64,000 nucleotides of DNA. Source: Lama guanicoe. Lineage: Eukaryota. The position numbers and the translations under genes were made by a program. Location of the stretch: NCBI GenBank assembly GCA_013239625.1, contig MU053810.1, positions 4,620,071 through 4,684,070 of the forward strand, given 5' to 3'. The notes beneath the pieces are model-generated. The model was given only the letters and a program-made list of their open reading frames with translations, had not been told where the DNA came from and ran no database searches. This document shows positions 1 through 64,000 of this stretch, piece after piece; the stretch's first letter is position 1, and each line of letters starts with the position of its first letter.

Positions 1-830
1 GTAGTCACCTAAAGCCCAAAATTTATATTATGGTTTAGTCTTGATATTTATTGTACATCCTGTGGGTTTGGACAAATGTATAATAATGACATGTAGCCAC
101 CATTGTGATACCATAGAGAATATTTTCACTGCCCTAAAAATCCTCTCTGCTCTGGATCATTATTGCTTCTCCAACCCCCAACTCCTAGTAACCACTAATT
201 TTTTTTTTAACTGTCGCCATAGTTTTGCCTTTTTTGTAGAATTACACAGTCTGTAGCCTTTTCGGAATGGCTTCTTTTACTTGGTAATGTCTTTTCATGG
301 CTTGATAGCTCATTTCTTTTTAGAACTGAATAAAACTTCACTGTCTGGATGTAACATAGAGTTTATTTGTCCATTGACTCACTGAAGGACATCTTAGTTG
401 CTTCAAAGTTTGTCAATTGTAAGTAAAGTTGCCATAAACATCCATATGCGTGTTTTTGTGAGGACATAACCTTTCACTTCTTTTGGATAAATACCAACAA
501 GCACAATTGCTATATCATTTTCTAAAAATATGTTTAGTTTTGTTAGAAACCACCAAACTGTCTTACAAAGTGGCTACGCCGTTTTATAGTTCCACCAGCA
601 ATGAATGAGAGTTCCTGTCGCTCCACATCCTCACCGAAAGAGGTGTATAGTGATGTCTGTTGTTTTAATTTGCATTCCCTTGATGGTATAAGATGTGGAA
701 CATCTTTTCTTATGCTTACTTGCCATCTTTGTATCTTCTTTGGGGAGATGTCTGTTCATATCTTTTGCCCATTTTTTACTTGGGTTATTTGTTTTTTTAT
801 TGTCGAGTTTTAAGAGTTCTCTGTATAATT
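1..830 (-). mobile_element. Old L1 (L1MC-like) 3' fragment: ORF2 C-terminus plus 3'UTR, running off the window start
   Basis: ORF 631-840(-) [51 protein letters not shown] is the L1 ORF2p C-terminal region. Bases 1-500 resemble the reverse complement of an L1MC 3'UTR. Confidence 0.88.
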
Positions 831-2657
831 TCACAACCAAAATACTCTAGATATTTTAAGAGACCTTAAGTGCTATTATCAGCTTTTAATTTTACAGGAT
901 TTCTTATTAATTTAGAATAAGGTTTACCCTTCTTCTCTTAATACAGGTTAGAAGATTTATTTATTTAGCTTCAACAGATATATAAAAGTATATTCATCCA
1001 CATCATATGAGCCAGACAAGGACCCTTCCTTTAGAAGTTTATGATTCAGGAAGGAAGAATCAATGGGAGGTATTGTTATAGATTTAATTTGATGGGAAAC
1101 AAGGCAGAAAGTTTCAAGAACAATTAGCCCATAAATAAATTTTTTTTTTTTTAATCCGTGGCTGATTCTGGCTTTGGAGACTTCTGAAGTCTTCCCCAGA
1201 CATTTTTGCATTCTCTGAAGTGGTGTTAAAAAATCTGGTGTTAAGAATTCTGGATGATTTTGTTTACTCCTGACTTTTAAGTGCTAAGGTTCTGTTCTGT
1301 AGTTTCTCAACAAAACATGCTGTCCCTTCCAGGAATGGAAGCTTTGACGGACAGAAGATGTCCACTCTTTCTTGATTTTTCTACTTATCAGTAATTGGAA
1401 TAGCCACCTGGTCAGCCCATTTATTTCACTTTAAATCGTAGTTGGGGGGGGGTGGTTATAATCATGTTTGAGTAAATCTAATAATGCAGAATTCCCCAGT
1501 CCATACCTATGGATTTGGATTTAATACTTTACCTCTCAGAAGCTTTTCTTTCTTGTTTTCAATTAGACTGTTTAGGTCCGTGAGAACTTTTGTGAGTCAA
1601 AAAGGACCACATTCATATTTGAGAAGACTTGGTCTGACAAATCAAGTTTTTAATTACAGGAAGTAATCACAAACTACTGTAGATGCAATTAAAGGCCTTT
1701 TTCTTTGGGAGAAGCTTGTTTGTCTTTTTAATTTTTCTCTCTAAGCTCATTATAAAAAATACTATACTCTTTCATGCGCGTATAGCTTGCACTCTATAAC
1801 TTCCTGCTGTGGATCTAGAAATGAATTTTGTTGAAATCAAAGAAATTAGTTGATAGGATTTTTTAAAAGCCTGTTAGTAGAAGTGGTTGAACATTTTTAA
1901 AGAAAATGTTTGCTTTGCTCATGATTAAACTGAACTAGACATCTGACCTCTGATATCTATCAAATTCCATACCCCTCATTCTGTGACCAATGAATTGCTT
2001 TAAATTTTACAAGTTGAGTATTGATTAAATAAAACCGTCATTTGATTCTCCAAACTGGTTAAAATTCAGATATATAAAGTGTATCTCACTTAGTAAGATG
2101 AGAGGTTTTTGTTTTTCTTTTTAAATGGTCACTTTGGCATTTGCTAACTACCAGAGAAACACATGGGTTTAGAAGGGCATCTTAGGTCAATTCAAAAGCC
2201 TGGAGAAGGACTGAGTTGGCAGAATGTAATCCTGCCGGTTGAAATTCATCCCGCCTTTACAATTTATTCTCATTTGAAAAGTACTGCAGGATTTTAAAAT
2301 AATGTAATAGACAGGCTACTTAAGAGTCCACGTTCTAATATTCCTCTAATTGCTCCGTTGCCAGCACAGCTTGTTTATTTGGAAGATAATTGGGATGGAG
2401 CTCGGACAACATATATTATGACTGCTTTTCTTCCTGTGTATTATTTTAATTTGAAAATGTCAAAGTGTATTACCAAGTATTTTCCTATTTCACAGATTTG
2501 TAAACTGAGACATGAGTTTGATGGGCTTACGCTCTCAGGACTTGATCTTTATTTTGCTTTTTCTTCTGCTCTTCACCGCAGTCCATGCAAGGCAGTTGCC
2601 TATAGAGCATTTTCTCTGAGTCCTACTTCTGTGTACCATTCCTTTAACAATTATATG

Positions 2658-3395
2658 CAGGCACCCCTCAGAGATACTGCGGGTTCAGTTCCAGACCACT
2701 GCAGTAAAGCAAACATCGCAATAAAGCGAGTCTCACAAATCTTTTGGCTTCCAGTGCTTACAAAAGTTGTTTACAATATGCTGTAGTCTGTTAAGCATGC
2801 AATAGCATTATGTCTAAAAAGAAACAATGTACGTACCTTAATTAAAAAATACCTTAACCAAAAAAAAAAGACTTTATTGCTAAAAATGCTAACCATCACC
2901 TGAGCCCTCAATGAGTCGTAATCTTTTTACAATAATAACACCAAAGATCGCTGAGCACAGATCACCATAACAAATACAATAATAATGAAAACGTTTGAGA
3001 TATTGTGGGAATTACCGAAATGTGGCCCAGAAGCAAGAAGTGAGTAAATGCTGTTAGAAAAATGGCACCGATAGACTTGCTTGATGCAGGGTTGCCTCAG
3101 ACCTTCACTTTGTGAAAAATGCTGTAAGGTGAAGCCTTATGGGAGTTCAAAATTTGTAGATACTGACAGGCATATGCAGAACAGATAAACAAGATAATAC
3201 TGCATAGCACAGTGGTAGATCTTGTAACTCACAGTGAAAAAAAAAAGTGACAATGAATATATGTATGTTCATGTATAACTGAAACATTGTGCTCTACACT
3301 AGAATTTGACACAACATTGTAAAATGACTTTAACTCAATTAAAAAAAATAAAAAAAAATGGCCAAAGTGAAGCCTTATAAAACAAAGTCTGCCTG
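2658..3395. mobile_element. Internally deleted Tigger1-family DNA transposon (TcMar-Tigger), interrupted by an L1 fragment
   Basis: Starts CAGGCACCCCTCAGAGATACTGCGGGTTCAGTTCCAGACCAC, a Tigger1 terminus. Ends ...AAAACAAAGTCTGCCTG followed by TA. Both subterminal regions are recognisable and the transposase is absent. Confidence 0.88.
3141..3363 (+). mobile_element. 5'-truncated lineage-specific L1 3' end with poly(A), inserted in the Tigger1 terminus
   Basis: L1 3'UTR (...AACATTGTAAAATGACTTTAACTCAATT) plus A-tail 3340-3358. TSD AAGGTGAAGCCTTAT (3126-3140) / AAAGTGAAGCCTTAT (3364-3378). Confidence 0.88.
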
Positions 3396-3399
3396 TATT

Positions 3400-4700
3400 G
3401 GATGGCAACCATGTGCCAGGCACTGGAACTTTAGGTGTGGACAGTGTTAAGCCTTTGGCCTCAAGTCTCTTGCGGGAGGTGGCACAGGTTTGCTACATAA
3501 GATGTAGCTGCTGGCTTGAAGGACAGAGCATGCAGTGGGACTTGAGGTGGGGGGACACCTAACCCTGAAGGGAGCAAGGAGATGAGAGGTGATATGGATC
3601 AGAACAGTTGCCCACAGACACTGATCCTGAAACTGATTCTTGAAGAATGATTCAGAGTTTGCCAGACACAAGAGTCAGGTGGGAGCAAAGAGATCACTGT
3701 TGTCCAAGAAATGGCTTATGAGTCATTTTTAATGAGCCTGCAATGCAGTGTGTACCTGGGGAGGCATCTGGCAAGTGAGGGAGCTGGGGCTGGATCAGTG
3801 ACATACTCGGATGTCTGGCCAAGAAGTCTGATTTTGTCCTGTGGACAATGGGAAGCAATGGAAAGTTCATCATTAGGGGAGCGTCATGACCAAATGTGCA
3901 TTTTAGGCAAGTCCAATGGGAAGGGTTTGAGTTTCATCTTATGAAAAAGCAGCTCCCAGATGCCCTTCACACTTACGCAGCTACCACGAAGTAGCCCCCT
4001 ACTGTGTGCCTAGACGTGCTGTATGCTCTCTCCTGTACTCTGTACCTCTTTCTCTCTACTGACTTTTACCTGTCTCATCCCATCCTGGGTTTATAAACAT
4101 GACTAAGTCCAATGTTATAAATAAAATAATAACACTATGACATTAAGGTGAGGATATTGCCATCACTGTTGGACTCAGCAGCCTTGGAAAGAGCCATTTC
4201 AATTGAGGGACAGGAGTAGTGGGTCAGGAATTGATTGGCGGGTCAGGAAGGCGAAGTGGAGAATATAGATGCTCTTTCTGGGAACTGTAAGGGAAGGAGT
4301 TAGCCAAAGAGGATCGTGAGAGGTGTGTGATTCCTAAGGAAACCTGAGAGGGGAGAGCCTGAAGGCCTGAGAAAGTTGGTGGATGGATTTGCCTTCAAGA
4401 AGGGAAAAAAGAGGAGGATGAGGAGGGACAGAAATGTCTTTTCCACTATCGATGCAGGAAGACCAGAGTTTGAATGTAGTTGAGATTGTGAGGTGTGGGA
4501 AGTAAGAGAAGACTACGTCTCCTGCCTTCAATCTTTTACCAGTAAAGATCTTCTGCTGAGAATGGAGAAGAGGCTGGTGAGGAAAGAATCTGAAGAGAAT
4601 GGACAAGGTTCGAGGGCATGCTTGTGTGGGAAGGATTATGACTAAGGGTCTGTGAGAGCCCAGCCCGGGCTGGAGACCACGGGTAGGATGCAGTGCCACA
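3400..4700 (-). mobile_element. Degenerate L2 fragments
   Basis: Purine-rich, L2-like motifs (TGTGCCAGGCACTGG..., GGACAATGGGAAGCAATGGAAAGTT...ATGACCAAATGTGCATTTTAGG). Boundaries are approximate. Confidence 0.5.
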
Positions 4701-4780
4701 CAGCAAGGCTGGGGGATTTTCTTCTGCAGTAATCAGCAGCCCGATGTGGAAACAGAGGAAATCCATATGGGCACTGACTG

Positions 4781-5263
4781 TGTTACCAGAGAGTAGGTTA
4801 TTGTCTCATGCAGGAAAGAGTGCAAGAGTGACCCATAGCAAAGTGAAAGCAAGTTTATTTCAAAAGATACACATTCCACAGACAATGCGGTTTGTCTCAG
4901 AAGGGGGGAGAGCAGCCCTGGGGTGCAGGGATGGTTCATTTTTATGTGCTGGGTAATTTCATATGCTAACAAGTGGGAGGGTTATTCCAACTGTTTTGGG
5001 GAAGGGGCAGGGATTTCCAGGAATTGGGCCCCCTGTCCATTTTTTGGCCTTTTATGGTCAGCCTAGGAGCTGTCTTGGTGCCTGTGAGTGTGTCATTTAG
5101 CATGCAAATATATTACAGTGAGTGTATAATAAGGCTCAGGGTCCACTGGGAGTCACACCTTCTGCCATCTTGGGCCTAGTTGGTTCTAACCAGTTTATAC
5201 ATGTCCTCAACAGCTATATCATTCTTTTAATGGTTGTGCCCTTCCCACTTGCCTCCTGGCTCA
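4781..5263 (-). mobile_element. Solo LTR, ERV1-class
   Basis: TG...CA termini and a perfect 4-bp TSD ACTG (4777-4780 / 5264-5267). AATAAA lies on the minus strand near 4855. Length 483 bp. Confidence 0.85.
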
Positions 5264-8200
5264 ACTGGAGATTAAGGTTTGGTTGGTTAGATGTGGGAGA
5301 GGACCAGTCAAAAGGGATGAAGGGTTTGAGAAAAGTGTGGAAAGTGATAGATAATAGCAGTCTGTTTAGGAATAGATGTGTAACAATGAGGAAACTGAAA
5401 GAAGCCAAAATGTACTCAGAGGAGGGGATTGTGAGAAATGAAAGGGTGTGATCAGTAGTGAGGATAAAAGAAAGCTGGCAGTTTCAGACCTGGGGCAACA
5501 GTTGTGGGCAATACTCAGTTCCAAGGAATGGCCATTAACGTGGGTAAGCAGGCAAGGATCCTTTATGGTAAGGAGACCAAATATCCTGGAGGCAGAGGTG
5601 TGAAAGGCTTGTCCTCAGTGCCCTGGGGCCACTCAAGGTGGGGGCAGAAATTGGAGTGAAGAGAGAGGGGAGGAGGGCTCCAATCATCAGGGAGCAATGC
5701 AGTCATTTTCTGAATAGGAGTACAGATTAATGTAACCCGGGGTGTGTGCATCCGTAGAAAAAAAGCTTCTTCTTTGCATTAAGGAAATTAAATGTAACTC
5801 TTAAAATCTGATTTGTATCAGTTTCTCACAATGGAAAAAGGTAAAAGTGACCCAAAGTAGGAATCTGTTGGAATTCTGAAAATACCCTGAAGTTTTGAGA
5901 GGATTTATAGGTTCCAAAAAAGAGAGGGGGGGGTTTCCTTTCTCCTCAGCTGAGTTTTATCTGACCACAGTCTTAAGTACAACAGGAAGAGGCTTTTGCA
6001 AAGCATCATGCGAACAGACATCTCTCTTAAGAACTTTTACTTCGGGAGGATTAAAGCATATCCTGTAGGGACAGCCAGCTCTCCTCTCTTTTCAAAGTTT
6101 GGTTTCCATCCATCACTTACATGGACTGTTCTGTTTCATATTAAGCTTCGCAGTGCCGCCAGCCTCACCTGGACTGCAGTGGGCATTGGGATAGGAAGTG
6201 TACCCCCTTGAGATGGTCTTGTGGACAAAGAGACCCAAGCTACATTTTCTTATCATGTACCCATGGGCAACCTCAGTGCCCCATCCCCAGTGGGAAATTC
6301 CCACCGGCTTTTATCTTATTTAAAAAACCTTGACCAACCACCCACGTCTGCTTCTCCCATTCCTCCTTGGCATGTGGGGACACTTCTAAGGCAGTCTGTG
6401 GGGACAGTGACTTTTATGTTCCTGTCTACTCATGAGCTTTTTATCAGAAGTATGTTTTTGGTCAAACTGCAATGTTTATTTCTATGTCCTATCACAGAGT
6501 TAGTATCAACCCATCTCAAATGGTATTAACTCATTGCATCTTGCTTTTCCACCCCCATTTGAAAAAGAGTCCCATGAAGGGTTATATATCCCTTGCAGAT
6601 TTTTCAAATCAGGAGCTATTATTGAAATATAAGGGATTCCCAGAATCTAAGACTAAAGACATTTGGTTTATCTTGCATGTGTTTAATTCTCCTATATATA
6701 TATATACACACAGGCTTTAGGGAAATCATAGTTAGTATGTGTTCCCACCTCTGTCGCATGCACACACAGTCTGTATCCTGAAATCAAATGAAGCAGCATT
6801 GGAGGGGGTTTGTTTAGTGGCTTAAAAATTCAGTAATACTTAAAGCACATTTTCTGGGTCTGTGATGGAGATGCTTTGACAAATTCTTCGCTCTTGTCTA
6901 TCAGGAGAGGCTCACTGGAGAACTAAGGGAGGCATGCATGGGAAAATAAAACCGTCAAAACAATGCATGATTCTGGGTATGAAATGGATTATTATGGTGG
7001 TATTAAAAAAATCCCAAAGTATTAAGTTGATGTAGTTTGGAGTTAGGGCTAAATTGTCACAACAGTTTGCTGTGAAAATTGGTGGATTGATGGAAAACTC
7101 CAGAAGATGGGCCCAGGCACTGAATTGGACCAGTTTGGACCAATGATATGGGGCTAAGTGTCACCCATGTAGTCCTGTCATCGCAAACCTTGCCCATCCA
7201 AATACGCCTTCCTCTGTCCTGTTGGCTCAGTCTGGTCAAGGAAATGTTCCCCAAGACCCATGTGGTTCTGGCTCTGAAGGAAGTCTGGTGCCTCGCCCAG
7301 AGTTTATTCTGTGAGCTGCGGACAGGTTAGGGGGAAGGATGGGGAGACAGTGGGTGTCCTTAGACCTCAGCTAGTTAAACATAATATGTTAACTTCTTAA
7401 AACCTAGGTGGAATTTGCCCCAGACTATGGTGGGCTTCTTATCTGTAGTGGAATTACATTCATAGCTCACGTGCTGACTCCAAAGATGGAGAAACCCGTT
7501 GCATTGCTCTGTGTCCTTGATAAGGAGAAACTGCCAGGTGGTGGTTGAGGGAAACTGTCTGAAGAGATCAAAGTCTGAGTCAAGTTAAAATTCAGGATGT
7601 TGCATCCTGATTGTGAGACATTGCCTATTGTGACCACTTCTGCAAGCTCTTCATGGGGGGTGAGGAGGGGATACAGAGCACATCCCTGGTTTTAAGAAGA
7701 AACAAACAAACAAAAGCTGGTCTAATATATTCTTATTTAAGCAATCTCTGAAAATATACAGACATCCAGGACTTAGTTGCAGCAGCCTATGAACCAGAAA
7801 TCTGACTTCTGCTTCCTGCAAGTTGCACTTCAAAATGCACCTAACTGTATGGTCAGAAAGTCTTTTTTAATGGTAGTAATTTGATGAGCTCTGTCTTGTC
7901 TTTCCTCCCCCTGAACTCACTGCCCCCCCACACCCCCCTGCTCCCTGTCACTTACCAGAGGAAAGCACCTGGCATTCTGCATCTTTCATTGTATACCCAG
8001 GAAATGACACAAATGCTCCGGGACTTTTCTTCTAACTTGTAACCAGGTGTTTGTTGGGCTTGGCAGCCATCAGGATTAGAGGGGGCTCAGCTTCAAAGCT
8101 TCCGTTGTGGCTCTCCACCCTGAGCATGCGCCGTGGGGCTTAGATGTCCAGGATGTCTTGTGTGTGGGCTTCAACCTGTGAAGCTCCCTGTTGTCTGCTT

Positions 8201-9739
8201 TTTATCAGCTGCGTCCTCAACAGGGTCTTCGGTTAACAGCCAGAGTTATGAAATTAACACCTGGGACACAGAAAACCATGCAGGGTCAGTTTTACTGGCA
8301 TTGCCAGCACCTGGCATGAGTGTCCCCACAGCTGTCCTTCCCCCGAGAGGGGGAGGGGGTGGGACTGGCTACCTTGAGGTTTCGTCTTTGCCAGGATGGT
8401 CCAGACAGTTTACTCCTATTTCATGGACATTTCACTCTTTCCCTCCACTAGTTTGCATCAATTCAGTTTCTTAATGCAGTTGCTACTCAGATAAATACTT
8501 TTCGTAGTCAAATAGTTAAAGACTCTAATTTTTTTATGCCAGTGAGATGGAGACTGAACACTGACATGGCACATTTTCCGCCCATCAAGGGGCATGCTGT
8601 TTGCTGCTTCCATTAGGCAAATTAGTGGCAGTTACATACTCTCACACCGAGGAGGAACTAGACTACTGAATATGTATTTGGTAAACAGAAATGCAGTCGG
8701 TGCATCTGTTTCCTTAACAGAACGTGGCTCTGCTGCACTGTACAATTCAACAAACTGCTCCAGAGCAAAATTATTCCTTAGAAGAACTTTCACTTAATCA
8801 GGATTCAGAAAGGAACATGGAAACTTTTAAGATCTCCGTGTGGTCCGTTGCACACTCCTGCTGAGAGGGGAAAAAATATCGGTGATCTGATACCTTAAGA
8901 TCCAGAAGGCAGGCACAGTTCAGATATTGTCCACATTACCAGAGTGTCAAATCACACGACCTTGCCTGAGAATGTGGGAATGGGGGGATTTAAGTTATAA
9001 TATTTTCTGCCTTGGGACAGCTTGCATCCTCTCACTTTGTAAACTAATGTTTTGGAGGCAGCCTCTTACCCATTTTTAAAGCCAGCTCCTTCTCTCTGGA
9101 AATCTATCTCTTTCTAAGGTGACCCAAAACTGACACAGTGCCAGGCTTCGGAGTCAGGGAAAATGTGGTTAATGACACTGAGGGCACTTATTCTGAGAAT
9201 GAAAAATGACCGAGTATTTTGTGTGAGGTGGGACATTATTCGTTCATAGCAAACTTAAATCTTAAGCCTCTGGGGAAAGTGACAGCATTTCTTAGTTATG
9301 GCTAATATAACCCAGGAATGAGAGCGTTGTTGCATAACTTTTAATTCATGTACCTGTTTTGCCCAAACCTTTTAAGAAATGCATCTAACTTTGCTTGTTA
9401 AATCAGGAGAAGGTAGAGCATTATTCAAAGTAAAGCCCAGTATAGGAAATTCAGATAAAAATGGCTGAGCTTTTTTTTTTTTTTTTTTCTTGTCAGAGAT
9501 TTATGACTGTCTCTATTTTGGGTCTTCCTTAACTCTCTCTCTGGATTATTTCAGGAGCCTCTTCATTGGTCTGGAGCCTCTGTTTCTTTCCCTTCACCCC
9601 ACTCTGTCCCTCTCACTGCTCTGTGGATGGTTGTCATGAGCTCGGTTCTAGAGGTCCTGACTGGGGGTGTCCTGGATGGTCCCCCGTCTTCTCTCAAGTT
9701 GGCTTCACAACCCCGTCTTTCACCATTTTATTCACACCT

Positions 9740-10360
9740 CCTGCAACCACTCCCTCCCAGTGGAACTTCTCCCTCCTCCCCTGAGCATGTTACACTTTTT
9801 AATTCTGTCCCTTTGTTGGCCCTGGTCCGTCTGCCAGCCACATCATCCCTGTGGCGACAAGCCCAGTCCCACATCCACTAAGGAACCAGCCTACGTACCA
9901 CCTTCTCACCATTGCTTCCCAGACACCCAGCCACCGCCAAGTCAGGAGTCATTCTTTGACCTTGGATAGCACCTTGTCTGTTGTATCGCTCTTATAGCAG
10001 GTGGCTCTTCTGTTTACTTGAAAGGTATATGCATCTCCTGACCTAAGTTCTTCAAAGGCAGGGTCTCTCTGTTTAATGTAACTATTTGATTCCATTTAGG
10101 CAACCTTGTTACTCAAAGCACGATGTGCTGACCGCCCCCGGCATCAACATCTCTTGGGAGCTTGCTAGAAATCCAAAATCTCAGTCCCAATCCCAAATCT
10201 GAATAATTAGACCCCACATGTTAACACGTCCCCCTACCATCCCTGTCCGAGATGATTACAACACACCTGAAACTTGGGGAAGCTCTACTGTGTTAGATCG
10301 CACAGACCCTGGTGTGAAGCAGGGGCCCCGTGGGTATCTGTCCAATGAATCAATGGCATG
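9740..10360 (+). mobile_element. L2 3' end fragment split by a MER5A insertion
   Basis: AAGTTCTTCAAAGGCAGGGTCTCT..., then after MER5A CACAGACCCTGGTGTGAAGCAGGG...AATGAATCAATG, a typical L2 tail. Confidence 0.5.
10107..10290. mobile_element. MER5A-like hAT-Charlie MITE
   Basis: TACTCAAAG...GGCATCAACATCTCTTGGGAGCTTGCTAGAAATCCAAAATCTCAGTCCCA...GAAACTTGGGAAGCTCTACTG matches MER5A architecture. Confidence 0.75.
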
Positions 10361-10496
10361 AAAAGATGAGGTTGTTCTCATTGATTTCTGGAAAGATTAT
10401 CTCATAATCAAACATGGAAAATGTAACCCAGCGTACATCATTTTTCTGTGACCATTTTTAGTCTTAAATCAGGGAGACCCTTTTCTCCTTTTAAAA

Positions 10497-10972
10497 TGCT
10501 TTTTTAAAAATTTTCTCTTTTTATTAAAATGTAGTTGATTTACAGTGTTAGTTTCAGGTGTATAGCAAAGTGATCCAGTTATACATATACATACATATAT
10601 ATTTTCTTTTCAGATTCTTTTCCATTACAAGTTATTACAAGAAGTTGAATATATAGTTCTCTGTACTATATACTAGGTCCTTGTTGTTTATCTATTTTAT
10701 ATATAGTAGTTTGTATCTGTTAATCCCAAACTCCTAATTTATCCTTCCCCCTGCCCTTTCCCCTTTGGTAACCATAGTTTGTTTTCTATGTTTGTGAGTC
10801 TGTTTTGGTTTGTAAATAGATTTTGTAAATTTTTTTTGTTTTTTAGATTCCATATATAAGTGATATATGATATTTGTCTTTCTTTGTCTAACTTACTTTA
10901 CTCAATATGATAATCTCTAGATCCATCTATGTTGCTGAAAATGGCATTATTTCATTCTTTTTTATGACTGAG
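10497..10972 (-). mobile_element. 5'-truncated cetartiodactyl L1 3' end
   Basis: Reverse L1 3'UTR (GTAGTTGATTTACAGTGTTAGTTTCAGGTGTATAGCAAAGTGATCCAG...) and the ORF2 terminus. Degenerate TSD CTTTTCTCCTTTTAAAA / CTTTTTTTCCTTTTAAAA. Confidence 0.88.
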
Positions 10973-11484
10973 CTTTTTTTCCTTTTAAAAATCTTTGATT
11001 TCTTACTTTTGGGTCACCTTGGTAGTTGTTTGGTTTTTGGTCTTTGGGGTTTGGGGGGGTTTGGGTTTTTTGGGGGTTTTTTTTCATTTTTAAAAAGTTC
11101 CCTCCCAGGGTAGTATTGGTCTTAGGTAAATAAATATAGAGGAAAGCTTGCTAATTGGGTCTAAATGTAGATTATGTGCAAAAAAAAATGGCTAATGTCT
11201 GAAAATAAGCACTCGTGTGGCGTGTACCATGTTGTCGTGTTGGCAGCTGTTCCTTCAGGACCAAGTCAGTGACAACTGAAGGCTAGGGGGATGTTCTCTG
11301 TCATGGGGTCAAAAGCTGAGTGATCCAGTTCACACAGATTTGCTAATAGCCAGGGAAGGAGATAGAAGACGATGTGATGTGCTGAGACTTTGAAAGCACT
11401 AAAGAATTTGATATTAAGTATCCTGAGCTGCTTGGGAATAAGAGGAGAGCAGGGAAAGACTTGTAACATGAGGAGGAGTCTTGC

Positions 11485-12318
11485 TGACGGTTCAGAGCAG
11501 TCAGAAGTACCACCCACGGCGGCATATGGTAGGAACTCGTGGGACCACTGCTGCTTGTCACGACAGCGAGAGGGTGGCATTGCACAGGCGCAAGCCAGGG
11601 ATGCCCCGCGATGCGTAGTATTGTTTCACACTGTGAAGAATTGTCCCTTGTGACCATGACTTTGGAACACATTGGCCAGACATATCCGGGGGTGAAAAAC
11701 TGTTTACATCACAAACCTAAAGTCTAAACCTATTTTATATTTTAGTTATTTGTATTTTATATAAAAAAATAATTTATATGAAAGCTTATGTATTTATATT
11801 TTATAAAATGTGTATAATAATTAACACATAGTATGTATTACATATATAATTTAATATAATATATAGTTATATGTACATATTATATATATTGTATTTTTAT
11901 ATGTATACAAAAAGCATTTTAAATACATGCTGATTTTTCCAGGTATGCAACCACCATGTTGATTGAGAGGTTATTATTTGTTTTGTTTAGAACTTTACTA
12001 TACGTTTATTTCAGAAAAATAATGTCACTGCTCCTATCAGTCTGCATGGGTAGCTATTGAATTCATCCTGGTCTTACCTACAGGTGTTTGCATCCGCCTT
12101 CTGACATCTGCTGGTGTGAGTTGTACCTGAAGCGTTTGTATATTGAAGTGCATCTTATTTGTTATGAATTTCTCTTATTTCTCCTTTATGTAATTTAGGT
12201 TAGGACATGCTATTGATTTTTTTTTGCTAATTGTATATAACCAGGCAGTTTTTTTTTAATTAATTACATCTCAGGATATAAAAAGAGGCGTGGGATCTGA
12301 TAGGTGTGAGAAGCTGTC
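11485..12318 (+). mobile_element. MER20B-like hAT DNA transposon with an internal AT-rich expansion
   Basis: Diagnostic segments GAAGAATTGTCCC, GGTGAAAAACTGTTTA, TTTTTCCAGGTATGCAACCACCATG, CCTATCAGTCTGCAT, and terminus TATAAAAAGAGGCGTGGGATCTGATAGGTGTGAGAAGC. Confidence 0.8.
11730..11905. repeat. AT-rich/(TA)n low-complexity tract
   Basis: About 175 bp, almost entirely A/T, with TATA repeats. Confidence 0.85.
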
Positions 12319-14184
12319 TGATGTAGATGGCTCATTAGTTCTTGGCTAAAGATGGTGAAGGCTCAGACTCAGTCAGGGGGTAGGAATGGGAAGAGTCACA
12401 GCCCCCAGGAGGAGACGCTGAGCGAGAAGCACGGTTTGGGGTTGCTACGGGGGATGCGTGTATAGGGCAGAAGGGACCATTTCGTGGTGCCAAGCCCTCC
12501 CGTGCTACTTTTACTGGGTGGCCTTGGTCAGGCTCAAGTTTCTGCACATCCTTGTGGGGTCAGAGTGAATATTAGAGATAATGACCTTAACTTGGCAGAG
12601 AGGTGCAAAAATATTGAAAACCATAAATACTATATATAATGACCCCAATATCATCTAACTCTGAAAATGGCAAATAAAGAAGAGATAACATTAGCTTCCA
12701 GGGAGGTCGGCTGAGTTTTCTGTGATTCCTCAGGGCTGGATTGGGTCCAGGCTCAAAAACCCAGGTTCTTTAGGTTATTCGGACACCCGCACCCAACCGC
12801 AGGTAGAACTCCTGATTTGAACCACTTTCTCCCTTTAAAAGCCCCCAGACTTGTTTCACCCACAAGGGACCCTTGCATCGAATTACAAACCAAGCATCCT
12901 ACAATCCCTCCAGCAACCGTGTGACTTTCTCGAGGCAGCTTGTGTCTTTGACACCTGTTAGTTATTGTTAGTGTTTAGTCACTGCAGTTTTAGGCAGGAG
13001 GAGGAGATGGGAAGATGGATTTCCCCAGGCGCGCTCTTCCTACTGGTCTCCCCAGGACCCACCTGGTGCTGAGCTCCGTCCTGCAGCCCCGGCGCCTTTC
13101 TCTCTGGATTCCAGCTGTTCGCTCCTTTGGAGGCTTCCCCAGAATCAAATCTCCCTCTCATCCCAGCTTCCCTCCCCACCAAGCCATTCCTGTTTTCCTT
13201 CTCTTTGCGCCCTGGGAACTAATGCAAACTCTCAATCTAGCCACAACTTCTCCTAGAAATTCTTCACTAGTTTGTTTAATTTCAGATACAGGCGGATGGC
13301 CTTCCCAAGTGCTCCAGACCTTTATAAGAATGGTTTCTGCTTGACCTGGGGCATCCCTAAGGCTATGCAAATAGCAGTGCTCGGCTGCCTCTTCCCCTCC
13401 CTCCCAGGACATCTTGGGGGATTAAAGGAGACAATGTGAGTTTTGTGAGACACTGTGAGTTACTATTTTGCATTAAAATTTCATTTAAATAATAATGAAA
13501 TGAGTCTCCTGCTTTGTCGTGCAAAGAGATGGTGTCTTATTCAGTTCACTATCTGAAGAATTACTTCAGATTTCCTTTGAAAGTTAAATGCTAGTCATTA
13601 GAAAAGTGACCAGGTGGCCCCAAGTCTATTAACACCTTCCTGTCCATTCTTTTTCTCTTCACAACCTCTTTAGTCACTTTTCACAGAGTGTTCACAAGGG
13701 TTCCTCCTGTTCTGTCTTTGGCAAGATTGTCTTCAGTTACATGTGGTATAAAGACATCTCTCTCCTGTCCAGGTACAAAGGCTGCTCTCTTAGCATTTCA
13801 TGCATGGTTCCTTTCAACTGTTGCCTGCATTTTGGGCAGGATCTGCCTTCATAATGCTGCTTCTAAGCTTTGGCATCTCAGACAGTGAAATCCAGTGCAT
13901 CTGGGGCAGAGAATGCCCTCTGCTCTGACCTTTCTCTTTGGTCTTGGCTCATTACAGTTAAACCCAGGTCATTATTTTTGTATCAGTGATATTTTCATAA
14001 TGCACTAAATAATCAAGTGTTAAGAACACCCCCCAAAGAAACCTTTAAAATGACTAGAACATTTCCTGAAGCATTTCATAGTAAGGCTACTAACCTTTGA
14101 CGTCTCTTTTTAAATAAAAATTGATTATAAAGCGTATTGAGTGACTTCACACCGAGGTATTCAGTATCTGGAAACCTGACATTT

Positions 14185-14314
14185 TTTAAAACAGATTTGG
14201 GGGGGGGGGGAAAATAAGTTTGTTTGTTTGCTTATTCAGTGGAGGTACTGCAGATTGAACCCAGGACCTCATGCATGCTAAGCACATGCTTTACCACTGA
14301 GCTCTATCCTCCCC
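14185..14314 (-). mobile_element. tRNA-derived SINE (camelid vic-1-type)
   Basis: Reverse complement reads GGGGAGGATAGAGCTCAGTGGTAAAGCATGTGCTTAGCATGCATGAGGTCCTGGGTTCAATC (A and B boxes). TSD TGGAAACCTGACATTT (14169-14184) / TGGAAAACAGACATTT (14315-14330). Confidence 0.88.
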
Positions 14315-14452
14315 TGGAAAACAGACATTTAATTACCATCTGTACCAGGTCACCACAATCCCATGCGCAGCTTCCCCCTCAGTACCACAAGCATCTTCCA
14401 CTTCTAATCCCAGATTCCCTCTACCTCTCCCCCAAGTCCAACTGTCTCCATT

Positions 14453-14983
14453 TTTGGGGGGTCGAGAGGTTCTTGTCTTTTGCAGAAAGAATTCAGAGAC
14501 AAGACGCAAAGGTTAAGAAAGCAAAGTGAGGATTTATTAAGGGACAGGTAGTTCAGGCAGACCCAGATGGGTGGCTGTCCTGAGTTTCCTTGGCAACCTT
14601 GTTATAGGAGCGTAAAAATGAATGGGCGGAATATTCATCGGTGGGGAGGGATTCAGGGTCATCTTTTCTGATCTTCATCCCAGCTCCACCTTCCCAGGTG
14701 GGGAGGAGGGATTTTTCATCCTTATTTAGTCTAGATCGGGAAGTTGGATGAGGTCATAATGAACAAATGGTTACATTCGGATGGTGGGGATTCCTGTCCT
14801 GCCCCACCCTTCTGCCTCCAGGACAATTGTCAACCCGGAAGGTATGGTTTTTTAATTAGTCCTTAGGAGTCTGTTTTTCTTCGTCTGTCCCAGGTCCCCC
14901 ATTGTTTACAGGATGAATGGTTTTCTGCAGTTTGCCCATGTCCCCCTTTCTCTGCTCATATCTATTGCCTGCCTGCTCTAACA
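14453..14983 (-). mobile_element. Solo LTR, ERV1-like
   Basis: Reverse U5/R pattern GGTTCTTGTCTTTTGCAGAAAGAATTCAGAGACAAGAC...GATTTATTAAG; ends ...CTCTAACA. Possible TSD CATT/CGTT. The left terminal TG is degraded. Confidence 0.72.
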
Positions 14984-15454
14984 CGTTTGCTGAAGGTCCA
15001 GCCAGGTCCATGATCACCCTAGTTGGAAGTGGTTTGCCCTTTTCTGAATTCTAAAAAGTCTCTTGCTTGCAAAAGAGGCAACAGAGATTCCACATTCCAC
15101 CTTTTATATTCCCACTTTGTCTTCCTGGATGTAACACAGTAGAAACTCCTTGAGGGCAGGTGATGACCAGCTTATGCTTCACTGCACCTTCAGTCACTCC
15201 AGTGTGTTCTGAACAGGTAATCAGGTAGACACCACTTCTGCACTAGCTATGCATAGAGTTGCCTGTGAATTGACTTTTTTAAAATGGAATCCTACACAAA
15301 GCGATGCTCATTGTTTAGAAGAAACTTTCCCAGGAGGCAAATGAGTCTTTTTTTAGAGTAGAGTTTCTACTTAAATGAACTACCTTTGATCTGGCATTTC
15401 ACTTATTGTGTGCATATCTTGTTTCTCTTTCAACTTTTCATTTCTTAAGGACGT

Positions 15455-16325
15455 ACATTTAATAAGGACATACTATGTGCCACCGCGCAGGTGTGGAAAC
15501 ACAGCAGTGAACAGGACGAAGGACCTGCTGTCTTAACACAAACATTTCAGTGAGGCAAACAGGCAGTAAACAGATCTAAGAAATGGCACGTGGTACAGGG
15601 GCTGTGTAGAAAAATAAGGTGGGATAAGGAAAATGGAGAGATTAGGGGTGCTTTTTTAGAGGAGGTCTTTCAAATGAAAGGATAGTCTGAGGAAGGTGGG
15701 CAGGAGGCCACCATGTGGATATCGGTCTAGAGGAAGAGCCCAGGCTGCAGAGGAAACGGCAGAGGCCCGGGGGTGGGAGTTCCTGGGGGTGTCTGAGGAC
15801 CAGGGTGCAGGGAGGCCGTGTGGCTGGCATGGCTGAGGGACCGGGGTGGGGCGGGTCTGGAGACAGAGCTGGACAAGGTCGGGTGGAGCTAGGCACCACG
15901 GTGAGACTTGAGTTTTTACTTAAGACAGTATGTCATTGGGCATCTGAAGGACCGACATCCCTTTTGTTTAGAAGGTTGACTCTGATTCCCGTGTAGGAGG
16001 GTAAGTCAAGCCTGGAAGCAGGAAGACTCACAAGGAGGCTCCTGAATGGACCAGGGAGAGACGGTGGGGCCATGACTGGGGCAGGAAGTGGTCAGATCCT
16101 GGTTCACAGAGTAGACAGGATGTGCTGCTGGTCTGACTGTGGAGGCCCATGAGAGAACGGGGGAAGTCAAGAGGGATCATAAACTGGGTTTTTAATTTTA
16201 GCAGCTGGAAGATTCATGTTTTCATTTACTGACATGGGGAAGGTCTGAGGAGGGTCGAGTTTGAGGGACAGACTCAAGTTGGGTGTTAGACATCCTACGT
16301 TTGAAGGCCCTGCCATACACCCAAG
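15455..16325 (-). mobile_element. L2a fragment (3' region)
   Basis: CTATGTGCCA...ACAGCAGTGAACAGGAC, TTTAGAAGGTTGACTCTG, GAAGTGGTCAGATCCTGG, CATTTACTGACATGGGGAAG, TTAGACATCCTACGTTTGAAGG are typical reverse L2a motifs. Confidence 0.78.
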
Positions 16326-17119
16326 ACTGTGGGCTGTGAGTCTTTTTCCAAAACTCTGAGTCCTTGAATTCAAGGTCATGTCTTCATCACCTTTGTGTTC
16401 TCCAGTCAGTTTGCAGAAGTCCTCGCTCACAGGACTTAGCCTGACGCTTGTGTGTGTGTTCCTGGAATTCAGATTTGCATACGTGGGCGTTTCTGAAAGT
16501 GGCCTGCGGTTCCACTTGCATTTTCTTATTCTTTTTCATGATCATCTATAAAAGCAGAGAAGAGACAATTGGGAGGGGGGAAAAAAAAAAGGCTGTACGA
16601 AACTTGCTGAAAATGGGTGGGACCAGAAATGATGCTGACGGGAGGCTTAGAAGTACAAAATAGAGAGAACTCAGACCAAATGTAAGTAAATGAGCATAAA
16701 TCATCAATCTCTGATTCCCAGGCCTGTCTTCCCGGAGTTGGCTGACTCAGGAGCTGCTTCTGTGACTACAGCTGTGTGATTCCTCCACATTTCCTTTTTG
16801 CTTGGAGAAAGTATTCCAGTTTGTCGTTGCTTCATCATTTGCAGTGTTATATTAGGTTCTTCTCCTTCTTTTTTTTTTAATTTTTTTGGTCTGACCATAT
16901 GGTTAAGAAAGTTTGGCAACTGTCTTCTTCCATTCTGTTGAACCAACTGTTTCATTTGTTTGCCCTTGGGGTTTTTGTTTTAGACCCACTCCGGGTTTTA
17001 TTGTTTGTCTTTGGGGTTCTCCAGGCTTGGAAATCCTTCTCTCAGGAAACTTCCATATCCCTGGTTGAAACTTGCAGGATGGTGGGGGGTCCAGGTAGAG
17101 AAAGCCACCACTGGCGGAG

Positions 17120-17800
17120 GGAAGAGATAGGTGAGGGCAGGTGGGTAGCTGGTCGTGGCTGCACCAAAAACTTCATAGCAGGTGTGAAGAGAGTGAGGAA
17201 CACAGGTGATGAGCAGATAAAAAAGGTCATTGTGGGCTATGCCAAGGGGTACAGAAAACGAGGAGTTTCAGAAGTTTAGAGTCTGGAAGTACTGTGATGA
17301 GAGTTGTATTCTAGGCAGAGCAGCTTTGACCACCATTAGAGAGAGCAGATGGGAGGTGAGGGAGGACTGGTAAGGAGATTCTTGGTGATGAAGGCAAAAG
17401 ATGATAATGGTCTCGTTAAGTTCTTAGACCAGTGACTGGCACGCATTCAGTACTATGTAAGTCTTTATAAAATTAAATTAAACAAATGCAAATAGAAGCA
17501 TTTGTGATGTGAATGAGAACACCAAGTCAGACATCTGATGGGGAGGATCGCAACATCTACTCGGATGAGTGGTGATGTCATTTCAGAACGAGGAGCAGGC
17601 GGGGTGAGGTGGAGGCTGACCTGGTGCCACAGATCTGCCTGGACGCTCATCCTCCTTACGGGGTCCTTGGAGCATCCATTAGGCCGCTGGAGATAGAGCT
17701 CCAGGGCTCAGCTGAGACTTTGGCCTGGAAGTGCATGTTTGGAACACGTTTAGAAGTCTTCAACATCTAGATAGGAAAGAAAGAGATCATTCTAAGAAAG
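17120..17800 (-). mobile_element. Degenerate L2 fragments
   Basis: Purine-rich L2-like segments; boundaries approximate. Confidence 0.45.
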
Positions 17801-17859
17801 GAAATAAAGCAGGGAGAGTTTCTGTGGTACAGTGGTCCTACTCTGATGTTGGAGTAGAG

Positions 17860-17997
17860 TAGAGTTGATGCCAGTGGTAGGGCGCGTGCCTAGCATGCAG
17901 GAGGTCCTTGGATCAGTCCTCAGGACCTCCATTAATAAATAAATAAATAAATAAACCTAATTACCTCTCCCCACCAAAATAAATAAATTTTAAAAAG
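17860..17997 (+). mobile_element. tRNA-derived SINE (camelid vic-1-type), degenerate 5' end
   Basis: CAGTGGTAGGGCGCGTGCCTAGCATGCAGGAGGTCCTTGGATCAGTCC...(TAAA)n...CCTAATTACCTCTCCCC...A-rich tail. Confidence 0.82.
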
Positions 17998-18136
17998 TTA
18001 TCTCCAAATTCCAGTTGATTTAATCTCTTATTAAGATTTTTTGGCCAACCAAATGGTACCTGTCCCAGGAAAATAGTACCATATTTTTGTTTAATTAAAA
18101 ACAAAGACCAACATCCTGCCTTAATGCAAAAAAAGA

Positions 18137-18166
18137 AAGGAAGGAAGGAAGGAAGGAAGGAAGGAA
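18137..18166. repeat. (GGAA)n microsatellite
   Basis: About 7 tandem GGAA units. Confidence 0.95.
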
Positions 18167-20566
18167 TAGAAGCTATTTGATTGCCCTTCAGACAGTGCCA
18201 GATGGTGTCAATGTCAACATTTTAAAAAGATGCACTTTCTACTCTGAAACCACCATGACCAACTTGGAAGTTCAGTCTTTGATAACTATGTTCTGGTTTC
18301 CCCCAAAGCATCAGTAATTTGCAACTTGGGGCACAGCTGTTCCATCCTTGATATTGTACATCGTCTGTGGTGCTTGAGCCTTTGGGAGTCTTTTTAACAA
18401 GTTGACACAGAGCATCGTTTTGCCTCCAACCTGCCACAATTAAAACAAAATCAAACAGCCTCCTCTTACCAGCAGTGTGGATTCCTGCAAGGTAAGATAG
18501 GAGAATAATAAAGGCCTACATTTGTGAATTCTCTCCCAAAACTCCAGGTCCTTCCTCTGGTATTTAAAGCTGTCTCTCTGGCCACTAAGCCATCGACCTT
18601 TAGCAGGAGTTATTCTCTGAAGCCACAGTATGCGTCAGGGCGGGCCAGACCCACATCACATACGTGCCTGGGAAACAGTGCTCCAGCAGCAGCGTCTTCC
18701 AAGTGATAAAAATAACTTCTTTGGGTCAATAGCCCTGAATCCAGGTGTCCCCTTTCACTTCCTGTGCTCTGTTGGGTCCTGCAAGGGAACATCTTGTCTT
18801 CCACGGTTTGGAATGTGACATTTCTGGTTTCACTCTTTTAACTGTCTAGTATCTAGCTGTCTGTCTCCTTTTGTAAATTTTGAGGGTCCTATCCTCTTCA
18901 GCCTTTGCATTTTTCGTCCTCGCGTCTACTGCTCATCCATACAGGGAGAGTTTGACAGCTTCCTGCCAGGCACTAGCTAACATAGATGTTTGTACTTTGA
19001 TTTCTGTTGTTTCTCCACTTTTTAAAGCCTAAGCTATGTAATTACTGGCCATCTTTCTTGTCCTTGATTCTCAAAAAGCCTTAATTTATTTTATTCCCCC
19101 ATCACAAAGTGTTCTTTCAGGTCCTCCATTCTGATAACAGATGTCTTCCCTGTGCGCTATCGAATCAACCTGTAGATTCTGAAGTCCTTCACAAGTCTCC
19201 TTTTTGAAACCTTTATTGACTAGTGACTATAATTTCTTCTTTCCCATTAGCTCCAGGCCAGACTCCTTCTCAAGAGTTCTTCCATTCTAAAGCCTACATC
19301 AGCACAGAGGGAGGGATGGATCGGGGTGTTACTGATCACTGAGAGTGTGGCTGCTGGAGCTGTTTCCTGGGTCAGGCTTCCCCCGGGAGACGTGGCAGAG
19401 AGCAGATGCTATCCACCTCTGGGTGATCACTGCCCGGCCCCACGCTCTCTCCTTCCTGTCGGGACAGAAGAGTGTCCCCGTCCACCCAGCATGCCAGAGC
19501 TGGCGGACTGTCTCACCCAGTGCAGGGAAACGCCTCCCGTGGACCTGCAGCTGCTGGGGGGATTGTGATGGAGGGAAACAGAATCATTAAGTCCTCACCT
19601 GAGTCGTAGGTTCACTACCCAAGACTTAGAACACTCTTCTTGACTCTAGCAGCCATATTTCACTGACCAATGACATTCACAGTTGTAAATGAAAACTGTA
19701 GCCTGAGCTAATCGGATACAATAGCCAGTTTATCAGATCTGTTAGGACCTATCAGGACTGTTGTCCGGGGACCACGTTCTCTCCTGCTGGGTCATGTGAG
19801 GAGCCTTCCTTTTGAGTCCCTGACTCTTCTTTTCCATCACTTCCTCAGCCTCCTGTGGTAACTGATAGCACATGTCTCTGAATGGAACCTGGAAAAGGAA
19901 CGTACAGAGGCTTCATATGGAAATGTCATTCCAGATTCCATACGCTGTCCCGTAATACACTGGCTAGACCGTCAAGAGTCACCCCCAGAAAGGGGGAATT
20001 TGGATTGGAAAGGAATCAAAGGAATTGTGGACCTAATATAATTGATTGCAGGGAAGCAGTAATAGGGTGGTCTGGACACCTGGACGCAGGCCAAGTTCAA
20101 AATCACAAGCAATCCCCATACTCTTTTAGAATGAGGTGAGGTCTGTTGCGTGGAGAACAGGGCAAGTCATCAACTTTCTTTGGGTTTAACTCAGTCGTGG
20201 GCCCTGAGTTTTGCCTTTTGTTCTCTGAAAGGGACAAAGATATTGAGTACAGACAGAAAAAAACCAGTGCTTATCCATCCAATTACTTCTTTTATCCCCC
20301 TGTCCTTCTCTCTCAGACATAGGGGTCTGAAGTAAGTTCTGATAAATGTCAGCAGATGTCCATGACTCATTCATTTCCTTTGTCCCAGGCATAGTGTCTA
20401 GTGTAACATTTTATGAATGGATGAATGAATGAATGAATGAATAGCAATGGTGTCAAAACCAGGGAAAATGTTAATGAGTGGAGGAAACGGTGAGAACAGC
20501 AAAGCCTAATTTTAAGGATAAAGAGTTTGCACTCAGTGCTGTGGAGGAAGCAATATGGTGCAAGTG

Positions 20567-20845
20567 TGGGTTTACCAAACTATTCTGTGGAACGGTAGAC
20601 CATGACAGGTCACACATGCACACACCCATGCGCACACACACGCATGCAGAGGCTTCTGTAATCTGCCAGACATTGGACACTATATCGTATCTGGGATCCA
20701 CATTTGCACACTGAAGTCTCTTAAAAGACCTGCAGTGAAGACAACCTGGTAACTCAACTTTCCTCCCAAAATATCTGCCTGTGGAATTCTTTGCTTCAAA
20801 TCGCTTTACAACCAGAACCCGCTGAACACACTCTGGCCAGCTCTG
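20567..20845. mobile_element. MER103C-like hAT-Charlie MITE
   Basis: Core GATCCACATTTGCACACTGAAGTCTCTTAAAAGACCTGCAGTGAAGACAACCTG with degenerate inverted termini. Confidence 0.65.
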
Positions 20846-20869
20846 GTAACAATTTACAAAATCGCCATA

Positions 20870-21070
20870 GACATGAGTCCAGCTGACCAGAGTTTGAATC
20901 ATGGCTACCACCATGTGTAGCTCTGTGATCCCAAGTCGAATTAAGGAAGCTCTAGTCTCCGGTTCTCTCATCTGCAAGAGGAGGATAATGTCCACTTCCT
21001 GAAGTATGAGAATTAAAGCAGATAAAGCGGGTAAACCATCGTCTGGGCACATAGCGCAGGGCGGCTCCTT
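20870..21070 (+). mobile_element. MIR SINE
   Basis: GAGTTTGAATCATGGCTACCACCATGTGTAGCTCTGTGATCC...CTCATCTGCAAGAGGAGGATAAT core. Confidence 0.75.
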
Positions 21071-21434
21071 CCTGGTTGTTAATTTCCACACCGATGCCCT
21101 GCCCTTCTCTGCGGCCCGCTGGCCCCACATGAGGGGTTTCTTGTTTCTGCAGATGCTGCCTCTTCTCCTTGGTCTTTACAACCAGTGACAGACAATTTTC
21201 ATTTCTCTTGTAAAATTTGTCTTTTTAAAAAACTGCTTCCCCCAAAGGCAAAGTATGTCAGAGCGCTCAAAGTTACTTTTACGTGTGTGGGTGTTGTTCC
21301 GCCTAAATTCTGGTGACATTCTTTTCCTGGTTTTTCCTTGACTCTCCAGGTTCTTCTAAATTGGGTATTAAAACAGAAAGGTCTTTCTGGAATTTTTTTT
21401 TATTACAAATAAATGGCTGTTTGAAAACTATGCA

Positions 21435-21610
21435 TAACAAGAATGACAGCCATGAGCGTTTGTTTGGCTTCTGCCACGTACGGGGCACTGCTCTGGACTC
21501 TGCGGTAGCTCATTGCCTCCTCAGAACAACCCAATGAGTGTGCGCTCTTCTCTGCGGTTTGCAGATGAGGAGACCGAAGCTTTAGGAATAATAAGCCTGA
21601 AGCCACCAGG
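21435..21610 (-). mobile_element. MIR SINE
   Basis: CCTCAGAACAACCCAATGAG...TTTGCAGATGAGGAGACCGAAGCTT, the reverse MIR core. Confidence 0.7.
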
Positions 21611-21760
21611 CAATAAAAGATGACGATGACTCTGATGATGAGTGGGGACAGGGACAAGCTAAAGACTGGAAAACCCTCTCGTCGTGAACCTTGAGGTCTT
21701 TATTTTCACCAAGTCTAGGTGAAAACTTTTAATTTTTCAGGAAACAAAAGTTACGTATCC

Positions 21761-22265
21761 TGTATTATTAGTCAGGGTTCTCCAGAGAAATGAAACCAAC
21801 AGGATTTGAGTGTGTGTGTGTGTGTACACATTTATGCTGTATTTGAAGGAATTGGCTCACTCAGTTCTGGAGACTGGGAAGTCCCAAGATCTGCAGGTAG
21901 TACACAGGAGGCCCAGGAGAGCCCATGGTAGAAAGCAGCAGTCTGAAAGGAGCAGGCCTAAGACCCAGGAAGAGCTGATGTTTCAGTTCAAGTCTACAGG
22001 CAGGAAAAACTGATGTCCCAGCTTAGGCAGGAAGGAGCGAAGTGTTCTCACTTACTCGTGTATAGAGGGGAGGGTCAGCCCTTTTGTTCTCTATTCAAGC
22101 CTTCAACTGATTGGGTGAGGCCCACCTACGATAGGGCAGGCAGTCTGCTTTACTCAATCTACCCCTCAGATACTTATCTCACAGACACACCCAGGATAAC
22201 ATTTGGCCAAATATCTGGGCACCTTATGGCCCCATCATTATTGCCACACAAAATTAGCTATAACA
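21761..22265 (-). mobile_element. MLT2B-like solo LTR (ERVL)
   Basis: TGTATTATTAGTCAGGGTTCTCCAGAGAAA...GGAATTGGCTCAC...CAAAATTAGCTATAACA with a 5-bp TSD TATCC/CATCC. Confidence 0.9.
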
Positions 22266-25200
22266 CATCCCACAGCTTAAAATCACAGCTTAGGCATCCT
22301 TCTCTCTCATATCTCTGTTTTCAATGAGATCAACAGAATCCCTTGGGGTTCTACTGAGTTCAGAGACCTCATTCCACAGGTTCCTCTAAAACTTTCATGA
22401 GATGAGACATGTGCATTTGAATCTTGTCAAATATTAAAATGGCAATTACTATTAACAATTTAAATACGTAAAGTTTGAGCAGGGATCTCCTTGAAGTCAA
22501 AAACTGCTGTTTCCCATAATGCCAGCAATCATAACGGGGGATCTCAGGCTCTCTGGGTGATTTAGAGTGACCCCAAATTCAGAGCTTTGTGCTTTGCATG
22601 TTTAATGCAGCCCCAGGGTCAGAAACGTGCTAGGTCACAGGCTGTGCCCTGAAAGCATTGGAGAGTGAGTGCGACTGATTAGTATTTGCAGAGGTGAGAA
22701 AGGTAGCTTGCTTTTGCCAGATACTCTGCTGTCATCTAAGTATCTTGAGGGCAGTGAACTTAAGCTGAGCTGGACGAGTGTCTGAGCTTCACACCTTGCC
22801 TTATGCACAGGAGTCAAGTAGTAAATATTGGCTGAAGAAATCAGATGTTTGGGTATCCACTGTGTACTCCCTGATGTTTGCTAGGGAGACAGTGATGGGG
22901 GAAAAAATCCCCAGGACCAATTCTGAGCTGTTCTCTGAGTGAATCACTGACTCTGAGCGTGTTATGTTTCCTAGCCAGTGATTTCAGCTCTGTATAACTA
23001 TTTCTGCCTGATTACCTGAAATAATCACCTTCAGTCCCTGATAACTGATCTCGTGCAAGGCGATACTACAGGGGTGGCCTCTAGGCTTGAATCAGGGTGC
23101 CTTGTATCTCACTAAGAGACACATGTCTAGAGTCAGGATGTTAAAAATCATTTGGCTCTTTTCTGTCATCTGGGGGAAAAAAAGACTGTTCCAGAATTTT
23201 TTTTTTTAATGTCTCCTTTTTACTTTCTGAGGGTGAAAAAGAAGAGCATTTGAAATGGGGAGGAGCTTCTTGTGGACAAGAAAAGTGAGGGACTTGACAG
23301 GTGGCTCCTGAACTTTGTTCAGCAGTGGAGACATGATGAAAGGTACAGAAACACAGCTTTTTGATGACTCACTGACCCCACGGCCCACTGATAAGACGCT
23401 CTCTGCCCTGACAAGTGGACTCTTCTTGCAGTGGAATTTTATTTTTCCTCCCTGAGCCGGTGTTGGATTCTCTGGAGACCTCAGGTGACAAGGGGAGAAG
23501 CAGATGCTACGAACATCACAGTTTATTTGTGGAATCCTGGCCTCCTCTTCAAGGCTGATGCTTTTCCTCCAGAGGAAGGGGACTTACTGATGCCCGAGAT
23601 GCCTGCTCCCATACGGAGCCTTTCGGCACAAAAGCGAGAAGAAGATTCTAGCTAATAGGGGCCAATCCACAAGTCATTTCAAGGAAAATGGATATAAATA
23701 GCAGTGCCTGGAAGGCTGAATACGTTTTCTGAAAGTGAAACCCTAAATCAGATTTTTCTGAAAACTGATGTTTAAGAATACACCAGGTGTGGAAACTGGC
23801 AGAAGATATTTTGTTTTAATAACACATGGAGGGAAATTTAGCATCTCCTGTGTTCTCCTTCCCTCTTCCCTCCATCACCTCCTCCTCCAGTTAATCTCTT
23901 GATGAAAATCAGCAGAAAAAAACCTGGACCAGATTTTGCAGCTTTCTGTTGATTTGTAGGGGATCTGGGAGGGCAGACGTACAAACATTTCTCTGGAGAC
24001 AGTGACGGGAGCCCCGGTTGTCAGCAGAGCTGGGAGTGAAGTTGTGGTTCTGTCTGTTGACAAGCGCTGACATGAGTGCGGGATAGAGTGCTCTCATTGG
24101 TAGGCGAGCAGGCTGGCGATTCACAGTGTGCAGTGTGGCTGTGTTCTGAAGAGCCCATTAAGCTAAGTGTGAGGCTCACCAACAGTCCAATTAAGAAGAA
24201 ACAGAGGCTGAAACATCAGTGGGTTGTGTAGCTAAAGCCGTCTGGGTTTAGAGCGCAAAGGAGCTTTTTAGTACAGAGTCGACGTGAAATTCTTGTGTGT
24301 TTTCATGTCAGGTGCCCTCCTACGGAGAGGGGTTGGTTTTAAAGAATGATTGTTTTGCTTCTTTGGGTACCACCTGCAGAGATGTGTTGATTTTGACTGC
24401 TGAGGGATTGCAGAGAGCTGGTTAAACCGCCTGGTGAGAGAAGATTCTTTGGGTGGATTCTTCTCATCTGATGACAGCGTGCAGCTTGGAACTGCCATAG
24501 GGCTAATGGTTGTAGGTTGTGATGTTAAAGCTGAGTGTGGGTTGCTAGAAATGCTGTAATGGTTTTGGTGGGCATCCTTGGGAATGGTGGAGACAACCTT
24601 ATTTGCTTCTGAAAGGCAATTTAATCCTAGCAAGAGAGCTTCAAAAACACCACTTATTACCATACTTTTGTTTAGAAAATAAATTCGCATTGCCTTGTTT
24701 AGCCTTATGCAATGCTTCCAGTCATTCTATTTATGTGTTATAAAATGAAGGGAATCCATTACATGGCTCTGCAGAGGACTAGCCCCATTAATTCGTGCTA
24801 ACATTTCTGCTTAAAATGTAAGCATCTTGAGAACACGGTGAAGACTTGTCTGGGGCGGTTAAGGGGACGGCTTAGGACCATTTTGCAGAGGAATAACCCC
24901 GCAGCTCAGCAAAGTTGTGTCATCTGTCCAGGGCGGCGTTGTAACTGGCCCCGTGAGTGCAGGTGTGTGCGGGAGGAATTGTCCTATGGCTCCACTTAGT
25001 TCCCTTGGTTACTGATGGAGGTTCAGATGTGCTATTTCATCATGTCTGCTATCTACAAAACAAACCCATTGTTTCCCCAAGAACCCACGTGTGTCTTTCG
25101 GGTGGCTCTCCATCAGGCTTTGGTGCTGACAGTCTCTAACACTCAGGGTCTTCCATGGGACCTCCAGAGGCATTTCTGGAAGGCTGATGCAGAGAAAGGA

Positions 25201-26544
25201 GGGAGCCAGGGTGATAGGGGTGGGGGAGGTAATGAACAGGAAACTTACAAAGAGGAGAAGGTGGCACAAAGCCATTGGGAGCACCAGCAGTTGCCTCAGC
25301 TACTGATGTTAAAGATAAGCGCAGAAGACCAGTGCCGTTTCCTTAAAGAAAGGAATAGCCACATTTGAGACAGAGTGAGTATTCTTCAAATGTGGAAATG
25401 AGCCCAAGAGTTTCACAGGATTACCAGGACAAATCGTAATTCTTCTTTGTCAGATCTTCTACTTCAAAAATGGAAATCCTATCATTAGAGGAGGTAGAAA
25501 CATGGGTAAACACACGTCTCCATCTACTTCCTGGAGAGTAATTCTGAGTGTTGGAGACTATTTGAAAGGAAGGAGGTTGCAGCTTTGAGGAATCCTGAAA
25601 AAAAGCACTTTTCTCTTTTCATAGAGGGCAGACCCCCTCCCACCCCACGTTGGCACAGCCAATCAGCCAGACCTGCGCCTGGGCTCTGAATCTTAGTATA
25701 TTTTCAAGTGTGATAGAAACGATTGTAATGTTGTCTGTTGCCAGAATGGGAGTTAAGTATTTTAAAACTATGAACAGTGAAACAGTATGAGTTTATACTT
25801 CACACATCTTGTTATTTGTGATGACTTTAACTTTTGATCATTGAAACAGTAACTTCAAGTTTGCCTCCCTGTGTCTTTAAACGCTTTGAGTACCCCTTTC
25901 TACCTAAAAGATGAGATCCAGCCCCATCTAGAGCATCGTCAGCTAGTGGTGTTCATATGTTCAGGACACATTCTGATGATGACTTAGGAAACACCAGGTT
26001 TCCTCCACCTCCTTCAGGTGGTGCATCGATTCTGACAGGTATTTTTCATCTGGGCTCTTCATCGGTTGCTGGATGACTGTCGTTTGAGTCACTTCAAAGG
26101 GAGGGGAGGTTAGCTGCCAGCAGGAGCAATTTTATAATGTTACGTGGAGGGTAGAGTAACTGCCCTGTCCCCCTTGGCCAGCAGAGAGGGGTTTCCCAGG
26201 ACCTGGGACTTCCAGTTTTCTTACTGGGAAAGCCCTGGGCAAACCGGGATGAACTGTCATCCTGTGTGAGGTAATGGACTGGACCAGAAACTTCAGGATT
26301 ACATTTCAAAAGATTAAACGGTTGACATTCTGAATTTTCTTGATCTTATTTTTACAGAATACAGTGGACTTGTCCCAAAATACCCTGTGTCCATGCCTAG
26401 CTGACTTTATCAGCTCTTGACACTCTGCTTTTAGAAAAGAACACCAAAATGACTCCTGAATGGTTTCATTCCCCTTTGGGAGCTCATTGTTCCTGCAAAC
26501 TGGGGCAGAGGGCGGGCTGCAAAAACAGGGTATCCCCTTTGCCT

Positions 26545-26906
26545 AAAGGCAAGTATTATATGATATCACTTACATGTGGAATCTAAAAAAATGATACAAA
26601 TGAACATATTTACAGAACAGAAATAGACTCAAACACAATGAAAACAAACTATGGTTACCAAAGGGGAAAGTGAGTGGGGAGGGATAAATTAGGAGTTTGG
26701 GATTAACTGATACACATGCCACTATATATAAAATAGGTAAACAACAAGGACCTACTATACAGCTCAAGAAACTATATTCAATATCTGTAATAGCTTATAA
26801 TGAAAAAATATGAAAAGGAATATACATACATGGATAACTGAATATACATACATGGATAGCTGTATACCTGAAACTAACACAGCATTGTAATTTAAAAAAA
26901 AAAAAA
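26545..26906 (+). mobile_element. 5'-truncated cetartiodactyl L1 3' end with poly(A)
   Basis: ATATGATATCACTTACATGTGGAATCTAAAAAAATGATACAAATGAAC...GAAACTAACACAGCATTGTAA plus A-tail. Confidence 0.9.
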
Positions 26907-28489
26907 GTATATTTCCAAGCCAGTGACTCTATGCCCGCATATTCCTTCTGGCTCCAGTGTTCTGTGGTCTTCCATGGAGAAGTGCTAATTTTCAAAAGGC
27001 TTTGAATGAAATGAATTTAAGGAAAACTTCCTGTTCCAATAGTTCTTGTGATCATGAAAGATACTCCCCCTGTGTGGTCCTTTTATTTTTAGCAATGGTG
27101 TTGGAAAAATCAGGTTATGTTTATTCGGAGTGTCTGGGGGTGCTGGTGAGATTGTGTAGTCTAGAAAATGCTGGAATTATAAGTTATTATAAACGTCAAC
27201 CGGGTGGCAAAATTCATCTCCCAAAAATGCTGCAATATATGTCAGCCTATAGATTTTCCCCTAGTTCACTGCCCAAAAATGTATACATTGGCCAAGGAGA
27301 ATAAACCGAGAAAGTACTTTCACAGAGAAATATAAATACGCTTAACTGTGCTGTTCCTTTGTCAAATGTGCTTTTTTATTAGATTTCTTGCTTATCCAAA
27401 AAGCCCCAATTTTGAGTTCACTTATATTTTGCTGCCTTGATTGTAAATCTCATCATGTAGACTTGTTTTTCTATTAGATGAATACATGCAACCTGTAATG
27501 CTCCCTAGTTTTTAGCATTAACCAAATATTTTATGGCCTTCCTCTGAGTTACCATTTCTTTTTAGCCTTCTGATGTATGCTTTCATTACAATACTAAATT
27601 TTTTACAGGGCCGCCTAGGTCTTGAGGTATGTTGAGGGCTGGTGATAGCAACGCTCACCCAGCCGGAGCCCACAGCCCCATTTGAATGGATTGGCTTCTT
27701 TTTAATGGCAAACCAACTGCCCTCGTGAATAACAAGTTCCCCTTCTTGAGAGAGAAAAATCACATTGCCTTATATCTCAGGAGAGCAGTCCCATAAATAT
27801 TACAATGCATGATGGAACACATCTTTATTCAATAGAGCAAATATTGCCGACAAAAACAAGAAAGCGAAATAAGAGAGGAAATAACTTCTAGTGGTTTTCG
27901 GCTTTAATTATGAGAAATAAATGAAAAACAATTTTCGATCAAAGTTTTTTGCCTGGTAATAGTTGGCTATCTTTCACTCTCAGGTGCTTATGCTCTCAGG
28001 GGAAAATAGATACAATGAATGTTGTTGGGTTTTTTTTCTTTTCAAAGCATTATCTGCCTTTGATTTTTGCTTTATAAGGTCAAATGTTGCACTTGTCTTC
28101 TAAGCCACCCACAGACTCAGCTATTTGAGTGGGGCTGGGCTCATGACTAGAACAGAGACTGGCTCAAATTTATTATTATGGGATGGCCTCATCCTATCAA
28201 GACTCATTTTAATGAAATTTCTGCCTCTAGAATGTTTCCTTTGAGGCAACATTTTAAAGTGTTGTTCTTTTCTAAATCAAGGAGAATTTCCCTTAAAAAA
28301 AATTCTTATTCATCACCCGGCTGGGTACTTTCTCTACCTTATCTTGACTGCTTTTTCTAAATACGAAGACATGAAAGAAGTGAAAAATAAATATTCTCCC
28401 CTAAAAATGATAAACCCATAATTTGAGATTAGGGTTCATCTATTTCATTTTATCTTTATAATAAAATGTAGCATAGGTAAAAAATCACT

Positions 28490-28660
28490 GTATTATGCAT
28501 CAAGAGAATGCCATGGTGGGGGTGGATTGGGACAGTTAATGGGGAGAAGTGGTGGGGATTGAAAAAGATGTTACTGGAAGTCGCACTGACACTGGGTTTG
28601 GTGGAAGAAATAAGAAATTGAGTTTTGAGACATTTGAGATGAGGTAACTGTGGGGAGTTC
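28490..28660 (-). mobile_element. L2 fragment
   Basis: GAAATAAGAAATTGAGTTTTGAGACATTTGAGATGAGG motif. Confidence 0.55.
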
Positions 28661-29013
28661 TCCTTGGAATACACATGTATATTGACATACATTTAGAACC
28701 TACTTGTGTATTGGAATGTATCTGGAATATATGCATATTCACAAGCGTTTAGAATGTGTGTGTCTGGACTTGAGGAGTGTGGGCTGCAGCCATTGGTGTA
28801 TACAGGTGTGTTCTCAAGTTTGTTCTGTTTATGGCATTCTCAGTGCCCGTAGGCCAAAAGAAAGACCTAGCACTTCTGGTCATTAAGTGGTAAAGTCTGA
28901 ACAACTTAGTGTTTATGTCCTAACGACCTAGTGGGCAATTGAAAATAAAATCATATAAGTGAAAGGGAAATACATATATATATATATGTATATCTTTTTT
29001 TTTTTCATCCTCA

Positions 29014-30342
29014 AGTGATGGTTAATTTTATATGCCGACTTGGCTTGGCCATTGTACCCACATATTTGATCAAACACCAGTCTGGATGTTGCTATGAAGG
29101 TATTTTTTAGATGAGATTTGAACTAGTAGACTTTTTTTTCCCTTTTTTTTTAGAGTAATAGTCATTTTACAGTGTTGTGTCAAATTCTAGTGTAGAGCAC
29201 AATTTTTCAGTTATACATGAACAGTTATTCATTGCCACTTTTTTTTTCCACTGTAAGATATCACAAGATCTTGTATATATTTCCCTGTGCTATACAGTAT
29301 GCTCTTGTTTATCTATTCTGCATTTTAAAATCCCAGTCTGTCCCTTCCCACCCCCCACCCCCTTAGCAACCACAAGTTTGTATTCTATGTCTATGAGTCT
29401 GTTTCTGTTCTATATTTCTGTTTTTCGGTGTTTTTTTTAGAGTCCTCATATGAACAATCTCATATGGTATTTTTCTTTCTCTTTCTGGCTTACTTCACTT
29501 AGAATGACATTCTCCAGGAATATCCATGTTGCTGCAAATGGCATTATGTTGTCAGTTTTTGTGGCTGAATAGTATTCCATCATATAAATATACCACATCT
29601 TCTTCATCCAGTCATCTGTTGATGGACATCTAGGCTGTTTCCATGTCTTGGCTATTGTAAATAGTGCTGCTATGAACATTGGGGTGCAGGTGTCATTTTC
29701 AAGTAGGGTTCCTTCTGGATATATGCCCAGGAGCGGGATTCCTGGGTCATATGGTAAGTCTATTCCTAGTCTTTTGAGGAATCTCCATACTGTTTTCCAC
29801 AGTGGCTTTCCTTGCTTCCCTCTCCCACTCTTAATGATTTAGATGTCTTCTTTTACAATTTTATATTTATTCTTTTTGTAATTCATGGCAGTTATCTCCT
29901 TTCCAGTTAGGAGTTTCTCATTTTTGTAGCATCCTGCTTCTTTTCTATTTAGAGTAGACCTGTGAATATTTCTTTTAGCATGGGTTTGGTGTTGCTAAAT
30001 TCTTTTAAGATTTTGCTTGTATGTGAATTGAACTAGTAGACTTCGAGAAATGCAATTTCTCTCCGTACTGTGGGTGGGCATCAGGCAATCTTCCAAGGAC
30101 CTTAAGAGATAATGGCTGAGGTTCTTGGAGGACAAAGGAATTCTGCCTCCAGACTATCTTCAGACTCATCTGCATCATCAACTCTCCCCTAAGGCCTTAG
30201 CCTGCCTTGCAGATTGGGGACTTGCCAGCCCTGACAATGGTGTGAACCAGTTCCTAAAATCAATCTCTTTCTGTACGTACACACACATACACACACACAC
30301 ACCCTATTGGTTCTGTTTCTCTGGAGAACACTTAGCAATGGT
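29014..30342 (+). mobile_element. MLT2-family solo LTR (ERVL) split by an L1
   Basis: 5' part GTGATGGTTAATTTTATATGCCGACTTGGC (29015-29133). 3' part ends CCTATTGGTTCTGTTTCTCTGGAGAAC (30028-30342). Confidence 0.88.
29134..30027 (-). mobile_element. Young L1 insertion: ORF1 C-terminus and inter-ORF spacer fused to ORF2 C-terminus and 3'UTR
   Basis: Perfect 16-bp TSD TTGAACTAGTAGACTT (29118-29133 / 30028-30043). ORF 29446-29679(-) [24 protein letters not shown] is the ORF2 end. 29950-30027(-) translates ..LKEFSNTKPMLKEIFTGLL*, the ORF1 end. Confidence 0.88.
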
Positions 30343-31573
30343 ATGTGTGCACCATGGGGCACTGCACGACTTCTCAAACCTTGGAAACAGATGGGAGATC
30401 TTTTCCTGTTCCACTGTGATTTTTGTACAGTGCTTGCTTTTTATCACAACTACTTCCCAGAACCCTGCTTTGCAAAGATGACATCATTCAAAGGAATGTA
30501 GGTGATCTCATGTTGATACTGGGAGCTACCTCGAGCTAGTATTTTGCATGGTATCCAACAAGTGTCAAACATGGCTATATTCCCCTTGGAAATGTCACAG
30601 ATCCCACAGCGCTCTGTGCATTGGCTGTGGCATCCAGCACCTACACGCACAGTTTGGGAATTGTGGGTCCAGGCTTGGCAGTAGTTGTGGGGTTGGGATT
30701 AGCACAGACAGCAGAGATGAGCCCCAGAAAACACCTGCTAGGAAGAGCAGCAGCAGAAGAGCTTCTGAGAGGAGATTCTAAAGGGAGACTAGAGACGTAG
30801 GAAAAAAATTGATATTCTGTCTGAACAGAGCAAGGAAAAGATGATCACAGGTAAGAAATGAATCCAGGCGAAGGACAGAAGGCTGGAGGAAATATTCTCT
30901 GATGCTTACATGGCTGCAGTTAGGAGGGTGGGGCTGTGGTAATGTTTTCACCCTTTTCTATCTTTTCCACCTTTTTTTTACATGTCTGTGTCTCCATTGT
31001 ATAATGAAGAAAGGCATATTTACAACCATGAAAAACAATGTTTCCTAGCTTTCCTGTTACTCGACACACTTGATCATTTATTTTTTCCTTTTTTCCGTCC
31101 ATTTCCAGCATTGAGCTGTGTGTATGTGTGCGCCTGCGCTGGGTGAGTTGGGGGGGGAGGGCGGGAGGAGGCAGAAACAGATAATAAAACAAGGTATAAC
31201 AGGAAAAAATATTTCCAGGTTTGCTTTTCTTCATGAAATGTTCAGTAGAGTTGGGGAGGTTAAGAGGTAGAGCAGGTTGGCTGAAGTCTATACAAGGAAA
31301 CCCCAAGTAGAAGCCAAGGCCCCGTGCACTGGAGCAGGAGGTCGAAGGTTGGCAGGGCTGGAGCGGCCCCTGGGGAGGGCGTGAGAATGGCCCAGGTGAG
31401 TGGAGCTGGGAGGAACACATGGGGTGAGCCTTAGCACTGCACTTGGACATGACCCGAGCAAAAGAACCTGGACGGATGGTGTCAGGCCCTGCTTTAACAC
31501 ACAGCCTTGGTTTCCTCAAGCCAGCATTAAAGACATCAGTCTTTACCAAAACACTTAAAGTTTCTTGGCTTTT

Positions 31574-32653
31574 GGGGGGGGGGTGACATTATTTTTATTG
31601 ATAGTGAGTGCAAGCAGGTGTGAGTGGCTGTTCCTCTTTCAGAGGATGCTAGGCTGAAGAAGCCGGGAAGGGAGGGCCGGAACTGGACTGTGGATGCAGG
31701 ATTCACTCCTTATTTGGGTGGGAATGCTGCATTCGGAGAGGAAGATTTACTGTGGGACCAGGCATAGGCACGGGGGAGGCCGGCGGCACCAGCCCTCAGG
31801 CCGCACTTTCTATCTGGAACACGGCCGCATCGGCAGCCTCAGGTCTCCCGGGATCTTCCTCGGTGTCTCGCGGAGGTTGTGGCTCTGACTTGGCCTCCAG
31901 CGCAGGCTGGGCTTCGGGCTGGCCCTCAGCACTCCGGCCAGTCCCAAGGCGAGGGGGCTTAACAGTCGTGGGTGCCGGCGCAGCAGGGCCTTTACGGCCC
32001 GGTGGAGCCCTTCGCAGGCTCTGGACCTTCTGCACCCGGTGCGCCGCAGCCGCCGCGCCCTGGACTCTACGGGCTCCTCGTCTGATCTCTCCTCATCTTC
32101 GGCCTCCGGCTGCTCTGGGCCATGGTCGGCCTGTTCCTCCGACGCCGTCTGGAAGGCTCTGGCTGGGATTTCTGCCTCCTCCTGGAGGAGCAGAACTTGG
32201 AGCTTCCCGCGCGCCACCAGCAGCCGGTGGTCGGCCGCCAGCCGCTGCAGCGGGGTGGCGCGGCGCGCGGCGCGCTCCTGGGCGGCATCCGCCTCGGCCA
32301 GCAGCTGCGCCAGCCTGTTGCTCGTGGTGTCGTGGCTGCGACTCAGCGCGCCCAGGCCACTCTGGATGCGGCTCACGGAGCCGGCCAGGCCCCCCTGCCT
32401 CTGAGCCAGGCCCCCCTGCCGCTCGCGCAGCGCCTCCAGCATGGTGGCCAGCTTCTCCAGCAGGGTCACCACGGTGACTGCGTGCACCGGGCCCCCCGGC
32501 CGGCGGCCAGGGCCCCGGCCCCGGCGCGCTCTCCCGCTTGATCCCCGAACGCCCTGCTTGGCTCTCCCCGCAGCCGCCGGCTGCGCTCTGGGCTGGGGCT
32601 GCCCTTCCCGGCTCCTCCCCAGCTCCGGCCGTGACTCAGGCAGGCGGAGTTTG
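31574..32653 (-). pseudogene. CAVIN3: Processed pseudogene (retrocopy) of caveolae-associated protein 3 (CAVIN3/PRKCDBP/SRBC)
   Basis: Translations [57 protein letters not shown] and [33 protein letters not shown] match CAVIN3. The copy is intronless across the parental exon junction ([11 protein letters not shown]). Start codon ATG>AAG at 32539-32537; 1-nt frameshift near 32038; stop at 31796-31798; AATAAA at 31594-31599. Perfect TSD AAGTTTCTTGGCTTTT (31558-31573 / 32654-32669). Confidence 0.95.
31780..32650. promoter_or_regulatory. CpG-island-like segment created by the CAVIN3 retrocopy
   Basis: Very GC-rich with dense CpG (e.g. GGCGCGGCGCGCGGCGCGC at 32258-32276), against CpG-poor flanks. 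An AP-1 site TGACTCA lies at 32632-32638. Activity is not demonstrated. Confidence 0.6.
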
Positions 32654-33589
32654 AAGTTTCTTGGCTTTTACTGAAAAATTGCCTAGAAGAAGATTCATCG
32701 ATCTAGCTTCACGAAGGGTCCATTCAGGTAAAGTTTTTCTATCCATTAACTAAAGCCCATATTAATGATACAGCAGTGTGACACAATGAAAAGTTGACAT
32801 CGGTAAACACAAAATTTCCGATTTTGGGGGAAATTACTATCATCTTGTAACTGGTTGTTTCATCAGGTAAAAACAGTAATTTCAAGAGTCATGTGGCCAG
32901 AACCAGTGGGCTTATTTTGCATTCAATATGAAATTCTACTTGGCATCTACTTGTATTTTGAGGAAACATTAAAAGACAAGAAATCATCCTGTTCCAAGTC
33001 TCCAGGAAGGTTATGATTTTAATTCCACACCACAGAAAATGCAAACAAATTTGTAATTACACTTCACGCATGGAGCTCTGTGGAGGAAAAATAAATTGGT
33101 ACCCATCTACCCGAAAGCCGTAAGTCAGACATGGAATGGCTAATCACAGATATAAATTGAATAAACTGCATGCTCGGTGCTGATTACTTTCCCCTCAGTT
33201 TTGTGTACAATTAAGAATTTAGATCTTAGGCTGCATCATTTTTGAAGTGTGACTCCAAAGCGAAAGTTCATTTTTGAATTCTCCTAATCCTGGTTTACAC
33301 TTTTCATTCCTTTTTGGTTAAAGTATGATCTTGAGGAGGCTCCTATTAAACTAAGTATAGACCTGGGCAATTTTCAGAACATCACAGCTCCTATCCATTT
33401 ATCAGCATAACCAGAACTGACTGAGAAAAACACAGCTGTTCTCACTGTGTAAAAACAAAGCAACTTTCAGTAGTAGTTGCCATGCATTGATTTAATGGAA
33501 AGGAGATGGTTTTTGCGGGCCCAGCACTGGTTCTTCACCTTCTTATTCTCATCACAGACACCTAAGGACATCTTAAAAACTACAGAAGA

Positions 33590-34223
33590 AATGGTGCAGC
33601 TGCTAGGAAAACAATGTGGTGGTTCCTCAAAAAAAAAGTTAAAAATAGAATTACCATATGACCCAACAATTCAACTTCATGGTGTGTACTAATGGAATTG
33701 AAAGCTGAGACTTAAAGAGATTTTTGTATATTCATGTTCAGGGGAGGATTAATCATTACAGACAAGAGGTAGAAGCAGCCCATGTGTCTAGCAGTGGAAG
33801 ATTGGGTACACACAATGTGGTCTGCACATCCAGTGGAATATTATTCAGCCTTAAAAAGGAAGGAAATCTTGTCTCATGCTACAACATGGGTGAAACTTTG
33901 GGACATTAAAGCTACATGAAGATAGTCAAGAAAGGACAAATACCATCTGATGCCAGTTTTATGAGGTCCCTAGAGTAGTGAAATTCTTAAGAGGCTGAAA
34001 GTAGAATGGAAGTTGCCAGGGGCTGGGGGAGTGGGTAATAGGGAGTGATTATTTGATGGGTACAGAGTTTCAGTTTTGCAGCATGGAGAGAGTTCTGGAG
34101 ATGGATGGTGACGTGGCACAGCAGTGTGAATGTACTTAATGCCACCTAACCGTACACTTAAAAATGGTTAAGATGGCCATTTTATATCATGTTTATTTTA
34201 CCACCATTGAAAAAAACAGAATC
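33590..34223 (+). mobile_element. L1MB-like 3' fragment
   Basis: ORF2 end (KKLKIELPYDPTI) plus L1MB 3'UTR (GGGTACAGAGTTTCAGTTTTGCA...AAAATGGTTAAGATGG). Degenerate TSD AAAAACTACAGAAGA / AAAAACTTTAGAGGA. Confidence 0.88.
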
Positions 34224-37200
34224 AAAAACTTTAGAGGAGGGGGCTTCACCAGAGAAATTCGATTCTGGGTAGCTGCAGTGACTCTGGTCTAAGGCCTGGG
34301 CTGATCTCTGGAATGGTTACACCTGGGTGGTACAGCCAACAGTGGGGTGCCCTCCCTGCCCAGTGATGGGAGGGGACAGCTAAGCACCGGAAGGAGAGAA
34401 GGTAGAGCCAAGCAAAGAAGATGACCCTGTAAACGTTTAGCCAAGGAGTTAATCCAGTGAGTGGAACTGCAGACACTTGGAATAACTTGTGCATATGGGC
34501 CAGAAGGGTCTTTCGGTCACATCTGGGCTACTGTGTCCTTCAAAGCATGCAGAATGGGTGGAGGTCTGTCATGCCTCCAAGAAGCCCCATCTCTGCCCTG
34601 GGTCTTGCTGCTCAGGTGAAAATCTAGAAAATAGTTGTGACGCATCTGCTTGGAATGAAGCAGAGATAGAAGGGAGGCTCAGAATGAATGGACCACATTA
34701 CTTTCCACCCCAGTGATTCATGATTGAATAAAAAACTTTTATAGATGCTTCTGAGAGAGATGTGGTGACGTGCCTTGCAAGTGATCCTTCCCTCTTTTGA
34801 TTGTGAGGATGTGAACCTTGGTCTAGCCCTTTGTTTCCTCGTGAACCTTCTGGCCCAGAAGCACCTTATTGAACATTGGGCTAATGGAGTGACCTCTGCA
34901 TCAATTCAGTTTCTACACGTGCACAGAGAGTTTCACGGGTGCTTCAGTGGCTCGCTAAGTAAGGCGAACCATTGTTCAATTGAGTAAATCCTTCCATGCC
35001 AGGAGAAATTCGTGACAATGCTGCATTTCTCCTTTTCCAGAGAATTTTATGGCAATCAATAATAGTCAGCCCTGGTGTCCCTGCCGAAGCTCTTGATGGA
35101 ACGCAATTCATTTTGAGTGACCTTTACTTTTCAGTAATACTTCTTTATTTGTGAAGTGCAGATTGCAAACAGCCTAATCAGCCCTCTGGCTTTTGGTTAT
35201 TAGCATTCCATCTGCTTTATAATGCCATTTAAAAACCAGCTGTGCTAGGAAGGAAAAAAGTATTGACTGAATCTTTTCTGGAAGAAAAAATTTGTGTAGC
35301 ATTAAGATCACCAAATGGCAATGTCTTCTTTTGTGGGGGGTGTGTGTGAGAGACTGACTTAAGGTGTTTGTCATATTTCTTTTTTAAGTACCAGAAATCA
35401 TGGGCCCTGGTTAATGGTAGGTTTATGAACAGAAATGTCTCCAAAAACCAAAGGGGGAATAATCATTTTGGTCGTAAAAATCTTATAAATGATTTTATTA
35501 TAAATCATAAGATGTTATGAAGTTAAGCATTAGATCTTGGGTTGAAAAGCCCCTGTAAATATGGAGAGGAAAATACAGATGGGGGTTGAGTGCCGGGTGG
35601 GAGTATTATTAAGAATTCTTGGAATTTTCTTCCCAAGCTGCGGTTCATTAGTTGTTTATTTTGTAGTTCTGCTTCTCCAGTAATCTCTGTATCTTAGACT
35701 CTACTTTTTAAAAAGGTGGTGTTGATACTTGTTCGAGCTCTGGTCCTGTCAAATCTTGCAAACTTGTACTGCTCCTGTGCTCATTTCTTGGGTAGGAGCC
35801 TGAGCTCATCATGCATGTTCATAATAATGCGTGTACTTGCCTTTACTCAGAGACTGCTTGAAAGAGCCTTGCCTTCCTGGATTGATCATGAACTTGACCC
35901 CTGAGATCCTGGCTGTGCAGAACTTAAGTTGGGGAAGGTATAAGCAGGTGATCAGCAAGGTACCGGTTGGGTGCCACCTTCTCAACTTGAAATAATCCTA
36001 GAAATTCTCATTTCTGTTTATCAAGGAGCAATGCCGGAGCCACCTGAAGTGAGCAGTAAGTGGAAATGGAAGCTCAGTTTTCTGACCGGTCTTCCTTCTT
36101 CCAGCACTCCCTCATCACAGACGTGTGGGGCCGTGATCTACAGGTTCTTCGAAGGTGGCACCTTGTCTTGGGGAATTTTCGTTTCCCTTTCAGGGTTGGA
36201 GCTTGGCTCTTGGATTTCAGAGAGGAAAGCTCAGAGGCAGGCTGTGGCAGTTCAGCTGCCTCTTCTGTTGTCAGTTCCTGGAGTTGTGGATAAATTGGGA
36301 TTTATTAAGTGGGGAGGTGTGGAAGCAAGATAAGAAAGAAGGGTGTGTTTGGTCCCTGGGTGAGCACCTAAGAATGAGAGAGGGAAGGTCATCTTGGACT
36401 CATCCCTTCAACTTACAGATGAGACCTCAGAGAGAATGGGGGAGCTCTCGACCGAGCTCTCAAATCAGCAGTGGTAACTCAGCCACCATGCCCCTTACCA
36501 GCTGCATTTTACAACACAGTCTGGACAGATTCTCTTAAACCTCTCAGACAAGACTAATTACAAGCATCCAGTTGATACTGTAATGCACCAGTTTGTCTGG
36601 TCTGGCTTTAAGATTAGAGAAAATTTTGCTTTTGATGCAAAGTGAAGAAACGGTAATAAGTTACAGGTCACGAGGCAGAAGTTTTGCTTTGCACGAGGGT
36701 GTGAATGGACATGTGTGGGCATGTATGTACACTTTGGTGTGGGGATGAAGAGAAGAAAATGAATAAAACTCTTAATATGCTAGTTTCTCTCCTAAGTTCA
36801 ATCTCTATATTTTATATTCTTTCTACCCTGTGCCATGTTCTTGTGGGGGTTTGTGGTCTTTGAATTATTTTCTGTGGGACTCGATTTAGGGTTCTTGTTC
36901 TTCAAATCCAAGGTTCTAGAATTATTTGAGCTTACAGGTGGGAAAGTATGCACTGGTTAAGTCACTTGTCCACTCTGGTTGGTTGCATTGATGGTTTACA
37001 ATTGTGGAGCCCTCGGTAACAAGGGTGGGTCACTGCCACCTCCCTCGCCAACACACTTACTCATGGGTCCATTGAGTAACTTGTTAAATAAAATTTGCAC
37101 GTTACTGAAAAATTGGCTCAAATTTTTCGTCATTCATTTATTAAGAAAAGGAGTTTATTCTGGCATTGAACATTATTCTGTAAATTGGAATTTAGAGGAG

Positions 37201-37899
37201 ACAGCATAAGGATGAATCCTAGGATATGCACTTGTCCCCATCGTCCCTCATCTGGAGTGCTGGTCTTTTGCCTCTTTCTTTTGTAAGTTAGGCATTGTTG
37301 CCTCTAGTCTTCTCATCCACACTATGTATGTTAGCATCTTTCAGGATTGTTTCCCTCCCATGCACCCCTGGGAGGGCAGGCAGGTCCAGATCCCAGGCCA
37401 GCTCAAGACATTTCTAAGAGAACACCATCATTCCTTTTTCCTGGACTCATCAACCCAGAATGAAAAGAGGGTACCATTCCCAAGTACCTCACCTCCTTCT
37501 CAGAAGATTTATCCATCATGGCATCCATGCATTTGAAACAGAATCCACTCTCTGAATGATCCCTCCAATGAATTTAGAAGGAAAAGAACTCCCTTGGGAA
37601 TGCCAAATAATTACACTCACATTTTTTGTTTTAAATTTTGTTCATACCGTATGTGGTCTTGTTCCATTTTTATGGTACATTGTTAACAAAACAGCATAAT
37701 AATTTTCTGAAAACTGCTTGGTTTTCATGTACTTAGAGCTACTCAGCTAAAAAATAGATCATCATCATAGCAGCTAAAATGTTTTGTTTCCACTTCATCA
37801 TATGTGTGTGTGTGTGTGTATATACAATGTGTATATGTACAATGTATATGCATATATATCATTGGATTATGTAGTTAATGGGAAATGAACATAGAAGTA

Positions 37900-38560
37900 T
37901 CATTTTTGGTTTTTAAATGAGCAATAGTTAGGCAAGCTTGTATGCTAATGGCAATGATCCAGAGAAGAGTGGAGGGTGATTTTAGGAGGGAAGAAACTGA
38001 ACGAAGGATTGCGATTTAGTGGAAGAGTTGGCCTTAGGAACAGAGCCAGTTTTTCTGTCTTTACAGTAGGAAAGAGGTAGTATTTGGGTACATCGATTTG
38101 GTGGATGAGGGGAAGGGAATAAGGTAGTTCTTGTCTGTCAATGACAAATGAGGGGAGGTGATCTGCTGAGAGTAAGAAAAGGATGTTGGAAGTTGGAGGA
38201 GAGAGGAAAACCTATGAAATAGATTGTCATCCTGAAAAACAAAAAAGCAAGCTAATGAGGAAAGTGTAGAAGAATCATTGCGCAGAGTTGAGTTCTCACT
38301 TGAGATCTGTGGTAATGAGGTTAAGGTAAGACCATTAAGCAGAGTTGTGCAGAGTTTGGTTTTGTCTTTTGTTTTTTTCCCCTTCCAGCAATTTTAGCTG
38401 CTCAATTGCAAATAGTTAGGTTCAACCTGTATTGATTGCCTGGCTGGTGCAATGGCGGAAGAGAGGCTCAAGGCAGATGAAGATATTGGCAAGGAATTGA
38501 TCATGAAGTTGGACCACAGAATCCAAACTAGGTGTGATGAAGTGGAAGGAGGATTGGGAT
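37900..38560 (-). mobile_element. L2 internal fragment
   Basis: Purine-rich L2-type sequence (GCTTGTATGCTAATGGCAATGATCCAGAGAAGAG, GGAAGAGTTGGCCTTAGG). Confidence 0.55.
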
Positions 38561-39761
38561 TGAAGGCTAAGACCCACGTGGGGTTGAGGAATCACTGGAA
38601 AGTGTTTCTGGCTGTTTAATCATGCTGCCTTCAATTTGACTGTGTGACTGTGCATTGTTTGAACTATGCCCTATATGGCCAACTGTCCTGAGGGTCCTTG
38701 ACGGGGTGGGTGGTGGGGAGCACAGCTGTCCAGAGATCCAGTAGCCAAGTTCTCATATCAGGGAAAAACTTGGGAGCATGATTTTCATTTAAAAGACTGT
38801 GTGAGCAGTGTAAGAGGTAGAAGTTTTTTTTGTTTTTTTTGTTTTTTCATTTACCAGCATTTATTCAATTTGAGATTAGTAATTTTTTTAAGCTCAACTA
38901 TTTTTAATAGATTTTTTAAAAAAATATATCCCTTTTTAAAATTTCTTTTTTACTCAGTTTAAAAGTAAATCACAAGTAGAGGTGAGGATTAATATTTAGT
39001 CCTCTGGAAATTTTTTTTTACATAAATCACATCCATTATGGAAAATTCAGAAAGTTCAAAAAGCATTTTAAAATATCCTGTCCTGCAGGTAGAAATGTCT
39101 TTCTATTTTTTGGGCATATTTTAGAAGAGTAGTTTTTATTACTTAATGTCTTGTCACTTTATTTTTCATGGTTGTACAATACTTGTGTTAATTTTTTAAA
39201 TACATGGAATTATTGTTACTAGACATTAAAATCTCTTCACATGGATGATATGATGAATAACTCAGCAATGAGCCCCAGGAAAAGAGTATCTTAAGTCAGA
39301 AATATACCAATTAAAGGGGCCCTGACCTTCCCTGTTAAGGCTTTGTTGGGAGCAGTATTTACATTTCAGGAAGTTTCGGGACTGTCTGGATGGAAGCACC
39401 ACATGCGGACTTTGGAAACCTGGGAAACTAAAGGGAACTTACTTTCTATCCAGCGTTTACTCCTTTATCTTTTCCATCAAGCTCTTTGATCACTAGAATA
39501 CCTCTGTGGATGCTGTAGGATGTCCTAAGTTGTAAAGGTTCCAATAGGTTATCAGCTTACTCACCATATCTCCAAGATCTTGAAATTAACATCTTAGAGG
39601 AGAAAGCCTTAAATCACAAAAATTCTACTTGCTTCCTTCACCCCAACTAAGAGTTAAAAAGAGTGCAAATGTTTTTTCTTATGGCAGAATACATTAATCT
39701 AGCTCATGAAATACAAATCTTTGTGGTAGCCTAGTTTGAGAAAAACAGACAAAAGCTCTTT

Positions 39762-41805
39762 TGTTTTTTTTATTGTGAAACGTCTTTTTATTTTCAGAAA
39801 AAAATTTAGTTAACAAAAAAATTTAACAAGTTTCACTTAGCAAAATACACCCAAAGGGAAATCACAGTACAAAAAAAGTTTTAAGTCAAGGCCTTACCAG
39901 TTCCTACAGTATTAGAAATGTGTCTCGGTTTTCAAAACTAAATTTTTAAAAGCTTAAACTTAACCTAAAAGATTTTAAATGAAAATAAAATAGAATGAAC
40001 AAACATGAGAAATGTTCCTGTTTGAATTAGAGGTGTAGCAGCTTGAGGTTTCAAAAAAAAAAAAGAGAGAGAAAAAAGCACACCTTCCCAATGTGTTCAC
40101 GATGGTGTAAAAGATCCACACTTAACATACTTAAATCTACTTTACAACTCAGATAACATCACTCCAGAAGTACACTACCAAAATATTAATTGAGAAAAGC
40201 TAAAAATAGTTTGAGTTTACTCAATATCACATGCTGGAAGAAAGTTTGCATGAGAAAACACTGAAGAGGTAATTTTTTTTCTTCCAGATTTCACAAACTC
40301 ATGGTGCAAAAAGGGTCCCACAGCTTCCTCTAGAGTAATAACTGCTTTTCACTGCTTGTTGGCTGCCTGTGAAAATTTGATCGAAATAACTCAAATGCTG
40401 CCACAAAACTAGTCATACCCTCCCATGCTGTTCTGGACACCGTAGCCAGCCTCGTAACAGCCACTCACGGATTGGCTCTCAAGGCCACTGTAAGTGGACC
40501 GGGTTGACACCCCCATGCCCTGCATCATCAGGCTGCTATAAGTCCTGTTGCTGGCCCCCGTTGTGGAATTCGAGAAGAGTTCTCTGTATCTGTTGCATGT
40601 TGGCCCTGCTTTTGGACATGGCCGCCACAGCTTCTTCATGAGTAGCAAACTCAGTATCAGCTTTGCCCGTCACTCTTCCATCAGGGCCAGTCTCAATATG
40701 GACCCTCACGGGGTTGAGCGGAGAGAAGAAGTTGTAAATGTCGTTCTCCGTGGCCTTGCAGGGCAGCCCCCTCATGTGGACGCAGTGCCCAGTGGTGCTC
40801 TGGACAGTGAACTCGCCATCTCCATCCCTGTGGTCATACATCCCAGAGAGACAGTAGCTGAGGTCTCTTCCAAACAGGTCAGTGGTGAAGCCATAGCCAT
40901 CGCTGAGGCCGCTGTACTCCTCGTAGCCTCCATAGCCTGCACTGTAGGCTCTGGACCTCATCCTCTCCAGGCCTGCTGGTTTGACAGTGCTGACGTACCT
41001 CCTGGCTGTGCCGGGGCGGTCACAGGGCCCCGGTCGCTGCACCGACATGAACTTCAGAGGGGGATCCGAGTATGACTGACTTCTTCCTGACTGCTCTTGA
41101 ACACCTCGGTATATCTGTGCCCTGTTCTCTCCTTGTGCTTCCCCAGAGCCTTCTCAGCTAACTCCTGGGAGGCAGACTGCACAAAGGCTTCCCCTGTAAT
41201 CTTGCCCTCGGGGTCCACAGGCAGTGTGATCCCATTTGGCATGATTTCCAACCCTGAGAAGAACTAAACGATTGCTTCCTTGGTGCATCCAAATGGGAGT
41301 CCTCGAAGCCGCACAGAACCATCATTGGTGGTGTCGGCACTGTTTGGACCACTGTGCTTCAACACCCAACCCATCTCGATTCTGTGGGACTTGAACACCT
41401 CAATGTACTGCTGTCCCATCCTTTCCCTGTCTTTTTTAAGGGCCATTTTTACATCTTATCATTCAAGCAACAAAGCCTCACCACGCTGCCTGCCTTCTCT
41501 AGTGTAGATAAAATGAACGCCCGCGGCCCCATCCTGAATCGTGCAGATGGAGAGGAAAGTCTGCACATCCTCAACAGAGCAGGACCAGGGCAGGCCACGG
41601 AGCTTGACCACAAAGCCTTCACCTCCCTCAGGGCTCAGCATCATGGACACTTGACAGGGCAGACGTCAAACAAGCTTGGGTGCCACTTCTTGTGGCTTAG
41701 AGAACAGTGAAGGATGCCCACAGTCAGAGACACTCCAGGCAGACAACGAATTATCCTTTCCCTCTAGTAAGGCGCGGAGCAGTCCCACTTCCAAGACCGA
41801 GCCGG
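39762..41805 (-). pseudogene. HNRNPF: Processed pseudogene (retrocopy) of heterogeneous nuclear ribonucleoprotein F
   Basis: Five ORF pieces tile the HNRNPF protein from [23 protein letters not shown] (ATG 41644) to QNSMGGYD* (stop 40409), covering three qRRM domains. Lesions: deletion/frameshift near 41460, premature TAG 41264-41266, frameshifts near 41075 and 40590. About 160 nt of 5'UTR and 640 nt of 3'UTR, AATAAA at 39787-39792, short poly(A). Perfect TSD AGACAAAAGCTCTTT (39747-39761 / 41806-41820). Confidence 0.96.
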
Positions 41806-42364
41806 AGACAAAAGCTCTTTATAACACAGATGGTGTACTTCCCTAATTCATTTTTCCAGTGTGCTCTAACATTTCTCAGATCTAAAGGTGTGAAGGGCAT
41901 GGTTACCAAAAACAAATAGAAGTGAACGACGCTGTGTTATTAAATGTCATGCTTTTTGATTTGTCGGCCATGTATTATCTCAAACAAAAATGGATTTTCC
42001 TACTCTTACACTTTGGCGTTTTCTCAGCTGGGCTATCCACAGTATGATTTGTGGCGTTCTTCTTTTCCAGTAAGGAATGGAAATATAAATTGCTGTGTTT
42101 CCTTTCTTTCAAAATTATGAATTAATACTGGTTCTCAAAATTCCTACACATAGGAAAGTTATAGCTGAAGTAGACTGGTGTTTTGTTGGTAACTAGGGAA
42201 GAGAGTGACGTGAAACAGCTGATGGTATGTAAATGATGGGTAATAATTTAAGCAGAGTGAGGTGGTGAATTCTTGTCCACGGTGGAAATGTTTTGTGCAT
42301 ACCACTTTTGGATTTCCTTTCATTGAATTATACTTGCTTCTTGGTATTTTCAAAAGACAGCATA

Positions 42365-42502
42365 GGGGAAAGGGTATAGCTCAAGTGGTAGAGTGCATGC
42401 TCAGCACCCAAGAGGTCTCGGGTTCAATCCCAGGTACCTCCTGCAAGCGGAAATCAAAGAAGAAACCCAATTACCTCCCCCTCAGCAAACAAACAATACA
42501 AG
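42365..42502 (+). mobile_element. tRNA-derived SINE (camelid vic-1-type)
   Basis: GGGGAAAGGGTATAGCTCAAGTGGTAGAGTGCATGCTCAGCACCCAAGAGGTCTCGGGTTCAATCCC. TSD CAAAAGACAGCATA (42351-42364) / CAAAGGACAGCATA (42503-42516). Confidence 0.92.
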
Positions 42503-42799
42503 CAAAGGACAGCATAAAATGGTTTTTGTTTGTTTTCTGAAGTTAAGATGAAAAGTGCAAACTCATTGCATTTGTACTAGAAAGGATGCAAGCTAGTTGC
42601 TGTCTTCCAAATTGGCATCACTTCTTTGATGAGAACTAGCAATGAGATTTTAACAATCTTTCCCAAAAATGTCGTAACCTGTGTGGTTTTAAGTGGGCTT
42701 TTGTTATTTTATTACTTGGTGTAAAGTCCCCTTTCGGTATAAATTTAAGGGAATTGCTCATTGAATCCTACATGCTTTCTATATTATTACGTATTAGGT

Positions 42800-42980
42800 G
42801 TTAATGCCTCTCAAATACTCTTTGAATATGTACTTTTGTTTTTATTCCCATTTTACTGATGAAGAAACAGTGCCCCGAGGATTTTTGTAACTTGCCTGGG
42901 GTCACAGCTCAACAAATGGCAGACCAAGATTGAAACTCTAGTTCTAGAGAATGTAATCTTAAATCCATGTTACATTTCCT
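42800..42980 (-). mobile_element. MIR SINE
   Basis: ATTCCCATTTTACTGATGAAGAAACAG...TAACTTGCCTGGGGTCACAGCT. Confidence 0.75.
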
Positions 42981-43354
42981 TCAGTTCCAGCATTCTGGGA
43001 CCTAGTGTCCTCCATCTGCTCCACGCTATGGTGGTGCACTCTGTTCTGGAATGTTAGTCATTGTTGTGTGTGACCTTGTGACTCTCTGGGATCCAAATGG
43101 GGCTACTGAGCAGTAAAACAGCTCTATGAACAGACGTGTCAGTGCCCTTATTTTTTATTTACTAGGAATAAATGAGTAATTGATACGTTAAGTTTTCAAA
43201 TTTCCATGACCATATCCCTTTTCCCCTCTTTATATCTACAAAAGGTCCTCAGGGACAACATAGTTAATATATATATATGTATATATATTTATATCTTTAT
43301 CTGTTAATTTTTGAAACCCACAATTATTTATCTATTCATAGTTTATCTTATGGT

Positions 43355-43845
43355 ACTGGTACATGTTACAACATGGAGCTGTTTTGAGAACATTAGGCTA
43401 GGTCAAAGAAGCCAGTCACAGAGGACCACATATTTTATGATCCCATGTATATGAAATGTCCAAAATAGGCCAACCCAGAGATAAAAAGTAGACTGGTGGT
43501 TGCCTAGGGCTGAGGAAGCTGATGGGAGATGAGAAGTGTCTGCAGATGGGTGTGGGGTTTCATTTCAGAATGAGAAAAATATTTTAAAGTTGACTGCCAT
43601 GATAGTTGTGCGACCCTGTGAATAAACCAAAAAACCATGAAGTTGTACACCTTTTTTTTTTTTACAATTAAAAAAAACCTGTTTATTTATTTGGAAGTAT
43701 AATTGATTTACAATATTATATTTGTTTCAGGTGTATAACATAGTAATTTAATACTTTTATAGATTATACTCCATTTAAAATTATTATAAAATATTAGCTA
43801 TATTCCCTCTGCTAAATTGTGCACTTTTAATAGGTGCATTCATGG
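43355..43845 (+). mobile_element. L1MB-like 3' fragment interrupted by a younger antisense L1 3' end
   Basis: AAAGAAGCCAGTCACAGAGGACCACATATTTTATGATCCC...GTTGCCTAGGGCTG, resuming after 43812. Confidence 0.8.
43652..43812 (-). mobile_element. Short L1 3' end with poly(A)
   Basis: T-run then GAAGTATAATTGATTTACAATATTATATTTGTTTCAGGTGTA. Degenerate TSD TGAAGTTGTACACCTTTT / TAAATTGTGCACTTTT. Confidence 0.75.
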
Positions 43846-46800
43846 GGCATCAGGTACCATGCTAATGGGCCTTTAGCGAGACAAAGAGCATGAAGAACAT
43901 GCTCAGACAGCACAAAATTCAGTTTTTGTTCTACTGTCCAGGTTGCCTTTGGCAAAGGGCATTTAAGAATTATATTTGGTAAACACCTTTTCTACAAAAC
44001 AAGCATAGTATAGTGTTGCTCTTTTCCCTTAGAATGTGTTGACACATTACTTAAATAAACAGAGATCTACCAGGAAAGTCCCATGTCGCCTGTCCCAGCA
44101 GAAGTATCCTCAGATGCTTCTTCTAGACCTTAGCAAGCGCAGCAAGCATGAACTCACCCAGGTTTCTTTCCAGCTTTTACTTCAAAATTACCGAGTGAAC
44201 CAAGCAGTGGTTGACATTTTTGACAGAGTTTAATACACTGTTGTAAACCCTGGGATTTGATATTCATCATCTGGGCCAAACTCCATGAGTTCATAGTGAT
44301 TGTTGTTGTTGTAATTGGTGCAGTAGTATTTCTTATACTGATGTACTCAACTCAGTAATTTAAAAGTATATTTACACATAGTATATTTTTGAAAGACAGT
44401 ACTGCATCTCATGAGCTATTTCTTCCTAGAAACCAAAGACTTTCTGATAATGATGAAATTAATTCCGATGCTTGGAAAGAGATCTGGAAAATGGATGCTG
44501 CATACACATTATTTCTTCTGTGACCGATGTCTTGCCATCTTGGGTTGGAGTGTCCATGCATACCTCACTTTCTGGGAGCAGGACGCATAGCAATTTGTTA
44601 ATTCGTAGACAATTGTTTCTCATTTTCCCTTTTCCTAGACTTTTTGCCAGGTTCGGCAAAGAACAGGACATTGTAATCTCTCCAGATGTTTTCTAAATTT
44701 AACTTAAGTGAGTTTGAAGGCTAGAAGGCAACCAGATTCAATGCCCAATCTGGTGTAAGAGTCACCAGAAATCAGGAGGAGTATTTGTCCCAGTGTGTGT
44801 CATCTTTCTAGGTTCTCCTGTCAAGGATTCCTCCAGGGTCCCTTCTCAGGTGATTCTGGTGTCTAAAGTGCAGAGCTCTTGTTGGTACCTTTCACAATGC
44901 TTAACATCCCTTTATGGAACTGTAAGCAATCTTCTTAGCCTGAGTCCCCCAGTCCTGTACAATCACACCTAAATGACACTGAAACAAATGACCTCAATGG
45001 CCCCTTTCTTCCGGAGGACTGACAGATACTCTTCAAATCCTATAGGATGTGCTCATGCTGGAAAGAACTTCGAAATTATTCATTCACTCAAGCTGGGCTG
45101 AGTTTAATCCTTCTAAGAAAGGTAGCTGCCACGTTTTTAAGATGTTAACTGTATTTTATAATTTTGACTATGATGTTTGTGTCTAACCTAAAACTGGTTT
45201 GAAATGGATTTGCTTTACATATAATGTAAGCGTATGTGTTTCTTCCCCTGATTCTGGAAGTAATACATGTTCCTTTTAAACGATTGTCAAGTTAAGGCAT
45301 TTTAAGTTTATTTCCTTTCTTCTTTGCTTGTGGCTTTGAAATTTAGACAGGATGGATTCTTGTCTTATAAGGCAGATGACTCTTAAGGAAGAGTAATTTT
45401 ATCCTAACAGAATCACGTGGAAACTATCTTTTAAAAGGACGTATGGGAAAATACAAACTAATGTTTCTGGAATAAATTCTGTTTACATGGTGAAGGAAAA
45501 CTTTTGAGTCAAAGTGATGCATTTAGATCCAGGTTGATCTGATGCCTGAACCAGCTTTGTGAAGCAAGTTTTCAAGCTTGGTTTCCTTATCTATAAAATA
45601 AAGAAACATATTTTTCTCAGTATTGTGTGGATTGAATAAAATGCTACATGTAAAAAGAATCTGATAGGAATCAGGTAAACATAGTAGCTTCTCAAATAAT
45701 CATTTTCCCTCCCACACCTTCTTTGTGTCTTCTTAACTTCTTTTTCTTACATATATTATCCCATTGTTAGACATCTCTTTATCAGCACAGCAAATATATT
45801 TCTTCTAGGTTATTGGAATTCATTGAATATGTTTTTCCCGGTTTTGGCCATTCCTACCTAATTTGGGGCCATTCAAATAAATGTTCATGTATAGTTCATC
45901 AGTTATAATCTAAATCTAAATTTTCAAGCTACAGAAAATTAGCCTTCTACGTGGAAAGAAATCCCATGCCATCATCCTTTGTAAAAAGGATTTGTTTTCT
46001 TTGTGTCAAAGTAGTATATTTGGGGCTTGGCCTCAACCTTGCATGGACCTGTGGGATTACGAGGTTCAGAAGATGGTACACTCACAGGTGAGCCGATAGG
46101 CAGGAATGTTGCTGCTTATTTGTTTAATAACCAGGAATGAGGCCACGTGACTTACATGCATTTTCTAGTCTAATCTTCACAGCCCTCCCGTGGGTGTCCT
46201 TATCCCTGTTTCAGGAGAGGAAATGAAGGTCCTTAGAGGTTGGTTAGCTCACTCAGGGTGGCACTCTTGAGAAAGTTCTAGACCAAGGCTGCACCCGGGC
46301 CTGCCTGAGACTTTTAGTGTTTTCCACAATTTGATTGCGTTTAGGGGGCGTGATTACAGGATGACATCTTTAACACGCAGAACATAAGTCTCCCAGCAAA
46401 GCCAGGTTGGTAGTCTCGCCAGACAGATTCTCTCCTCTCCTCTGTCTTCTCTCCCGCTGCCATTTGCCTGCCAGGATGATGGGGTCGTTGGTTAGAGTGC
46501 GTTGATCAATGTAGCTGATCCCATCATCACAGTGTCATGATGTCAGCAAAGAGCCCTGCTGCAGGCTGTGCACTTCCCCATACAACGGAAGGGGAATCTG
46601 ATCAGGACTTGATCTCCCTGCCATTGGGATGGGGAGGGAAGGAGGCCTGTCCGGTTGGGCCTCTGCCCTAGAGGAACATGAATTCAACCACAGGTGCTGT
46701 GCGGTTCCCTCCCAGCCTCCATCTTTCCCTCCCAGTCTCCGTCTCTCCCTCCCATCCCTGAGGCTGGGCAGGGCTCCCCTGACCCCAGCGGACTGATTCC

Positions 46801-47784
46801 CTGTGAAGTTCACTCCTGGGAGCTTTCTTTGGCCTTAAACTGCCATCGAGTGAACTCTCTCTTCTGTTGCTGACTATCTCACATTTAGCTGAATGTTCTT
46901 TTCTTCTATGATGTCCGCCTCACAGGGACTCCTAGAATTCACTTGGAAACTATTTTCAAGTGAGCAGAAATACCTCAGCATTCAATCTAGCTTTTTAGTG
47001 CTGGGAATATTCTTAGAAAGAAAGAGCATGTGTGTGTGTGTGTGTAAATGTGTCTGGCCCATGTTGTATGGAGATAGTTCTCTGTCAGATAATCCTAAAA
47101 GTGCAAATCCTGTTCTCTGGATGCTTCACTCTTTCCTTCCCTGTAGACGTTGTGTTGTGCTCAACAGGCTGCCAAATCTGTATGGATTAGAGCCTTCTGC
47201 TCCTCCTGTCAAAATAACCAACCATCACTGTGCAGAAGAAAAACCCAGAAATGCATTCTTCCTGGGCTGAAGTGGGACTCAGTGCCCTGGCTTGCAAATG
47301 AACTTCCTGTTTCTTTCTAGAAGCATTCTGCCGTCGTATGTAACAGGATTCCCTTTTTCATGTCTTCTGCATGTAGGCAGAAATCTTCATGAAAGCTCAG
47401 TTAAGATGGCAGTCAGATCACTTGGGAGATTGTCATGTCCTCCTCTGTTCCTGGAAACAGGGACTTCGAAAAGTTGTTTTTACTTAAATTTTCTTTAAAT
47501 CACTATCCAGAGTTGAGTTCTCCTTTTTCTTTCCTTTTCGGTGGAGGCTTGATGTTTATTTCATTACTTCCACCTCTAGATTAAGTATAACTTCTCCCTT
47601 ATCTGAACCCCACCCTCCTGGAAAAACTTAAGGAAACTGAATCAGGAAAACAAAGCCTATTTATTTCCTTTCACCCTCTATGTCATCTCCTATGGCTCTT
47701 TTAATATTTATTTTTATGAACTGAGGTTGTAGTTTTGATTTCCTCAATGTGGCTTTCAGAGCAAAAAGGATGAAACTAACATTC

Positions 47785-47930
47785 AGGAGATAGGATTTCC
47801 CACTGGCTCCGCCACTTGTTACCTGGTGACTGTAGACAAGGCATTTAACTTTGGTTCCAATCTCTTAAGTGTGGGGGCTGCACTGGATGGCCTGGAAATT
47901 CCTTTTAGTGTCAACATTCTGGGACTCTGA
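47785..47930 (+). mobile_element. MIR SINE fragment
   Basis: CTGGCTCCGCCACTTGTTACCTGGTGACTGTAGACAAGGCATTTAAC. Confidence 0.6.
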
Positions 47931-48269
47931 AATAAAGCTAGCTGCTTAGAGTGAAAATATCCTTATTTGTTCCAAAAAATCACCCTTTATAATAATTAAC
48001 GTTGTTTGAAGGGAGCGCTGATACACAGATCTTGCACAAATAATTAAAATTTGAAGAAGTCTACGAGACTGTTTCTGTGGCATGAAATAACGCTCCAAGC
48101 ATAGCGCGGTGGCCTGTTCCAGCAGTTAGCTTGTTTTTGAGAAGCACAACCCACTGTAGATGTCAGAGCAGCCTTTGAGCTCTGGGTACAAATGTGTACA
48201 AGGCCACAATCACAGAGAACAAGCATCACCGACATCTGGAATTTAGCCATAAATTCATCCCAAAAGTTG

Positions 48270-48475
48270 TGAGTTTGGGATGAGCAGATACTACTGTACA
48301 CAGAGTAGATAAACAGCAAAGACCTACTGTATAGCCAGGGACCTGTACTCAGTAGCTTGTAATAACCTATCATGAAAAAGAATATGTGTGTATGACTGAA
48401 TCACTATGCCAGACCCCAGGAACTAACACAACGTTGTAAATCAACTGTACTTCAGTTTAAAATATGAAATGAATG
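48270..48475 (+). mobile_element. Short cetartiodactyl L1 3' end
   Basis: GAGTTTGGGATGAGCAGATAC...GATAAACAGCAAAGACCTACTGTATAGC...AACTAACACAACGTTGTAAATCAACTGTACTTCAG. Confidence 0.85.
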
Positions 48476-48602
48476 TTTGTCACTAATCCTAAGCATTTCA
48501 GTTAGAGAGACACCTGCCAATTTAGTGGGAGACTGTGACAACGGAAAGATGGCAGCTGACAGCAGAAAGATGATTAATTTTTTAATCAAAAATTTAGATT
48601 AA

Positions 48603-51535
48603 GTCACTGCGGCGTGGTCGGACTCGGCGCATCCAGGTGCCCAGGGCGGATGGCCGAACCCAGAACTGGAGGGGAAGAGGAGAGGTCGATGGGCCAGAAC
48701 GTCTGGGTCCAGCATTGCAGTTGGCACTTGATATCCACGTCCATGGAAGGATGAAACTGCTGGGAGGCCAAGTAGGCTGCCCCAGGCTGGCCAGTTGCGG
48801 GATGAGGCGGCTGGGGCGTGGATCTCCCTGTCTGGGTAGGGTTTAGAGGGTGGAGGCTGTCACCCTAGCCTGGGGAGTGAGGCTTGCCACCAGGGAAGGA
48901 GCTGGGCTCCACCACCGAGCTACCTGCTTGGCCCGGGAGGGGCGGAGGCTGTGAACCTCCGGACCGCTCCCTCTCGTACCTCCCCTCCTCAGCCCTCGCA
49001 GCCAGTCTGGGGAGGCAGCATGGAGGGGGAGGGCTGTTTGGCCAGGGAACCTGGAGTGCAGGGTTCCGGGGGATACAGAATGTGGGCTGCACTTGCAGAT
49101 GGAGGAGAGCTCCAGCCACGCCAAGGTTCTGGATCTGCCATCAGTTAGGAGCTCAGCCATGTGGGCCCCCAGCCGCCATCACCTCTGTCTGACCTTCCTA
49201 CTGGTCTGTGTTTCTGCTGCAACCCTCTTCTTCCACATCCACCGAGACCTCTTTCACAATGGCTTGGACCTGTCTGCCTTGTGTCCAGACCATAACCTGG
49301 TGACATCCCCTGTGGCCATCTTCTGCCTGTCGGGCACGCCTGTGAACCCCAACACCTCCATTTCCTGTCCCAAGCATCCAGCCTCGTCCTCGGGAACCTG
49401 GACTATCTACCCAGACAGTCGGTTCGGGAACCAGGTGGGGTAGTATGCCACGCTGCTGGCCCTGGCCCAGCTCGATGGCTGCCAGGCCTTCATCCAGCCC
49501 ACTATGCACGCTGCCTTGGCCTCCGTGTTCTGCATCACCCTGCCCGTGCTGGCGCCCGAGGTGGACCACCACACGCCTTGGCGGGAGCTCGAGCAGCACA
49601 ACTGGGTGTTGGAGGAGTACGCCCGCTTGGAGGAGCCTTGGCTGAAGCTCACCGGCTTCCCCTGCCCCTGGACCTTCTTCCACTATCTCCGGGAACAGAT
49701 CGGCCACAAGTTCACCCTGCACGACCACCTCAGGCAAAAGGCCCAGTGTTTACTGAGTCAGCTCCGCCTGCGATGCACCGGGAAGCGCCCGAACACCTTC
49801 GTGGGTGTGACTATCTGGAGGTGATGCCCCACCACTGGAAGGGTGTGGTGGGAGATCACGCTTACCTCCAGCAGGCTATGGACTGGTTCCGGGCCGGCAT
49901 GAAGCCCCCATCTTTGTGGTCACCAGCAACAGCATAGGGTGGTGCCAGAAAAATATTGACACCTCCCGGGGGGATGTGATCTTTGCTGGGGGTGGGCAGG
50001 AGGATGCCCCCAGTAAGGACTTCGCTCTCCTCGTTCAGTGCAACCACACCATCATGACTATTGGCACCTTTGGCTTCTGGGCCGCCTACCTGGCTGGTGG
50101 AGACACTGTCTACCTGGCCAACTTCACCCTGCCTGACTCCAAATTCCTGAAAATCTTTAAACCTGAGGCTGCCTTCCTGCCTGAGTGGGTGGGCATTAAT
50201 GCAGACTTGTCTCCACTCCAGATGTAGGCTGGGCAGCAGGGAAACTTTCTGGAATAGCCTGACCAACTTGGAACCAGTATTATATGCCTCTGGAAGCCTA
50301 GTAGCTCCTGGAGGAGCTTGTGGTCCTGCAGCAGGTGGGCATCCATTTCGAGAGTGATTCTAGTTGGCTAGACTTTGAGGGGAAAAAAAAAAAAAAAGAA
50401 AGGTTCTTTCTGTAACTGCCTAAACATTCTAGAACCAGCATATCTTTTCATGATGGCTGGCAATGTCTGGAGAAGCTCATGGCAGTTCTAGAGGCCATAG
50501 TACCTACCTGTTCTTCTCAGTCCTTATCCAGAGTACTTCTAGATGGCTGCCACCCCCAGGAACAAAGAACTGCCCACTCCAGTGTTTGACCAGCCTAGTC
50601 TTTTCTAGAAGGGATATTTCTCCTCCCCTGGGTCATCAGGACTGAAGAAACTCGTGGATACTCTACAGCAAGCGTTTACCAACTCCCCTTCAGTGTTTCT
50701 GGAGTGATTTTAGAGGCGGGATTTGCATTAAAGAGAGTCAAGTCTAATGCCTGTTAAGAACTTGCGGAGCCCTTTCAGACGGGATGGGATTCTGGAATTA
50801 CAGATAACCTTGGCAAAGAAGCTAATGAAGTTACAACCAGGGGTGCAGCACCTCACCGCTTTTAGAAGGTGATGGAAGGTAAACGGTCTGTAGCTGGGAA
50901 AGTTTGTGAACAGAGTGAAACTGGACCCAAATTCTCAGCCCCTGAAAAAACCACAGATCTGCTAAAATGTAGGAGGCGGGGAAAGGGAGAGTGGCAGCCT
51001 AAGGGGCAAGGCTCTCCAGAAATCAAGGGGCTTTTTTTTAAACCCCCAAACTGTCAAAGGTAGGCATGTCTCTCCCAATTAAGGATGTTTTCTCCTCTTT
51101 AGTGAGGCTGCTGGAGATGATGAGGTCAATTTACTGATAGCCAGCTGGCATAAGGGTACCCTCTGGGCTTGCAGAAAGCTGCAGGTACTGTGCTCTTTGC
51201 CAACCACTATCTACCTCTGAATTTCCAGAACCACTGAATCTGGCTTCAGGCAAGTCAGAAATGAAAAGACCAGGATGTATACAGACCCCAGACTGGGCTC
51301 CCACTCAGGGAGGAGCACAGGATCTGGCCAAAGAGGATGTGATCTTGATTCAGATTTCAGGCCCCCCTTGAGGCTTTTTGAAGGGAGTGGAGGTAGATGC
51401 TTTTATTACAGAGTTGTCTGAGAATTGAAGCTCTTCTCTAGTTTTCTCAGGGAGCTTTGGGGGACCATTCTCTATTCAGCTGGCATAGGTGGGAGAGGAG
51501 GAGGTATGGATTAAAAGTCCACACCACCAAAAAAA
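48603..51535 (+). pseudogene. FUT1: Processed pseudogene (retrocopy) of galactoside alpha-1,2-fucosyltransferase 1 (H blood-group enzyme, GT11); disrupted CDS 49159-50227
   Basis: [18 protein letters not shown]...[17 protein letters not shown] and [62 protein letters not shown] match FUT1, with a FUT1-type N-terminus rather than FUT2/SEC1. Premature TAG 49441-49443, frameshifting deletion near 49808, 1-nt frameshift near 49897. ATTAAA at 51510-51515, poly(A) from 51529. TSD AAAAATTTAGATTAA (48588-48602) / AAAAAATTAGATTAA (51536-51550). Confidence 0.93.
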
Positions 51536-51554
51536 AAAAAATTAGATTAAATGT

Positions 51555-52990
51555 AATAACAGATCCATGGTAAAAATCTTCAAATCATACATTAAGCCAT
51601 GTGTACACTCACACAATTAAAAGCTTCTACCCTCAATTCCCAGTCCCTTTTTCTAAAAGTAAACATTGTTAATAGTATCTTGTTGGTCGTTTCTAAAGAT
51701 AGCATGTGCGTCTCCTATTACCTACAGGCATAACTTCTTTTTATATTTACATAAGTTGTCATAATGTATGACTTTTCTATACCTTGTTTCTTAATGATGA
51801 ATTTTAAGATACCCCACATCAGGTGATACAGAATTAACTCATTTGTTTGTTTCTTTGAACATCTTTATTGAGATGTAATTTGTATATCATACAATATGTT
51901 GATTTTATTTATGCAGTTCAATGTTGTTTAGTATATTCAGACTTGTCTAATGGAGAATCAACTCATTTTTTGGTCTAGATTATTTTCTGCAGTATAGATG
52001 ATCATATTAGAATCGATCTCCCCTGCAAATTCAATGATCATTTCTCTGTTTCCACTTCTCTCAACCTGCAACACCTGTATTTCACTTCTTGTTTTCATTC
52101 TGTTCCTGTATCTGGGTATCCCCCTCCACCCAGCTATTCTATGGGGTAAATTCCTCAAAGCGGAACTGATTGTTCAAGACATTTACAAGTTTTACCAGGA
52201 AGACTGAAACAATGTAACTCTTCCTGCAACATACAAGAATGCTGTTTTCTCTATTGTTGCTACCCTGGATATCAAATTTGTAAAATATTTTGGAAATCTA
52301 GTAAGTGGGAAAAAAAGACATTCATTGTTCTGATTTATCTTTTAAAATTAAACAGTGTTGAGGTTTATTTTCCTATTATATTAATTAGTTTATTTGTGTA
52401 TGTGTATAAGGTTCCAGTTTGTGGTTTTTCCCATTTTTAATTGGATGGTGACTCTTTCTCATATTGATTTGCAAGATGGAGTCATAAATTAAAGAATTAA
52501 CTTTCTATCATTCTTGTTGCAAATATTTTTCCAGTCTGTCTTTGGATGTTGTTTGTGGAAATGTTTTTCCCTAGAAATTTAAAATTTTCATGTACTCAAA
52601 TTTAGAAAGCTCTTGTTTCATATGTCTGCCTTTAGAGTTGAGTTTTTAGGAAAGACTTCCCTGTTCCAATATTACATATTAACAATCATGTGTGTTTTAT
52701 TCTAATACCTGTACTTAGAGTTTAACTTTCTTAGGTTGTAATATTTGACCCTTCTGAAGTTTCTTTTGAGGTAAGAAGTTTGATAGGGGTACAGCTTTCT
52801 TTCTTTTTCCAAGTGGCTGATAAGTGGAGCCACTACCACTGACTGTATAATTATCCTTTCCCCCACTGATTCAAAATACCACCTTGTAAGATCCAGATTC
52901 TGCTTGCTTTTGAGTCCATTCCTGAGCTCCGTGTTTGGTCCCACTGAACTGTTTTTTTTTTTTTTCTTCTCCGATGCCAGTGTGTTTGAG
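51555..52990 (-). mobile_element. Ancient L1 (L1ME/L1M) fragments
   Basis: Reverse L1-like T-rich segments (TTGTTGCAAATATTTTTCCAGTCTG, GAGATGTAATTTGTATATCATACAA, CTTTCCCCCACTGATTCAAAATACCACC). Several pieces are merged here. Confidence 0.65.
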
Positions 52991-54013
52991 ATGCTGTATT
53001 TTCAGATATGAGTCAAGCAAGAAGAAGGTTAGCCATCATTCTGCTCGATTCACAGGCTCACTGTCTTAAGACTACTTAATGAAGGGTCCTCTGTTTTCCA
53101 TTTTCACTATTAACATCAGAACGAATGTTCACGGTGACATCGTATCATCCAAAAAGAATTAACTTTTTGCTGTGATATCGAAGCTTAAGAAAATGGAACA
53201 TATGCCAAATTAAAAATAAGTAAGATTTTTTTTAAAGCAGCTAAAAGAGGTATTTTTAAAATCTTATCTGGAAATCTTGCTTTGGTGGCAGTATTCCATA
53301 AATAGACATTACTGTAACTATTCACCCATTTGTAGCTCAGCCAGAAAAGTATTAGTATTTCTTGCACCACGTCTTTTAGTGTGTGGCACATCAAATAGAG
53401 TTATGGGTTGTCCTGACCTGATTGATTTCATATAAAGGTCTTTTTTGGCAACGGTGGGGACCTAGTCACTCTCCGAGGTAAATCTTGCAGAGCAGAAAGT
53501 TGAGGTTTTGGGGTAGATTCCAAGAGTCAGTTCTGATCTTACTGTTGGGGAATGTGGAAACCTAACGCTTTCCTTTCCTTAATGTGCACAGTGAAGGATC
53601 TTTTCTCCCCCTGAGCTAATTAAGTGTTTTCTAAAAGAGTCTGAACTTTTAATGATGGGAATGTAACTTTTAACTTTCTACTTTACACAGATCTGTACTT
53701 AAACATGGCCAGAGAACCGTCCCTGCTTTAAAATCTCCTTATTTGTACATGTTATAGTTCAAAGGCGAGACCTTACCATTTATGTGGAGAGAAAATAAAT
53801 GAGATTTCTTTCTATCTGTCTTCCATATGGTTAGGGGTAGGATTGTATCTGGTATCTACTTTGAGTTAAAACAGACGGTGGATTCAATGAATCGCTGTAA
53901 CGAAGCCTTGATCTCATCTCAGAATCAACCCTGCGGACTCTCTCAGAGAATCTGATATCAGCTGTCCAGGCTGATCAGTCTTCATCTCAATGGGCAGTTT
54001 GATTGCTTCTTTT

Positions 54014-54170
54014 TTGAATTAATTTTTAAAGTCGAAGTAGAGTCAGTTTACAATGCTGTGTTAGTTTCAGGTGCACAGCACAGTGATTCAGTTAAACATA
54101 CACACAGATATATTCTTTTTCAGACTCTTTTCCATTATAGGTTATTACAACATATTGAATCTAGTTCCCT
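54014..54170 (-). mobile_element. Short cetartiodactyl L1 3' end
   Basis: GAAGTAGAGTCAGTTTACAATGCTGTGTTAGTTTCAGGTGCACAGCACAGTGATTCAG. TSD GATTGCTTCTTTT (54001-54013) / GATTGTGTCTTTT (54171-54183). Confidence 0.88.
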
Positions 54171-54864
54171 GATTGTGTCTTTTCCATGAAACAAACATGG
54201 GTACTTCTTAATCCCAGACCCGTCAGAGAAGCAGTGTAGGTGAGACACCAAAATAGTGATTTCTTCATGGACAATTAGCACTGAAAATGAATGCTTGTGT
54301 GTTCCTTCAATACACAAGAAACGTCTGAAAAGCTGCGGCAGATGGCACGTGAGGGACAGTGGTAGTGCTTGGCTTGAGTTTCCCTCAGCCCTGCACGGAG
54401 CTGCCCACTGGGTACAAATACACCAGTGTTTGCTGGTACATTACACTCTACCCCAGTAAGAAGGGCAGCGTAGACTGGCCACCGGATAATGCAACCTATA
54501 CAGGGAGTATCTGTATATAGCCCAGCATTTGCGTAAGAGCGTGGTCAACTATCTCAAGGAATCAAAAGATTGGGGAAATGCCAAAGGACCATCAGGCCAA
54601 ATGAATATGACTAAGATCTTCATTCAAACTTGATTGAGTCCAGAGCCGTTCCCCTCTGGAGAGAGCCATCCAGGTACAACTTAGCTTTGACTAAACACAC
54701 AAAGAGTTGCCCCCCCATCACAGATGATACACTAGGAATAATTTGCCCTTTGAGCCCTCCTTATATATTTAGAGACTTTGTAGAGAACTCGGGCTGGGGG
54801 TTATCCTTTCTTGTTCACTTTTTTCCTCTCATTTTATTTATTTTGACAGTTGACAGAATTGTAT

Positions 54865-55310
54865 TATTTTTCAAAATACTTAATTGTGGTGAAGTGCACG
54901 TAACACAAAATTTTGCCATCTTAACCATCTTCAAGTGTACAGTTCAATAGTGTTAAGTATATTTATAGTGTTAGCTGATCGCCGAGATGTTTTCATCTTG
55001 TAAAACTGAAACGCTCTACCCTTTAAACAACAATTCCCCAACCCTCCCTCCCTCCCCAGTTCCTGGCAAACACTGTTCTCCTCTCCGTCTCTGTGACCTG
55101 ACTACTCTAAGCGCCTCACAGAAGTGGAGTCATACAGTATTTGTCTTTTTGTGCCTGGCTTTTTATTTCACTGAGCATAATGTCGTGAGTGTTCATCTGT
55201 CTTGGAGCGTGTGTTGGAATTTCCTTCTTTTGGAGGCTGAATGATGTTCCATTGTGTGTGTAGAGCACATCTTGTTTGTCCATTTTTCTGCCAGTGAGCA
55301 TTCAGGTTCT
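54865..55310 (-). mobile_element. L1MB-like 3' fragment
   Basis: CACAAAATTTTGCCATCTTAACCATCTTCAAGTGTACAGTTCA... and ORF 55116-55301(-) ..DIMLSEIKSQAQKDKYCMTPL, the ORF2 terminus. Confidence 0.88.
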
Positions 55311-56734
55311 GTTCGCTTTTAATCAATAAAATACACCCACACTGCCATTATCCTTGTGACTGTGTCTCAGCCAAATCGTTTTAGAATCTCAAGAGGTTTC
55401 CTTTAGTTAGACATTTATTGTCAGTAACGGTGAGCTGGCTTAGTAAGTGTTCAGGCACATAACAGTAGTCCAAACAATGGCTTTAGAAATAAGTTACTGC
55501 AACTGCTCACTAGTCTGGAGACCTCAAATCTTCCCCATGTCAAGTTCAGGCAGCCACAGGAGCCACAAGGAAGTCGAAGGATGAAGGTGGCAGCCATTTG
55601 GTGAGAGATGCTTACTTTCTTAAATTGACTTCCCTCTACCCGGCATCCAGGAAGGTGTGTTTTCCATGTTTTCAGACCTCTAAGCCCGAGGTGTGGTTTA
55701 TTTGAGGTTTATTTCCTCAAAGACACAGGACGTGATCTTTCTCACCAGACGCTCTGGGAGGCTCCAGTAGGTAAGTGCTCTAAGGTCTGGAAAATGGGAG
55801 GAAGGGGCCACTGAGACTATTTCACATCCTCTGCCCTGGGGTACTTTCCTTACTCAACACTTTCCTCACATTTCTCAGGGGAAGAAAGACGTGGAAACTT
55901 GGTACATTTATTTTTTACAGACGTGCCAGCTTTGGCCACTCGGCGCTGAGTGAGCGGGAGATTAATGATTGGGGTTATGCCATGGAAAAAGCCATAAGTC
56001 GTTACATCATAATTTTTGTTTTTGAAATATTTTGTTTTCATAGCTGGAGGTTACTCTTTTAGCATGGGGGGAGGGAGAATGAAAAAAATTGTAGTAGAAT
56101 AAAAGAGAGTACTAATTTTTAAAAAACCAAAATACAGAGTACACACACACAAAAAGATACTCAAATTCCACGTCAGTTTTGTGAAGAGATGCTGAATTTC
56201 CTAAATTCAGATGGGACGGGACCCCTCTGTGTATGCCGTTTGCATATCCTTACCTTTAGAACGTTACTATAAGACTAAGAGCTAATTACTCACCCAGTGA
56301 ACGTAGGGTACGATTCTTCGTATCCCAGAAGGATTACCAGTAAACTTACTTCCCAAAGAGACGTGACTCTAGTTCATTTCAGCATTGACATAACAGACTC
56401 AAGGTATTTGACAGCTATATAATAAAAGTAAAATTTTAATGGTAAAAATTTAATGAAGATAAATTACAAATGAAATTAAAAGCACTGGCGTAATCCTAAT
56501 AATTAAGTATTTAAGAAACGAAAACTCTAATTCCATTAAAATTTCTTTGACTTCTAGGCAACTTTGGGGGAACATACCTGCTATAAAACCTGATATACAA
56601 GCAGCTAGAAATGTGTAGGTGCATTTGCATGGCTGTTGCTTGTGGATGGCAGTGGCTTTAGAACAGTGGAGCAAATGGGCATATTTATTGGCCTTGACTA
56701 TATGCTCACAGCAAGTATCTCTTTTCTTTTTATT

Positions 56735-56875
56735 CTGTATTTATAAAAGTATAAATACTCTTAGTTATATGAGTATATATTTATTTACATAAGCATAAAT
56801 ATTTCTATGAGCTTATATAAGTATATCTTATTTATATGAGTGTGCATATATATGTATCTTATTTATATAAGGATA
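56735..56875. repeat. Degenerate AT-rich minisatellite (unit close to TATATCTTATTTATATGAG)
   Basis: Several imperfect copies of CTTA(G/T)TTATAT(G/A)AG. Confidence 0.65.
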
Positions 56876-57469
56876 TCAGAGATCTTTTAAAATTATCTTA
56901 TATTTTTGATAAAAATTAGCTAAGATAAGGAGAAGTTATGACTTTCTTTTTAATAAACAATGAGTGAGATCTTGGAGAGAAAGAAGAAATATCATATACA
57001 GGTCAGGAAAGCCATCTCTTGTTTGTTCCAAAGGAATTTTGTAGATACTGGAAACTAGAAATCCAAGTGAAGGATAGAATCTCTTATCTCAAGAATAAGG
57101 AGGCCACATCCTCACACCCATTCCTTGAGCAGTGAGTTCAGTGAAAAGCAGTGACTCTGGGAGAAACATGGGGCCCCAGCAAAGAGGAGATGATGCTCTG
57201 AGTGAGTCCCAGCTCCCCTGGTGTAGACCCAAGCACGCAGTGAGCCGGGCTCTAATGTTTCTCCAGGGGGTTACATTCATGATCAACGGATTCATGTTCA
57301 CTTAGTGACTTTGTGAAGAACGTGTAACCTTGGACATTTGGAAGGAAAAGGAAAATGACCGCTGGAATCAGCCACTGTGTAATAAAGAGAATACCCACCT
57401 AGCCTGGGGCTCCCCTACCATCTGTGTGTATTCTAGCAGGACTGTTTGATAAGAGGTTGGAGAATGAGT

Positions 57470-57680
57470 GAAGCAAAGTATTTGTTGAGCATGGACTGTG
57501 TGCCAGGCACAGAAGTGGTTTTTCATTTACTCCTCGCTGAAACTTTGGATAAGCTACCTTGGTGGTATTCCCATTTTGCAGAGGAGAAGACTGAGGCTCA
57601 GCCAGGCTGTTATTTGGTGGATAATATCTATGTCTAGCTTAGTCTGCTTCCAAGCCGTTGCCCTTTCTCAAACACCCTCC
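57470..57680 (-). mobile_element. MIR SINE
   Basis: TATTTGTTGAGCATGGACTGTGTGCCAGGCAC...ATTCCCATTTTGCAGAGGAGAAGACTGAGGCTCAG. Confidence 0.75.
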
Positions 57681-60600
57681 TGCGCCTGGCCAGCTGGCTG
57701 TACCAAATGCAGTGGTCATGGCCCCTTCCTCCCATCACCTGAGGCTGTACTACCTCTCTGCTCAGGGTCCTGCAGTTGTAAATGTCGGAGGGCGCATGCT
57801 GATGTCTGAAAGCCAGTAAGGGAAAATGAGTCGCTCACTGGATGCATTGAACTTCTTTTGATTAGGAGAGCTTCATGGAGGAATAAAGTACCAAATGATT
57901 TTGCGTCTTAAAAAGAATTGAATCTCTCTCCTGAGTAGAGCCTGTTGGCAAGTTCACATGCGATCACGGTCAGCAGCAAAGAAGTTTAAGCAATAATGAA
58001 AAACTTGTGGGTTGGAATGCCTTCAGCCCCCAGAGCTGAAGAGCGGGCCTTTGGGGGAACTGCTGTGGAAAGGAGGTAGAATCTGAGTGTGGAAAGAATT
58101 CTGATCGTGGAAGAAAAGACAGGTAACAGAAAACGGGAAGATTAGAAGCAGGCATGACGGGTAGGCATGATGGGTTCCCAGGGTCACACCCTGGGTAACG
58201 GGGTGTAAATCACTTTTGTTTCAGCCACCACCCCCCCAAGTATTTTTTTCATTTTAAAGAAAGAGAAGACATTTTTAAGTTAACTCATTATCTTTTGGCT
58301 TTAGTCCCAGAAGCCTGAGAGGTTGAATGTAATTTTATATGCTGCAGATGCTTCCTGGTTTTAAAAACGATGACCTGGCTTCTAAACTAATGATGACATC
58401 AACTCAGAAAGACAATCTTCCACATCATGTTAATTCCAGTAGCAGCCGCGGGGTAGTCCTTACGAATTGAGGAGGAAGGGAAGGCAGTCTGATTTAGATC
58501 GGGAACAAACCGAAGCTAAGTTATTCATAGTGTGACTTCTGCTGGATGTAAAGATAATTTTTCATTGCACTCGACTTCTGAGACAGTACTGCAGATAAAC
58601 CTCTCTTGCCTGTTTGCGGTTTTAAAAAGGTCTTTGTGTGGATGACATACTTTTGATGTGTGTTTCATGATCAGTTCAGATTACCCAAGATGACTGTAAC
58701 ACACCAGTAATGAAGAAAAACTCTCCTTCAGAGAAGAATCGAGGAAACTCTGCTTTTGTTATTTAATTTTTGACATCTCTGGAGGGACACAGTCAACTCT
58801 TTTTACCCATTAGGAGCTGACCTTGAAATAGGATCCGTATTTCCTCAGTAGTGTGTGAGTGAGTCTCAGTTTTGGCCTTATTAGAATGAGATTAAATGTT
58901 AGACCCAAAAGAAACTTGGTAAAACAGATGAATTCCCCAATCCTGCCCTCCTACATTCACTGGAGCTAGCTGACAGTAGATAAGAGATTTTTATGGTTGA
59001 TCAGAACTAATGGGCCATGTATTTCAACTGTTACTTTTTGGAAGGGTAACTACATGGCTTGTAAATAGATTTTTGGTGTCTAACCCTTCATAAATTTCTG
59101 TCTGGCTTCCTTTCTTCCTGTCTAAGAGTCTTCATTTTCTCCCCTGTCCTGGGCTTCATTCTCTTCTGGAGCCCGTCAGTCTCAGTAACCATGACCTTCA
59201 CAGCACAGTTCAAGGTCAGCGTTCGTTCACGTCTTCCTGTGGTCATTCAGCAGGTGGGTGGGTTGTGGGTGTGCTGGCGGGAGAGGACACTAACCACAGT
59301 CTGGTCCTGCTGCCCATTGTAAAGTTGGGAGTCCTTCCTGCAGGAGAGGGAGCGCCTGAGAGCCCAAGAGAATACCAGATCTTCCTCAACCTTGGGTCTG
59401 GGCTTGTGAACTCATTCAAAACCATGGAGTGAGGAATCTGCCTCTGCATCAGTGATTTCATTTCTGGATCTCATTTCCTGCATCTCATCAAAATCTCCTC
59501 TCCAGAAAAACTCTTCTACATTATTGACACTAAGTCTAGCCATCTGATAAGGGCTGCTGCTGTTTCTGTCCCAGTGGTGTCTGCACTTTCAGTGATGGAG
59601 CCCAGAGTCCCTGTTCGGCTCACCACAGAGCTGGGCATCTGCAGGGTTCAGCTGGCGGGTTGGCAGGGCATTCCTGGAACAAGATGATGGTTCCTTAGTG
59701 CCTATGAGATAACCCTCTTCTCATGACCCATCCACAAGCTACTATCCTGCCTGTTCACAGGGCAGACTCTGCCCTTGTGGCTGATGAACAGGACAAGGGA
59801 CCGTATACCCTGGTGGCTGGTAACAGGATAGGGAAGAACTGGATCTTCCTACCTGGGGGGTGTGATGCAGCTCAAGGTCAGGAATGGACCTTCCGGACAT
59901 CTTTTGGTTGAATCATTTGTCTGGCTGGGCTGTTCTTTCTCATTCCTGGGTGGTAAGATGCCTTCAGCATGATGGCTCCGTGTGTTCCTATGGAATCCTG
60001 CCTTCCCCCTTGAGCCTCAACTCGAGTGTGCCAGGGGGTGGGTGGTAGACAGTCTCCAACAGAGCTAGACATTGGATTATTGCACCTTCATCCTAAGTCT
60101 TTTCAACTGACCAAAAAATGGCGTTATGAATGGTGAGGAGGGTGACTCACGGAGATAATCCATTAGAGATCAGGTCTATAGAACATTTACCTTCTTTCCA
60201 GAGTTCCACATGGGCCAGTCATGGGCCAGTAGTAATTCTGTATCTATAGGCAATTAATTGCAAGGCATATATGTATACTTTAAGTATAAACTTAAAAGCA
60301 CTGCTTTCCCTTTCTCGTAAGTGGGCACTGCCCTGTCTGTTGTAGATTATGGTGGCCAGAGTGTAATGTTTTTTTATGCCAACCAATCAAATGCTCTATC
60401 TGCTTAAACTCTGTCCTCTGCTCTGGATTTTAAAGCTCTTGCATCTCAAAATCAGCTCTAAGGTGAGAAGGTCAGTGTCATTCTGGGAGGAAGTGGAGAG
60501 TCTCTTTCTTCTGCAGTCTTGCCTGAAAAGAGTGAGTAACTGTTCCCAGAGGCAGAGGAGCTGCCACTGAGGTTTAGCTGTTGCTATGCAAGTGGGATTT

Positions 60601-62729
60601 ATTAATTCTGTGAAGTAAGTAGAAAGCTCTCGTGGTACTTGGTAAATTATGAGAGAGGCCAGGGGGGTCAAAAAGAGAGAGATTCCACGCCAGACATCCC
60701 TGGCTAGGAGCTGAAATACCACAGAGCAAATAGTCTGAAAATTGTCAGTGACCTTCTCAACTTCATCCTAAACCCTCCTGCCTGGGGGATGCAAACCCAT
60801 GGAGGGAATGTGGCTTGGCAGGGATTTGGGGGTGGGGAGAGTGGTGGCTGGCCAAGTTCTTATGGGATTCTTTAGGGAGTGCTGGAGGGTGAAAACGGTG
60901 CTGAGCCCTAGAATGACCCCACATGCCTACACAGCAGCCTCGTGGGTCTTCCAGGCAGAAGAGAGATGTGTTCCATGCAGGATGTGTTCAGACCAATGGG
61001 GAGGCCTCATCTCAGTGATGTGATTTCCTCTTTGCTCCCTAACTGCATTTCCCCCATGCCTTTCCTCTACCTCAAAGCTGTGGAACCAGACCTCCTTCAG
61101 AAGAAGGAAGAGAAAGCCCCTCCACCCCGTGGTGTAGACATTCTAGTATTGCCCCTGCCTGATGCTCTCAAGGACAGGAGATGGGGCAACCCCAGCAGAT
61201 GGTCCAGATGGAAATGTCTGTGAAATAACAATGTCACCCCAGCACCCATTTGGGGCTTATTTATGGTGAAAACCACCTTTACAATAGCTCTGTATTTTGT
61301 TTGTGAGTTACCATTTCTGTTTTTCTTTCTCTTTCAACATATACCTCATTAGATGTGTTCCATCATATATTTTCAACTTATTTCTGTGATATTTTGATGG
61401 GAGGGGTCTCAGAGAAGTTCCGCATCCACTTCTTTTTGCCCTTCTCCTGGAAGGGTAGTTGGCAATCTTCTTAAATTTTTTTTTTTGAAAGCTTTTTATT
61501 GGCATCATCCAATGCCCTGCTGTTTGTGAACTGTGGTTGCACCCCAGCTCCTCAAATTCCGTATTTATGATGATAAGCAGGAGCTCCACGACTTTTAATT
61601 TTGCTAAAGGGCTGTCTTCTGTTTCCCGATCGCAGTCTCTCCGTTTTTCAGTGGAAGGCCAGAGGCTGTTGGTGAACTTGGAGCCTGCTTTCAACATTTT
61701 GCTTCTGCTGTTTCCAAGCAATTAGCAAAGTCTGTTTAGAGTTGAATTGTTATGTGCACACATTCTATTTTAATTCGTTGTAATTAGAGGGACGCGTCTG
61801 AAACTTCAAGAAGAACTGCCGGAATCCAACCTTCTGTTTCAAAAGGTTGAAATCTCTACTTATTTTATGAACAAGAGACTTGACTGGATATTAAGAATGG
61901 CAGCCAACAGTAGTTGCCCACCTAGAAGGATTACAAACTCTACTCTCGTACCGTGAAAAAGTCATACCAGAGAGCTATGTCTGGGGTTCTGGTGGTGGTG
62001 GTGGTGGTTTTGCTTCTCCACGGATTGTTTACCTTAATTGCAATGTTAAAAATACTAATTTGTAATTATAGCCCCATTGTAAATATGTTGTACTTCCTAT
62101 AATGATGATATTTGATCACACAAACCGGCAAACAGTGACAGCTCGTGTTCCTTGTCTGTGCAAATAACGTCAGTCCATCTTTTAATTTAAGAAGTAGCAC
62201 CCCTGTCTTACTTGCTTGCGATTCCCAGTGAAGTTCAGGAAGAGTATTTGTATAAGGAGGTATTTTTCTCCCAGTAAAACTTACTCATTTTCATATTAAT
62301 TTTTCAGCCCCCAAAATATGTTTCTGGAGATGAAAAGGCCAGAAACGGGAAAGGGAGGCCAGAGGCCAGCACTGAGCTCTCTGGGGGCAGGAAGGGTGGC
62401 GGAGCCCAGTCCCCGGGGCTCCCACACTCACGGCGGCAAAGAACCAAGGAGTTAGCTTGGGGTCAGGAGAACTTGCAGTTCTCAGGACAGCGAGTCTCAC
62501 GGCTCGGCCCAGGCCCCCAGCCGGGGATGGGGGTGCCTGCATCTGCCGCCATGATTTTCATTAGTTTACAAATTGCAGCTGCACGTCGAAGGCCTTCTGT
62601 CCCTGCACCAAGCCCGCCAGGATGGGCACAGCCAGACCTCGTCCTTCAGCAGCAAAACACTTCAGCAGCTCTTTTCCTGTGTGCCTGCCTCAAGCTCCTT
62701 CTCCTTAATAATCACTCCACTGCCTGATT

Positions 62730-62960
62730 AGTGTTTAGAGCTTTACAGTTAGCAGGGTTTCTGATCTGCGTCACCGGTGCTCCTCGGTGACCTTGCGATG
62801 TCGGCGGGACAGCTGTTGCCATTTTGCAGAGACTCAATGATTTAATGTGCCCCCTGTGCAGCCTATTGTCGGGTCAAGTAATGTGTCCAAAGTGAAACAG
62901 TTAATGAGAGCAGAACGGAGGTCTCGAACCCGGGACCTTCTGACTTCAGGTTTTTCCTCC
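62730..62960 (-). mobile_element. MIR SINE
   Basis: TTTAGAGCTTTACAGTT...GCCATTTTGCAGAG...GTCCAAAGTGAAACAGTTAATGAGAGCAGAACGGAGGTCTCGAACCCGGGACCTTCTGACTTCAG. Confidence 0.65.
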
Positions 62961-64000
62961 CTGCGCATGGTGCTTTGGGGATGGAGGACTTGGAGCTCTG
63001 ACCCCACGTGCTAAGCCTTCCTTGGCAATGGCTTTGATGGGCCCATGACTCATGGGAGGCATGCTGTGTCTAGAGCAACCCAAAGCTAAGATTTGCCATA
63101 GAGGTCGAATCTAACTCTTTGTTTTACACGTACGGGAAGTGGGGACCAGGCAAATGTCTAAGTTATGTTGAGTTGGGGTCTCCTGCTCTCAGCCCAGTGC
63201 TCTCTGGACCACTGAGCCTTACTTTCCCTCATAGAGTGCACAGGATCCCCCTGAATCCCCTGCCAGCCACCAGGGGAGCTTCCAGAATAGAAGTTGTGTG
63301 AAAGGCTGGCCTCACCCCCTTCATTGCAGGTCAGGGAAGATGAGACACTCAGAAGCAACCTCCAGCTGGTCTGGGCGCTGGCGCCTGCGCTGGTGGGAAT
63401 CAGCGCGCTTCTGATGGAGGTTTGGGAATCTAAGAGATGAGACTCTGTGTCTGTTTTCTGTGGGAGGAAAAGGGGAATCAGAAATGCATTCCCAGCTGGC
63501 CTCAACAAATGACCCCATCTCCTATCCCACATCCCCCTCCTCTGAAAATCCTTGCCTTTAGTCAGGTCTTGAGCCCGAGAAGCCTGTTCCCAAAGCAAAG
63601 TGCAGTCGGATCACGGCCGAGGCGGCTGTTGACTGGTACCCGCGGCGCCGGTGCGAAGCTGAGCTCTTCTGCAGAGGCTTAGCAGCCAGGCCCCGCTAAC
63701 GCAAGGATGGAATGTGCTGCACAGCCTTCATGCAGTGAGGAAGAAAAAGAAAGCTTTGGTTTGGAGATTCTTACTTTCTTGATGGATTTGGAGTATTTTT
63801 ATTTCACTGGAGTTCAGTGTTCCAGGGCAGGAGAGTTTGGGTGAAAATGGAAGAGAAGCCCCACCAGACAGAAATTCCTTGTCAGATGGGAGATTTTCCT
63901 CCCTTTCAAGGTGTGAGATGAGCCAAGGAGCACAGAAGCGCGGGGGAGTCTAGTGACGGATTGGGATGCTCTTGGCGGAGCACGAACCAGTGACTGGCTG

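Follow-up and report, generated by a model that had tools for sequence, protein, structure and literature searches.

A half-megabase retrocopy-dense domain in and upstream of camelid KIAA1217

Retrocopies are usually regarded as landing almost randomly. The human genome holds about 8,000 L1-mediated processed pseudogenes, on average about 2.6/Mb (RCPedia, PMC11387616). Some are known to keep an intronic CpG island, such as PPP1R26P1 in intron 2 of RB1 and other intronic cases (PMC3839921, PMC4122923). Pseudogene-containing piRNA clusters combine a local pseudogene excess with an active region and both orientations (PMC6461890), as does the guanaco (Lama guanicoe) locus described here. Its three retrocopies lie in a stretch of 64,000 nucleotides, hereafter the window, and resemble the RCPedia entries in lacking introns and in having TSDs, a poly(A) signal and broken frames. 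Unlike the human average, the domain to which they belong reaches 42 retrocopies/Mb, with 0 in 0.8 Mb of sampled background (PMC11387616).

As the preliminary description had stated, the window contains three retrocopies, of CAVIN3 and HNRNPF on the - strand and of FUT1 on the + strand, each with its own TSD. The TSD matches that it gave (16/16, 15/15 and 14/15, respectively) were recovered; the copies are spliced, with introns removed, and each runs from 5'UTR through CDS and 3'UTR to the poly(A) signal. The features, including two repeats used as probes, are as follows.

31558..31573 (left) and 32654..32669 (right), no strand: TSDs of the CAVIN3 copy, exact 16-mer
31574..32653, - strand: CAVIN3 processed pseudogene, intron removed, frame broken
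39747..39761 (left) and 41806..41820 (right), no strand: TSDs of the HNRNPF copy, exact 15-mer
39762..41805, - strand: HNRNPF processed pseudogene that joins the three exons of its parent, with a short A-tail and a broken frame
48588..48602 (left) and 51536..51550 (right), no strand: TSDs of the FUT1 copy, 14/15 match
48603..51535, + strand: FUT1 processed pseudogene with a 5'UTR exon of ~560 nt spliced onto the coding exon, a complete 3'UTR, an A-tail and a broken frame
29120..30030, - strand: 3' end of an L1-type repeat, young and high-copy, with many other copies at 91-93%; probe for L1 density
42361..42490, + strand: short tRNA-like camelid SINE; probe for SINE density
Contig C993: CAVIN3 parent, 2 exons
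Contig C9521: HNRNPF parent, 3 exons including two 5'UTR exons
Contig C6946: FUT1 parent, 2 exons

All three parents sit on other contigs and have introns that are absent from the copies, and Pfam confirms the families (PTRF_SDPR for CAVIN3, zf-RNPHF/RRM_1 for HNRNPF and Glyco_transf_11 for FUT1). Random pairs of 120-nt zones reached at most 11 matches in 296 trials. Every window TSD starts with AAAA or AAAG when read on the mRNA strand, which corresponds to an A-rich cut site. A poly(A) signal is present in the three copies; those of HNRNPF and FUT1 retain an A-tail, and the tail of the CAVIN3 copy is now a C-run. The CAVIN3 copy is disabled by loss of the start codon (ATG>AAG), deletions of 21 and 15 nt and a 1-nt frameshift, and the other two by the scattering of their coding regions across several frames. 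At non-CpG positions, the CAVIN3 and HNRNPF copies have each diverged by 4.7% from their parents and the FUT1 copy by 6.3%. The window copies are dead L1-made retrocopies.

The whole window (1..64000, +) lies within intron 2 of the + strand gene KIAA1217 (sickle tail); exon 2 precedes the window by 49.5 kb, and exon 3 is found at +84.6 kb. It forms the downstream end of a retrocopy-dense domain located in and upstream of camelid KIAA1217, the dense part of which terminates in intron 2. At -454 kb there is a CpG island of large size, accompanied by a splice donor on the + strand; it is probably the distal promoter of KIAA1217, and the dense part begins ~20 kb before it. A location on the X chromosome (Xq22) was rejected: KIAA1217 is the host gene, and the match resembling HNRNPH2, at a distance of 0.8 Mb, is a copy with a frameshift. 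Whole window flanks of 12-20 kb were abandoned as DNA queries, their matches being swamped by repeats, and no RNA evidence was drawn from 14 runs, annotated or presumed as RNA, that contain 0.20-0.27 of the words of 30500..39700.

The proposal that three copies in 20 kb go beyond chance failed in a Poisson test, which expects 3-23 such triplets per genome at 4,000-8,000 copies. The accompanying proposal of a retrocopy trap is supported, on a larger scale than had been claimed: the domain holds 22 retrocopies over ~530 kb, compared with none in a background of 800 kb, and for genomes with 4,000-16,000 copies chance would yield between 6e-17 and 5e-5 groupings of that size. With one ORF-ranking plus Pfam procedure throughout, and the background scanned to a lower score cut, the 600 kb preceding the window gave 18 Pfam-positive copies and the background none (p=2e-7). 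The background blocks were picked arbitrarily and are richer in AT (GC 0.39, vs 0.42 in the domain). The 95% upper bound on background density is 3.75/Mb. About 1.9 Mb of genome was covered in total. The domain is enriched at least ten-fold over the sampled background. Background hits to Kelch, MMS22L, RA, LDLa/MAM, CACNB, FN3/Ig and olfactory receptor were judged to be real exons and set aside before the count; a remnant of retroviral pol, a PH exon resembling ARHGAP21 and two hits of low significance (E~0.006) were also left out. No retrocopies were found in the GC-richer 212 kb downstream or in a further 200 kb of this contig. The sequence next to four retrocopies elsewhere, 69 kb altogether, contained no others, which has P=0.056 if the domain rate is assumed.

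Parents were located and intron loss was shown for 10 of 23 copies, the other 13 being assigned from contiguous Pfam-matched ORFs. A de novo TSD scan, which missed the imperfect FUT1 TSD as top hit and the degenerate TSD of TMEM134, gave convincing TSDs in about 9 of the 22 copies tested. Ribosomal-protein genes usually supply a large share of processed pseudogenes. None is among the 23 parents here, which are mostly low-copy and GC-rich, and the ten parents searched had only about one other copy apiece. A literature search, in sources available in part, returned no account of a KIAA1217 domain rich in retrocopies and no retrocopy counts for camelids.

Non-CpG divergence fell between 3.7 and 6.4% in all seven dated copies, and this narrow range points to one wave of copying. 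SINEs number 3.4 per 100 kb in the domain and 3.6 in the background (p=0.88), and young L1 ends 2.1 and 0.75, a 2.8-fold increase (p=0.03); L1 target motifs are no richer in the domain than in the background. SINEs share the L1 enzyme and yet are not enriched, a contrast that plain open chromatin leaves unexplained.

The CAVIN3 copy constitutes a retained CpG island within the host intron (GC 0.69, CpG o/e 0.70), similar to PPP1R26P1 and the other intronic retrocopy islands. Parent CpGs have decayed at 4 of 81 sites in this copy, compared to 12/50 in HNRNPF, 36/91 in FUT1 and 14/58 in a further neighbour (p<=0.002), suggesting that its methylation in the male germline is low. Unlike the RB1 case (PMC3839921, PMC4122923), the island is known by its sequence, and a second CAVIN3 copy located elsewhere has kept its CpGs too (2/70 and 3/36 decayed), so that CpG retention as a trait of the KIAA1217 locus was rejected. 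Because the two CAVIN3 copies have a frameshift in common and the island has been kept, the window copy may have been transcribed and re-copied. GC-biased gene conversion was rejected for the window copy, which has itself acquired 14 W>S and 18 S>W changes (p=0.18); a strong W>S bias appeared only in the copies elsewhere (33 vs 12; 100 vs 36). ADAR editing was likewise discarded as a cause, T>C being at least as frequent as A>G in most comparisons (one segment had 15 A>G vs 10 T>C). The CAVIN3 copy is also present in dromedary, and its protein differs by 8% between camelid lineages.

Outside the window, the domain includes an intact AKT3 copy, common to guanaco and dromedary, that carries E17K and C76F in both camelid lineages. 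In the AKT1 PH domain, E17K and C77F are activating mutants, and C76F is the AKT3 equivalent of the latter (PMC3702205). Unlike those mutants, the AKT3 copy is a germline-fixed retrogene of putative activity. With its E17K change, it is a candidate new gene.

We hold with moderate confidence that the ~530-kb domain covering the 5' portion of KIAA1217 was an unusually accessible L1 insertion target in germline or early-embryo cells, and hence acquired its 22 copies. Camelid L1 proteins would have copied cellular mRNAs in such cells, and the long, presumably active KIAA1217 transcription unit would have provided an insertion-prone landing domain for these copies. The excess would then originate from insertion landing and not from selection to keep the copies; the broken frames of the three window copies and the ordinary orientation of copies in the domain are as expected if retention is neutral. 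The stage would be the early embryo, as suggested by parents such as KRT18, EZR, AP1M2, PLLP and FUT1, which are epithelial or embryonic. Against this explanation stand the SINE numbers, and engineered-L1 mapping studies are reported to show little preference for expressed or open chromatin. Somatic L1 insertions into KIAA1217, found in two human colorectal studies, speak weakly in its favor: they involve the same gene, the L1 machinery and epithelial cells. In contrast to the germline mRNA copies described here, they amount to two L1 events in somatic cells, and the gene hit is very long (PMC4579339).

Similar dense domains may be common in the genome, and the present one could be an ordinary tail, one of many dense patches produced by a heavy camelid retrocopy load and strong regional variation with no special mechanism. 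The background is indeed small and AT-richer, and primate pseudogene density follows gene density and GC (PMC6461890). We nevertheless consider this unlikely given the empty background, same-contig, downstream and copy-flanking regions (800, 200, 212 and 69 kb), the expectation of 5e-5 even at 16,000 copies, and the presence of only about one other copy for each of the ten searched parents. It is rather improbable that the domain is a piRNA or endo-siRNA locus, as had been suggested, in which introns are processed to germ-cell small RNAs and copies are kept for tuning their parent genes. Such a locus would account for mRNA-copy enrichment without SINE enrichment, but antisense excess is absent: 13 of 20 copies inside the presumed transcription unit are antisense, vs ~58% for introns generally (p=0.65; PMC6461890). 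The host pre-mRNA, being +, would in any case supply RNA antisense to CAVIN3 and HNRNPF. In the same source, pseudogenes of piRNA clusters show little selection and a shift to unprocessed copies, whereas those presented here are processed, occupy ~530 kb in and upstream of a coding gene, and are known from DNA alone (PMC6461890). Motifs resembling that of A-MYB number 4 in 23 kb surrounding the copies, which is less than the mean for the domain, and none of the papers listed in a literature search on the gene in piRNA or embryo contexts contained KIAA1217. Moreover, intron sequence of a coding gene extending over half a megabase is unlike typical pachytene clusters.

A selective origin, with a normal landing rate and better retention through nearby enhancers or CpG islands serving as host promoters, as in RB1, agrees with the intact AKT3 copy (E17K, C76F) shared with dromedary, with several domain copies still being CpG-island-like, and with the possible transcription and re-copying of the CAVIN3 copy. 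It appears very improbable, since frames are broken in most copies examined, the CAVIN3 protein has diverged by 8% between lineages, CpGs were also kept in the CAVIN3 copy outside the domain, and benefit from ~20 unrelated copies is implausible. The least probable possibility is that a long gene that is late-replicating or break-prone in the germline suffered more nicks, whatever its expression. The higher number of young L1 ends (2.8-fold, p=0.03) would fit, and KIAA1217 is very long and shows recurrent somatic L1 insertions (PMC4579339); SINEs, however, are not enriched, the observed TSDs and tails are canonical, and the fragile-site literature found on KIAA1217, available in part, concerns fusions and rearrangements.

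The preferred reading of an accessible landing domain can tentatively be extended. The 5' half-megabase of camelid KIAA1217 might have been a trap for mRNA copies and not for SINEs, filled in one ancestral wave as L1 proteins of early-embryo cells inserted cellular and partly spliced RNAs preferentially into this active domain. It might afterward have become a gene nursery, with an AKT3 retrogene bearing activating changes and a CAVIN3 copy that retained its promoter island and gave rise to a second-generation copy. We regard this combined scenario as possible but doubtful.

One locus at ten-fold background, specific for mRNA copies that are mostly of uniform age, would imply that the birthplace of gene copies is strongly local. 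The cell stage of heritable retrocopy formation, a long-open question, would become testable, as parent expression and host chromatin should agree. With about 20 copies of the same age in the same place, CpG decay and gene birth can be studied here as in a natural experiment, and the domain has yielded at least one candidate new gene, the AKT3 copy with E17K.

The three inserts in the window are retrocopies, as the preliminary description had it. The target-site duplications (TSDs) are exact for the CAVIN3 (16 nt) and HNRNPF (15 nt) copies and match at 14/15 positions for FUT1; in 296 trials with randomly paired zones, the best TSD-like match reached at most 11 positions. The parents (intron-bearing source genes) lie on other contigs, the copies lack their introns, with exons joined as in correct splicing, and Pfam agrees with the three family assignments. 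All three reading frames are disrupted, and non-CpG divergence from the parent is 4.7, 4.7, and 6.3% for CAVIN3, HNRNPF, and FUT1, respectively. In the CAVIN3 tail (window 31574-31583), ten C on the mRNA strand take the place of A. Each copy by itself is an ordinary processed pseudogene. That three copies in 20 kb exceed chance fails as a stand-alone argument, as chance alone would give 3 triplets of this kind per genome at 4,000 copies and 23 at 8,000; a passage of one source puts human processed retrocopies at about 8,000 (PMC11387616).

The copies belong to a retrocopy-dense domain of about 530 kb, in and upstream of KIAA1217 (sickle tail). The scan took in 600 kb on the upstream side of the window and 200 kb on the downstream side. 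Non-repetitive open frames of at least 60 aa were sorted by coding-likeness and those at the top checked against Pfam (464 kb: 150 of 2285 frames; two further blocks of 200 kb: 75 of 832 and 75 of 777), a method blind everywhere to old, short or UTR-only copies. These best-ranked frames revealed at least 23 retrocopies from -546 to +52 kb (window coordinates, minus being upstream), 22 of them from -475 to +52 kb. Unless provided by Pfam or protein search, gene names are those we presume from the translations.

Retrocopies in and near the domain (L-numbers are DNA blocks with their own coordinates)
-546 kb, +, PLA2G12A copy
-474 kb, -, EZR fragment
-467 kb, +, AP1M2 copy
-445 kb, -, SMARCAL1 copy
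-417 kb, -, EGLN2 copy
-412 kb, +, BECN1 copy
-381 kb (L173:8541-9980), +, AKT3 copy
-362 kb, -, KCTD15 copy
-341 kb, -, OLA1 copy
-304 kb, -, PLLP-like MARVEL copy
-283 kb, +, DGKZ copy
-274 kb, -, VASP copy
-249 kb, +, FSCN1 copy
-233 kb, -, RALY copy
-225 kb, -, KRT18 copy
-198 kb (L079:100-3690), -, NACC1 copy, semi-processed: 12-kb intron 1 alone removed, later introns retained
-176 kb (L081:3650-5400), +, NRL copy, spliced, 11-nt TSD; seen by eye, Pfam negative
-145 kb (L084:3150-5670), -, TMEM250 copy within an L1, long pure G/C runs at 5' end
-31 kb (L046:8920-9540), +, FUS fragment; seen by eye, Pfam negative
-20 kb, -, TMEM134 copy
Window 31574..32653, -, CAVIN3 copy
Window 39762..41805, -, HNRNPF copy
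Window 48603..51535, +, FUT1 copy

The parent was found and intron loss demonstrated for 10 of the 23 copies, the other 13 being identified from contiguous Pfam-matched frames; about 9 of 22 copies tested have a convincing TSD with poly(A) signal. NRL, a retina-specific gene, is an unusual source for a germline retrocopy. The internal skip of the FUS fragment falls where two other FUS copies (contigs C3175 and C1176) are also interrupted, with about 0.7 kb between their two pieces. Most parents are GC-rich genes, none of the 23 encodes a ribosomal protein, and six (NACC1, AP1M2, VASP, EGLN2, FUT1, and KCTD15) lie on human chromosome 19. Such parentage could point to co-location in the nucleus with genes associated with speckles.

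By the same procedure, down to a lower score cut, no retrocopy was found in 800 kb of background, comprising twelve 50-kb blocks on other contigs (best 150 of 2104 frames) and four elsewhere on MU053810.1 (best 75 of 722). Background Pfam matches came from genuine exons plus a single retroviral remnant, a pol relic with long open stretches (L100:6294-8530, contig C5730). With the window left out, 18 Pfam-positive copies in 600 kb compare with 0 in 800 kb (p=2e-7). The upstream extension was prompted by continuing copies; its two later 200-kb blocks, with 9 and 6 copies, are out of sample. The domain rate is 42/Mb against a 95% upper bound of 3.75/Mb for a background that is small, arbitrarily placed and AT-richer (GC 0.39 vs 0.42). 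Best-ranked frames gave no retrocopies in the 212 kb downstream of the FUT1 copy, nor did 40 frames in 69 kb adjoining four retrocopies elsewhere (P=0.056 at the domain rate). An HNRNPH2-like, frameshifted retrocopy lies 0.8 Mb before the window (L037:5408-6552; C1724, 3.81 Mb). The camelid retrocopy load may be high, and the species-level tables of RCPedia could be relevant to the background rate. Heavy loads across whole lineages are documented (PMC13251070). The enrichment is very probably real and outside, or nearly outside, ordinary variation. A literature search by title listings found no published report of such a domain at KIAA1217.

The window sits in KIAA1217 intron 2 on the + strand, between exon 2 (-49.5 kb) and exon 3 (+84.6 kb); a nearby exon matches the sickle-tail proteins of Vicugna and Camelus at 100% identity. 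The main CpG-island promoter is at -60 kb. A further CpG island, 3 kb long and carrying a splice donor on the + strand, lies at -454 kb and is, going by human annotation, presumably the distal promoter. A frame at L050:7164-7451 (+71 kb) matches an alternative KIAA1217 exon of a Bactrian camel isoform (P0242).

Non-CpG divergence is 3.7-6.4% in all seven dated domain copies, and identity to the parent is about 95% for the AKT3 copy and 94% for the AP1M2 copy, which points to one insertion wave. The copies are spaced within the domain in a way that fits a uniform distribution (p=0.6). The minus strand carries 14 of them and the plus strand 9; of the 20 in the presumed transcription unit, 13 are antisense, no excess over the 58% that a passage on primate introns reports (p=0.65; PMC6461890). 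SINEs are not enriched (18 in the 532-kb domain vs 29 in 800 kb background) and L1 target hexamers are no richer, with young L1 ends 2.8-fold higher (11 vs 6, p=0.03); the excess is therefore mainly of mRNA copies.

Outside the window, the AKT3 copy keeps an intact 479-codon frame uniting 13 parent exons, intact in dromedary also (95% identical). Most differences from the parent are apparently protein-changing. Both camelids share 43 amino-acid changes, among them E17K and C76F, and the copy also carries W79G/A and E319K. AKT1 is activated by E17K and by C77F, according to part of PMC3702205.

This CAVIN3 copy is also represented by a dromedary protein model, which shares its deletions and frameshift and is identical at 187/204 residues. 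The insertion is thus likely older than the separation of the two camelid lineages. Only 4/81 parent CpGs have turned TG/CA in this copy, compared with 12/50, 36/91, 14/58, 47/136, and 20/94 in its neighbours. It is still a CpG island, resembling PPP1R26P1 in RB1 as portrayed in passages of PMC3839921 and PMC4122923. A second CAVIN3 copy, pieced from contigs C254 and C47150 (identical at 215/215 overlapping sites), kept its CpGs too, and the CAVIN3 sequence itself is thus probably methylation-resistant. Seventeen substitutions and a 1-nt frameshift are common to both copies and absent from the parent. Four shared changes fall on residues invariant in 16/16 orthologues, one of them (K86E) recurrent, as dromedary retains K; three further shared changes are parent-lineage changes. 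About 0.9 coincident AT-to-GC hits are expected across all sites, and the window copy is longer by 17 5' bases. The simplest reading, to which we lean slightly, has the second copy arise from a transcript of the window copy, which would make it a relic of germline transcription; the alternatives are gene conversion or a third copy since lost. AT-to-GC changes outnumber the reverse in the second CAVIN3 copy (C254:30973-31668 plus C47150; 33 vs 12) and in a second HNRNPF copy (C3168:6118265-6120223; 100 vs 36), the pattern that GC-biased gene conversion should leave, a mechanism treated in part of PMC11161765. No such strong bias was found in the window CAVIN3 copy.

The earlier suggestion of a germline small-RNA or antisense locus fed by retrocopies gains nothing from these results. 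RNA antisense to the copies follows trivially from host pre-mRNA, and an A-MYB-like motif is not enriched near the copies. Pseudogenes in primate piRNA clusters are described, in a passage of PMC6461890, as under little selection, with processed ones fewer there.

The copies are L1-type insertions of mRNAs whose introns had been removed wholly or in part, and they cluster along the 5' part of a single long gene. Most examined copies are broken and orientation is unbiased, which argues for insertion preference rather than selective retention. Engineered-L1 maps reportedly speak against strong targeting of active chromatin. Several parents (KRT18, EZR, AP1M2, PLLP, and FUT1) are epithelial or embryonic genes, which suggests that copying may have occurred in the early embryo. 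Copying of mRNAs and SINEs at different stages, a conjecture, would account for the missing SINE excess. Passages of PMC4579339 record somatic L1 insertions in KIAA1217 in two colorectal studies, a weak parallel. Taken as a whole, an insertion-prone domain in the 5' part of KIAA1217 has, in our judgement, a little better than an even chance of being the right mechanism.
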